Origin: a virus | Lineage: Duplodnaviria; Caudoviricetes | Length of the DNA stretch: 49,182 nucleotides | IMG/VR virus record: IMGVR_UViG_3300020365_000024 | Coordinates: 1-49,182 of that record | Direction: 5' to 3' (one strand) | Shown here: one piece after another, positions 1 to 49,182 of the stretch | Position numbering within the stretch: the first letter of the stretch is position 1 | How the letters are laid out: each line of letters opens with the position of its first letter | Notes under the pieces: model-generated | What the model was told of the DNA's origin: nothing | What the model saw: the letters and a program-made list of their open reading frames with translations, nothing else | Databases searched by the model: none | Program-made: the position numbers and the translations under genes

Positions 1-104
1 AGATCCTCAATCTGATCATCATCTACGTTAATCTCTAGGACGGGAAAACCTAATTTCCTTAAGCAGTAATCAATTAGCTCCTGGCGTGTTGAGGGTCGTG
101 CCAT
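1..104 (-). CDS. gp13: Neck protein gp13, N-terminal part (runs off the left edge)
   Basis: Manual translation from ATG at 104 gives MARPSTRQELIDYCLRKLGFPVLEINVDDDQIED, the typical T4-family gp13 N-terminus (L.DY.LR.LG.PV..INV...QI.D). Not in the ORF track. Confidence 0.93.
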   Translation of the reverse strand, partial: MARPSTRQELIDYCLRKLGFPVLEINVDDDQIED

Positions 105-108
105 GAAT

Positions 109-140
109 AAAAAAATACCCCTAGTTTCCTAGAGGTATTT
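109..140 (-). terminator. Intrinsic terminator upstream of gp13
   Basis: Minus-strand RNA AAAUACCUCUAG-GAAA-CUAGGGGUAUUU-UUUU: 12-bp stem, GNRA loop and U-tract. The single G-U wobble pairs only on this strand. Confidence 0.8.
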
Positions 141-143
141 ATA
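136..143 (-). promoter_or_regulatory. T4-type late promoter for gp13
   Basis: Exact TATAAATA on the minus strand (tatttata on +), 31 nt before the gp13 ATG. Confidence 0.85.
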
Positions 144-146
144 AAT

Positions 147-737
147 CTATCTTAAGTCAATATTGGGAAGAGAAGCATTGAATGAAATAACAATTTTTTC
201 ACCATCTTCTTCTTGGTATGGAGTTGCATGATGCAAATCACTATGAAACATATACAAAGAAGACTCTTCGCATTTTAAAGTAAATGTGGGACTTGAATAC
301 TCATTTGTAATTACTGCTTCAGCGTATGGAGATTTATTTGGGTCGTAGAAATGAATGACATTCTCTGGGACAGTCTTCACATAAAAAACTCCAGAAATAA
401 AACTACCAGGATGTACATGCGGAAAAAGATAATTACCTTTAGTTCCAATGTTAAACCACATCATATCTACATTGGTATTTTCAGCTAGTTTTTGTGAATA
501 ACCATACTCCAATAAAAATTTTTCAATATGATTGTTTATCTCATAAGTTAAATTTTTAAAGGGAGGTACTCTATGAAGAGTTCGTATTACTTCGTGACTT
601 GTTTTTACTCTGAAATATCCAGTTGTTTGGGTTCTTACTTCTAAATCTTTAATTTCTTTTTCAAATGTATTAAGGAGATCCTTGCATACATCTTTCGCTT
701 CGTATACAACTTTTGGTAAAATTTTATGAATGGTCAT
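147..737 (-). CDS. Putative 2OG-Fe(II) oxygenase (TIGR02466 / 2OG-FeII_Oxy_5-like)
   Basis: Motifs WFN...PHVHPGSFISGVFYV...FHSDLHH...KIVISFN match the HxH...H double-stranded beta-helix pattern common in cyanophages. Confidence 0.85.
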   Translation of the reverse strand: MTIHKILPKVVYEAKDVCKDLLNTFEKEIKDLEVRTQTTGYFRVKTSHEVIRTLHRVPPFKNLTYEINNHIEKFLLEYGYSQKLAENTNVDMMWFNIGTKGNYLFPHVHPGSFISGVFYVKTVPENVIHFYDPNKSPYAEAVITNEYSSPTFTLKCEESSLYMFHSDLHHATPYQEEDGEKIVISFNASLPNIDLR

Positions 738-752
738 GATATAAATTTAATT

Positions 753-1025
753 TCATTCAGATTCTACTACAAGTTTTTGTTGTGAGTCAACAACAACTTC
801 ATTTAAAAACCAATGTTTAACTGACTCAATTCTATCAAAAACTTTTGTCTGGTCTTGGAATTCACACCACCACATAAGTTTATCCACAGGAACTTCGGAT
901 TCTAAATCATCATGTAAATTGTCGTCGTCAATGAACGCCTCAATACACATGTGAATATCAGTTCCATGCTTCTTTTCAATTTCTTGGATTAGATCGTATA
1001 GCGGGATATCCGTAATAGTCTCCAT
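753..1025 (-). CDS. Hypothetical acidic protein (about 90 aa)
   Basis: ORF track 753..1052 begins at a GTG. The ATG at 1025 (METITDIPL...) is preferred because the extension overlaps the divergent promoter region. No family recognised. Confidence 0.65.
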   Translation of the reverse strand: METITDIPLYDLIQEIEKKHGTDIHMCIEAFIDDDNLHDDLESEVPVDKLMWWCEFQDQTKVFDRIESVKHWFLNEVVVDSQQKLVVESE

Positions 1026-1067
1026 TTTATAGCGCGATAAATAAATTGACACACAATATATATGCGG

Positions 1068-1096
1068 TTGACAGCATTATCATATTGAGTTAAACT
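1068..1096 (+). promoter_or_regulatory. Sigma70-type (early) promoter for the plus-strand island
   Basis: TTGACA (1068-1073), 17 nt, TAAACT (1091-1096), 23 nt before the ATG at 1120. A late-like GATAAATA lies at 1036-1043 on the same strand. Confidence 0.75.
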
Positions 1097-1119
1097 GTAG
1101 TTTATTAATTGAACAGAAA

Positions 1120-1569
1120 ATGAGCATCCAAATTTGTCTCCTCAGGTCAGGAGAAACAGTAATTGCAGATATTAAGGAAGCTTTAGATCCAGAAAAAAAT
1201 GAATCAGTAGGTTACTTTGTATCAAATCCTTTTATTATTGATCATAAGTATGAAACCGTAGTTGCTTTGGACGAAGAAGTAGTAGAGAATCCAGAAAATA
1301 AATCAAGTTTAGAATTCAAACGTTGGGGACCATTAGCAAAGCGTTATGAATTTAATTTTCCATCGGAATTTATTACAGTAATCTATGAACCAGCACCAAT
1401 TCTTTGTGAAACATATGTTTCATTGATCCAGCAATGGCAAGAAGATAATACTGTTTCGGTAGAATGTGATAAGAGTCAGACAAACGTTACTCTGATGTCT
1501 AAAGAAATGCAAGATCTTGCTGCATCTGACACATTTAATACCGTTGTTAATCAAGGAGATGACAATTGA
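1120..1569 (+). CDS. Conserved cyanophage-type hypothetical protein
   Basis: 149-aa ORF. Pattern LLRSGETVIADIKE...GY...PF...W.PL...F.....ITVIYEP resembles a widespread small T4-like cyanophage family. Confidence 0.75.
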   Translation: MSIQICLLRSGETVIADIKEALDPEKNESVGYFVSNPFIIDHKYETVVALDEEVVENPENKSSLEFKRWGPLAKRYEFNFPSEFITVIYEPAPILCETYVSLIQQWQEDNTVSVECDKSQTNVTLMSKEMQDLAASDTFNTVVNQGDDN

Positions 1570-2384
1570 TGTATACTGATAAACTTGGAGTTTTTGATTT
1601 TGTCCAATCTCAAAAAATTAATCCTGACTGCGAAATTCAAGATTTTAACGAATATATTATTGTAGATAATTTTTTTGAGAATGTTGATGAAAGTGTAAAT
1701 CAATTTTTAAAGTATCCTGTTGATATGGGAGAAGACCTATATCAAAAACTATTTGCTACTGGTGCAAAAGAATGGGATCAGCCAAAATTGCCTGGTTTTT
1801 CTCAACCATTGCCCGTTCTACTTTTTGAAAAAGTTATTTTTGAAATTTATAAATTCCTAATTGATTGTGAGTTCTTGCCCCAAAGAGCAAATGAGAATTT
1901 AATGAATCCCATGTTTGCTTCTCAACTGACATCAATGTCAATGGCTCATGGATCCGTATTTCATCCGAATATGGTTATTAACAAGAATGCCAATAATCCA
2001 TCACCAGCAATGGGTGAATATTGGGCTACTATATTTTTTGATGATTCAACTGAAGATAATAAACATGGTGTAAGTCTGTATGATTTTGTTTATAATAACA
2101 AAAGATATAGTTGCCTTGATGATATTACTTTAGAAACAGATAGGAAATTACTCTCAGAGATGGGTGATTTCTTGAACATCAAAAATGGTATTACTAAAGA
2201 ATTGGTTGAATTTACTCCATTTGAATCAAATAGTTTCTTTGATGAGACGAGATTTATTCCTGCAAAAAAGAATAGATTAGTTATTACTCGGGGCGGTAAT
2301 TGGATTAACCAAACATATAAAGGAAATGAAGAAACATATCAACTAATATTCTCCTTCAATGAACCTAAAAATACAGGAAAATAA
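1566..2384 (+). CDS. DUF6445-like (2OG-Fe(II) oxygenase fold) protein, metal ligands apparently lost
   Basis: IIVDNFFEN...PG...TIFF...GVSLY...IPAKKNRLVI layout parallels the next gene. No HxD and no distal His. Confidence 0.6.
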   Translation: MMYTDKLGVFDFVQSQKINPDCEIQDFNEYIIVDNFFENVDESVNQFLKYPVDMGEDLYQKLFATGAKEWDQPKLPGFSQPLPVLLFEKVIFEIYKFLIDCEFLPQRANENLMNPMFASQLTSMSMAHGSVFHPNMVINKNANNPSPAMGEYWATIFFDDSTEDNKHGVSLYDFVYNNKRYSCLDDITLETDRKLLSEMGDFLNIKNGITKELVEFTPFESNSFFDETRFIPAKKNRLVITRGGNWINQTYKGNEETYQLIFSFNEPKNTGK

Positions 2385-2389
2385 CAATA

Positions 2390-3163
2390 ATGAGTAAAAT
2401 TTCTTTAGATGTATTTCACCGTTACACAGCGTCACAATTAGATGCTATATGCGAATTTAATCCAGCAATGGATATTGAGTATGGAGAAGCAGAAGGAACA
2501 AAATATATTACTATTAGAGATGTTTTATTAAGACCAGATGATTTTAGAGAGTTTATTTCTAAATTTCCTTGTGAAGATAGAAATATTTCTATTGAACAAG
2601 ATAATAATACTCACATATCAAGTAAAGCTCCTGGGTTTCAGCAACCGATAGATAAAACATACTTTCCCATAATGGGACAAAATCTTTATACTATAGGAAG
2701 AAATCATAATTTATTTAAATATAGGCAAGAGGATGCAAAATTTGAATATTATACAAATTGTTGCTATCCTGGAATGAAAGCATATAATAAAAATTATTTA
2801 CCTCATGTTGATCCTTTTTCTATAGCTTCAAATATCTATTTGACTGATGTTCCAAATTCAGGAACTTCTTTCTTTAAATTTATGAGTCCAAGTGGCAAAG
2901 AATATTATTCGGTTTCTGAGTTAGTTAGAGATAAAGAAAAAGGATTTGCAACATATAAACGAGGTCTTGAAAAATATGATTTAAATAGTGGATGGAGTGA
3001 GTGGAAATATTATACTGGCGATCATTTTTATCAAAGGTATCACTATATTCCAGGAGAATATAATTCATGCTCTATGTATAGGGGCAATAGATGGCACTCA
3101 ATTACATATGATAGTGTTAATAGTACTGATGTAAGATATTCAATTGTTGGTGTGCTTGTATAA
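2390..3163 (+). CDS. DUF6445-like 2OG-Fe(II) oxygenase
   Basis: LPHVD...NIYL...SGTSFF...YN...YRGNRWHS...R gives HxD, distal His and 2OG-binding Arg. Confidence 0.75.
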   Translation: MSKISLDVFHRYTASQLDAICEFNPAMDIEYGEAEGTKYITIRDVLLRPDDFREFISKFPCEDRNISIEQDNNTHISSKAPGFQQPIDKTYFPIMGQNLYTIGRNHNLFKYRQEDAKFEYYTNCCYPGMKAYNKNYLPHVDPFSIASNIYLTDVPNSGTSFFKFMSPSGKEYYSVSELVRDKEKGFATYKRGLEKYDLNSGWSEWKYYTGDHFYQRYHYIPGEYNSCSMYRGNRWHSITYDSVNSTDVRYSIVGVLV

Positions 3164-3164
3164 T

Positions 3165-3195
3165 AAAAAGGGGGGTCCTAGGACCCCCCTTCTTT
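3165..3195. terminator. Bidirectional intrinsic terminator between convergent genes
   Basis: Perfect 24-nt palindrome AAGGGGGGTCCTAGGACCCCCCTT (3168-3191), with an A-run on the left and a T-rich tail on the right. Confidence 0.9.
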
Positions 3196-3213
3196 GTGTT
3201 TGATTATATGATC

Positions 3214-3510
3214 TTAGAGATCATTAGGTTTAGGAACTTTATATTGCGATGTAGCATATTTGTCCCAAACATTATTAATTCTATCTAATGCAGTTCTATC
3301 AACTTTTCCTGGTTCTGGAGCAGGACCAAGAACATCAAATCTAAGTGATGAATATACTTTAAGGGCATCATTCATTTTTTCTTGCCCTGAATCAAATGCA
3401 TCAGTACCTTCTTCCTCGCGACTCCAGTCCCAATTAACTAATTTTAATTTGGTTTCGAGATCAGCGAGGGTATATGTACCTGCTTCTGGTGTAACTTCGT
3501 AATGTGACAT
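3214..3510 (-). CDS. Hypothetical protein (98 aa)
   Basis: ORF with a strong GGAGGA RBS upstream; last gene before the bidirectional terminator. Confidence 0.75.
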   Translation of the reverse strand: MSHYEVTPEAGTYTLADLETKLKLVNWDWSREEEGTDAFDSGQEKMNDALKVYSSLRFDVLGPAPEPGKVDRTALDRINNVWDKYATSQYKVPKPNDL

Positions 3511-3531
3511 TTGTAATAAATCCTCCGTAAA

Positions 3532-6500
3532 TTATGCTTGTGATTCTTTCCAGGTTACCCTAGCAGAAACAGAATATGGGTTATTTGTGCTAACATCTGA
3601 AGAGTCAACGATATTTGCGATGACTGTCAGAATGTCAGGACCGTTCGGGAATACTCCGTCACCGCCCAAGATTGAGTTGCCAAGGTCAGAGATCTCTGAA
3701 AGATCATAGTCAGTTGCTTGTGTCTGACCATTACCAGCACCAGATGCTCTGAATGAGAGAATAGTTGATCCACCCGCAACAATGTCAGAAGATGAGTGTC
3801 TTACAAGTTGACAGAGCGAAGGTTCTTGGACGTTCTGATATGCGTCAGTACCCAATTGAGCATTCAGAATCAAACTAATCTCTGTTTCGTGTGTAGTAAG
3901 AATACCAACGGAGTCAAGAGCTAACTGCATTCGGTTGATAATCTCACGTTCGCCAAGTGCTCCCGTGATTGATGAGTCAACAGATGGTGCGAGTCTAATT
4001 GAAATAAGTGGAATGTCAGTAGGAATAACGTTATCAACACCAACTGGAGCACCTGAACCGAATGTAGTTGAGTTAGGAACTGCAGGGTTACCGATCTGAC
4101 TGTAGATTCTACTATAATAGTTTCTTGGGAACAGATCGTTAGATCCCTCTACATACGCGATGTAAACAAAATAGGTACTACCAGAGATTCTTGACTTAGG
4201 ATCAATAGATCTGCCATTTTCAAAGTAACCGTTAGCAACAGATGAGTTGTAAATGACAGTGTTAGATGCAAGAGAACTTGCATTGCCAGAAGAGAATGGA
4301 ATCTTGAGGAAGTATCTTCTAGTATACCAGTTTACATACTGCTCTTCAATAGAAGAGTTGCTGTTTGTTGAAACACTGGTGGACGTTGCATTAGTATACT
4401 TCTGAACGTTACCTGATGCCGTGAACAAGTATGCTTCGTCATCCTGATACATACCATCCATAATAACTGAAGTACCCCAGTGGAACAGAGTTCCAACATA
4501 ACTTGGAGCAACTCCATTTTCAATTTCATAACGTGCAGGCAGGTTACCTGAACGGAAGTAAGATTCGGTCAAACGGTTGTTGTGCTTGAATTCGTGGACG
4601 TACTTGACATGACCGTTCTGATCCTTGAATCCGAAGCGGATCTTACCAGCACCATACCAGGAGTAATCCATGTAGCACATCTGGATCTTGGAAATATCGA
4701 GGCTATAACCAGATGGACCAGTACCATCTGCTCTATCAATATTCCAATTTGATTGACCAACGCGAGTATCAACTGTCTTAGTGCAGATGACATTAGTAGC
4801 ATCAATTCCTCTATATGCAGGTTGAATTGTTAACTGGCTATTACTGGTTACTTTAACAACTCTGTATGACATACCACGAATAACAATATGATCACCGTGA
4901 GCAAGTTCAGTAGTAAACTTAGTTTCAGTACCAGTTACAATGTTACTTCCTTTAGTAACAGTAATTGTTCCAGGAAGTTGAAGAACAGAACTTCTTCTTA
5001 CACAGTTGAGGGTGTTTCCATCAAACTCATAGAAGAAACCATTTTGCTCATCAAACATACCTGCGCGAATATCACATTCAGTCCAAGAAAGAACTTGTAC
5101 TTTAGGGAATCCACCAGAAGAACTATTGTTGGGAGTCTGATCAAGGATGTACTTAAAGTTAAACTCATCAATAAGATCACAGACATATGAAGTATGGTTG
5201 AATTCAGTTTGGTCTGAGTCAACAATCTTAACTTGAAGATCCAGACTTAAATTATGTGGTTTAGATGTTTTTACAACACCCTTCTCAATTTGATGGAATG
5301 TAATCGGATCATTAACAGCACTGGTAAGAAGTTTATCGAGTTTAACTACCGTTGCACTAACAATCTTCTTAACTCTTGTTCCATCTGGAACGCCTTGACC
5401 ACTTACGGGCATACTAACAAGAATGCCACTGGTATCTGCTACGGTAAGATCTGCATCACCCAATGAACCAGTTGCGGTAAGAGTTTGAGCAGTTCCTACT
5501 GCTTCATATTGAAGGTCAAGAACTGGAATCAGAGGAATAAAGTTGATTGCGTATGAAGTCTGGATACCTTTACCTGACTGATAACGGAAGTACTTACGAG
5601 TCTGTCTAGAAATTCTAGAGTTAGGTGACTTAGAAGTACCGATTTCCATACCACCATCAAATGGTCTGTGGAGATAGAATCCATCAGGACGTACATAGAT
5701 GTAGGAAGGAATCAGATAAACAATACTAGAACCAGTGAAATTGAATTCACTATCTACAAGAAGATTATCATCATCAGTGATAGCAGTAATTGTTTTCTCA
5801 ACAATAGTACCAGGAGTTCCTGGATTGACAACTTTTAATTTATCTCCAATCTTAAAGAATCTCTGGAATGCAGCGGTTGATCCCTCAACAGCTCTTGAAC
5901 CACTAGTAATTGTTAATGTGCCAGGACCAGTGACCTCACCAGACAAGTTGCTGCTATAGAAAGACTGAACTCCTGCACCAGCAGTAATTGCAATTCCAGT
6001 ACCAGCTTGAGCATCTGATTCAGAAGCACAAACTTTGAAGTAGTTGTTGTCAACAATAGAGATCCAGTAATCAGCACCATCAGTAAGACCATTAACCACT
6101 GTTCCGCCTTTGGCGTCATAGATTACTCTAGTTCCAGTTCCAAAGAAGTGATTGTCGATGTTGATGAGATTAGCACTAACATCATTGGCAGCATTGAAAC
6201 TCTTTGTTGAAGGAGGAACTTTGAATGGAACCGTTACTTCAAGTTCAGTCTCACTGATCGCTTCGGTTGTGGTATAAGAACCATCAACTACACCAAAGGC
6301 AGCAGTAGTATTTTCAAATGACTGAATACCTGAACCCTGAGAAGTAATTGTAATAGCTGAACCACCCTGTGAAGAAGACAGAGTGAATCTATCTCCATTG
6401 ACTGCAGTTACATAATAAGAATTACCACTGGTTAGACCACCAAGTTCTGTTCCTTCTGTTTCATACTTGAGAAGTTCTCCATTAGAGAACTGGTTGCTTG

Positions 6501-9144
6501 CAATATAAATGGAGTTTCTAAGTGGGTTAACCTGAATTGCAGTAAAGGTTTGCGTTCCAGTTGCACCAGCAAGTCTCAGCGGAGAAGCACCCGTGCTTGA
6601 TTTAATTCTGAAACGGTTGGCATCAATTCTATCAATGTACCAAGTACCACTACTAGTACTGGTTCTATTACCATGAACATCATAGTAGTAGTAAATATTA
6701 CCAGTGCTTGATAGAGTCGCACTATCATTGGTCGAGAAACCGTGATTTGCTGCATAGAAACTATCATTAGTAGATGTATTTCTCTTCAGAAGAGCAATAT
6801 AGACGTTAGTATTGCCATCAGAATTAACACTGTTGAAGTAGTGGTTAATATCACTATAGTAATAACCCTGAAGATACCAGAAGTAAGATTCAGTACCATA
6901 AACGTTTAAGTATCCAGTTCCATTCCAGCTGGTTGCATAGAAACTTCCCGTCCAATAAGATCTCGCGTTGCGTCCTTGATAACCACCTACGGTATAACCA
7001 TAACTATAACCACCATTGTTCTGACCGTTAACACCATAGTTTTCATAGTCGGTAATGAAGTCATATGTACCCTGCCAACGGGAATTTCCTAATGGAAGTC
7101 CCTGTCTGTGGTAACCATAAGTTCTCCACGATGTGCTGAAGGCAAATCTCCAAGCATAGTTGTAATAAAATTCTTGTGAACCACCATATCCAGAACGATT
7201 AGTGGAGAAGCAGGCTGTAAGATCCCATGGTTGACCACCTAAACCAAAAGTGCTGTTAATATTTCTGATATCATAACCAGAGTAATCACCACCCCAGTTC
7301 CAAGCATATGTGTACCAGTACATGTAGTGGTCACCATAAGACTTATATTCTCTATAAATGTTATAGACAAGACCAAGACTGTGACTACCATAATCAAATG
7401 ATCCGCCAGCGGAAAGATTAAGACGATAGTTTAATCTTTGAGAATTGTTTAAATAGAATCTATTGCTGTCAATACGCTCACAATAGTAAACCTGCATTCT
7501 TTCCAAACCGCCGAGTGGCGTATCACCAGGAGAAGGATAATAAAGCATGGCAGCACGATTGTGGAACCCATGATTATTAATTGTAATAATATCACTGCCG
7601 TAATTTACGTCACTGGCGTCAAAACGTTTGGTGAAAGTTGACTCGTAATTATATGGATTTGTTCGAGTTGGGTCATTTTGAACATTGACACTAGTTTGTT
7701 GTAAAGTGTCAACGAAGTCATTGCCATCAGGAGCAACAGCCGTTGGATCAACAACATCAAGGATTTTTGGTGATACTGTATTTACAAAATAGAAATTAGT
7801 ATTATCAGCAAATCCATGTTCTGATGCAGTAGTCAAAAGAACTTTTGATTGAGTTGCGAAATCAACAGTAAAAGTTCCTCCCATTCCAGCATGGTTGGAA
7901 CAATAGTATGATAAAGATGATCCAGTTGGATCAGTATTTGTCAGATAAATTCTAACATATGCTCCTGCTGTTCCTTCTGTTCCACTACGATACACATAAG
8001 TACTGTATTCAGAACCACCACCATGAGTACCATCAGCGGTTGTAGAGAATGTGAATGGATGACCTGAGTTAGAAGCATCAGATACATCAAAGATATATAC
8101 TGCCTTTCTGTTAAGGTCGTAACCTGGATCTAAGAGTCCACCAATAAAGTATCTGTTTTGTGGGTTAGAAATACCACTGCTGGCAATCTCATATGTTCCA
8201 GCAGCACCAATAATTGTTAACGTGTCTGCATCTGCAAAAGTTCCGTTGTCAATATCAACAATCAGAATTGTATTTGCAGTAGTACCGACGATAGTTGCGT
8301 TGGCAGTTCCATTACTAATAGATGATCCAATGATGACATCCGATGCAACTGTAGTGGTAACAGTAAGGGTGGTTACACCTTTAACAGTTACTGCCTTTGT
8401 AGTAAAGTCAGCAGTAATTCCTCTGGTTGGAGAAAGATTTACTTGTGAACCTTGGAAAAACTTACCTGGAATAATGGAAGTATAAGTTCCTTGAAGTTCA
8501 TTAGTAGCAGTCTGATTAGATCTTGCTTTATATGTAAATGTAGTTGTGCTAGGAACTGACTGAATCAGATAAGCACCTTCAGCAGTGAGTGAAGAAAGAC
8601 CCGTTACAGTAATAGGCACACCAACTTGTAAGTTGTGGTCATACTGTGTAGTAACAGTAATGATTTCACTTCCAACGGTAGATTCTACCTTAGTAATGTA
8701 GGGAATTGTGGTATCAGCAGTAGACGCATAGAACGAAGGAATATTATTAATAGTCTGTAAAGTTTCCCACTTAGAAGACTGAGGACCGTACTCAAAGTCG
8801 GTGTCAATCAGGTTTTCTGGGTTTGAAACTCTGAACTTAGATACAGCATCAACATAAGTCTCTGAAGGCTCAATATTGATATAATCTTTCTCATAAAAAA
8901 TCTGCAACTCGTCATTTTCTGACATTGCATTTGTATTCTTCGTCAATACAAATGTAGTCTCATCTGCAGCTGCATCATATGATCTAGATGTAAGACCTAA
9001 GAATGCGTCTGAGAACGTATAAATTGTCTCATTTGCAGTTACGTTTGTAATTAGAAGCAATCTCTTGCTTGCGATATTACCCTTTACCTTAATAGTATTA
9101 GTTGAAGGTGTGAAGGTGTAATAATGTACTAATTTTTTTGCCAT
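3532..9144 (-). CDS. Large multidomain virion structural / putative receptor-binding protein (1870 aa) with a cupredoxin-like insert
   Basis: N-terminal YTFTPS...RLLLITNVT...IY.F, then DAVSKFRVSNPENLIDTDFEYGPQ..KWE and RQTRKYFRYQSGKG / MDYSWYGAG.IRFG lectin-like core motifs of cyanophage virion proteins, plus repeated HG[FL]..GD/N beta modules. Confidence 0.8.
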   Translation of the reverse strand: MAKKLVHYYTFTPSTNTIKVKGNIASKRLLLITNVTANETIYTFSDAFLGLTSRSYDAAADETTFVLTKNTNAMSENDELQIFYEKDYINIEPSETYVDAVSKFRVSNPENLIDTDFEYGPQSSKWETLQTINNIPSFYASTADTTIPYITKVESTVGSEIITVTTQYDHNLQVGVPITVTGLSSLTAEGAYLIQSVPSTTTFTYKARSNQTATNELQGTYTSIIPGKFFQGSQVNLSPTRGITADFTTKAVTVKGVTTLTVTTTVASDVIIGSSISNGTANATIVGTTANTILIVDIDNGTFADADTLTIIGAAGTYEIASSGISNPQNRYFIGGLLDPGYDLNRKAVYIFDVSDASNSGHPFTFSTTADGTHGGGSEYSTYVYRSGTEGTAGAYVRIYLTNTDPTGSSLSYYCSNHAGMGGTFTVDFATQSKVLLTTASEHGFADNTNFYFVNTVSPKILDVVDPTAVAPDGNDFVDTLQQTSVNVQNDPTRTNPYNYESTFTKRFDASDVNYGSDIITINNHGFHNRAAMLYYPSPGDTPLGGLERMQVYYCERIDSNRFYLNNSQRLNYRLNLSAGGSFDYGSHSLGLVYNIYREYKSYGDHYMYWYTYAWNWGGDYSGYDIRNINSTFGLGGQPWDLTACFSTNRSGYGGSQEFYYNYAWRFAFSTSWRTYGYHRQGLPLGNSRWQGTYDFITDYENYGVNGQNNGGYSYGYTVGGYQGRNARSYWTGSFYATSWNGTGYLNVYGTESYFWYLQGYYYSDINHYFNSVNSDGNTNVYIALLKRNTSTNDSFYAANHGFSTNDSATLSSTGNIYYYYDVHGNRTSTSSGTWYIDRIDANRFRIKSSTGASPLRLAGATGTQTFTAIQVNPLRNSIYIASNQFSNGELLKYETEGTELGGLTSGNSYYVTAVNGDRFTLSSSQGGSAITITSQGSGIQSFENTTAAFGVVDGSYTTTEAISETELEVTVPFKVPPSTKSFNAANDVSANLINIDNHFFGTGTRVIYDAKGGTVVNGLTDGADYWISIVDNNYFKVCASESDAQAGTGIAITAGAGVQSFYSSNLSGEVTGPGTLTITSGSRAVEGSTAAFQRFFKIGDKLKVVNPGTPGTIVEKTITAITDDDNLLVDSEFNFTGSSIVYLIPSYIYVRPDGFYLHRPFDGGMEIGTSKSPNSRISRQTRKYFRYQSGKGIQTSYAINFIPLIPVLDLQYEAVGTAQTLTATGSLGDADLTVADTSGILVSMPVSGQGVPDGTRVKKIVSATVVKLDKLLTSAVNDPITFHQIEKGVVKTSKPHNLSLDLQVKIVDSDQTEFNHTSYVCDLIDEFNFKYILDQTPNNSSSGGFPKVQVLSWTECDIRAGMFDEQNGFFYEFDGNTLNCVRRSSVLQLPGTITVTKGSNIVTGTETKFTTELAHGDHIVIRGMSYRVVKVTSNSQLTIQPAYRGIDATNVICTKTVDTRVGQSNWNIDRADGTGPSGYSLDISKIQMCYMDYSWYGAGKIRFGFKDQNGHVKYVHEFKHNNRLTESYFRSGNLPARYEIENGVAPSYVGTLFHWGTSVIMDGMYQDDEAYLFTASGNVQKYTNATSTSVSTNSNSSIEEQYVNWYTRRYFLKIPFSSGNASSLASNTVIYNSSVANGYFENGRSIDPKSRISGSTYFVYIAYVEGSNDLFPRNYYSRIYSQIGNPAVPNSTTFGSGAPVGVDNVIPTDIPLISIRLAPSVDSSITGALGEREIINRMQLALDSVGILTTHETEISLILNAQLGTDAYQNVQEPSLCQLVRHSSSDIVAGGSTILSFRASGAGNGQTQATDYDLSEISDLGNSILGGDGVFPNGPDILTVIANIVDSSDVSTNNPYSVSARVTWKESQA

Positions 9145-9180
9145 TTGTTAATTTCCTACGTTTATATGTGGTTTACAGAA

Positions 9181-9369
9181 TCAAATACCAAGTGCCACTG
9201 CTAGGGCAACTAGTTGTCTTTGAGTTGCCAGTTCATGTCCACCAGCTCTCACCCCGTCATGCACAACAGCGGTATTTTTATCAGTATCAACAGTGATTTC
9301 ACCTTCAGCACCGATGAAAGTTTGATGCTGGGCAGTCGTTCCTCGTCGGAATTGAACTTGGGTAGTCAT
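9181..9369 (-). CDS. Stand-alone Mtd_N-like (major tropism determinant N-terminal) domain protein, 62 aa
   Basis: QVQFRRGTTAQH..F.GAEGEITVDTDK...VVHDG...GG is the Mtd_N pattern. It ends in a hydrophobic VALAVALGI tail. Confidence 0.85.
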   Translation of the reverse strand: MTTQVQFRRGTTAQHQTFIGAEGEITVDTDKNTAVVHDGVRAGGHELATQRQLVALAVALGI

Positions 9370-9398
9370 TTCTATCTAAGCTGGAGATTTTCTTCTTT

Positions 9399-9406
9399 TA
9401 TTTATA
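9399..9406 (-). promoter_or_regulatory. T4-type late promoter
   Basis: Exact TATAAATA in the 44-nt gap before the 62-aa gene, followed by the ATG at 9369. Confidence 0.85.
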
Positions 9407-9413
9407 CAAATTA

Positions 9414-12400
9414 TTATATTATAGTGCTGTAAGTTCTTGGTGGGCTAAAGAGGATAACCTTATTATCTGAGACTCCGCCGACTCTAAATTCTGCGGTGGT
9501 GGGTTGTGTGATTCTAGTAACACTTCCTGGGTTTTCTCCACTAATTCTAAACAGACTTGTAGAAACAACCTCTCCTTGTGCCCCGACTGATGTTTCGTCA
9601 TAATCAATTGTTCTTGCAATTGTTGTGCTGACGACTGAGAAGAGTGAACCAGAACCAACATAATCATCAGTCTTAGATTCATCTGCATTTCCAGAGGCAC
9701 TAACATATGCAAATACTTCGTTACCAAATGTGAGTTTGATATCTGTTGCTTCACCCGAAACCTTAGTTGATCCTTCAGTATCATAGTTGCCCTTAGTGAA
9801 GGATTCTGTAGCACCACCGCGTGTTTCAAACAGAGTAGTGTTCTCAACATCAATTGTTCTGGATTCAGCGCCACCACCGAATGTAGTAAGATTGCCAGAT
9901 CCAATGAAATTGAGAGTGATGACAGGGACTGCTTCGCCACTGACACTTGCGGATCCAGAAGCATTGAATCCGCGAGTTCTGATGACTGGTTCGGCAGTTC
10001 CACCAAATTCGTAAAGAACAGTTTCTTCTGCTGGATTGAATCCAACAACTTCTGCTCCGCCACCGAACGTTGAAAGTTGACCTTCGCCTGCGTAGATTCT
10101 GGTTGCTCTGTTTTTGGAATCTCCAGAGACGAATGTTGTACCAGAACCAATCTTTGTGCGGGCGAATGGTGCTTGTGCTTTGCCCGAAACTGTAAAGAGT
10201 CCTGTAGATTCTTCTGCAACAGTGGCAATTTCTTCACCACCACCGATAGAGAAGAGTGAACCAGAACCAGCAAATCCGCGAGTTCTAATGACTGGTTCGG
10301 CAGTACCATTGAATTCAAAGAGTCCTGTAGATTCTTCAGCAACAGTTGCAGATTCTGCTGCACCACCGATAGAGAAGAGTGATCCAGAACCACTAAAGTT
10401 GAGAGTGATAACTGGAACTGCATTTCCATTAATTGCTGCAGAACCAGATCCTTGCTTAGTTCTGGTGAAGGAATTCTGATCGCCACCAGAAGGAACAAAC
10501 AGTGCTGTGCTTTCTGCTTCACTGACTGCAACTGCTTCTGCTGCACCACCAGTACCGAAGAGTGAACCATCGCCAACATGAGATGCTGTACGTTTTTCTG
10601 TTGCAGTACCACTAATAACTTCGGTTCCAGAACCATCATAATTAAGAGTGATAACTGGTACTGCAGCACCAGAAGGTACGAACAGAACTGTAGATTCTGG
10701 TACTGCAATTGTTGTAGATTCAGCACCACTGCCAAATCCGAACATTGATCCGCCACCGAATAGGATAACGCGGATACGAACGATGGGTTCACCACTAAAC
10801 TTGAATGCTCTAGTCTCAATATCTGGGTTGAATCCAACAACCTCGGCGGAAGATCCAGCAGTGAAGAGTGTTCCAGAACCATCATAATTAATGGTTCGTA
10901 CAGGGACTGCATCTCCATAAACATTAAATTTCTCACCTTCAGGATTAGTGAAGATGTTGAATAAGAGTTGCAGTTCTGGAGTACCAGACAATCTTGGTGA
11001 TCCGTCTGGGCGACCTCTCCAATGTGGGTTGAACTTGGAAGCAGCGGTGCCATTCAGTGTGAAGATAACTGTATCTTCTAACGGAGGTGTGATACCTCTG
11101 GATTCTGCTGCACCACCAATTCCGAACAGTGAACCAGAAGTTCCAGGATCTCTGTCATCACCATAGTAACCGAATACGCTGATCTTGCGAGTTCCACCGT
11201 CGCCGTTGACGAATGCAGAACCACCGATCTTGCCGTAGATGGAGTTGACATAACGAGGTGATGGACGATATCTGAGCCATTCTTCACCCTTATCATGGGT
11301 GTACATTCTGGAGAAGACACCCTTGGATACATAAGCACCCTTGAATGCTGAAACTGCAGTACCCAGAATTTTAGGACTATGATCAGGTGCTCCTCTCCAG
11401 TGAGGACGGAATCTGACGGCAGCATTTGGTGCCAGAGGAGTATCCTCTGGATATTTGATGAATCCAGATCCAACATAATTTTCAACATGTTTCTCAACTG
11501 CAGCACCAGAGAATCCGAAGAGGAAGGTTTCTTCTGGTGGGTTGAATCCGACAACTTCGGCGGAAGATCCAGCAGTAAAGAGTGAACCACCAAAATCACC
11601 AGCAAATGTTTGTTTATGTCCACTGTCTCCACCAGCAATTCTGAACAGACCGAATGGATTCTCTTTGCCAGGAAGAATAACTAGATCACCGTGATCAATA
11701 GTTGGTGGCAGATAAGCATTTGTTACCGAACCGTAATCTTCTGCTGTTGAATGTGTGGATCCAACGGTTCCGAGATCTTCATCGGTTGTTCCAGCAACAA
11801 CAGAAGATGTATTATAATGATATGTTCTTCTTTCAATTCTATCACCGATGTGGAAGAGTGATCCAGATCCACTGTAAAGACCTTTACTGAAGCTTTCTGT
11901 GAGAGATCCAGTAAAGTTGAAGAGAATTGTATTCTCATCATCACCAGAAGTAACTCTCTCAATCGCAGAACCAGAAATACTAATTTCAAATCTTTCAGCG
12001 GGAGGTGTGGAAGACTTAACTTCAGCACCTTCTCCACTGAATCTGAACAGACCAAATGGTTGTGTGGTATGCGTAATATTGACCTGACCATAATCAATAT
12101 CACCTGTGCTATTTCCACCAACTGTTCCATAATCTTCTACAGTTCCAGCAGTTGTGGTAATTGAACCAAAGTCTTGTGCAGACTCAACAACCTCAATAGA
12201 TTCAGTTGTATAATTATAAACTTTCTTCTCAATCTTATCACCGATCTTGAATAGTGATCCAGTTCCAACAAAATCTCTTCCTCTTGGAGTTTCTGCAGAA
12301 CCAGAAACTTTAAACTGCTCGTCAGGAACACCTCTCCAATGAGGCATGAATCTAAAGTCAGTGGCTGCACTCTGACCTTTATAGAATCTAATAAATCCTT

Positions 12401-15400
12401 CCTTGGCAACATAAGGACCACGGAAGAATTGATCTGTAGATGCTCCAGTGAAACTGAATAATCCAGTAAGTGGATATGTGGTCTGAGTAATACCAACCTG
12501 ACCATTATCAATATCTCCTCCAGTTTGGAGTTGATCTATTTGACCGTAGTCAAGATTATTTTGTGCCGAATCAGTAATTGAACCATAATTTTCTGGAGTT
12601 TCAAATACCTCAACAGATCCAGAATTATAATTCCATGTTGCACGTTCAAATTTATCACCAAGATTAAAGAGTCTGCCTGCACCAACGAAATCTCTAGATC
12701 TTGAAGTCTCAGCAATACCAGTAAGCTTACCTTGCTCATATGGACGTGACCTCCAATGAGGCATGAATCTAAAGTCAGTTGGCGCACTCTTGCCTTTGTA
12801 GATCTTGATAATACCATCTTTGGCAACATAAGGACCGCGTAAGAATTGTGCGAAACCTTTGCCACTGAGTTGATAAAGACCAGTAGCAGATTCAGTGGTC
12901 TGAGTAATACCAACTTGACCATAGTCAAATTCACCACCAGATAGTACATCAGTAATCTGACCATAATCTTCTGTTAGCGATCCTCCACTTGAAGTTTCGG
13001 CAAACTTAATTGATGAAATTCCATAGTGATCATATGGAGATCCACTGGCACTTACTTGATAAAGTCTAAATGCTTGACCGTTATTTTGTGCTGCCTGAGG
13101 AATTGCAATGACAACAGTGCTTAATGTATTGAAACTTGTGTCATTCTCTGCAATGATAGTGTCTATGGTAACCCAGCTACCACCACCATCAAGATATTGT
13201 AAAATTAAATCTTCTCCAGAGTCTGGTTCTTCGCCACCATTACTACCATTACCTTTAATCCCAGTAATTTCTATCTGGTTATAAAGAGCAGTATCATATG
13301 TAAATCTAAACCATCTAGATCCACTGCCTGATGCAAATCTAATATGTTCTCCGATGGCAAATCCACCGCCTGAACCTGATCCATTTCCATTTTGAGACAG
13401 GACAACATCACCATCAGTGCTATACTGAAGGTTGGTTAATTCTGAGGCAGAAAGAGTTACTGGATCTGCATTATCTAATCCACCATAATCAACAGGAGTC
13501 TCTATGACAACTATAGATTCAGTAGTGTATCTAAATGTCGCGCTCTCAAACTTATCGCCAAGTCCGAAGAGTCTTCCACCGCCAATGAAAGGTCTTGCCT
13601 GAGCATATGTGTGGAATTCTCCACCTGGACCATTGCTGATTCTTGGAGGATTAGTTGTAGTAGTATCAGTTCTCCAATGTGGACGGAATCTAAAGTCTGC
13701 AGGATCTTGCTGATCGTTGAAGATTCTGATTGGAGGACTCTGGCGATTCCAATTGAAGGTTGGGAAATATTGCTCTTCTGCAGCACCGTAGATGCGATAG
13801 AGTCCGAATGGATTTTCATCACCGATGATATCACTAACATCACCATAATCTTCAGATAGTGATGGATCATACTCATTGGTAATAACTTCAATTCCATGAT
13901 CCTCAAATACTGTTGCTGGATCAGATACAATACCCCTATCTTCATATTGTTTAGATTCTTGAATTGATGATGTAGTGTAAGAGTATGTCTTACTTTCAAG
14001 TCTATCGCCAATATGGAAGAGTGATCCAGATCCAATAAATGGTTTGACATTTGCGTATGTATTTCCTTCTCCACCAAGACCATTTCTAATCTCAAAGAGT
14101 GCTGTAGACTCACCTGCCTGCGAAACAAACTTGAGGTTGCTGTAACCACCAGTAATTGAAATTCTTGCAGTAGAACCAAGATATGCAACTGGATTGGAAT
14201 GAGCGATGTCACCACCACTCAACTCATATAACTTACCAAATGGTTTAGTAGTCTGGAAAATTCCTACCTGACCAAAGTCAGTCTCACCAAGACCATATTC
14301 TGTAATTTGACCATAATCTGCGATAGAACCAGAAGAAGAAGTAATCTGACCATTATCAATTGGAGTCTCAACTGTTGCGATTGAGGAATCGTTATAGTCA
14401 AATACTGTCGATTCAATACCACCACCAGAACTGAACAGAGTACCAGATGTATAATAAGTGCCTTTGACTGTGATGATGGGTGACATTCCACCAACAATCT
14501 TGAAGAATTCTCCTTTGCTGGTCTGATTTTGAATGAGACCGTAACTATAAACCTGAACTGCAGGTTCTGCAAATTGTACAGTTGCGCGACCACCAGTGGG
14601 GTTAAGTACACCAGATCCATGATATGATGCTTTGAATGGTATAGATGCTCTACCACTAATATTAATATTGCCGAACTTAAAGAATCCTGGTATTAATTGA
14701 CCATAATCCTGAATTCCATTTGTGAATGGTTCCGTGATCGTTCCATAATCTTCGTTGGTTCCAGCAGACTGATCAACAGTTCCTTGATCAACAGAATCAA
14801 TTGTATCGTATACTTGACCTGAACCTGAACTTACAGTAGTGCTCTCTAATAACTTAACATATTCAATACCCCATTGATCAAAAGCAGAACCACTATGTTT
14901 ATCTTGTTGGAATTTTAATACTACATTGCTAGTTTTTGCTGCTTCTGGAATGTCAACTGTTACGAGACTAAAAGTGCTTCCAGTGAATCTTACATCTTCA
15001 GCATCAAACTTAGTAATATAAGTATATGAGAATCCACCATTGGTGCTGTACCAGAGTTGCAGATCTTCATCGGGATCACAGTTCTCTCCACCATTACTGC
15101 TAGTGCCAGCAATCGCAGTAAATTCAAACTGATTATAATTTGTTAGGTCAAGTTGACCCAAGGTAAGTATTCTTGGGTTAGCACCAGCGTTATTACTTGA
15201 ACCTTGACCAGTAAATCTCCAATATGTTGTTGTGCTGGAATTAAATCCACCACTTGAACCTGATCCATTTCCAGATGCTACAGCACTAATGTTACTTCCA
15301 GTATATGCTGAAGTTCCGTTCCAAGGAGCAAGTACAATTTCTGGTACTGTAACTGTAACAGGTATAGAACCAACTTTATATGAGAATACTGCTCTTTCAT

Positions 15401-16751
15401 CCTTCTGACCGATCTCAAAGAGTGATCCAGAACCAGTATATATTCTGCCGAATGCATCAGGAATAATGTGGTTGGCAAGTGTAATACCACCACGACTTCT
15501 GTAATGTGGTAAGAATGCAATATCGCTGCTCTGACCCTCTCCATAGGAGTCAATATGTTTAGCAATGGAAATGGATCCAGAACCAACATGATGACGATTG
15601 CGGACGCTTTGAGCGATACCAGAGACGCTAAAGAATCCTTCTGCCGCCCTGGTGGTTTGTTTGATTGTAATACTTCCATTATCAAGCTCACCACCAGTAA
15701 CTATTCCTGTTACCTGACCATAATCTTCATCATCAATATGAGATGTAGTAACACTACCATTATCTGCAACTGGTTCTAAAGTTACTGCAGACTCAGTAGT
15801 GTAATCATATACCTTCGCTTCATCACCACTATTGAATCCAAACAGCACTCCGCTGCCTTGATATCCTACTCTTGCAAATGCTTCTGGATTTCCGCCATGG
15901 AATCTTAATCCAATGACATCTCTTCTGATGAATTGTCCTGTCGCAACATCACGACCAACAATGTAAATTTGATTAAATGGTTCGTCAAGAGCTTCGTCAA
16001 CGCTACCACGAAGTCTAAGTGAACCAGAACCGCTATATGCCCTAAAAGAATTACTTAGAACATCAATTCCTTTGATGTTGAATAGTCCGAAGGGATTGCT
16101 GCCACCGAAGTCAACGATATTTCCGTTGTCGGTCTCTCCTCCAGTAACTATTCCTGTTATTTGACCATATTCATTAGAAGAACCTACGGCAGTAGAGACT
16201 GATCCATAGTCTACATCACTGCCATAGGTTATTACTGCATCTTCATTATAGATGCTTGTGGTGCTATCATTTCCAGCACCACCATACTTGATAGACGGTA
16301 ATGTACCAGAACCGCCAATATACGGAGCAACCATGCGCTCCAGACCACTGCCAATCTCAAATAGAGATCCAGAACCAATCCATGCTTGTTTTCTGATAAC
16401 AATAGCACGCTCACGCAGTATAATTGGTTCTGCAGTTGCTACAAAAACTATAGTGGCAGAGTTTTCTTCTCCACCACTAAAGTTGATATTACCTGATACT
16501 GGATACAGTGTTTCAGTAATCCAAACGTCCTCATAATCAATATATCCAGTAACTTCATTTACAATATAATCTTGACCTACAGGAACAATAAAATCACCAT
16601 TTACAACACCAGGGGTGCCGTCCTGAACGATGTAATCAAACATCTTAACGCCATGATCCACCACGGTTGCAGCAACATCAGTGATGCTACCGAAATCCTC
16701 GGTTTCATAAACATGAATCTGTGATGAATCGTAAATATAGACGTTGTTCAT
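9414..16751 (-). CDS. 2445-aa repeat-built virion protein (putative scaffold/fibre) with two Reelin-subrepeat-like inserts
   Basis: Long Gly/Ser/Thr-rich ORF with many GSGSLF..G..E and D[YNFH]G.[IV] repeats, located in the late structural operon. Confidence 0.8.
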   Translation of the reverse strand: MNNVYIYDSSQIHVYETEDFGSITDVAATVVDHGVKMFDYIVQDGTPGVVNGDFIVPVGQDYIVNEVTGYIDYEDVWITETLYPVSGNINFSGGEENSATIVFVATAEPIILRERAIVIRKQAWIGSGSLFEIGSGLERMVAPYIGGSGTLPSIKYGGAGNDSTTSIYNEDAVITYGSDVDYGSVSTAVGSSNEYGQITGIVTGGETDNGNIVDFGGSNPFGLFNIKGIDVLSNSFRAYSGSGSLRLRGSVDEALDEPFNQIYIVGRDVATGQFIRRDVIGLRFHGGNPEAFARVGYQGSGVLFGFNSGDEAKVYDYTTESAVTLEPVADNGSVTTSHIDDEDYGQVTGIVTGGELDNGSITIKQTTRAAEGFFSVSGIAQSVRNRHHVGSGSISIAKHIDSYGEGQSSDIAFLPHYRSRGGITLANHIIPDAFGRIYTGSGSLFEIGQKDERAVFSYKVGSIPVTVTVPEIVLAPWNGTSAYTGSNISAVASGNGSGSSGGFNSSTTTYWRFTGQGSSNNAGANPRILTLGQLDLTNYNQFEFTAIAGTSSNGGENCDPDEDLQLWYSTNGGFSYTYITKFDAEDVRFTGSTFSLVTVDIPEAAKTSNVVLKFQQDKHSGSAFDQWGIEYVKLLESTTVSSGSGQVYDTIDSVDQGTVDQSAGTNEDYGTITEPFTNGIQDYGQLIPGFFKFGNINISGRASIPFKASYHGSGVLNPTGGRATVQFAEPAVQVYSYGLIQNQTSKGEFFKIVGGMSPIITVKGTYYTSGTLFSSGGGIESTVFDYNDSSIATVETPIDNGQITSSSGSIADYGQITEYGLGETDFGQVGIFQTTKPFGKLYELSGGDIAHSNPVAYLGSTARISITGGYSNLKFVSQAGESTALFEIRNGLGGEGNTYANVKPFIGSGSLFHIGDRLESKTYSYTTSSIQESKQYEDRGIVSDPATVFEDHGIEVITNEYDPSLSEDYGDVSDIIGDENPFGLYRIYGAAEEQYFPTFNWNRQSPPIRIFNDQQDPADFRFRPHWRTDTTTTNPPRISNGPGGEFHTYAQARPFIGGGRLFGLGDKFESATFRYTTESIVVIETPVDYGGLDNADPVTLSASELTNLQYSTDGDVVLSQNGNGSGSGGGFAIGEHIRFASGSGSRWFRFTYDTALYNQIEITGIKGNGSNGGEEPDSGEDLILQYLDGGGSWVTIDTIIAENDTSFNTLSTVVIAIPQAAQNNGQAFRLYQVSASGSPYDHYGISSIKFAETSSGGSLTEDYGQITDVLSGGEFDYGQVGITQTTESATGLYQLSGKGFAQFLRGPYVAKDGIIKIYKGKSAPTDFRFMPHWRSRPYEQGKLTGIAETSRSRDFVGAGRLFNLGDKFERATWNYNSGSVEVFETPENYGSITDSAQNNLDYGQIDQLQTGGDIDNGQVGITQTTYPLTGLFSFTGASTDQFFRGPYVAKEGFIRFYKGQSAATDFRFMPHWRGVPDEQFKVSGSAETPRGRDFVGTGSLFKIGDKIEKKVYNYTTESIEVVESAQDFGSITTTAGTVEDYGTVGGNSTGDIDYGQVNITHTTQPFGLFRFSGEGAEVKSSTPPAERFEISISGSAIERVTSGDDENTILFNFTGSLTESFSKGLYSGSGSLFHIGDRIERRTYHYNTSSVVAGTTDEDLGTVGSTHSTAEDYGSVTNAYLPPTIDHGDLVILPGKENPFGLFRIAGGDSGHKQTFAGDFGGSLFTAGSSAEVVGFNPPEETFLFGFSGAAVEKHVENYVGSGFIKYPEDTPLAPNAAVRFRPHWRGAPDHSPKILGTAVSAFKGAYVSKGVFSRMYTHDKGEEWLRYRPSPRYVNSIYGKIGGSAFVNGDGGTRKISVFGYYGDDRDPGTSGSLFGIGGAAESRGITPPLEDTVIFTLNGTAASKFNPHWRGRPDGSPRLSGTPELQLLFNIFTNPEGEKFNVYGDAVPVRTINYDGSGTLFTAGSSAEVVGFNPDIETRAFKFSGEPIVRIRVILFGGGSMFGFGSGAESTTIAVPESTVLFVPSGAAVPVITLNYDGSGTEVISGTATEKRTASHVGDGSLFGTGGAAEAVAVSEAESTALFVPSGGDQNSFTRTKQGSGSAAINGNAVPVITLNFSGSGSLFSIGGAAESATVAEESTGLFEFNGTAEPVIRTRGFAGSGSLFSIGGGEEIATVAEESTGLFTVSGKAQAPFARTKIGSGTTFVSGDSKNRATRIYAGEGQLSTFGGGAEVVGFNPAEETVLYEFGGTAEPVIRTRGFNASGSASVSGEAVPVITLNFIGSGNLTTFGGGAESRTIDVENTTLFETRGGATESFTKGNYDTEGSTKVSGEATDIKLTFGNEVFAYVSASGNADESKTDDYVGSGSLFSVVSTTIARTIDYDETSVGAQGEVVSTSLFRISGENPGSVTRITQPTTAEFRVGGVSDNKVILFSPPRTYSTII
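12334..12840 (-). repeat. Intragenic direct repeat with 417-nt (139-codon) period
   Basis: ctccaatgaggcatgaatctaaagtcagt starts at both 12334 and 12751, and ttggcaacataaggacc recurs at the same offset. Confidence 0.85.
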
Positions 16752-16768
16752 TAAGTTCCCGTTGCATT

Positions 16769-16792
16769 AAAAGGGGGGACATAAATCCCCCC
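16769..16792 (-). terminator. Intrinsic terminator (short U-tail, possibly leaky) between the 390-aa and 2445-aa genes
   Basis: Minus strand GGGGGGA-TTTATG-TCCCCCC-TTTT. Confidence 0.75.
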
Positions 16793-16828
16793 ACAAAGAA
16801 ACATAACAAATAAGATGTATACTATATA

Positions 16829-18001
16829 TCAGTCGAGGCTGACATTAAGTGTGATCTTAATTTGGTCACCGTTGTTCTGAATTGGGTATGGACCATTTGT
16901 GAATCTCTCAGCGAACATGATGCTGCTGTGGAGAGTCAGGTCACCAGTTCCCTGCAGAGCAGGTACGGTGTGGAACGTGTTTGCATCGGGTACTTCAAAT
17001 ACGGTATAAGTACCAGCAACAGCGGTTGAGGTTGTGCCTTGAGCGATGTAGATAACATCACCAACAGTCAGACTATGACCAGTAGCACTTACTTTGCTAT
17101 AGTCAAGAGTGATGGAAGAGTCGGTAGCAACCTGAATGTTATCAGTCAGATCAGCACTGAGGTAAATGATTCTCAGGAGACGATCAATACCGATGATTGT
17201 TGTGCCTCCAGGAACAGCGTTGTTGCCCCCAACGGTCATACCAACACAGATATCATCCATGATTGATGCAACGTTAGGCAGAGTGATAAAGTTCTGACCA
17301 ACAGTACCGATACAAGGATCAGTGTTATCACCCTTGTTCAGAGTTGTAGCAGCGGCAGCGGCAGCAGCATCCTCAACACCATGGATTGCCAGTGGCATGT
17401 TGTTTGCTCTTGCCAGATAGTAACCATAGATGTTACCAGCGGCAGCTGAGAATGTGAAAGTTTGCTCGGGATATGTAGCAGTTGTAACTCCACCAGTGAA
17501 GTTGATTGTTCCTGAAACAGCACCAGAGTTAGCAACGGTCAGAACGACAGTTCCACCATCTACTCTAGAAACCTTAGCGCCAGCACCGATTCCAGTACCA
17601 GAGACGAGGTTACCTACGCTAATTGTACCAGTTACACTGGCAACTGAGATGGTATATGCACCTGAAGAACCAGTGCCAGTACCAGAAGCGATAGGATCGC
17701 CAGCAGTAGAAATCGCCCAACGGTTACCATTCAAGAGAATACCTGTCTGGTTGGTATAGTCTTGATCAGAGCGATTATTTACTGCATATGGATAGTTAGT
17801 GTTAGGAGCAGTACCATAACCATTGGTGTTACCATCAGCATAAGGCTCATAGTAAGCAGTCTGTGAAGGAACATCTCCTTCAGCAGGTGTTGTGTTGGAT
17901 GTGTAAAGCTTAAGAATTAAGTTTCTGGGAATTTCGTGAGTAGCATTCAGCAAATAGCGAAGCGACTCCAATTCACCAATATTTGGTACTAAAAGTGCCA
18001 T
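16829..18001 (-). CDS. Virion structural protein (fibre-subunit-like beta-sandwich with inserted domains), 390 aa
   Basis: Core motifs LILKLYTSNTTP / ATYPEQTFTF..AAGNIYGYY / FAERF...PY.I.NNGDQIKITL, split by small beta-rich inserts. GGAGGA RBS. Confidence 0.8.
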   Translation of the reverse strand: MALLVPNIGELESLRYLLNATHEIPRNLILKLYTSNTTPAEGDVPSQTAYYEPYADGNTNGYGTAPNTNYPYAVNNRSDQDYTNQTGILLNGNRWAISTAGDPIASGTGTGSSGAYTISVASVTGTISVGNLVSGTGIGAGAKVSRVDGGTVVLTVANSGAVSGTINFTGGVTTATYPEQTFTFSAAAGNIYGYYLARANNMPLAIHGVEDAAAAAAATTLNKGDNTDPCIGTVGQNFITLPNVASIMDDICVGMTVGGNNAVPGGTTIIGIDRLLRIIYLSADLTDNIQVATDSSITLDYSKVSATGHSLTVGDVIYIAQGTTSTAVAGTYTVFEVPDANTFHTVPALQGTGDLTLHSSIMFAERFTNGPYPIQNNGDQIKITLNVSLD

Positions 18002-18040
18002 TTAAAATGATCCTCCAAGGACGTTTGAGTTATCTGTTTA

Positions 18041-18048
18041 TATTTATA
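18041..18048 (-). promoter_or_regulatory. T4-type late promoter for the 390-aa gene
   Basis: Exact TATAAATA overlapping the TAA stop of the upstream gene. Confidence 0.85.
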
Positions 18049-18748
18049 AATTTACTTTCAAAGCGATAGCAAATTTTTTGAGTGTTGTAGAAACATTTAT
18101 CACCTCATACTGTAGGATGTCACCAGCATTTAACTGCTTCGTCCATCCAGTTAAGGTAATGTCAGATTTTTTTACTTCATTATTTAGTTCGGGTCTGCTG
18201 TTACCACAAATTGAAGTCCCAGCAGGAAAATCATCAAAATTACATTTTCTAATATCAAGTTCTAATGTTCCGATGTTATCTGCCAATAATACAAACGACT
18301 GAATATTTCCAGTCACGTCAATGGTTAGATAACCTTTGTTTCCAATGGTCATTGGTCTAGAACCATTGTCAACAACATAGTTGATAGTTCTAGTTAAATC
18401 AGCAGTATTTGCTAATGCTACACCAAAGAAAGGAACACTTGAACTAGCAGGAGGAGTTGCGAATGTAATTTGGTCACCAGATACGGTATATCCAACTCCT
18501 GGTTCTAAAATAACATTATCCATAGAGATGATCAATTGCTGATCATTCAATGCTTCATAAGCATCTCCACTAACTGTTAGTGGAAATACTGTTCTGCTGC
18601 CATCAAATAATGATGTTAAACTATCCAGAATTAAATTCTGGTATTGAACACCTTTAGATGGAGCTTCATAATTAAGACCAATGCTATAATCATTGGCAAC
18701 ATTCTGAGTAACATCAAAGTTAGTAGTGCTTACTTCGTAATTGGCCAC
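18044..18748 (-). CDS. Virion structural protein (234 aa, two beta domains)
   Basis: FDGSRTVFPL...LIIS.D.V..EPG..YTVSG..ITF...P module, also repeated in gp7 of this window, plus a C-terminal ..LNAGDIL..V domain. Confidence 0.75.
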   Translation of the reverse strand: MANYEVSTTNFDVTQNVANDYSIGLNYEAPSKGVQYQNLILDSLTSLFDGSRTVFPLTVSGDAYEALNDQQLIISMDNVILEPGVGYTVSGDQITFATPPASSSVPFFGVALANTADLTRTINYVVDNGSRPMTIGNKGYLTIDVTGNIQSFVLLADNIGTLELDIRKCNFDDFPAGTSICGNSRPELNNEVKKSDITLTGWTKQLNAGDILQYEVINVSTTLKKFAIALKVNL

Positions 18749-19086
18749 TATACTGTTACTCCTGGTGTTACCGTTGCAATTCCTTCAATGAATCTAGTCT
18801 TTACTCCACTCGCAGAAGTCAAGACCAAATCATAAACATATCTTCTTGGTTTCAGGGTAGTAGTGACTGTATCACTTAAACTAATTTTTAAAATACCTTT
18901 ACTCCTATCAGCAAAAGTAACTGTAAACGGTGTTGCAGCACTTGAGGTATAATAACTAGTCTTCAGTTTTGCTTCTGCAGTAAATCCTAGAAGATTTACC
19001 GAGGCTCCATCTGAATTCTTGATAGTAAAGGTCGCTGAGAAGTCAGTACCCTGCTCTATCACTAGGTTAATTGTAATTGCGGACAT
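18748..19086 (-). CDS. Small virion beta-sandwich adaptor protein (BppU-like), 112 aa
   Basis: NLVIEQGTDF...F...G...NL.G.T....K...G...ISL....T..L...RYVYD.......KTR..EG...V.PGVT, a conserved cyanophage structural family. Confidence 0.8.
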   Translation of the reverse strand: MSAITINLVIEQGTDFSATFTIKNSDGASVNLLGFTAEAKLKTSYYTSSAATPFTVTFADRSKGILKISLSDTVTTTLKPRRYVYDLVLTSASGVKTRFIEGIATVTPGVTV

Positions 19087-19091
19087 GTACT

Positions 19092-19129
19092 AAAAAAGAC
19101 CTTCCTTGTTATTTATAAGGAAGGTCTTT
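19092..19129 (-). terminator. Intrinsic terminator whose loop carries a late promoter
   Basis: AAAGACCTTCCTT-ATAAATAAC-AAGGAAGGTCTTT-TTT: perfect 13-bp stem plus U-tract. Confidence 0.85.
19110..19117 (-). promoter_or_regulatory. T4-type late promoter for the 112-aa gene
   Basis: Exact TATAAATA, 23 nt before the ATG at 19086. Confidence 0.85.
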
Positions 19130-19133
19130 AAAG

Positions 19134-19334
19134 TTATTCTGCTGCTACTGGTTCTGCCTCGGCAGTTTCTTCATCTGCTGGAGGTGGATCCATAATATCA
19201 ATTGCTTCAAGAGCACCTTTGAGTTTCAATGCAAGTTCACGCTTTGCCTGGAGTTGTGCTTCAAGATTTTTAATTTCACTAACAGCATTTTCAAATTGGG
19301 TCGTAAAGTTCTCACGAAGAGTTGCGGGTTCCAT
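19134..19334 (-). CDS. Small acidic coiled-coil protein (66 aa)
   Basis: Heptad-like VSEIKNLEAQLQAKRELALKLKGALEAI, acidic tail and GAGGA RBS. Confidence 0.8.
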   Translation of the reverse strand: MEPATLRENFTTQFENAVSEIKNLEAQLQAKRELALKLKGALEAIDIMDPPPADEETAEAEPVAAE

Positions 19335-19355
19335 GGTATTCCTCAGTTCAGGATA

Positions 19356-19384
19356 ATTATACTACGATTTATTTAGTGTGTCAA
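19356..19384 (-). promoter_or_regulatory. Perfect-consensus sigma70 promoter with a nested late-like CTAAATA
   Basis: TTGACA (19384-19379), 17-nt spacer CACTAAATAAATCGTAG, TATAAT (19361-19356). Confidence 0.85.
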
Positions 19385-21429
19385 GCAACAGCATAATAGA
19401 TATACTTCTTGCCGTCTTCATTAATATCGCTATTTGCATTAGTAACAACCACAAAACCATTGCCACTGGCACGAATATTACCCGTTAGTCCAGTCTGTGT
19501 TTCGTTATCAGTATTATTGAGAGCAACTGCTTCAGCACTTGTTCCGCCCACAGTAAGACCTCTCTCACTATCAAATACAACCCAGTCACCAGTTCTATCA
19601 GCAGCTTTGATCATTACAAATTTTGGTGTAAATCCTAAAGTTACCAAATAAGCCGTGGGAGATGGCATACCAGTGTAGTATCCTACCTTAGATACTCCGT
19701 CTAACGAGGCGAAGAGATATGCGACCCACATTTTATCAGTATCACCAGTTACTGCACTAGAATCATAACTTGGATTATCAAATGGAAGGTTAGATGCTGT
19801 TGGCGCTGATCCAAAAATTCCACCACCAGAAAAACTAGTTTGTGATGCAGTTGTATTTAATGCCAATACAGAATTATAATTATCAGAACTACCGCCAGTA
19901 TCAGTTCCTAGATTCTTATGGTAAACATACCACTGGTCACCACCATAACTACTATTATCATGTTTAAACATTTTCACGATCACCATTTCTGGGGACACCT
20001 GTAAATTATGAGCTACGTTTTGAGTTCCTGAACCCCCACCGCTCCATGTTACCATGTCAAAAAATCCAGCTGCTCTCTTCCAAACATAATGTCTATATGA
20101 GAAACTACCAGAATATAAATTACTTGCATCACTGTTGATAGTGATCCCATCTTGCCTATCAAAGTTCACTGATCCATTATCAAAATATTGTAGACTAGTG
20201 CTCGTAGAATCTAAACGAGAATCTTCTCCTCGTAACCTGTCAACCCAGATTGGTAAGTTATTGTTACTGTTACTATTATACTTCTTGAACAATACTAAAT
20301 CTGCAGTGATTCCATAGTCAACATCACCCTCAGCAGCTGTTCCAGTTGATTGTTTATAAACTTTGAATACATCTGCTGCTGAAGTGGCAGGTCTATGTGG
20401 ACGACGGATTGCCACATAGATCATATTCTGATTGGTTGAATGATTGAATGCAGTAAATCCAGTTGAATTTGGTCTTACAGAAACACTAGATGCACTCTCA
20501 GTAGCATTACTATTAGCATAAATCCAGCGACTATCACCCTGAACTGGAGCACCTCTCATCACATCATGTATAAACCATCCACCTCCACTGATTGTCCTCA
20601 TCATTACCCACTGAGGTTCCCATCCTAAAGTTACTGTAGCGAGGGAACTACCATTGGTCGTCACAGTGCCGCACTTAATGACACTTTCGTCATTATTTTC
20701 TCCATATATTTCTGAAGCAGTGTCACCACCGCCTGCAAATACATACGCCCTATATGTAACACCATTTTCATTAGCATTAAAATTAAAGCTACTGTCATAT
20801 ACAGTAAAACTACTTGAACTTGATCCAAACGCAATACCACCTGTAGTAAAAGCATCAGTATTGTTTAAATAACCAGTACCAACTTCACTACTTCCACCAT
20901 CTTTAAAATAAACTCCAAAATTACTACCAGTGCTATCAGCTCTAGTAATGATCACCATGCCAGCATTACAGCCGAGATTATGGTTAACTGATTGGGAATT
21001 ACTAGTGTTGCCAGTATACTCAACCGCATCAAAAAATCCTGGTGCTTGACGAAAACACCAAGAAACATATTGACCAAAACCCCCTTGATTTATGTCACCA
21101 TCTCCAAAACCTGTAGTAAAACCATCGCTATCATAAGATATAATTCCATCATCATTACCCAAAGCTTGCGTTGCACCATTCGGAAGTTTTAATCTAGTAT
21201 GAGAATCACTAAAAACACTGTCAAATAAAGAATGAATTCGTGTATAATCTCTATTTTTGAACCAGACTAAACCACCATCATTACTAAGATCAACGTTATT
21301 ATTAACCTCTAGATTACTAAATTGACCATCATAAAGGAAAGTGCTAAACATGTCATCAGTATACTGAAGACTACTACTGGTGGTCGCAGATCCACCAAAA
21401 CTAAGTAAAATTTGTTGCATCATATTCAA
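19381..21429 (-). CDS. Repeat-domain fibre-tip / adhesin-like protein (682 aa)
   Basis: Duplicated GFFD.V.[YW].G......HNL......VI and LG[WF].P..VM domains typical of marine phage tail proteins. GGAGG RBS; true start may be M1, M3 or M4. Confidence 0.7.
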   Translation of the reverse strand: MNMMQQILLSFGGSATTSSSLQYTDDMFSTFLYDGQFSNLEVNNNVDLSNDGGLVWFKNRDYTRIHSLFDSVFSDSHTRLKLPNGATQALGNDDGIISYDSDGFTTGFGDGDINQGGFGQYVSWCFRQAPGFFDAVEYTGNTSNSQSVNHNLGCNAGMVIITRADSTGSNFGVYFKDGGSSEVGTGYLNNTDAFTTGGIAFGSSSSSFTVYDSSFNFNANENGVTYRAYVFAGGGDTASEIYGENNDESVIKCGTVTTNGSSLATVTLGWEPQWVMMRTISGGGWFIHDVMRGAPVQGDSRWIYANSNATESASSVSVRPNSTGFTAFNHSTNQNMIYVAIRRPHRPATSAADVFKVYKQSTGTAAEGDVDYGITADLVLFKKYNSNSNNNLPIWVDRLRGEDSRLDSTSTSLQYFDNGSVNFDRQDGITINSDASNLYSGSFSYRHYVWKRAAGFFDMVTWSGGGSGTQNVAHNLQVSPEMVIVKMFKHDNSSYGGDQWYVYHKNLGTDTGGSSDNYNSVLALNTTASQTSFSGGGIFGSAPTASNLPFDNPSYDSSAVTGDTDKMWVAYLFASLDGVSKVGYYTGMPSPTAYLVTLGFTPKFVMIKAADRTGDWVVFDSERGLTVGGTSAEAVALNNTDNETQTGLTGNIRASGNGFVVVTNANSDINEDGKKYIYYAVA

Positions 21430-21437
21430 GTACCTCC

Positions 21438-23351
21438 TTAGCTTAACTGAGTACCAGAAATTACAAACTCATTTGACGCAGTACATACGATTGTACATAT
21501 TCCTTTTGCTGCTAATGTTCTATTACCAGTTGTACCATCTGCAGCATTATATAAAGTAACACCCGTACCTTGTGCAACAGTCATATCGCCGCTAGAGACA
21601 TTAAATATGGAAATCATGTCGCCAGCTGACAATACATTTTGAGGAACGGTTATTGTTTGTCCACTACCAGACATTCTAATCAACTGACCTGGATAGCTAG
21701 TTGTGAGAGTAAAACTGGTGCTAGCAGGATCAATACCAAGTCTTCTCAGTGGACCCATTGAATCGGTGACAGTGCCAGCAAAGATGGCATCACCATTCAT
21801 TTTCAACGTGATGTTGGCACCAGTAGGAGTGACATCTCCAATGTTCTGAACAGTTTCACCCAAGTACCAAGCATCTCGTCTCAATGTTGCCCTGTATTCA
21901 CCAGCGGTTGGACGATTGAAATTTAAGTATCTCTGTGTTGATGCATCAGATCCATTGATATAAACCTCGTTATCAAATGAACCACCAGTAGTTGCTGTTA
22001 GAGTACCAGTAACTTTCAGACCAATATTAGTTTCCCAGTTGCCACTAGTATTATTATAAGTAATCGTCTTGTCTGTCGTTCCCTTCAATGTAATTCCACC
22101 ACCATCGGCTGTGGTATCAGAAGGAGCAGCACTAGCGCCAAGTTCAATGTTCTTATCTTCTACTACTAAGTTGGTAGCATCAATGGTAGTTGTGGTTCCA
22201 GAAACATCAAGGTTACCTACAACATATAGATCCTTCCAAACAACAACTCTTTCATTACCATTATCAGTTCTGAACTGCATATAGTCATTGCTACCTTCTC
22301 TAATTCTTAATGAGTTTTGTTCATTATCTGGAATATAGATAGCATTATTTCCACTCGCATTCACAAAACTAAGATCAAACTTAAGTCTTAATTCATTATT
22401 AATAGTAGTAAGTCCAGATGTAGTTGAGTTACCAATATTAACAGTGTTATTGATGAATACATCAACAGTATTAGATGATGACAGTAACTCGCCACCGTTT
22501 ACATTAAGGTCGCCAGAACAAACAACGTCATCACTTAGAATATTGAAATTAGTATTTCCACCTCCACCAGCAACACCCATATTGATATTGGTTGCAGCAC
22601 CAAACGCATTAACCGTAGTTGCTACTGTGTTAAACAGATTTTGTGTTGTTTCTGATCCGACAATCGTAGGATTTCTGAGTGTAAGAGTTCCCGTTGTTGC
22701 GCCAAGACGAATCGCAGTACCAGCACCAAATGCTTCTACAGTTGTGGCATAATCATCAAACAGATCTACAGTAGTTTGAGTGCTAGGAACTCTAACATCT
22801 CCAGAATCTACTTGAAGATATCCCGTAAATGTTGAGTTTTCATCAACTGTCAGAGTATCAATACTAGCAGTGCCATCAACCCAAAGATTATTCCACTGTT
22901 TAGTGGCAGAACCTAAGTTATAATTTGCAGTGCTATCTGGGACAATACTGGAAGTAAGTTCTGCATTAAAAACAATATTATCTGTATTAAGATCACCGAA
23001 TGTCAGAGTACCGCCTGATCCACCACCTGCTCTAAATGTAATATCTCCGTCTACTTCTAAATCACCAGCAATGGCAAGACCAGTGCTCAATCCAATCTTA
23101 TTTGCATCTACCTTATAAAAACCTTGACCAGCATCCCAATATAAACTTGGAGATGCTAATGAACCAGCATCCATTCCATGGGTCTGGTTAACTAAATCAA
23201 CATCACCATTGACGATCTCATTGATACCACTGACAAGTACATTCGTCGGCGTCAATAAAGTTGATGCATCACCAACATCAGTGCCGATGAGGTTAATCAT
23301 CTGGCGCTGCTGTTCAAATGTAAAGCTTGTAAGGACTTCTCTAATTGCCAT
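21438..23351 (-). CDS. Tail fibre protein (637 aa)
   Basis: N-terminal TFEQQR..IN.I..D anchor, beta-helix-like repeats (GDLEVDG, VEDKNIELG...ADGGGI.LKG.TDK) and C-terminal ITVP...GD.I.I.N...QG.GVTL...GNRTLA domain. Confidence 0.8.
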   Translation of the reverse strand: MAIREVLTSFTFEQQRQMINLIGTDVGDASTLLTPTNVLVSGINEIVNGDVDLVNQTHGMDAGSLASPSLYWDAGQGFYKVDANKIGLSTGLAIAGDLEVDGDITFRAGGGSGGTLTFGDLNTDNIVFNAELTSSIVPDSTANYNLGSATKQWNNLWVDGTASIDTLTVDENSTFTGYLQVDSGDVRVPSTQTTVDLFDDYATTVEAFGAGTAIRLGATTGTLTLRNPTIVGSETTQNLFNTVATTVNAFGAATNINMGVAGGGGNTNFNILSDDVVCSGDLNVNGGELLSSSNTVDVFINNTVNIGNSTTSGLTTINNELRLKFDLSFVNASGNNAIYIPDNEQNSLRIREGSNDYMQFRTDNGNERVVVWKDLYVVGNLDVSGTTTTIDATNLVVEDKNIELGASAAPSDTTADGGGITLKGTTDKTITYNNTSGNWETNIGLKVTGTLTATTGGSFDNEVYINGSDASTQRYLNFNRPTAGEYRATLRRDAWYLGETVQNIGDVTPTGANITLKMNGDAIFAGTVTDSMGPLRRLGIDPASTSFTLTTSYPGQLIRMSGSGQTITVPQNVLSAGDMISIFNVSSGDMTVAQGTGVTLYNAADGTTGNRTLAAKGICTIVCTASNEFVISGTQLS

Positions 23352-23544
23352 TGGTAAGTTTCTTTAATAACTGCTTGATTTCATCAAGTTCTTGCTTCAA
23401 AGTATTTATCTCCGAAACCATCCCTTCTCTATTTGCTTTCGCTTTCATATAACGCTCATAGTCTGCCCTACTAGAGTTAATCACAGCACCACTATCAGGA
23501 TCCCGATAGAGGTTGCTGTGACCTTCAACTTTTATTTTACTCAT
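23341..23544 (-). CDS. Conserved small cyanophage protein (67 aa)
   Basis: KVEGH..L.RD..SGA.IN....Y..Y motif and C-terminal coiled coil; overlaps both neighbours. Confidence 0.85.
   Translation of the reverse strand: MSKIKVEGHSNLYRDPDSGAVINSSRADYERYMKAKANREGMVSEINTLKQELDEIKQLLKKLTNGN
23403..23410 (-). promoter_or_regulatory. Candidate late promoter (GATAAATA) for the tail fibre gene
   Basis: One mismatch to TATAAATA, inside the 67-aa gene, about 50 nt before the ATG at 23351. Confidence 0.5.
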
Positions 23545-26500
23545 GAGTGTGCAATTACGCGGAGATCTTCAATTCGTGGAGCAAGTGCTGGATTATTTCC
23601 AGTAAACACAATCTTGATAGCAAATGCTGAGAATGGTTTCAAATTGTTTGCAGTGTAAACATATTCTAGATAAGAATTCATATCCTCAACAGATGGCGAT
23701 AATGATTTACCTTGCTCTGGAGTAATACTTGAATTAAAATCAGAAAGTCCAGTACCATTAAAATACTGCCATCCAATATCAGTGAAGTTATCGGAACTTC
23801 CATCTGGACGAATCTTGAATAAGACCTTGACATTTTCATTGCTAAACAAGTTAGCTGTTAATTTACAATCCAAAGATGTTGCAGGACTATCAAGACTTAC
23901 TTCTTTTGTAATATACTTAGAAGCACTAGAACTATTAAATGTAGTCTCATCAACATAAAGGAATCCATTACTCTTAGAAACACCACTGATAAGTCTAGCA
24001 GTCACTGGAGAAGTTCCCGCATTTGTATCATCAATTCTGTCATTTACAGAGAAGAGATTGTCTGTAATTAGTTTAACTTTAAGATTTCCAGTTCCAGAAT
24101 CCCATCCAATAACAATACCAGTCTTGATTGTAATGCCTGCCAAAGTTGCACTTACAGCACCTTGGGATACATCTTGTCCGTCAACGAACGTTCCTGTGAT
24201 ATCAATTAATTCAAGTATATCACCATTGACATTTACAATTTGAGCAGATGCACCAGATCCAGATTGAGTTAATCTACTAGCACTATCGACTGTGTTGATA
24301 AATGATCCTCCAGATACACCAGTTACAGTAAATTGTCCAGCTTCAACAGTATCAGGGGAAACTGTAGATACAGTAAAATCAGAAGTTGTTGGTAGAACTA
24401 ATGTTTGTGAGATAGCACCAAATCTTTTTTCATTTCCTTTTGGATTATCCATTCTTGTTGCCGCTGTAATCAAGTTGCAACGATTGACATCAAGAACAGG
24501 AGAAAGATTATCTTGGTCTGTGCTCATTGAAATAGTATATGTAACAGACTTATTACCATTCAACAACGAAGGTTGATTGCGATAGACTTCGTTTACAGAT
24601 GAAGCAATAATTCTAGATTCTTCAAAGTAGTAGTTATCATTTGGACTTACATTAAATGTAGGAGAAATTTGATATTCTTTAGCATCTTGTGTTTCTGGGA
24701 AATCAATTGGTCTACCATATGCAGTCTTAATGTTTTGCGATACTGTTGATGATGGGAACGTTAACATTGCAACCTGTGGTGTTGCAATTTGATATAACTT
24801 ATTGGTTGTGGCGATAACAGTAGAACCACCACCAGATCCACTACCAGTCATGTTTACATTCGCAGCATTCCATAATGTACTATCAATCATGATACAATAA
24901 TCATCAAGACCAACATTTTGAACGGAGTGGAAACCATTAATTAATGTAACTGGAATTCCATAAATTGAATTATTTGCTCCAGACCCCGAAGCATTTTTAA
25001 TAATGACAAAATCACCTTCCTTCATCCCATGGTTAGGATGATTGATTCTAAGAACTTTTTGATTTGTTCCAAAGAGTGCAGAAGAACCATCGGTATTATC
25101 TACAGTGATTGGATTATCTGGAAGGTCCGCAAAATCAAGGTCTTCATTTTTAAATTCAATTGATGCAGTTGAGTTAGTCTCAAATAAACATCTATTTACA
25201 TTAAATTTAATTGCTTCTGCAGAATCTTCAGACCATGCTGTGGAATTTTGGGATTTGAATAAAGACCCTACATTAGATTGGGCAGATGCAATAACAGAAC
25301 TTCCAGTAAGTTTGTCTCCAATCTTAGCACTGTAAATTTCATAATCAGGTGATGAAGATGTAACTACAAATGCATATGTTAAATCATTTTGGAGGTATAC
25401 TGGTGATGGGAACCTAAATCTAGTCTTTGTGTTGCCATCAGACGAGGTTGAAATTCCCATTCTAACAGCAGGATTAGTCATCCTGATAAATGCTGTTGCC
25501 GTTGCTTGTCCGTCACCACCATTGATAGTGACATTAGGAGCGGTATAGTAATTTGAACCTCTATTTGACAGTTCAACTTCATAAATTTTTCCATTATAAA
25601 TTTTGGCAGTAGCAGTGGCATTTTCACCAAATGTTCCGCCATTCTCGCCAAAAACATTGACTGATGTTGTGGTACTGTCATAACCAGATCCAAATGATGT
25701 TACTTTAATTCTATCAACAACACCAGAATCTTCATCAATATTAAATGTTGTTGTAGAAATAGCAGGAGCTCTATCTACAGTAAATGCCTCTCCTGGGATA
25801 AATTCTTTTCCGTTATGATTTGAAAGAATTAAATTATACCTAGTATCAGTTGCAGTAACTGTCAAATCTGCTTTAACTGTTCCTGATGCTCCTGATGTTG
25901 TTCCTTTGATAGTTTCTCCTTTTTTGATAGTTTCACCAGCTGGAACATTTGTATTAATCTTGATTCTGAGTTGAGTATCAGATTCGAGTGTAGATTCACT
26001 AAATGGAACTACATTTCTAGTCGGTAATCCACCATTAGTATCAACCAAATAAACTGTTACTGGTCTATCAGTATCGGTGTCTGAAGGAGTCTGCTTAGTT
26101 TTGAAGTATAGATCTACACTCGATGCAAACATTCCTCCATCAAATCCAGAAACCTTAAAGGTTTGTGCGACGGGATCCAATAAACCAGTTTGATTTACAT
26201 TGACCAAAGAACTTCCAACATATTGAACTGTGTCAGAGTTTGTGGTAGATCTTCTGTTGATATAGGGGACTCTTGTGGATTGAATTGATGTAGTAGATGT
26301 ATCAGGAAGACCACTTACAGTATATACTGCTTCGGCAAACGTAACTACATTACCAGAATTACTAGAGTTGGTAGAACTAGAACTTAATCTTAGTGATTTA
26401 GTACCAGCAACAAAAGATCTCTTAGTACTAGCATTATCATAGAATGAATTGGGAGAATTGGTAAGGTCCAAAGTCTTCCTTCCTTTTCTGGGTGCAAATC

Positions 26501-29500
26501 CATTTGGAATCAAGAAGAAACCACTGATATTACCCTTGCTATCTGTAACAATTTTTTCACCAAAACCTTTCTCAGCATAACCAGCCTTTCCAGTAAATGG
26601 AGTGGTCGTACTAGTAACATCATCTGGGTTAACCCACGAAGAAACACTAATGCCATCAAAGAAAGCATAAAGTTGAGTATCTGGTTCAAGACCTTTTGCA
26701 ACAAATTTTACAAGTTTAGTTCTAATGTAAGGAACATATGGTTTAGATACAACTCTTTGACCTTTGTCGGCAGAAGATGCACCATAAGGTGTCAGTCTGT
26801 TTTGTGTACCATTTCTACTCCTGGTTCTAGTTTTTCCTTTAATTACTAAATTAGGATCACCAGCAAATTGTGAACTAGTAGTATTAGTAGAATTATTCAG
26901 TGTATATGTTGGAGTTCCAGTCCAAGAAATTTGCCATTCATTCCAAAGACTACCCCAAACATTATTATCATTTTTAATAACATCAAATACTGAATTTTCA
27001 TTAACAATTAATTCGGGAGATGATGTAGTATCTTTCCATTCATCAATATCAGGATCTAACGTCATCATCCCAGAATACTTGGATGTCTTACCTTTATTCA
27101 GGGTGATAGTTTTTGTTGAATACTTATTTTCTACAGTGCTCTGCTCAGTAAATGGAAGTGTAATTAAATCATCACTCTTAGTATATCCACTTGCGGTTCT
27201 TTGTGAATCAGTGATATTACTCTCTTCAAGTTTAGTTTGAGAAGAAGCAAAACTTGGTCTAAGAACACCAGTTTGTGTGTCAATGGAACACTTATAGTCT
27301 ATAGATGAACTATTTCCTACTCCATGACCTTCAAAATTATCTACAAGAATACCATTTTTGAATCTATCATTTCCAAATTCATCTCTGACCTGGGTGTTGA
27401 ATGTATCCTGCTCAAGGAGACTCAGTACAGTATAATATTCAAGTTTTTCAATTCTCTTCTCAAGTTTACCGATATCGCGCATTGTAAAGCGGCGATTATC
27501 AAAACTCTTGGTAGTAATATCAGATAACTTATAAGTATATGCTGGAATATTTACATGATACAATAAAATTCCATCAGAAATTTCCTCTGGAACTTGTGGA
27601 TTAAGAGAAGGAGTTCCCTTAGCAACAACAAATTTACCAGATTTAGAAATATAAATTGAATCAATTCTATTCAAATAGAATTCATAACTAGAATCAAATG
27701 CGGTTCCAGAAATAGGTAGAGGTGCAGAAGATGATCCTGTTCCATTAAATTTCAGGGCATCAATCGTTTTTGCATCACTATATCCAGGAAGAACTGTTGC
27801 TGTGCTAACACCAGTATAATCAGATACTCTTGGTCTGAAATCAACAACATCTCTCAGAGAAATTTTTCCATATACTGAGGAATCAAAATTAGGAATGTCC
27901 GCATAATCAATTCCAGTATAAGAGTCAACAGTAAAATAACCACTACCAGCATTACCAGTGCCGATACCACCAATATGATCAAAATAATCATAAACAACTA
28001 ATAGTTGATTTGTTGGTGCAATTTCGCCTGGTTTTAAAATAAGTCTTGCAAGATCATAATGCGTATCTCTTTGACCACCGTCAAATGTAAATCTATCAGT
28101 AATCTCAACATCAGCATTAGTTGCAGGTTGTGTTGTTGATGACATATAAACTGCTTTCAGTTGATAACCATCAGCATACTCAAGAGGAATTACGGGATCA
28201 CCAACTCCAGTTGCAATACTTGACTCTACATCAGATTTGAGAACTTTAGTTTTCGGTGAAGTGTCAGTTTTTCTTACAGGAGCAATAAGTTTAAATGGTG
28301 TATTTGCAAACCCAGTAAAACTACTCATATCAATGTTGATGCTTGAACCATTAGCACCTACTGTAACCTTTCCAGAAATATCAAGAAGATTTCCGTTGGT
28401 TGGATTAGACATAACATAATCACCAGCAGAATATGCGAGGAACTGCTCATTAGTTCCAACACTTACAGTCGCTAAGGAGTTAGAGTCAAAATTACCTAAA
28501 AATTCTCTAGCTACAGTATAATTAATATTGGTGTTATTGGGGTCTAAGACTTGAGTCTTAACGTTTTTATTAGGGAGTGGATATAAAAGTGTATTAGAGG
28601 CGACTCCAGACAACTTAGAACGCTTTCTCTGAATACTCTTGGTAGTGAAAGTAGATAATACTTCACCATATACAAAAATTCTTGCTGTGGTAGCAGTTCC
28701 GTCAATACACGCAAATTTGACAATATATTTTCTATTGCGTCCACCATTATCAATAACAGAAATAATATCGCCATCAACTAAATCAAGATCTGGTCTCGTT
28801 CCGAGGTTATCTGCAGTAATGAAATAATCGCCTTCACTAGCACTGAAAGTTGCTCCACCTGCAATAGCAAATGATGATTCTACTGAAGCAATGTCACCAG
28901 CAAAAGCGTTACTCGTAGTAGTCCCATAGAAACTTTTAACAAAAGATGAATTATAGGTTACTATATTTTTATAGTTCATTACAGGAGTAACTACAGCTCC
29001 AGTACCTGCTCCAACAATTTCAATTTCAGGAGCTGTATTGAATTTACCAATTGTCTCTCGCGCTTCATCGCTAAGTGTAATAACTCTGAGTTCGTTACTT
29101 GTTACAGTAATATTTGATGTGCCGATTGCAGTAAGTTGATTTACGCCGTTAATATTAATGGCAGTGATATCAGCAGCGGTATTATATGATGATCCAAAAT
29201 TTTGAATTTTAAATTCTGAAATAGTTCCTTCTGTTTCAACAAAGTTGAAAGGAGTTGATGCACCATCTTGTTCAGATACAAGGGTTTCTCCTTCTACAAA
29301 CTCTCCAAGAACTCTAGAAAGAATTAATTCTTTATCCCCTGTATCAATATCCTCTACAATACCTCTAGCACCACTAGTTTGTCCAGTGATAAATTTACCT
29401 TCAGTGAAGTTCACTGGATCTTTACATTTAATTCTTACAAAATACTCTAAACCAAATAAACCATGTCTAAACAAACAATCTTTATTATATGCACCGTTTG

Positions 29501-31133
29501 ATGAATTTCCGCTAAGATATGTAAAAGATCTCGTTTTACCAATTCCAATCTTAGGAGTTGTGACTATTTCTGCCGACATCGCAGTTCCCGTGACTGATCC
29601 ACCGGCCAGCTGCATAGTCCCACCAATAAAAAATGCGCCACTACCAGTGGTGCGTTTACACACCATAACAGCTTTGTCCTGTGATTCGTTAATGTGATAA
29701 GCAAAAACAGTGCCAGTTTGACCTGATAAACTCCAATCCGTGCTGCCGCCGCCAGCAGTTACTGGGTTTGTAGTTGAAGAGAGATTTGAAAGTGTGAAAA
29801 CAAAATATTTGTCAGTTTCTGGTGGAGTAGCACTAAGATTTTTTGTGGTATCACCAAATTCAGTATCTGTATGTCTGTCATACAAGATTACCTCTTGATT
29901 TGCATTTGTACTAACAAGACCCAAACCAGTAACATTTTCTGATCTACTTTCAACATCGGGGAATGAACGTAAATTCTTTACCGTATAATTAGATCCTTCT
30001 GACGCACTAATTGAATTATTTTCTTGTGTTTGTGTATCTCTAGCTTTATCAATTTGAATATATCTAGTTGAGGTTGTTTCAATTTCATATCCTTTGACAT
30101 ATGCCTTGCCTGGCTCAATAACTGCTACGAATTTATCAGCAGAACCTCCTTGACTGGCAGTATACACACCATTATTATTAATACTTGCGAGACTCTCTTT
30201 AAGACTAAGTAAAAACTCTCTGACTACATAATCTCCAGACTCATCGAATGTTCTTCTTGCAAGAATATCTTCGATAAGACCATTGGTATTAGATACTTCT
30301 ACAGTTGCAGTAGCAATACCATTTCTAATTTGGAGTAACTGAACAAAATCTCTTTGATCAGGTGCATCAATTGGCCTTGAAACTAATGTAAGTCCAATCT
30401 TGAGTCTATGTGCTCCAGGAGCAGCGAAGTTAGAATATCCCTGTGCGTTATCAAGAAGTGAAAGATCTTCCTCGGGAGTTGTCAGTTGTTCAGATACAAT
30501 GAAACCAACTTTATAAGTTGGAGTATTATTATATTTTTCGAGAATAATTGTCTGTGAATCGGTCTTAACTAAAGACCCATTAATAAAATATATACCTTCG
30601 TTTACAGTAACTGCCGTACCAAACCCCATCGCATTGGAGGTAGTTGGTTTCACATTTCCACTAACTCCAACAATTGCTGTGGGAGATCCAGGAGAACTAG
30701 CAGTAATTGTCTCTCCTTCTGAAAAAGTTAATGCAGTATTAGTTGTTCCAGAACTTTCGTACTTGACGAATAACGTTGCACTATCAGTTGTTGTCGATTC
30801 AACAGCATTAACAACAGTAGCGACAATACCAGAACTATTGCCAGTCATCTTTTTACCGATGTAATCGGTAATTAACAAATTGTTTGTAAAAGAACTGACC
30901 TTTACATAATTATATTGCCTGTCTACAATAAGTTCCCCAGGTACTACAATAGAACCTTGCTTGAAATTTGACTTAGCAAGACTTTCTACTTGATTTTGTA
31001 AAATTGATTGCAGCGTAGTGAGTTCTCTAGATTGGATAGAATATCCAGGTCTGAAGAGAACTCTGTAAAATTCGCTGTTGGGATCAAAATCGTCAAAATA
31101 AGGAGCTTTATTTAAGTTAGTACTCTGGGGCAT
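23541..31133 (-). CDS. Large virion structural protein, DUF4815 / VrlC-like (2530 aa)
   Basis: N-terminal NLN..PYFDDFD....YRVLFRPG..IQ.RELT.LQSILQNQ, APGA.RLKI, RRFTMRDIGKLE.RI..LEYYT.LSLLE and RFKNG.LVDNF; position directly after gp8. Confidence 0.88.
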   Translation of the reverse strand: MPQSTNLNKAPYFDDFDPNSEFYRVLFRPGYSIQSRELTTLQSILQNQVESLAKSNFKQGSIVVPGELIVDRQYNYVKVSSFTNNLLITDYIGKKMTGNSSGIVATVVNAVESTTTDSATLFVKYESSGTTNTALTFSEGETITASSPGSPTAIVGVSGNVKPTTSNAMGFGTAVTVNEGIYFINGSLVKTDSQTIILEKYNNTPTYKVGFIVSEQLTTPEEDLSLLDNAQGYSNFAAPGAHRLKIGLTLVSRPIDAPDQRDFVQLLQIRNGIATATVEVSNTNGLIEDILARRTFDESGDYVVREFLLSLKESLASINNNGVYTASQGGSADKFVAVIEPGKAYVKGYEIETTSTRYIQIDKARDTQTQENNSISASEGSNYTVKNLRSFPDVESRSENVTGLGLVSTNANQEVILYDRHTDTEFGDTTKNLSATPPETDKYFVFTLSNLSSTTNPVTAGGGSTDWSLSGQTGTVFAYHINESQDKAVMVCKRTTGSGAFFIGGTMQLAGGSVTGTAMSAEIVTTPKIGIGKTRSFTYLSGNSSNGAYNKDCLFRHGLFGLEYFVRIKCKDPVNFTEGKFITGQTSGARGIVEDIDTGDKELILSRVLGEFVEGETLVSEQDGASTPFNFVETEGTISEFKIQNFGSSYNTAADITAININGVNQLTAIGTSNITVTSNELRVITLSDEARETIGKFNTAPEIEIVGAGTGAVVTPVMNYKNIVTYNSSFVKSFYGTTTSNAFAGDIASVESSFAIAGGATFSASEGDYFITADNLGTRPDLDLVDGDIISVIDNGGRNRKYIVKFACIDGTATTARIFVYGEVLSTFTTKSIQRKRSKLSGVASNTLLYPLPNKNVKTQVLDPNNTNINYTVAREFLGNFDSNSLATVSVGTNEQFLAYSAGDYVMSNPTNGNLLDISGKVTVGANGSSINIDMSSFTGFANTPFKLIAPVRKTDTSPKTKVLKSDVESSIATGVGDPVIPLEYADGYQLKAVYMSSTTQPATNADVEITDRFTFDGGQRDTHYDLARLILKPGEIAPTNQLLVVYDYFDHIGGIGTGNAGSGYFTVDSYTGIDYADIPNFDSSVYGKISLRDVVDFRPRVSDYTGVSTATVLPGYSDAKTIDALKFNGTGSSSAPLPISGTAFDSSYEFYLNRIDSIYISKSGKFVVAKGTPSLNPQVPEEISDGILLYHVNIPAYTYKLSDITTKSFDNRRFTMRDIGKLEKRIEKLEYYTVLSLLEQDTFNTQVRDEFGNDRFKNGILVDNFEGHGVGNSSSIDYKCSIDTQTGVLRPSFASSQTKLEESNITDSQRTASGYTKSDDLITLPFTEQSTVENKYSTKTITLNKGKTSKYSGMMTLDPDIDEWKDTTSSPELIVNENSVFDVIKNDNNVWGSLWNEWQISWTGTPTYTLNNSTNTTSSQFAGDPNLVIKGKTRTRSRNGTQNRLTPYGASSADKGQRVVSKPYVPYIRTKLVKFVAKGLEPDTQLYAFFDGISVSSWVNPDDVTSTTTPFTGKAGYAEKGFGEKIVTDSKGNISGFFLIPNGFAPRKGRKTLDLTNSPNSFYDNASTKRSFVAGTKSLRLSSSSTNSSNSGNVVTFAEAVYTVSGLPDTSTTSIQSTRVPYINRRSTTNSDTVQYVGSSLVNVNQTGLLDPVAQTFKVSGFDGGMFASSVDLYFKTKQTPSDTDTDRPVTVYLVDTNGGLPTRNVVPFSESTLESDTQLRIKINTNVPAGETIKKGETIKGTTSGASGTVKADLTVTATDTRYNLILSNHNGKEFIPGEAFTVDRAPAISTTTFNIDEDSGVVDRIKVTSFGSGYDSTTTSVNVFGENGGTFGENATATAKIYNGKIYEVELSNRGSNYYTAPNVTINGGDGQATATAFIRMTNPAVRMGISTSSDGNTKTRFRFPSPVYLQNDLTYAFVVTSSSPDYEIYSAKIGDKLTGSSVIASAQSNVGSLFKSQNSTAWSEDSAEAIKFNVNRCLFETNSTASIEFKNEDLDFADLPDNPITVDNTDGSSALFGTNQKVLRINHPNHGMKEGDFVIIKNASGSGANNSIYGIPVTLINGFHSVQNVGLDDYCIMIDSTLWNAANVNMTGSGSGGGSTVIATTNKLYQIATPQVAMLTFPSSTVSQNIKTAYGRPIDFPETQDAKEYQISPTFNVSPNDNYYFEESRIIASSVNEVYRNQPSLLNGNKSVTYTISMSTDQDNLSPVLDVNRCNLITAATRMDNPKGNEKRFGAISQTLVLPTTSDFTVSTVSPDTVEAGQFTVTGVSGGSFINTVDSASRLTQSGSGASAQIVNVNGDILELIDITGTFVDGQDVSQGAVSATLAGITIKTGIVIGWDSGTGNLKVKLITDNLFSVNDRIDDTNAGTSPVTARLISGVSKSNGFLYVDETTFNSSSASKYITKEVSLDSPATSLDCKLTANLFSNENVKVLFKIRPDGSSDNFTDIGWQYFNGTGLSDFNSSITPEQGKSLSPSVEDMNSYLEYVYTANNLKPFSAFAIKIVFTGNNPALAPRIEDLRVIAHS

Positions 31134-31175
31134 ATTACTAGACTAGAATGTTGTTTTGATCTTATATGATATATA

Positions 31176-32747
31176 TCAGAATTCTACGACCAGTTTTACG
31201 TCTTCAATCTGATCAATTGAACGAGAAACTGTTCTTCTGTTTTCAACATAAATGATATCACCAGTATACTTCTTAATTTCAGTATCAGCGTAACCGTTAG
31301 TGAAAGTTAGATTAGAAGTTGTAAGACTATAAGTCGTTTCTGGAGTCTCAACTGATCCAGAATCTGCACCTGTAATTGCATTACCGCCCGAGAAGGCAGG
31401 AAGATCTCCTTTGGTATCACCATCAATAATGTGCTCATAAGAACTCTGATAGAGTTTCAAAATCTTGGTGCTTGAATCCCATGAGACAACTTTGCCTTTG
31501 GCATTTGTAGTTGCTTGAGTTACAATTTCATCAATATTGAATGATGCAACTGTTGCTGAAGGAAATTTAACTGCTACAAGGGCATTATATGTAGAAGCTG
31601 TTGCAAGTCCACCACCTGTTTGTTCTGGGTCGCGAAGAACACCAATTCTTCTGAAATCAGTGTCAACTGGGAACTCAAGGTTCTCGTCATACTGAACTCT
31701 GGAGTTAATCATGACACGCTTAGTGCCAAGTTCTTTATTGATGTTATATCCATGTCCACCTGAAGGAGGAACGACTACTTCCAGAACAGCAGTGGTTCCA
31801 GGAGCACCAATACCAGAAATTTCAGTGGCATTGACATTGATATAACCGTAAGTATATCCAGAACCAGGAGTTGTGACTGTTACCTCACTGACAGCACCAC
31901 TAGTAACTTTGACTGTGGCAAGTGCTTGAGTTCCACCATTTTTTGCCCAATCTCCACGAATGGGAACATTAGTGTATCCAGTGACATTATTGTCAGTATA
32001 TCCAGTACCACCATTATTAATAATTACGGTGTCGATAGCACCATCAACTGCTGCTGCTTTTACATCAACACCATTAGTAGGATCGCCAGCGGATCCCACA
32101 CCCCATGCAGCAGGAACAGGAATGTAAGAAGTAGTAAAGAACTTGATTACATCATCTGTACCAATGCTATAAAGGAACTTCCATCTATAACCATCAGCAG
32201 TGCTAAAGATGGTTGTTCCAGTTCCACTAGGTGCAACTGTAGAAGCAGTTCCGTTGGGGTTGGCAGGAGAAGAACCGTTGTAGATACACTTATAAACCTT
32301 GTAATCACTTACAACATAATATTTGCCGCTATACAGGTGAGGAGCATTTTCTCCTGCTGAATTTGCTTTGAAATCAGCACTATAGTTAGAACGATACATG
32401 GAGTATGTAACTCCAGATGTCCAATTGTGTCTGGGGACTACTAATCTTACATCTGATGATTGAATTCTCTTGAGAGAAATCATGTCATCAAAGATTTCCT
32501 TCTCGTAGTTGAAGCTATCAATTGGAGTGGGAGGATTGTTTTCGTTTGGAGCAGCAAGATATGATCCACTATGCTGACTACCTGCAGGTTGACCAACATA
32601 TGAGAGAGCGCCAGCTACAGCAGCGGTGTCCCAAGTTTGGGGTCTACCCATGAAGAAGTACATATTAGTGGCAGCCGTCTCAGAAAATGCTTCCTCAAAC
32701 TGTTGAGCATTATGAATCCTAAATTGTTCAGAAATTAAAGCTGGCAT
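31176..32747 (-). CDS. gp8: Baseplate wedge subunit gp8
   Basis: Y.F.GRPQ.W...P.P.D...MI..KRI...VVPR.NW..G..Y...VYKCI.NG...DGY.WK.LY and C-terminal GDIIY.ENR....R...Q.ED.K.V.EF. Confidence 0.93.
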   Translation of the reverse strand: MPALISEQFRIHNAQQFEEAFSETAATNMYFFMGRPQTWDTAAVAGALSYVGQPAGSQHSGSYLAAPNENNPPTPIDSFNYEKEIFDDMISLKRIQSSDVRLVVPRHNWTSGVTYSMYRSNYSADFKANSAGENAPHLYSGKYYVVSDYKVYKCIYNGSSPANPNGTASTVAPSGTGTTIFSTADGYRWKFLYSIGTDDVIKFFTTSYIPVPAAWGVGSAGDPTNGVDVKAAAVDGAIDTVIINNGGTGYTDNNVTGYTNVPIRGDWAKNGGTQALATVKVTSGAVSEVTVTTPGSGYTYGYINVNATEISGIGAPGTTAVLEVVVPPSGGHGYNINKELGTKRVMINSRVQYDENLEFPVDTDFRRIGVLRDPEQTGGGLATASTYNALVAVKFPSATVASFNIDEIVTQATTNAKGKVVSWDSSTKILKLYQSSYEHIIDGDTKGDLPAFSGGNAITGADSGSVETPETTYSLTTSNLTFTNGYADTEIKKYTGDIIYVENRRTVSRSIDQIEDVKLVVEF

Positions 32748-32778
32748 TTCTATAAGTGGTTTACGGTTTTCCTTGTGT

Positions 32779-32786
32779 TATTTATA
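32779..32786 (-). promoter_or_regulatory. T4-type late promoter for gp8
   Basis: Exact TATAAATA in the gp7-gp8 gap. Confidence 0.85.
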
Positions 32787-32790
32787 TTTA

Positions 32791-35700
32791 TCACCCTCGC
32801 CAAGCGAGTCTTAAATAATCACCATCTGCGTGTGCAGTTGCTGTTGTAGACTTAGAACCTCTGACAACTGTGAAGTCTTGACCAGAGATTGATGTATATT
32901 CCATAATCTCATCACCAAATTCTAAATATCCCGAAGGTGGGAAGTTGGAAACATCACCAGTTACTGTAACAGTAGTAACTGTGTCATTGATAGCACCATT
33001 GAGTGTGAGACCGTATGAAACATAGGCATCTGTTGGAATGTTGATAATAACACCACCAGCAGAACCGTATGCAACGCCTGCGTGCGTAGTAAAGTCTCCA
33101 ATCGTAATATTTGGAGCATAACGAGTCATATGCTCAATTGTGACTCCAGTTCCAAGGTAATTTGCAAGAGGATCATTAAGTTCTTGTGGTTCAAACTGGA
33201 ACTTAATTTGATCAAATGTATTCAAGTTGTGTGCAAGTCCAGGTTCATTAGTTCTGTCTGCATTATGAAGTTGAGTTTGAACATGAGTAGTTCTTTCTGC
33301 ACTGATCTGCGAAACAACCAGAGGACGAAGATCTTCAACTTCACTCTGATCAACTACACCGAATCCAAGACCAGCGTTACCACCTTCAGCAGTGTAGTCA
33401 ACAACAATATCTTTTTTGAAGAACAATGGTGTATGTGGTCTAACAATTTCATACTTTTTAGCAAAAATCAATTCAGGGGCAGCAGTATAACCAGATCCAG
33501 GATTTGTAATTACAACATTAGTTACTTTACCGTTAGTAATTTCAGCATATGCTTCAGCACCCGTTCCAGGATTATCACAGGTAACTTTAAATAGAACTTC
33601 TGGAGCAACATCATACTCAAGACCAGGGTTTGTAATGTTAACACCAGTGACTTGATAATCAAATACTGGAGGAATACCCATAGTATCACTAATACCCACA
33701 GTATTTTCAATACCAACAGTGTTGCCGTCAGACACAGTTACACCAGTTACGACTGCATTAGCAACAGCATTTTTACCACGAATATATGCGTTATCAGTAT
33801 ATACAAATGCGGTGTAAAGCAAATTGTCAGTATTTTCAAGTGCCTTCTCATCAATTCTGATAATTTCTTTTGGTGTTTCACCATCAATCTTGATAAGATC
33901 CCCTGGTTGAATAATATCACCTGTATTTGCTACCTTATTAAGATAGCGACATCCGTCTGGACTATTACGTCCAATGTATTCAAGATTCTCAAATACATTG
34001 CCATTCCAGATAGAAATTGTTTTGTCAAATGTCTTCCCATAGAAATAGAGACAATGACAATTCTTTCCTACTTGAGGTGCTTCCTTAAAAGTAAGGACGT
34101 TATCAGTAATATTATATGAAACTCCTTCTGACTGAGGAACACCATCAAGTAATACTAAAATTTGATGTACATCAGGAGGAATAATATTATCATCACCAAA
34201 CTGCAATTCAAAGGATTTTCTACTACCATCTAAAAGATGTGAGAAGTTATTTAAAATTTTATATTTACTAAAAGTATAACCGAAGAAATGTCTTTCTCTC
34301 TCAAATGCCTCAGTAAATATAATTTGATTTGGATTTACTGATCTATTAATTGTGTAAGATTCGCCATAAATTTGCATGACACCATCAACAAATATCAATA
34401 GATTTTCGTCTGCCTCAGTTACAACATTTGTCCCATTTTTCTTAAGAAGATCATATGTTTTAGTTGTACCATCAAAGAGAATATCTTTGATTTTATAGGA
34501 ATATCTTGCATCATCAGCACCATCAATAAATTTGAAAAATGTTGAATAGAATGTAGTTCCTGTTTTTGGTTTTTCGTAGAATGTTACGCTAGAATTATTA
34601 TATTCATATTGACCTTCTGTATAAAGAGCATTAGTAACATCGGCGGAATCAAGAGTGCCTGATGTTGTAAGGAAATCAGGTAAAATAGTGAAATCTTTAT
34701 TGTACAACTGGTTTGCAATGGCAAGTTTTGCCATATCACGCGCTTTATTGAATGCTGTTGTAGATTCTGCAAGTTCACCTGCAATACCATTGGTAAGCAG
34801 AGCAGTTCCGTCAATATAACGATCTGTGGCATCAAGAATATTAGAGTTACCGCCAGATCTCATATCAGCGATAATTGCATCAACAATAATTCCAAGATCT
34901 CGCTTACACTTACCTTCTCCGAAGGAAGGAACACGCATAGATTCAATCGGGAGTGCCAATGGTGTTACTAGAGATCCCTGATTGAGATATGTAGTTACAA
35001 TGCTAACAAGGTTGTCAATGTTACTTTGAACATCTGCACATGCCCCATTGCTGTTATTTGCAACAGGAGAATTAACAACAGGTCTTACGATTGCATCAGT
35101 CGCTGCTCTAACAAAAGTATGTGAATAATCACCACCAGAGATTACAGCGTCACTGAGAGCAGATACAAATATATGTGTAGAAGTATCAGTGGAACTACCA
35201 ACATTAATTGTAATTGTAGTTGCGGTCTTCGTTACAATGGGAACGGCAGTGTCAAATGTTTTATCCTTTTTCTTCTTCAGACCATCGGCAACAGAGCGAA
35301 CAAATGTATGTGCCGAAGTGTCGGAAGAAACTCCAACCTTAACTTTGAAAGTGTCATAGTAGACATCAAAGATGGGCAACCACTTACCACTCACGGGATC
35401 TGTGGAGCGAGGATAAGCATGTTCAGTTTGATTGTTATCTCTAGCACATGTAAATACCAAAGAATCATCATCAAATTTAATAAAATCACCATTCTCCCAA
35501 CCATGATCTTCTACCGTGACAGTAAGAACACCTGTAGATGGATTATAATCAGCGGTCTCAATTGTTTTACTGAGTATAGTTGTCTTAGGATATGAATGTT
35601 CGGTAGCATAATTATCATATGCACATGTAAACGTTAATGCCTCATCTCTCAGTTTGATTGATGTCCCTGCACGCAGTGAATGTGCGCCGATGTCCATCGT

Positions 35701-38700
35701 AACATCACCAGAAACAGGATCATAAGTTGCACTAGAAACCTGATGATTTACTCTTGGTGATGTACCAACGTTAATCTCAAAAGTATCTGTAGTTACGTTG
35801 GAAACTGCCAAAGATTGCTCATGATTTCCATCAGCAAGTCTTGGATAAGACTTCTCAGCAACATTACCATCCATTGAACATGTCATAGTAATGCCGTTGG
35901 ATTTAATTACAACATCGTCGCCATTGCTGAGTCCGTGATTAGCAATAGTAATTACAGAAATACCTGTATTTGCGTCATAAGTAACGTTTGTTGGTGTTCC
36001 GACAGCGGTTCCCCAATAGTTTGCATTAGCAGCGGTAATTGTAAGATCCTTTACAAGCAACTGATTAACAATTGCTTCCTTCATTAAATCTCTAACTTTT
36101 TCAAATGCGGTGACAGACTGAAGAATTTCACCATCAAGACCATTAGTAGTGAATGATGTTCCAGCAGCGTTGAAGTATTGCTTGAGGAACTTACGAGCAT
36201 AAACGTTACCTCCAGTGTGAACATCCAATGCCATGGCGTCAACAAAAAGTCCAAGATCACGCTTGCACTTCGCTTCGCCAGTTCTATCAGATCCGATAGT
36301 CTCAGTAGGAAGACCAGCAGTAGATCCTGCAGCAATAGCAGCAGTAACAATACCTGTAAGAGTTGTGATCGCAGAGGTTACGTTAGCACACAAAGGAGCA
36401 CCAGCAGGATCAGGAGTGATCGTGCTATCGGTAACTGTCAGTTGATTTGTGAATGCCAGGATCATGTTGTCCTTAGCAGCATTGAAAGCATCATTTGATG
36501 CTAACTCTTCACCAAGTAAACCATTAGTAAGAGGATTGCCCTGATCATCAAAATACTGAAGGGCAAACTTACGAGCATACTCATTACCACCGTTAACAAG
36601 ATCTAGTGATGTATAATCAATGAACAATCCGATGTCACGCTTACACTTGGTCTCCACTGCGGGATCAGCAGTATTTGATCCTGCCTGCATGGTGGTCCAA
36701 GCGTTATCAATAATCTCCTGTCTGTTCTGCTGAATGAGTCTATAAGCGTCCTTAAAGCGATAATCACTCGCGGTTGCGGGATCCCCTGGATAAACGAAAT
36801 CAGGATAGTCTACGGCGATCTGAGCGGCACCTCTGTCAACCAATTCCTTACGGTTGGTCATGATCAGACGGTAAGCATCTCTATATCTGCTATATCCGTT
36901 GGTCTGAGGATCATTAGGATAGTAGAAATCGGGATGCTGTAGAGAAATTTCGGCATTTGCTCTATCAATAATCTCAAACTTATTAGCATTAATTAAGTTG
37001 GCACCATCTCTATGTCTATTGGCACTAACTGGTCCTTTGGTGGGATCTGTCCAAATACCAACATTTCTAATGGGTCGCGTTGCAGATGGATTTGCAGTAT
37101 AATATGTAAGAATTGTTGTTAAATTATCAATTGTTGATTGAACATCAGCACAAACTGCTGGATCATTATTAGTCAGAGTTCCATTGGGGTTATTAATTGT
37201 TGCTCTGAAACTATTTGATGTTGGAACATCATAAATTTCAAATTTGTCATTAAAATTGACATTTGCAACAGAATTTGTTACACCAGAAATATGAACATAC
37301 TTTTGATCAGGATAAGTCGTTCCACTAACAGTAACTGCTAATCCATGGTCACCATCAGTAGTAACAGTCATCATACCAGCGTCATATGAAATGCCAGTGA
37401 TATTTTGTGTTTGATATGGTTCTTGGAATACCTCATTTAAAGCAATCATAACAGATGTGTTTGAAGTATCTGTTGGGAAATTTCCGTCATTAGTAGACAA
37501 TGAAAATACTGCTCTAGCTCCATCAAAGTCAGCAGAAATATCTGCCATCTTTGTGGATTCAATTTGGTTATCTAAGAAGTTCAGTCTAGCAGCGCCAGAT
37601 CCTCCATAAGCTTTGATATTAGCAGTTCTTATTGTTGAAACTTCATATTTTTTAAGTACAATATCAGATTCTACATTGATATCTGGAAGTTGAATGATAA
37701 CTTCATTTGCATTTGCATTGTCAGCAAGACCAATACTAAATGGTTGTCCAGTTACAGTATCTTCAAAATCTACATCATTTTCAACTGCAACTTCGCCAAA
37801 TAATTTAAATCCAAGTGGATGAGTAGTTTCATCAACATATTGCTTATAGTCACTTAAACTTCTTGTACTTCTAATAACATAGGAGAAATCTTGGAAATAG
37901 TTACTATCAGTAATTTTTTGAGAAGATGAACTAATCTTACCAAGATCGGAGTCATAAAAACCGACTTTGCCGATAAAAGAGTTGACTAAACCGACAATAT
38001 CTGGATTAGTTACATATTCAACTGTAGATGTATACTGATTAATTTGACCACTCAATACATCACCTGTTTTTAACTCTCCTCTAACAACAAGAAGATTTAA
38101 TAAATAAATTTCATTTCCAATTAATTTAATTTCCTGAACTTTACCCTCAAATCCACCAGTTGTTGTTACGACTTCTGCTAACTTATAAGTGTTGCTTCCT
38201 AAACCCTTAACAATAACTTTTTTATTGAATAGTAATGATTTACTAAGGGTTCTATCAGAAGTAAATTGACTACCATTATTATTAAACCTAACAGTCTTAA
38301 CTTTACCAATGTCAGTACCTTCAGCGTAAATTTTTGCATCAGTATCCACAGCAGTGATTGTATCAGTCTCTGCATAACCATCCCCAGGATCATCTATTGT
38401 TACTGAAATAATTCTTTCATTGACAATAACAGGCGTTAATTTTGCACCAGATCCAGTAGTAGTATTGATGAATATTTTAGTTGATGCGGAATATCTAGAT
38501 CCACCGTTTAACACGATAACAGAAGAGACCGATCCAGAAATTAATGTCAATTCACCTCTAAAATCATCTAATAAACTATGCGTAACTCCTTCAATTTTAG
38601 GAAGTTTTTTATATCCCTCACCACCATCAATTACAGAAATACTTGAGATTGATCCAGTTGATGTCAATGATGTAGTTTTATATGAAACTAAGTTTAACCA

Positions 38701-41700
38701 CTCAGTCACTTCTGGTTGGAATGGAGCAAAAAATTGGAACCTAGTAGAATCTACGATCTTGACATTTTGTGTTCCTGCGGGAAGTAAAAGAACACTAAAA
38801 TATTTTTTATTATTAAGAACTCCGTTCTTTTCATCATAATAATATACTCTTGATACATTAGTATCCAACAGAGCTACTTTTTCAATAGTTGCTGATGCAC
38901 CTGGAGTTCCTGGTGTTCCAACATATGTGACATTCGCCAATGTATTAACATTAGAAGAGTCTTCGGAGAAAATCAGATTATGATTCAGGTTAGATCCATC
39001 ACTAAGATCAAATACATATTTACTTCCTCTAATAAATCTAAACTGAAGATCTCTCGCATAATAATTTCCTGTTCCTGTAGGATCAATTTCCCAATATACA
39101 CTTTTTCCTGTTACATCAGCAATATCTATTGGTCTACCAGTTGGTGTTGATGTATCAGGAATATTAATAGAATTTGTAATAGTTCCTGAAGTTACTCTTA
39201 CATCAATTTTTGAGTTTACTTTATCAATTTGATAAACTACACCAGCAACACCTGGACTAGTAATTGCATCACCAACAGCAATTCTATAATCTGGTTGATC
39301 ATCTGGAATATGTAAGGTTACTGTATTTGTTGTAGCATGTAATCTTAGAGGAGTTGAAAATTGATTTCTATCAACCGTAAGTTGACCAGAATTTGTATCA
39401 ATTGCTGTAATTTTTAAAATTTCATCATTAATTTTAATATAATCGTTTTCTCTGAATAATGCTGCATCAGGAGTGTAAATATTGATGTTAACTGAATTAA
39501 AAGCAACATTAGCAACCAATCTTGAGGTGACTGATGGTTTATTGTAAGTAATTGTTTGATAATCAGATACTCTTACCTTGAAGTTTTTGGTAATATTGAC
39601 ATTATCTAAATCTAATGATAAAGTTACTAAATCATTCTCAGAGAGACCGTGTGGTTCTGAGGTTTCTGCAGTAACTGCAAATTTTGTGCCCATATATTGA
39701 GGGGCACTAACATCAATCGGCCACGGTGCTGTTGGAATACCGTTTGTAGTAGGTATAGACTGCCCTGGAACAACTTGATATGAAACTCTAGGAACATTTT
39801 TTCCATTGACTTCAAAAACTCTTCCAAAAAGTCTAGATCCTTCTGTATCTGTGTTATCAATATATAAAAAATCGTTATTTTTGAAGGTATTTCCAGATTC
39901 TGTTACAGTAAATGAATCTACAGATCCCCTCTCAACACTTCCAACTACTAAAGATGCATCAAATCCTTTGGAAGGAGTATTTGATGTTCTAATTCTTCTT
40001 GCTCCTGTAGGAATATTAGAATCATTACTTTGATCAAATTCAAGATTGTAATTATTTTGAGCAGGGACTGATTGAAAACTTTCACCAACAATATATGGAT
40101 AAACACCTGACCCAAAACTGTTTACTGTTAGAAAATAACAATATCTACCATCAGGATACTCTGGTGTTTTACAAAAACGACCATTATTAAAATCTAACGT
40201 TCCATTACCCTGGACAAACTCATAGTCATCTACAAAAGCACCTAAGGGGTATTTTGTTGTATTTGGTCTGGTTGCTGAAACAGAAGATTTTAGGGCATAT
40301 GAAGATGTTTGTCTAGTAATCGGACTATTCTCATTTACAGGATTACTATAACCATATGGACCATAAATTGGATTTCCATCATACGCCCAACCTAGAATAG
40401 GAGAATGGACATATCCAGAAGGTTTCTCTCCATAGTCATTACTGACACCTAAAACATTATCTACTAATTCACTTCTTAAAATCTTTGGATTTTGTGCATA
40501 TCCATATTGTAATGCATACGCAGCATTTCTACTTGCATATAAGTATCCATTTCCGAGATCAGATCTTACTTGTGTTGCAGGAATCCAATTTTCATTGGCA
40601 TCTAAAAAATATTTTGTCTTAAATACTCTGTCAAAAGACCATTTTTTGACATTAGCAGTAGCAAAAACTCCAGAACCTTTTGATACAATTCTTACTTGGA
40701 TTGTGCTTCTATCTGTATAATCAGTACCACCATTAAGAACGATAATTCCAGTAACTTGATTATTTGTTACCTCGGCAATAGCAAACGCACCTTTACCTCT
40801 CCCAGAGGTATCAGTAATTTCTACGTTTGGAGTGGCAACATAATCCTGTCCACCAGAAGCAACTGTAATAGTTTTAATTTCACCATTTCTGAGATGAGCA
40901 TCTTGAGTAACTGATGCTGTTGCATTAAAACCATAAGTTACTTCAAGTTCATGATCTGACGTATAATCAGATCCACCATTGACTACAGAAATATTTGTAA
41001 CTTTGCCATCTACAATATCTGCGTTAAAAGTAGCTCCGTTTCCAGTAGCATTTTTTACTCTGAAAATTGGTTGAATGTTCTCCTCAAATCCAAAACCAGA
41101 TTGTGCAATACTCACACTGTCAATTGGTCCGAAAGCAACTTCCTCATAGTCTTTAGGACTAAATGCTTCAACACCATTGACGAATAAACCAACGGGTTTG
41201 CTTCCAACGGTTTGAACTTGTGTATTTTTTTCTTGAACTAATGGAAATGACTTAAGAATATTTTGATTTCTGATATCAAATCCAGTTCCAGTAAAACCAC
41301 CAATTGGGTGTCCAGGAAGTCCTGCACTTGTTACATAAGCATACTTTGAATCTTTAAAAACAGCAAAAACTTCAGTGGGGATGTCTTTTACCGCATTATT
41401 AATTTGAACATCAGAACTAGATGAACGAGTCCCAACCTCATTTAGTATCCAACTAGTAAACTGTGGTCTAGAATCCGAGGCACCATCTTGAGACAGTGTA
41501 ATTCTTTCACCATCTTCAAAATAATTGGAACCATCTATAATATCAACTTCAGAGAGAACTCCAAGAACTTTCAATCTTATCTGATCTTCCACTTCAGTTT
41601 TACCTGGAGGATATCCAAAAATATATTCAGTAGTACGAACTTCTTGATTAATAAAATGTGCTGCAGCGTTAGTTCCATATACTCCTCTACCACAATCAAT

Positions 41701-42759
41701 AAACTGATTGAAGGTTTTGGTTCTATATGTAATAAACTCTCCATCAATCTCAATTACACCATTTGATTTTGGAAAACTAAGAGTACTATCAACAGTAATT
41801 ACCGTATCTGTGGCAGAAATATTACTTCTAAGAATAGATTCTTGTGGGATATCAAATGGTTGTGAGTCTAGTACATTCAATCTAACTTCATAGATATTTT
41901 TAGAACCAGAAGAATAGTTTGAGATATTATTGATTAATAGATCATCAATAATAGCAGTTGCTTGAATGACACCACTAGCATCAGTTTGTCTAACTTGAGC
42001 ACCGACCAAATCATACGGATTTCCCTGAATTGCTTCAACTTTAATAATATCATCAACAGTAAAATCAGAATATGAAGCTTTGATTACTCTATCTTTTGGA
42101 TAGCGAATAGTAATTTCTTCATCAAATAATGCTCTAAAAAGGAATTCAACAGAAAGATCTGTTCCTTTATAACTGTAGAAGTCTTTGATATTTCTGATCA
42201 GTGTATCTTTGCCAATCTGATCCGAAATATTTTCATGTGGGAATCCAGCAAGATATTGCTCTTCGTAGTTCTTTAGGACAAAGAAGAGAATTAAATTTGA
42301 ATAATTTGTTACAACAGCATCAGCAGCATGACTTTGAGCAGTGCTAGTCTGAACCGTAGTCTTCTGATTATCAAATGTTGTAGTCGCAGTAAACCCTCTC
42401 TTACATCCAGTAAGAGTTCTTGTTGAAATATTTACAGATTCGTACTGAATAATCTCACTACCAATTCCAATAACACCACCATCAGTAGAGAGACCATCAA
42501 TTTTATCTACAACAATGGAAGTAGCACTATCATCAATTGCAGATTCTAATTTATAAGTTTTAACTAGATTAAACTTTCTCAGGTTGTCAACATTAGAATA
42601 TTCCAGAAAATTATTCTGAATATCCAGAACACCACCAGATACTTCTAATGACTTATAATACTCTTCAAAGAATTTTACAAAAGTAGGAAACTCATCAACA
42701 ATGAAACTTGGTAGTTGCTGATCAACTAAATCTGATATTGTTAACTTATTAAAATTCAT
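32791..42759 (-). CDS. gp7: Baseplate wedge initiator gp7, enlarged multidomain form (3322 aa)
   Basis: QLP.FI..EFP.FV.F...YY, IKDFY..KGT..S..FLFR.LF and DS.Y.QDFSYVIRS......Y......HP.GFK.FGE; located between gp6 and gp8. Confidence 0.88.
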   Translation of the reverse strand: MNFNKLTISDLVDQQLPSFIVDEFPTFVKFFEEYYKSLEVSGGVLDIQNNFLEYSNVDNLRKFNLVKTYKLESAIDDSATSIVVDKIDGLSTDGGVIGIGSEIIQYESVNISTRTLTGCKRGFTATTTFDNQKTTVQTSTAQSHAADAVVTNYSNLILFFVLKNYEEQYLAGFPHENISDQIGKDTLIRNIKDFYSYKGTDLSVEFLFRALFDEEITIRYPKDRVIKASYSDFTVDDIIKVEAIQGNPYDLVGAQVRQTDASGVIQATAIIDDLLINNISNYSSGSKNIYEVRLNVLDSQPFDIPQESILRSNISATDTVITVDSTLSFPKSNGVIEIDGEFITYRTKTFNQFIDCGRGVYGTNAAAHFINQEVRTTEYIFGYPPGKTEVEDQIRLKVLGVLSEVDIIDGSNYFEDGERITLSQDGASDSRPQFTSWILNEVGTRSSSSDVQINNAVKDIPTEVFAVFKDSKYAYVTSAGLPGHPIGGFTGTGFDIRNQNILKSFPLVQEKNTQVQTVGSKPVGLFVNGVEAFSPKDYEEVAFGPIDSVSIAQSGFGFEENIQPIFRVKNATGNGATFNADIVDGKVTNISVVNGGSDYTSDHELEVTYGFNATASVTQDAHLRNGEIKTITVASGGQDYVATPNVEITDTSGRGKGAFAIAEVTNNQVTGIIVLNGGTDYTDRSTIQVRIVSKGSGVFATANVKKWSFDRVFKTKYFLDANENWIPATQVRSDLGNGYLYASRNAAYALQYGYAQNPKILRSELVDNVLGVSNDYGEKPSGYVHSPILGWAYDGNPIYGPYGYSNPVNENSPITRQTSSYALKSSVSATRPNTTKYPLGAFVDDYEFVQGNGTLDFNNGRFCKTPEYPDGRYCYFLTVNSFGSGVYPYIVGESFQSVPAQNNYNLEFDQSNDSNIPTGARRIRTSNTPSKGFDASLVVGSVERGSVDSFTVTESGNTFKNNDFLYIDNTDTEGSRLFGRVFEVNGKNVPRVSYQVVPGQSIPTTNGIPTAPWPIDVSAPQYMGTKFAVTAETSEPHGLSENDLVTLSLDLDNVNITKNFKVRVSDYQTITYNKPSVTSRLVANVAFNSVNINIYTPDAALFRENDYIKINDEILKITAIDTNSGQLTVDRNQFSTPLRLHATTNTVTLHIPDDQPDYRIAVGDAITSPGVAGVVYQIDKVNSKIDVRVTSGTITNSINIPDTSTPTGRPIDIADVTGKSVYWEIDPTGTGNYYARDLQFRFIRGSKYVFDLSDGSNLNHNLIFSEDSSNVNTLANVTYVGTPGTPGASATIEKVALLDTNVSRVYYYDEKNGVLNNKKYFSVLLLPAGTQNVKIVDSTRFQFFAPFQPEVTEWLNLVSYKTTSLTSTGSISSISVIDGGEGYKKLPKIEGVTHSLLDDFRGELTLISGSVSSVIVLNGGSRYSASTKIFINTTTGSGAKLTPVIVNERIISVTIDDPGDGYAETDTITAVDTDAKIYAEGTDIGKVKTVRFNNNGSQFTSDRTLSKSLLFNKKVIVKGLGSNTYKLAEVVTTTGGFEGKVQEIKLIGNEIYLLNLLVVRGELKTGDVLSGQINQYTSTVEYVTNPDIVGLVNSFIGKVGFYDSDLGKISSSSQKITDSNYFQDFSYVIRSTRSLSDYKQYVDETTHPLGFKLFGEVAVENDVDFEDTVTGQPFSIGLADNANANEVIIQLPDINVESDIVLKKYEVSTIRTANIKAYGGSGAARLNFLDNQIESTKMADISADFDGARAVFSLSTNDGNFPTDTSNTSVMIALNEVFQEPYQTQNITGISYDAGMMTVTTDGDHGLAVTVSGTTYPDQKYVHISGVTNSVANVNFNDKFEIYDVPTSNSFRATINNPNGTLTNNDPAVCADVQSTIDNLTTILTYYTANPSATRPIRNVGIWTDPTKGPVSANRHRDGANLINANKFEIIDRANAEISLQHPDFYYPNDPQTNGYSRYRDAYRLIMTNRKELVDRGAAQIAVDYPDFVYPGDPATASDYRFKDAYRLIQQNRQEIIDNAWTTMQAGSNTADPAVETKCKRDIGLFIDYTSLDLVNGGNEYARKFALQYFDDQGNPLTNGLLGEELASNDAFNAAKDNMILAFTNQLTVTDSTITPDPAGAPLCANVTSAITTLTGIVTAAIAAGSTAGLPTETIGSDRTGEAKCKRDLGLFVDAMALDVHTGGNVYARKFLKQYFNAAGTSFTTNGLDGEILQSVTAFEKVRDLMKEAIVNQLLVKDLTITAANANYWGTAVGTPTNVTYDANTGISVITIANHGLSNGDDVVIKSNGITMTCSMDGNVAEKSYPRLADGNHEQSLAVSNVTTDTFEINVGTSPRVNHQVSSATYDPVSGDVTMDIGAHSLRAGTSIKLRDEALTFTCAYDNYATEHSYPKTTILSKTIETADYNPSTGVLTVTVEDHGWENGDFIKFDDDSLVFTCARDNNQTEHAYPRSTDPVSGKWLPIFDVYYDTFKVKVGVSSDTSAHTFVRSVADGLKKKKDKTFDTAVPIVTKTATTITINVGSSTDTSTHIFVSALSDAVISGGDYSHTFVRAATDAIVRPVVNSPVANNSNGACADVQSNIDNLVSIVTTYLNQGSLVTPLALPIESMRVPSFGEGKCKRDLGIIVDAIIADMRSGGNSNILDATDRYIDGTALLTNGIAGELAESTTAFNKARDMAKLAIANQLYNKDFTILPDFLTTSGTLDSADVTNALYTEGQYEYNNSSVTFYEKPKTGTTFYSTFFKFIDGADDARYSYKIKDILFDGTTKTYDLLKKNGTNVVTEADENLLIFVDGVMQIYGESYTINRSVNPNQIIFTEAFERERHFFGYTFSKYKILNNFSHLLDGSRKSFELQFGDDNIIPPDVHQILVLLDGVPQSEGVSYNITDNVLTFKEAPQVGKNCHCLYFYGKTFDKTISIWNGNVFENLEYIGRNSPDGCRYLNKVANTGDIIQPGDLIKIDGETPKEIIRIDEKALENTDNLLYTAFVYTDNAYIRGKNAVANAVVTGVTVSDGNTVGIENTVGISDTMGIPPVFDYQVTGVNITNPGLEYDVAPEVLFKVTCDNPGTGAEAYAEITNGKVTNVVITNPGSGYTAAPELIFAKKYEIVRPHTPLFFKKDIVVDYTAEGGNAGLGFGVVDQSEVEDLRPLVVSQISAERTTHVQTQLHNADRTNEPGLAHNLNTFDQIKFQFEPQELNDPLANYLGTGVTIEHMTRYAPNITIGDFTTHAGVAYGSAGGVIINIPTDAYVSYGLTLNGAINDTVTTVTVTGDVSNFPPSGYLEFGDEIMEYTSISGQDFTVVRGSKSTTATAHADGDYLRLAWRG

Positions 42760-42760
42760 T

Positions 42761-44614
42761 TTACGCTACTTCTTTGAACATTGAGAAAGTACTATCTGAT
42801 AATGCAAGATTTAAATAAACCTCACGAACTGCAAAGATATCATCATTTTTAGGAACAGCAGTAATGTAAATATTGTTATCAGCATCACTACCACTGATAA
42901 TTTGAAGTTGGTTAATTAGCACCTTTCCTTCATCATAATTAACATTGCCAACATCATCAATCAGGACTACTTTACTTGCAGTAATTGAGTCAATAGTATA
43001 TATTCTTAAAACTCCATCCTCTGTATCTTCAAGATATACATCAATGTTATCATACCCACTAATTCTAAATTTAGTACTGGTAATCGTAGGTGTGCCATCG
43101 CAAAATTTTGCAAATGAATTTACATAACACAGAAGATATTGAGCTTTAGCACTAAGTGCAGGAACTAGTTTTTTTCTAAGACGAAACTCAGTATTGTTTC
43201 CAGTAATAGATTGCTGAGCAGAATCAACTACTGTAGTAACTTTACTCTTCCTAATAACACCACCAAATTTACTAAGATTTGCAGATTCATCATATTGAGT
43301 CAGATTATCAATAACTAAATTTCTAAGTTGCTCTTGAGTTAAATTTGTTTCCGTCTGGTTATAGAAAATTTTAGATAATACTAAAACATCAACAACAGAG
43401 GGATCAACAATGATAGGAGTTACAGATGCAACTGTAAACTTCTTTAATTTTGATAAAATATCATTTTTTGTCGAATTACTCAAAATATCGCTATATTTTG
43501 GTTTAATAGCAATCTTTACACGTCCATATTCTGGCGGTTCTTCAGTTTCACCACCATATACAATAATATCTGCAATTGAAGAGTAAATTCTTTGTGTAAT
43601 GATCTTATAATCATCTAATGTTACTGCTCTATTCTGTGCAGCATAGAATTTAGGAGCATTTGATTTAATCAATTCGTCAGACTCAATATCATCACCCCCA
43701 GTACTACCACTTTTTACTGTAACGTTAACTCCTGTTATAACACGGGAACTATTCTCATCATAAAGTTCTCCAGAAAATACAAAATCCTTAATATCATTGG
43801 CAGTTTGACCAGATGTTGTTAAATATGAAACTTCAATAACTTGACCATCCTTTAATGCTTTTCCAAGGACTCCATCGCCAAAAATTAACTCATATCTGCT
43901 GTCATTAATTTCCTGAACAAAGAACACAGGATCATTTGCAGAAACATCTAAGATATTAGATACTTTTTCAAAAACTTCTTTATTAGATGCATTTGCATTT
44001 TCTCTCACTGATACTCTAATTGTCTCAGTATCAATATTTCCAGTTGGAATTACGAATTTTTGATTTGGAATTGTATCATCTACAACAAATGAAAATGTTA
44101 AGTAAACACCCTCCAAGATGTTTAAATTGCGATCATCATCTCTATTGCTGATACGGCAAATATTATTGACAACAGGACTTACAACGTCCTCAAGAACTGC
44201 AAATTGAAATGTCTCTGACCTAGCATCTACATTTGATGCAATAAAACAATTCCCCTTCTTCAGCGTAAGGAATCTTGGCACCAATCTTTGGTCAATTGCG
44301 GCAACAGAACTAAAATCAACTTTTAACTCTACAACAGCAGTGGATGAAGTTCTGGATTTTGCAGTATACCCTAACTGTTTCGCAATTCTTACAATATTAT
44401 CTCTTAATGATGCTGATGATAAGAAATTTTCATTAGCTGCCATCGTTGTATTGAAGGCAGTGTAATAGGTATTGTACGCCAAAAGATCAACCACTGATGA
44501 CAGGGTTGATCCTTCAAAATCATAATCAGTAAAATCGGTATTACGCCTCAAATATTCAACCAGAGCAGCTCTGATATCAGCGTAATCTAGAGAACTAACT
44601 TGTGCGAATGCCAT
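42761..44614 (-). CDS. gp6: Baseplate wedge subunit gp6
   Basis: LD..DI...L..YL.....FTDYDFEGS.LS...DLLAYNTYY...NE.FL.SA.LR.N and QNRAVT..DY. Confidence 0.95.
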   Translation of the reverse strand: MAFAQVSSLDYADIRAALVEYLRRNTDFTDYDFEGSTLSSVVDLLAYNTYYTAFNTTMAANENFLSSASLRDNIVRIAKQLGYTAKSRTSSTAVVELKVDFSSVAAIDQRLVPRFLTLKKGNCFIASNVDARSETFQFAVLEDVVSPVVNNICRISNRDDDRNLNILEGVYLTFSFVVDDTIPNQKFVIPTGNIDTETIRVSVRENANASNKEVFEKVSNILDVSANDPVFFVQEINDSRYELIFGDGVLGKALKDGQVIEVSYLTTSGQTANDIKDFVFSGELYDENSSRVITGVNVTVKSGSTGGDDIESDELIKSNAPKFYAAQNRAVTLDDYKIITQRIYSSIADIIVYGGETEEPPEYGRVKIAIKPKYSDILSNSTKNDILSKLKKFTVASVTPIIVDPSVVDVLVLSKIFYNQTETNLTQEQLRNLVIDNLTQYDESANLSKFGGVIRKSKVTTVVDSAQQSITGNNTEFRLRKKLVPALSAKAQYLLCYVNSFAKFCDGTPTITSTKFRISGYDNIDVYLEDTEDGVLRIYTIDSITASKVVLIDDVGNVNYDEGKVLINQLQIISGSDADNNIYITAVPKNDDIFAVREVYLNLALSDSTFSMFKEVA

Positions 44615-44617
44615 TGA

Positions 44618-45022
44618 TTATATCTTTGATGAAGAAGTTAACGATAATGTAGTTCTGAATAATTGGGGCGAAGTATCTGGAATAGTATAAACAATTTGCA
44701 CATCATAAGTATATTCCGCTTCATTCAAATCTACTATGACTTCTAGTAAGTTAACTCTAGGTTCATATTTAGAAATTAACAGTGATACTTCATTTTTAAG
44801 TAAACCAGCGGTGGCAAAATCAAAAGGTTCAAACAATAAATCAGGAATTCCACTACCAAACGACGAGTTAAAAAATTTCTCGCCCTTCCTATAGGAAAAT
44901 AAGTTAAGAAGAGATCTCTTAATTGCATTCTCATCCTTGAGAATGTTGAGATCTTTTCTTAACGGGTTGATTTTGAATGTATAACTCAAGTCCCTATAGG
45001 ATCTTGATGGTTTCAACGCCAT
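44618..45022 (-). CDS. gp25: Baseplate wedge subunit / sheath initiator gp25
   Basis: DL...F..NP...D......E.AIKRS..NL.....GEK.F...FGS....LFE...YEPRV (GPW_gp25 pattern), upstream of gp6. Confidence 0.93.
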   Translation of the reverse strand: MALKPSRSYRDLSYTFKINPLRKDLNILKDENAIKRSLLNLFSYRKGEKFFNSSFGSGIPDLLFEPFDFATAGLLKNEVSLLISKYEPRVNLLEVIVDLNEAEYTYDVQIVYTIPDTSPQLFRTTLSLTSSSKI

Positions 45023-45041
45023 TTGATAGTAGATTTTTCAA

Positions 45042-45173
45042 TTATTTATCACGATTTTTGTCATCTTTCTTTTTTTGAGATTTTTTCAGCAGTCTGTCAG
45101 AGTCAATTTGAGTGATTAGAGTCATCCCAGACTTAATAAAGTCTTTACTTTTGTCAGTCGGTGAGTTTCCCAT
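45042..45173 (-). CDS. Small basic hypothetical protein (43 aa), not in ORF track
   Basis: Manual translation MGNSPTDKSKDFIKSGMTLITQIDSDRLLKKSQKKKDDKNRDK*. It fills the gap to gp25 and resembles small ORFs I recall preceding gp25 in cyanophages. Confidence 0.7.
   Translation of the reverse strand: MGNSPTDKSKDFIKSGMTLITQIDSDRLLKKSQKKKDDKNRDK
45043..45050 (-). promoter_or_regulatory. Candidate late promoter (GATAAATA) for gp25-gp6-gp7
   Basis: One mismatch to TATAAATA, 20 nt before the gp25 ATG, overlapping the stop of the 43-aa ORF. Confidence 0.65.
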
Positions 45174-45636
45174 CGGTTTTTTGTGTAGTTTTTACAATTT
45201 CGTAATCATTTCCAAGAATTTCTTGCATCATTGCATCATTCCAATGTGCATAATATCCAGATTTTGCCAAAATTTCGCGATGTTGACGCAATTTTGCTTT
45301 TGATTGACACAACATTAAGTTGTACTTACCATTATTTGTCTGAATTCCATTAAGAAAAGTATGATAATTGGCACAATCTTCCAAAAATATGAATTCTGGG
45401 TAGATTGTGTTGTAAATTTCACACCACATTTGGATAGCGTCAGCATCCAGATAATCTTCAACGACAAAAATGACGACATCACACCCTTTAATAGGCATGA
45501 TATCGTCAATCGGTGCTTCCACAACCTTATATGAAGCAGTTGAAGAGTAAGGACAGATAGAAAAATTTCCTAATTCTGGTCGGACTTCGGAAATTTTAGC
45601 AATCCAATCCTTAATATGCTCTTCAATCTCAATCAT
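45154..45636 (-). CDS. Hypothetical protein (160 aa), distantly DUF1415-like
   Basis: WI......PELGNF.ICPY motif; ATGA overlap with the upstream ORF. Confidence 0.7.
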   Translation of the reverse strand: MIEIEEHIKDWIAKISEVRPELGNFSICPYSSTASYKVVEAPIDDIMPIKGCDVVIFVVEDYLDADAIQMWCEIYNTIYPEFIFLEDCANYHTFLNGIQTNNGKYNLMLCQSKAKLRQHREILAKSGYYAHWNDAMMQEILGNDYEIVKTTQKTDGKLTD

Positions 45637-45728
45637 TCTTCTTTTTTCTTGTCTGGATGCTCTTGATCAGCAGGTCTACGTCCTACGACGTAACCATAGG
45701 TCTTTGGTGCTGGAGTTTCTTCGCTCAT
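45633..45728 (-). CDS. Very small hypothetical protein (31 aa), not in ORF track
   Basis: MSEETPAPKTYGYVVGRRPADQEHPDKKKEE*, with ATGA start/stop overlaps at both ends. Confidence 0.65.
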   Translation of the reverse strand: MSEETPAPKTYGYVVGRRPADQEHPDKKKEE

Positions 45729-45871
45729 CTTCCTTGTCCGCGATAACGTTTACGGGCTCCGTTACGGGAGCTTGCACTGTATTTAGTATGCTGACCATCT
45801 CCCTGGCGCGTTTTTTTGGGCTTTGACTCAATGTTAGCGTTGCCACCAGTAAGTGAAGGGCGTTTTGCCAT
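45725..45871 (-). CDS. Small very basic protein (48 aa), not in ORF track
   Basis: MAKRPSLTGGNANIESKPKKTRQGDGQHTKYSASSRNGARKRYRGQGR*, with GAGGA RBS. The KKTRQG...KYS..SRN...K.YRGQG pattern is familiar from T4-like cyanophages. Confidence 0.8.
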   Translation of the reverse strand: MAKRPSLTGGNANIESKPKKTRQGDGQHTKYSASSRNGARKRYRGQGR

Positions 45872-45894
45872 GAATTCCTCAAATGTACCTTGAT

Positions 45895-45923
45895 ATTATA
45901 TCACATCAATTATGCTTCTGCAA
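45895..45923 (-). promoter_or_regulatory. Sigma70-type promoter with extended -10
   Basis: TTGCAG (45923-45918), 17 nt, TG-n-TATAAT (TATAAT at 45900-45895), 23 nt before the ATG at 45871. Confidence 0.7.
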
Positions 45924-48900
45924 CACTAATGATTTGGATTTGTGTTCCTCCTGATTCATTTCCATTAGAAGGATTAGAAACAATTACTTCAGCAGGACTG
46001 CTTGAATTCTGGGAAGGACTTGGAAGACCACCAATGTAAGATGCACCTCCGCCACCACCACCGCCGAAGTAACCACCCTCGTTAACATCATTATCCCATC
46101 CACCACCGCCGCCACCGCCGCCGTAGTAACCGAATCCACCAGCACCACCGTCTCCATCAATACCTCCGCCTCCTCCTCCAGATGAGAAGAATGCACCATC
46201 ACCTCCTCTACTAGCAGATAGATCCCCGCCAGCATTTCCACCTGTTCCACCAGAACCACTCTTATAACCGCTTACAGAACCACCAGTGCCCCCATAAGAA
46301 GTATTTAAATTTGAACCAATAGAACCATTAGGTAATCCAGCTTTACCGCCTGCAGGTTCTGATGGTCTGGGTAGACCGCCAGCCCCTGATTCGCTTCTAG
46401 GATTACCTTGATATCCACCTTCTGCTGCAAGCATAATACAGTTATTACCTATCGCAGATGTTCCATGGAAGACTGCTGCATATCTAGTGTCATAATGAAG
46501 TAAATATGGTTGTCCAGCTTTTGCAGTAAATGTTCCCTGAACATAAGATCCTTGTCCACCATTACCTGGGGGTGTTCCACCACGAAGTCTTATAGTGACA
46601 ATATAATCCTTTGCAGATGGAGTTAAGAATGCAGGTTCTGACAATGTAGTTGTACTAGAAAGACTAGTAATATCTACTGATGTTCCACTAACAGTGCCAA
46701 TAATTTCTAATGACCCAGGAACGGTCATTGAAATGACTGCTAGACCATTTTGACTAGCTCCACCATGACCACTAACGTGCTCTGGAGGTAATGAAGCAGG
46801 AACGGGCGCTGCACCACCTGCAGTTCCTGTATTACCTACACTAGCACTGGTATATGCTAGAGAGATAGAACCTGATCCTCCTGCTCCACCACCGCCAGTA
46901 CAGTTACCATTACCATCTCCGCCAGCACCAGCGCCGCCCGAAACTCCTGATCCACCTCCACCGCCACGGTTACCTTGGTTTATGCCAGAACCGCCGCCAG
47001 CGCCGCCTCCAAATCTTCCAGAAGTACCACTAACTTGACCAGTGTTTGGACCTGTTCCAGCACCGCCACCTCCAGTACCTCCACCGCCGCCACCTTGTCC
47101 ATTCTGACCAGCACCACCACCGCCACCTACGATAGCTGAAAGACCATTAAAAGTAATTTCAGATCTTTGACCGCCACGACCAGCACCATATCCTGCCTGA
47201 CCTGTTGGAGATCCCTCTCCAGTAGAACCTACAAATACTGATATAGTTCTTGTCGCTGGTGAATAATCATATCTCTTTACATCAAAACCATTACAATAGT
47301 CTCCTTGACCACTGGAACCAGTTCCACAGGAATTATCAGTTTTCCATCCATAAGCACTATTGGATCTGTAAGTTCCCCAGGTATAAGCGTAGGTTCCAAC
47401 AATTATATAACCATCTTCATTTGGTGCATATGTTCCATCATATACCAGAGTTCCTTGCCACAAAATTTGTAATTGTCTTACACCATTGATACCAACGGTT
47501 TCTGGTCCCCCAGTTCTAGTATACCAACCATTTTGAGTATTAGTACAAGATGGTTTTTCAACTAAACCACCCTGACCCGTTTTTACTACCACATTGGTAT
47601 ATGAAGAACCTGATGTAGTGCTAGGTATAGTGACTGTTCCCGTCGCATATCCTCCACCACCACCGCTAAAACTTCCTGTAGGACATTCACCGACACCTTG
47701 CCCGCCAGCGCCCCACAACCAATAAGTAAATCCAGTTGCACTGGTGGGAACTGTAACGCTAGTTTCGCCAGTCTGTGTAATATTATATACTTGTGATCCA
47801 GCAGCTGTAACTAATGTCACAACTTCTTCTGTAATTTTACTGGCACAAAATTCATTAACAAGTTTACAGCGATAAGTATCACTATTATTAGAACTTGATA
47901 CTGTTGGTGTGGTATAACTTTCACTTGTAGCACCAGTAATATCGGAGAACGTAGTTTCTCCAGATCCTCGCTTTTGCCATTGATATGAAATTGTCTGCCC
48001 AGAAACGCCAACGATTGCTGCCTTAACATTAAAAGTTGCTGTTCCTGACTGCAATACAACAGATCTTGGTTGAGTAATTAAATCAATGTATGCTGGTTCG
48101 ATTACAATTCTAGAATTTTGTTGCTCTTCACCAGCATCACCACGATTGGGATGAGTAGATCCTCCAAATGCACCAGTAGTTCCAACTGCAGTGGAATGAA
48201 CAAAACCAGATCCTCCTGCTCCGCCTCCACCAGCCTGTGGTCCTTTGCCAGGGTTATTGCTACTGCCATCATATCCATCATGACCGCCAGCACCTCCACC
48301 GCCGCCATAATATCCACCACCGCCGCCACCGCCTCCAGCGGCAGAGTATGATCCAGAATTAGATCCTCCAGATCCACCAGATAGTGCAGATCCCGCACTA
48401 CCATTAGTGCTGCCTCCAGATGATGTAGCACCGCCAGCACCACCTAATGATTGAGTGGCACCATACCCTCCTTTAGCAGAAATTGTTGATAATGTACTAT
48501 TGGATCCATCGGATGCCACTGTACCACCACCAGCACCACCAATAACTTTTGCACCTCCATTATGACTAAAACTACCTTGAACTGTAGTATATTTTGTACA
48601 AGGATATGAAATTGTTTGAATATCCTGGTATTCAATAGTCCAGGAACAACTAGCAACATAACTTGAATATCCATTATCATTCCTGCGGAATGCAAGAACC
48701 ATCCATTGCGAAGTTTTAGTTAGTTGAAACGTATCAAGATAAAATCCAGGACAAGCACCACCAGCAGCAGTACAACTACTAGTACTTACTTGCAAGGTAT
48801 ATTGACCACTAGGCATGGTACTATCGAATCCAATAATATAATATCTTGCAGGTGGTTGAATATTGTATATCACACTGGTATTACCATACCAGTTAAGATA

Positions 48901-49182
48901 ATTATTACTTCTGGTTGCATTATCATATGAATGAGAAAATCCACCACTTTTACGGACACTATTATCAACTGTTTGATAACAAGTAGTCTGATATGGCGAT
49001 TGATAATAATAAGAATATGATACTGTTTGTTGAGCACCACCACAAGTAGATGAAGTGTTTAAACTAGCGCCTCCAGCACCGCCTGCAATAGCGAGAGCAT
49101 TAGCATGAGATACCGAAGTATCAAAGATACCTGCATACCCTCCTCCTGCCTCTGCATAGCGCCCAGAGTCTGATGTTCCTGC
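45910..49182 (-). CDS. Glycine-rich fibre/adhesin protein with Ig-like domain, 5'-truncated (more than 1090 aa)
   Basis: The frame of the 987-aa track ORF stays open to the window edge (AGTSDSGRYAEAGGGYAGIFD...). It has GGGGGGYYGGGGG...GAGGSG blocks and an ITQP...ATF.V.A......SYQWQK...YRC Ig module. Confidence 0.85.
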   Translation of the reverse strand, partial: AGTSDSGRYAEAGGGYAGIFDTSVSHANALAIAGGAGGASLNTSSTCGGAQQTVSYSYYYQSPYQTTCYQTVDNSVRKSGGFSHSYDNATRSNNYLNWYGNTSVIYNIQPPARYYIIGFDSTMPSGQYTLQVSTSSCTAAGGACPGFYLDTFQLTKTSQWMVLAFRRNDNGYSSYVASCSWTIEYQDIQTISYPCTKYTTVQGSFSHNGGAKVIGGAGGGTVASDGSNSTLSTISAKGGYGATQSLGGAGGATSSGGSTNGSAGSALSGGSGGSNSGSYSAAGGGGGGGGYYGGGGGAGGHDGYDGSSNNPGKGPQAGGGGAGGSGFVHSTAVGTTGAFGGSTHPNRGDAGEEQQNSRIVIEPAYIDLITQPRSVVLQSGTATFNVKAAIVGVSGQTISYQWQKRGSGETTFSDITGATSESYTTPTVSSSNNSDTYRCKLVNEFCASKITEEVVTLVTAAGSQVYNITQTGETSVTVPTSATGFTYWLWGAGGQGVGECPTGSFSGGGGGYATGTVTIPSTTSGSSYTNVVVKTGQGGLVEKPSCTNTQNGWYTRTGGPETVGINGVRQLQILWQGTLVYDGTYAPNEDGYIIVGTYAYTWGTYRSNSAYGWKTDNSCGTGSSGQGDYCNGFDVKRYDYSPATRTISVFVGSTGEGSPTGQAGYGAGRGGQRSEITFNGLSAIVGGGGGAGQNGQGGGGGGTGGGGAGTGPNTGQVSGTSGRFGGGAGGGSGINQGNRGGGGGSGVSGGAGAGGDGNGNCTGGGGAGGSGSISLAYTSASVGNTGTAGGAAPVPASLPPEHVSGHGGASQNGLAVISMTVPGSLEIIGTVSGTSVDITSLSSTTTLSEPAFLTPSAKDYIVTIRLRGGTPPGNGGQGSYVQGTFTAKAGQPYLLHYDTRYAAVFHGTSAIGNNCIMLAAEGGYQGNPRSESGAGGLPRPSEPAGGKAGLPNGSIGSNLNTSYGGTGGSVSGYKSGSGGTGGNAGGDLSASRGGDGAFFSSGGGGGGIDGDGGAGGFGYYGGGGGGGGWDNDVNEGGYFGGGGGGGASYIGGLPSPSQNSSSPAEVIVSNPSNGNESGGTQIQIISVAEA

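Follow-up and report, generated by a model that had tools for sequence, protein, structure and literature searches.

A gene block of a T4-like cyanophage may encode a branched virion fibre assembled through short peptide plugs

A conserved gene block on the minus strand of a T4-like cyanophage fragment is moderately likely to build a branched virion fibre, in which motif triplets on a beaded rope are plugged into adaptor trimers whose tails hold an adhesin-like protein of 1870 aa. The window, i.e. the whole stretch of 49,182 nt that was analyzed, is the 49-kb fragment IMGVR_UViG_3300020365_000024, which is about 26% complete. According to the model, a 2445-aa protein would form an extended rope, stiffened by many copies of a 390-aa bead. 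Each motif triplet would plug into one putative trimer of a 62-aa Mtd_N protein, and the hydrophobic tails of this adaptor trimer would grip the 1870-aa protein by its N-terminal domain. Such a fibre would likely serve to make initial contact with the surface of the cyanobacterium at many points at once. T4-like cyanophages are described as lacking most T4 fibre genes, with the mode of host contact left open (PMC2984593).

The block lies among the structural genes of a cyanophage of the T4-like type (Kyanoviridae), as indicated by gp25, gp6, a gp7-like giant and gp8, which are encoded together with fibre genes on the minus strand. The closest relatives are cyanomyoviruses; among cultured phages, S-CAM1, S-CAM3, S-SSM7 and S-SCSM2R are nearest. 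The conserved block opens with a gene for a 112-aa LtfC-like beta-sandwich protein of the fibre attachment ring type (18748–19086, −; PF23926, E = 1.5 × 10−4, below the cut-off; phrog_3304, E = 2 × 10−22), which has an equal position in these four phages. It is followed on the minus strand by genes encoding (i) a 234-aa virion structural protein (18044–18748; phrog_10330), a candidate fibre anchor, judging from its positional equivalent in S-SCSM2R, which is annotated as 'tail adaptor protein'; (ii) the 390-aa protein (16829–18001), which is likely a fibre bead of the Gp80 kind that has acquired two insertions; (iii) the 2445-aa scaffold or rope-like protein (9414–16751; motif content, phrog_11522); (iv) the 62-aa adaptor (9181–9369), with its Mtd_N head at 9250–9357 and its hydrophobic tail at 9184–9210; and (v) the 1870-aa virion structural protein (3532–9144; phrog_5838). 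The order 112-234-390-scaffold-Mtd_N is kept in all four cultured relatives. PDB sequence searches with the 1870-, 390- and 234-aa proteins gave no meaningful match. Elsewhere in the window, aa 2005–2072 of a 3322-aa baseplate protein (32791–42759, −) matched the phycobilisome family weakly (PF00502, E = 5 × 10−5) in repeated helical segments, and a 987-aa glycine-rich protein (45910–48873, −), which had no family match, is possibly a polyglycine adhesin.

The preliminary description had proposed that each motif triplet docks one Mtd_N trimer. A survey of gene neighborhoods agrees with this proposal, and we consider it highly probable that D-x-G-x-[IVL] is a plug for Mtd_N. Loci were gathered with three seed queries and from annotated phages, and matches without an upstream ORF were dropped. 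Among the 172 unique genes upstream of Mtd_N, 84 have the strict pattern D[YFLWHN]G.[IVL] within their eight C-terminal residues, compared with 6 of 1193 control ORFs, i.e. far above background and in unrelated phages. When 49 scaffold-type upstream genes were set aside (41 with at least three internal motifs, several others truncated), a relaxed terminal motif was found in 104/119 non-scaffold upstream genes against 36/1350 controls, many of these controls being further fibre genes from the loci themselves; this motif was post hoc, being fixed after inspection. Like the receiver loci described below, the Mtd_N loci represent few lineages rather than independent events, yet they cover unrelated phage types.

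Nine of 11 annotated non-scaffold phages obeyed the rule, i.e. BPP-1 (bbp9), S-TIP37, CRP-3, HTVC008M, AH02, three Vibrio phages and a Syntrophomonad phage, while the upstream plug was absent in Phosso and D6. Unrelated proteins encoded just before Mtd_N end in this motif in podoviruses, siphoviruses and myoviruses alike. Vibrio phage K437b carries a triplet with a spacing of 13 upstream of its Mtd_N gene. A search that started from the 390-aa gene (80 loci, less 24 that lacked a following gene and less the duplicates) showed the motif in 36/37 next genes, and all 18 complete scaffolds were then followed by an Mtd_N gene. In a homotrimeric fibre, three plugs would be supplied by three chains, and a single-chain scaffold would offer a tandem triplet instead. 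One observation counts against this model: Bbp9 (508 aa) contains three motifs, at aa 201, 425 and 503, whereas Mtd is reported as a trimer sited at the fibre ends, two per fibre (PMC2408619). The motif marks where on Bbp9 the Mtd of BPP-1 is probably attached. At five loci (L225, L233, L234, L244 and L251), genes ending in a D-L-G-A-L-type plug both adjoin and lie further upstream of a single Mtd_N gene, which suggests that multiple fibres share one tip.

Within the 2445-aa protein, the pattern D[YNFHQLR]G.[IVL] occurred 25 times, against a mean of 0.86 and a maximum of 4 in 200 shuffles; none of the 18 other minus-strand proteins tested had more than 2 matches. All motifs originally quoted from this protein (DNGQI/DYGQI/DFGQV and others) were recovered. 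About ten triplet modules had been reported, and the plug region (aa 19–1690; 11682–16697, −) indeed holds nine triplets and a degenerate one, one per module of ~130–150 aa; the reported spacing of 14–18 aa did not hold, as motifs follow each other at 13–14 aa, start to start. Seven triplets are clean (starting at aa 181, 330, 655, 799, 1388, 1527 and 1659). The middle motif is degenerate in the triplet at 938/968, the N-terminal triplet (aa 19) is degenerate, and in the triplet at 1088/1262, 1276, a Reelin-like domain splits the first motif from the second. The latter domain (approximately aa 1131–1250; 13002–13361, −; profile matches) is one of two such insertions; the other, a Reelin-subrepeat-B-like domain, spans aa 524–632 (14856–15182, −) and matched PF21471 in two stretches (E = 3.8 × 10−19). 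Among 40 partly redundant scaffold homologues, 334 of 408 within-cluster intervals measured 12–14, and the modules comprised 106 singles, 127 pairs, 127 triplets and 9 quadruplets of recognizable motifs; that so many modules show fewer than three speaks against the model.

The C-terminal part of the scaffold (aa 1700–2445; 9414–11654, −) is of a different kind, consisting of Gly-spaced repeats with a period of 20/41 and no plug motifs in the final 750 aa. This bears on a second explanation, by which the triplets would be the scaffold's own repeat, acting as a three-stranded knot or a bead-binding segment, and the link to Mtd_N would be inherited gene order. It gains some weight from the fact that all scaffold-Mtd_N pairs stem from one cyanophage lineage and that motifs are often degenerate. 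We consider it quite improbable, since the same motif closes proteins unrelated to the scaffold before Mtd_N genes, the 750 aa of repeats without triplets show that the repeat can do without them, and AlphaFold2 (AF2) gave no fold for three modules (aa 1346–1725; pLDDT 40, without secondary structure; shallow alignment of 56 rows). The low AF2 confidence may reflect only the shallow alignment. BLAST self-comparison reported no internal repeats in either the scaffold or the 1870-aa protein. A 544-aa off-frame ORF lies over the C-terminal repeats (9419–11053, −), with similar shadow ORFs in relatives; it and other off-frame ORFs across the scaffold were treated as shadow frames.

The 62-aa gene had been described as a lone Mtd_N domain with a hydrophobic tail and its own late promoter, and all three attributes were confirmed. 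Its product matched Pfam Mtd_N (PF18454) over aa 5–40 with E = 1.3 × 10−15 (57.5 bits against a curated cut-off of 26.3) and the BPP-1 Mtd chains with E = 5 × 10−17; its C-terminus is the nine-residue hydrophobic tail VALAVALGI, and a late promoter consensus is found at 9399–9406. The length of 62 aa is conserved in many homologues, and the tail is present in all 62-aa forms. The hallmark of Mtd and of diversity-generating retroelements (DGR), i.e. a C-type-lectin variable domain plus a reverse transcriptase cassette, was not found; the protein stops at aa 62, and a Pfam scan of 23 proteins of the window gave no match of this kind. A second class of lone Mtd_N proteins of ~65 aa (P0058–P0106) ends in LDPFLLMGA and is probably a converter to a third connector. 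Proteins of 75–84 aa (L249:3762, L226:3735) combine an Mtd_N head with a plug-like C-terminus of their own and are read as daisy-chain extenders.

Gene context also supports the earlier proposal that the adaptor tails recruit the 1870-aa protein, as the pairing of tail and receiver survives a swap of the upstream gene. The candidate tail receiver is the N-terminal domain of ~90 aa (8875–9144, −), which has 336 representatives at E ≤ 0.001 and is nearly always N-terminal among the 150 matches listed. A post-hoc tail pattern was found in 33 of 39 unique genes upstream of this domain and in 14 of 1331 controls; five of the six misses resemble variants, and S-PM2 p176 is a true miss. The upstream families that bear the tail are unrelated to each other, comprising the Mtd_N mini-protein, S-CAM1/3-type fibres of 358–422 aa and the tail fibre of podovirus ctQRb9. 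The S-CAM1 and S-CAM3 homologues of the 1870-aa protein are encoded 15 kb away from Mtd_N and come after a fibre of an unrelated type that ends in VVAFSIALG or AIIYAVALS, and in ctQRb9 the receiver-domain gene follows a tail fibre ending in AVAYAIALGG. The tail therefore travels with the receiver domain rather than with Mtd_N, making the 62-aa protein converter-like. From these neighborhoods, the AxAxALG tail is likely to be another plug in its own right, fitting the 90-aa domain; hence the 62-aa protein would convert between two connector standards. An ESM Atlas search with the 90-aa domain returned nothing beyond uncharacterized clusters and a sub-threshold T7-tail lead. At one further locus (L102:6988-7638), the tail AVAMAVALGY precedes a 107-aa protein starting with MANDFKN; the tail may also serve this different small receiver domain.

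The 1870-aa protein belongs to a family with 62 full-length members (963–4358 aa), in which the N-terminus (aa 1–240) and a C-terminal core (aa 1160–1870, ending in W-x-ESQA) are conserved and the middle is variable. For the core, a confident all-beta fold was predicted (pLDDT 87). Foldseek found no whole-length match in the PDB (TMq at most 0.16) and only weak matches to lectin/LamG-like folds, e.g. heparin lyase I (E = 5.6 × 10−3), galectins and laminin LG; among viral models, from phages as well as giant and haloarchaeal viruses, every strong match was to a protein either uncharacterized or labeled 'virion structural'. Pfam and fold searches revealed no catalytic or toxic domain and no enzyme family. 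The term 'effector', used at first for this protein, is thus not borne out by a family of virion structural proteins, and the protein is probably adhesin-like. Two segments of the variable middle stand out. At aa 410–425 (~7860–7920, −), an insert contains YYCSNHAGMGG, which we take to resemble the copper loop of cupredoxins; a Pfam scan of aa 316–415 gave no match. Another insert, at aa 590–790 (~6775–7375, −), contains 34 Tyr, 29 Gly and 10 Trp in 200 aa, occurs in few family members and is a candidate specificity domain.

The positional equivalents of S-SCSM2R, i.e. ORF111 (scaffold position) and the Mtd_N-headed giant ORF112, are listed in its virion proteome, in line with a place in the virion; its authors describe them as unlikely to be structural and possibly co-purifying (PMC12801897). 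Such co-purification would suit a late intracellular or injected assembly instead of a virion fibre, with the 1870-aa protein as an effector, and no solved homologue fixes the function. This explanation is very improbable given that the genes sit inside the baseplate/fibre module, that homologues are annotated as virion structural proteins, and that the all-beta core gave weak matches to lectin-like folds and matched no enzyme family.

Scaffold, adaptor and 1870-aa protein do not form an obligatory triad, as had been implied; the triad is clade-specific. All four cultured relatives keep the scaffold with another Mtd_N-headed cargo, having a 152-aa or 3400-aa form in place of the 62-aa protein, and the receiver family is absent from S-SSM7 and from a 99% complete relative. 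Occupancy of the scaffold is a separate matter, and it is uncertain, indeed somewhat doubtful, that each of the ten sites is loaded with a 200-kDa protein. In a relative that is 95% complete, one Mtd_N gene and one receiver gene were found, which would imply a single kind of cargo for every site. Alternatively, the 62-aa trimers would mainly cap or decorate the triplets, and the 1870-aa protein would occupy one or a few sites, resulting in a chain with a terminal adhesin. By length arithmetic, ten arms would weigh no less than 2 MDa, carried by modules that follow each other every ~130 aa; moreover, the S-SCSM2R scaffold, whose partner is the 3400-aa Mtd_N fusion, has just one or two recognizable motifs, and in 20 of 21 loci no separate promoter precedes the 1870 gene, all of which speak for capping. 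Nevertheless, we judge it unlikely, because the 1870 gene follows the adaptor after 37 nt and shares its promoter, the search having found nothing terminator-like in between, the tail is conserved without exception among 62-aa forms, and no other cargo is evident in the 95% complete relative.

The arrangement of promoters and terminators, as judged by consensus matching, fits a low-copy scaffold with high-copy bead and adaptor. The late promoter consensus of T4-like cyanophages, TATAAATA (PMC2984593), is present on the minus strand before the 112-aa gene (19110–19117) and before the 62-aa gene (9399–9406; 21/21 related loci). A further consensus match precedes the 390-aa gene (18041–18048, −), where ATAAATA was found in 40/40 related loci with 70 nt of upstream sequence. 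Across 21 loci, a late promoter preceded the adaptor in all, the scaffold in none and the 1870 gene in one. Between the 390-aa and 2445-aa genes lies a terminator-like hairpin followed by a T run (16769–16792, −; spacer z = −2.97), in which a G6-loop-C6-T4 element occupies 16773–16792. The strict terminator pattern was seen in 28 of 42 unique related bead/scaffold spacers and in 0 of 196 controls, and most of the other 14 spacers contain other stems with T runs, as judged by eye. None of the 28 spacers with the strict pattern had a promoter behind it, and a scan for sigma-70 promoters stayed at chance level (48 vs 48.5). It had been argued that the internal promoter supplies adaptor in excess over scaffold; the promoter counts agree, and the newly found terminator strengthens the argument. 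The scaffold would be transcribed by read-through and would therefore be made in fewer copies than bead and adaptor, as a fibre with numerous beads and adaptors on each scaffold would require. RNA libraries yielded contigs of relatives that span parts of the genes for bead, scaffold, adaptor and 1870-aa protein; contigs of this kind cannot rank expression. Downstream, a strong GC-rich hairpin (3168–3191), located between converging genes for 257-aa and 98-aa proteins, likely ends the operon.

The 390-aa gene, located directly upstream of the scaffold, probably encodes the other partner of the scaffold. Language-model features in the ESM Atlas matched the 390-aa protein to PF23140 (Gp80) with a score of 0.95 over 197/256, whereas Pfam and hhalign comparisons of its family with gp80 of phage GP4, whole or with masked inserts, were not significant. 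Short homologues of the family that had been used for alignment proved to be fragments. The GP4 Gp80 structure (8JOU) comprises ten chains, and in GP4, A1002 and Bas63, Gp80-type dimers are described as threaded along an extended rope (PMC13730344; PMC12609058). The GP4 gene after gp80 (AXG67774), taken as the rope by position alone, has a period of 20/40, close to the 20/41 of the C-terminal third of the scaffold; a scaffold repeat profile did not match AXG67774. The lack of a predicted fold for aa 1346–1725 on their own would also suit a rope. We slightly favor the view that the 390-aa protein forms dimers of the Gp80 type, with the 20/41-aa repeats running through them. The rope reading is held with moderate confidence because Pfam, hhalign and the repeat profile fail to join both systems.

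Taken together with the branched fibre proposed above, these features tentatively outline a more complete but less probable scheme, in which at least two interchangeable peptide/socket standards of tailed phages (D-x-G-x-[IVL]/Mtd_N and AxAxALG/90-aa domain), small converters and a beaded rope would yield a ten-armed, multi-megadalton brush, with the subunit ratio set via one terminator and two promoters. If true, fibre architecture could be read from gene ends: such a connector code would make the partners of fibre proteins predictable from sequence alone, and it proposes a concrete fibre architecture for the cultured phages S-CAM1, S-CAM3, S-SSM7 and S-SCSM2R. Our literature search found no descriptions of these connectors; subscription papers, e.g. 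the GP4 and BPP-1 cryo-EM studies, were outside its reach.

Several known systems resemble parts of this design. Gp10-like XD branched tailspikes (CBA120, G7C, KP32) assemble several receptor-binding proteins on one branching protein, at distinct folded sites. Their connectors are different, whereas here one adaptor appears to fill many linear sites, and none of the four proteins matched gp10/XD docking domains or beta-helix tailspikes in Pfam or PHROG. In cellulosomes, the repeated cohesin sites of the scaffoldin recruit cargo through a small dockerin module. This is an analogy only, as the sites described here are short linear motifs, and no match to cohesin or dockerin families was found in Pfam. 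Another related case is the S-PM2 p175–p177 block of virion structural proteins, described as potential adhesin components (PMC9910659), in which p175 is homologous to the 1870-aa protein and the upstream gene lacks the tail. S-PM2d175, a gene under selection, was considered as evidence for the 1870 family and rejected, being a neighbor of the homologue d173.

The rope-and-bead fibres of GP4 (gp80, 8JOU), A1002 (gp39 with gp40/gp41) and the Bas63 whiskers would share the principle of one extended chain with many docking sites, and the Gp80 look-alike gene directly before the scaffold gene and the 20/41 period recall GP4 with its 20/40-type period. Known ropes bind 2–11 dimers by beta-augmentation, and side branches are not described for them (PMC13730344; PMC12609058). 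The scaffold described here differs in its length of 2445 aa, its plug triplets, its inserted Reelin-like domains and its putative second class of clients, the Mtd_N trimers. The Bbp9/Mtd pair of BPP-1 (PF18454; PDB 1YU0–1YU4) shares the same N-terminal domain and the motif on Bbp9. In BPP-1, Mtd has its own receptor-binding domain, whereas in the cyanophage the Mtd_N domain forms by itself a putative 62-aa converter, and a single chain carries the motifs as triplets in tandem. The design is best read as a variant of known multi-site fibre architectures, with peptide-plugged side branches on a rope-type fibre.
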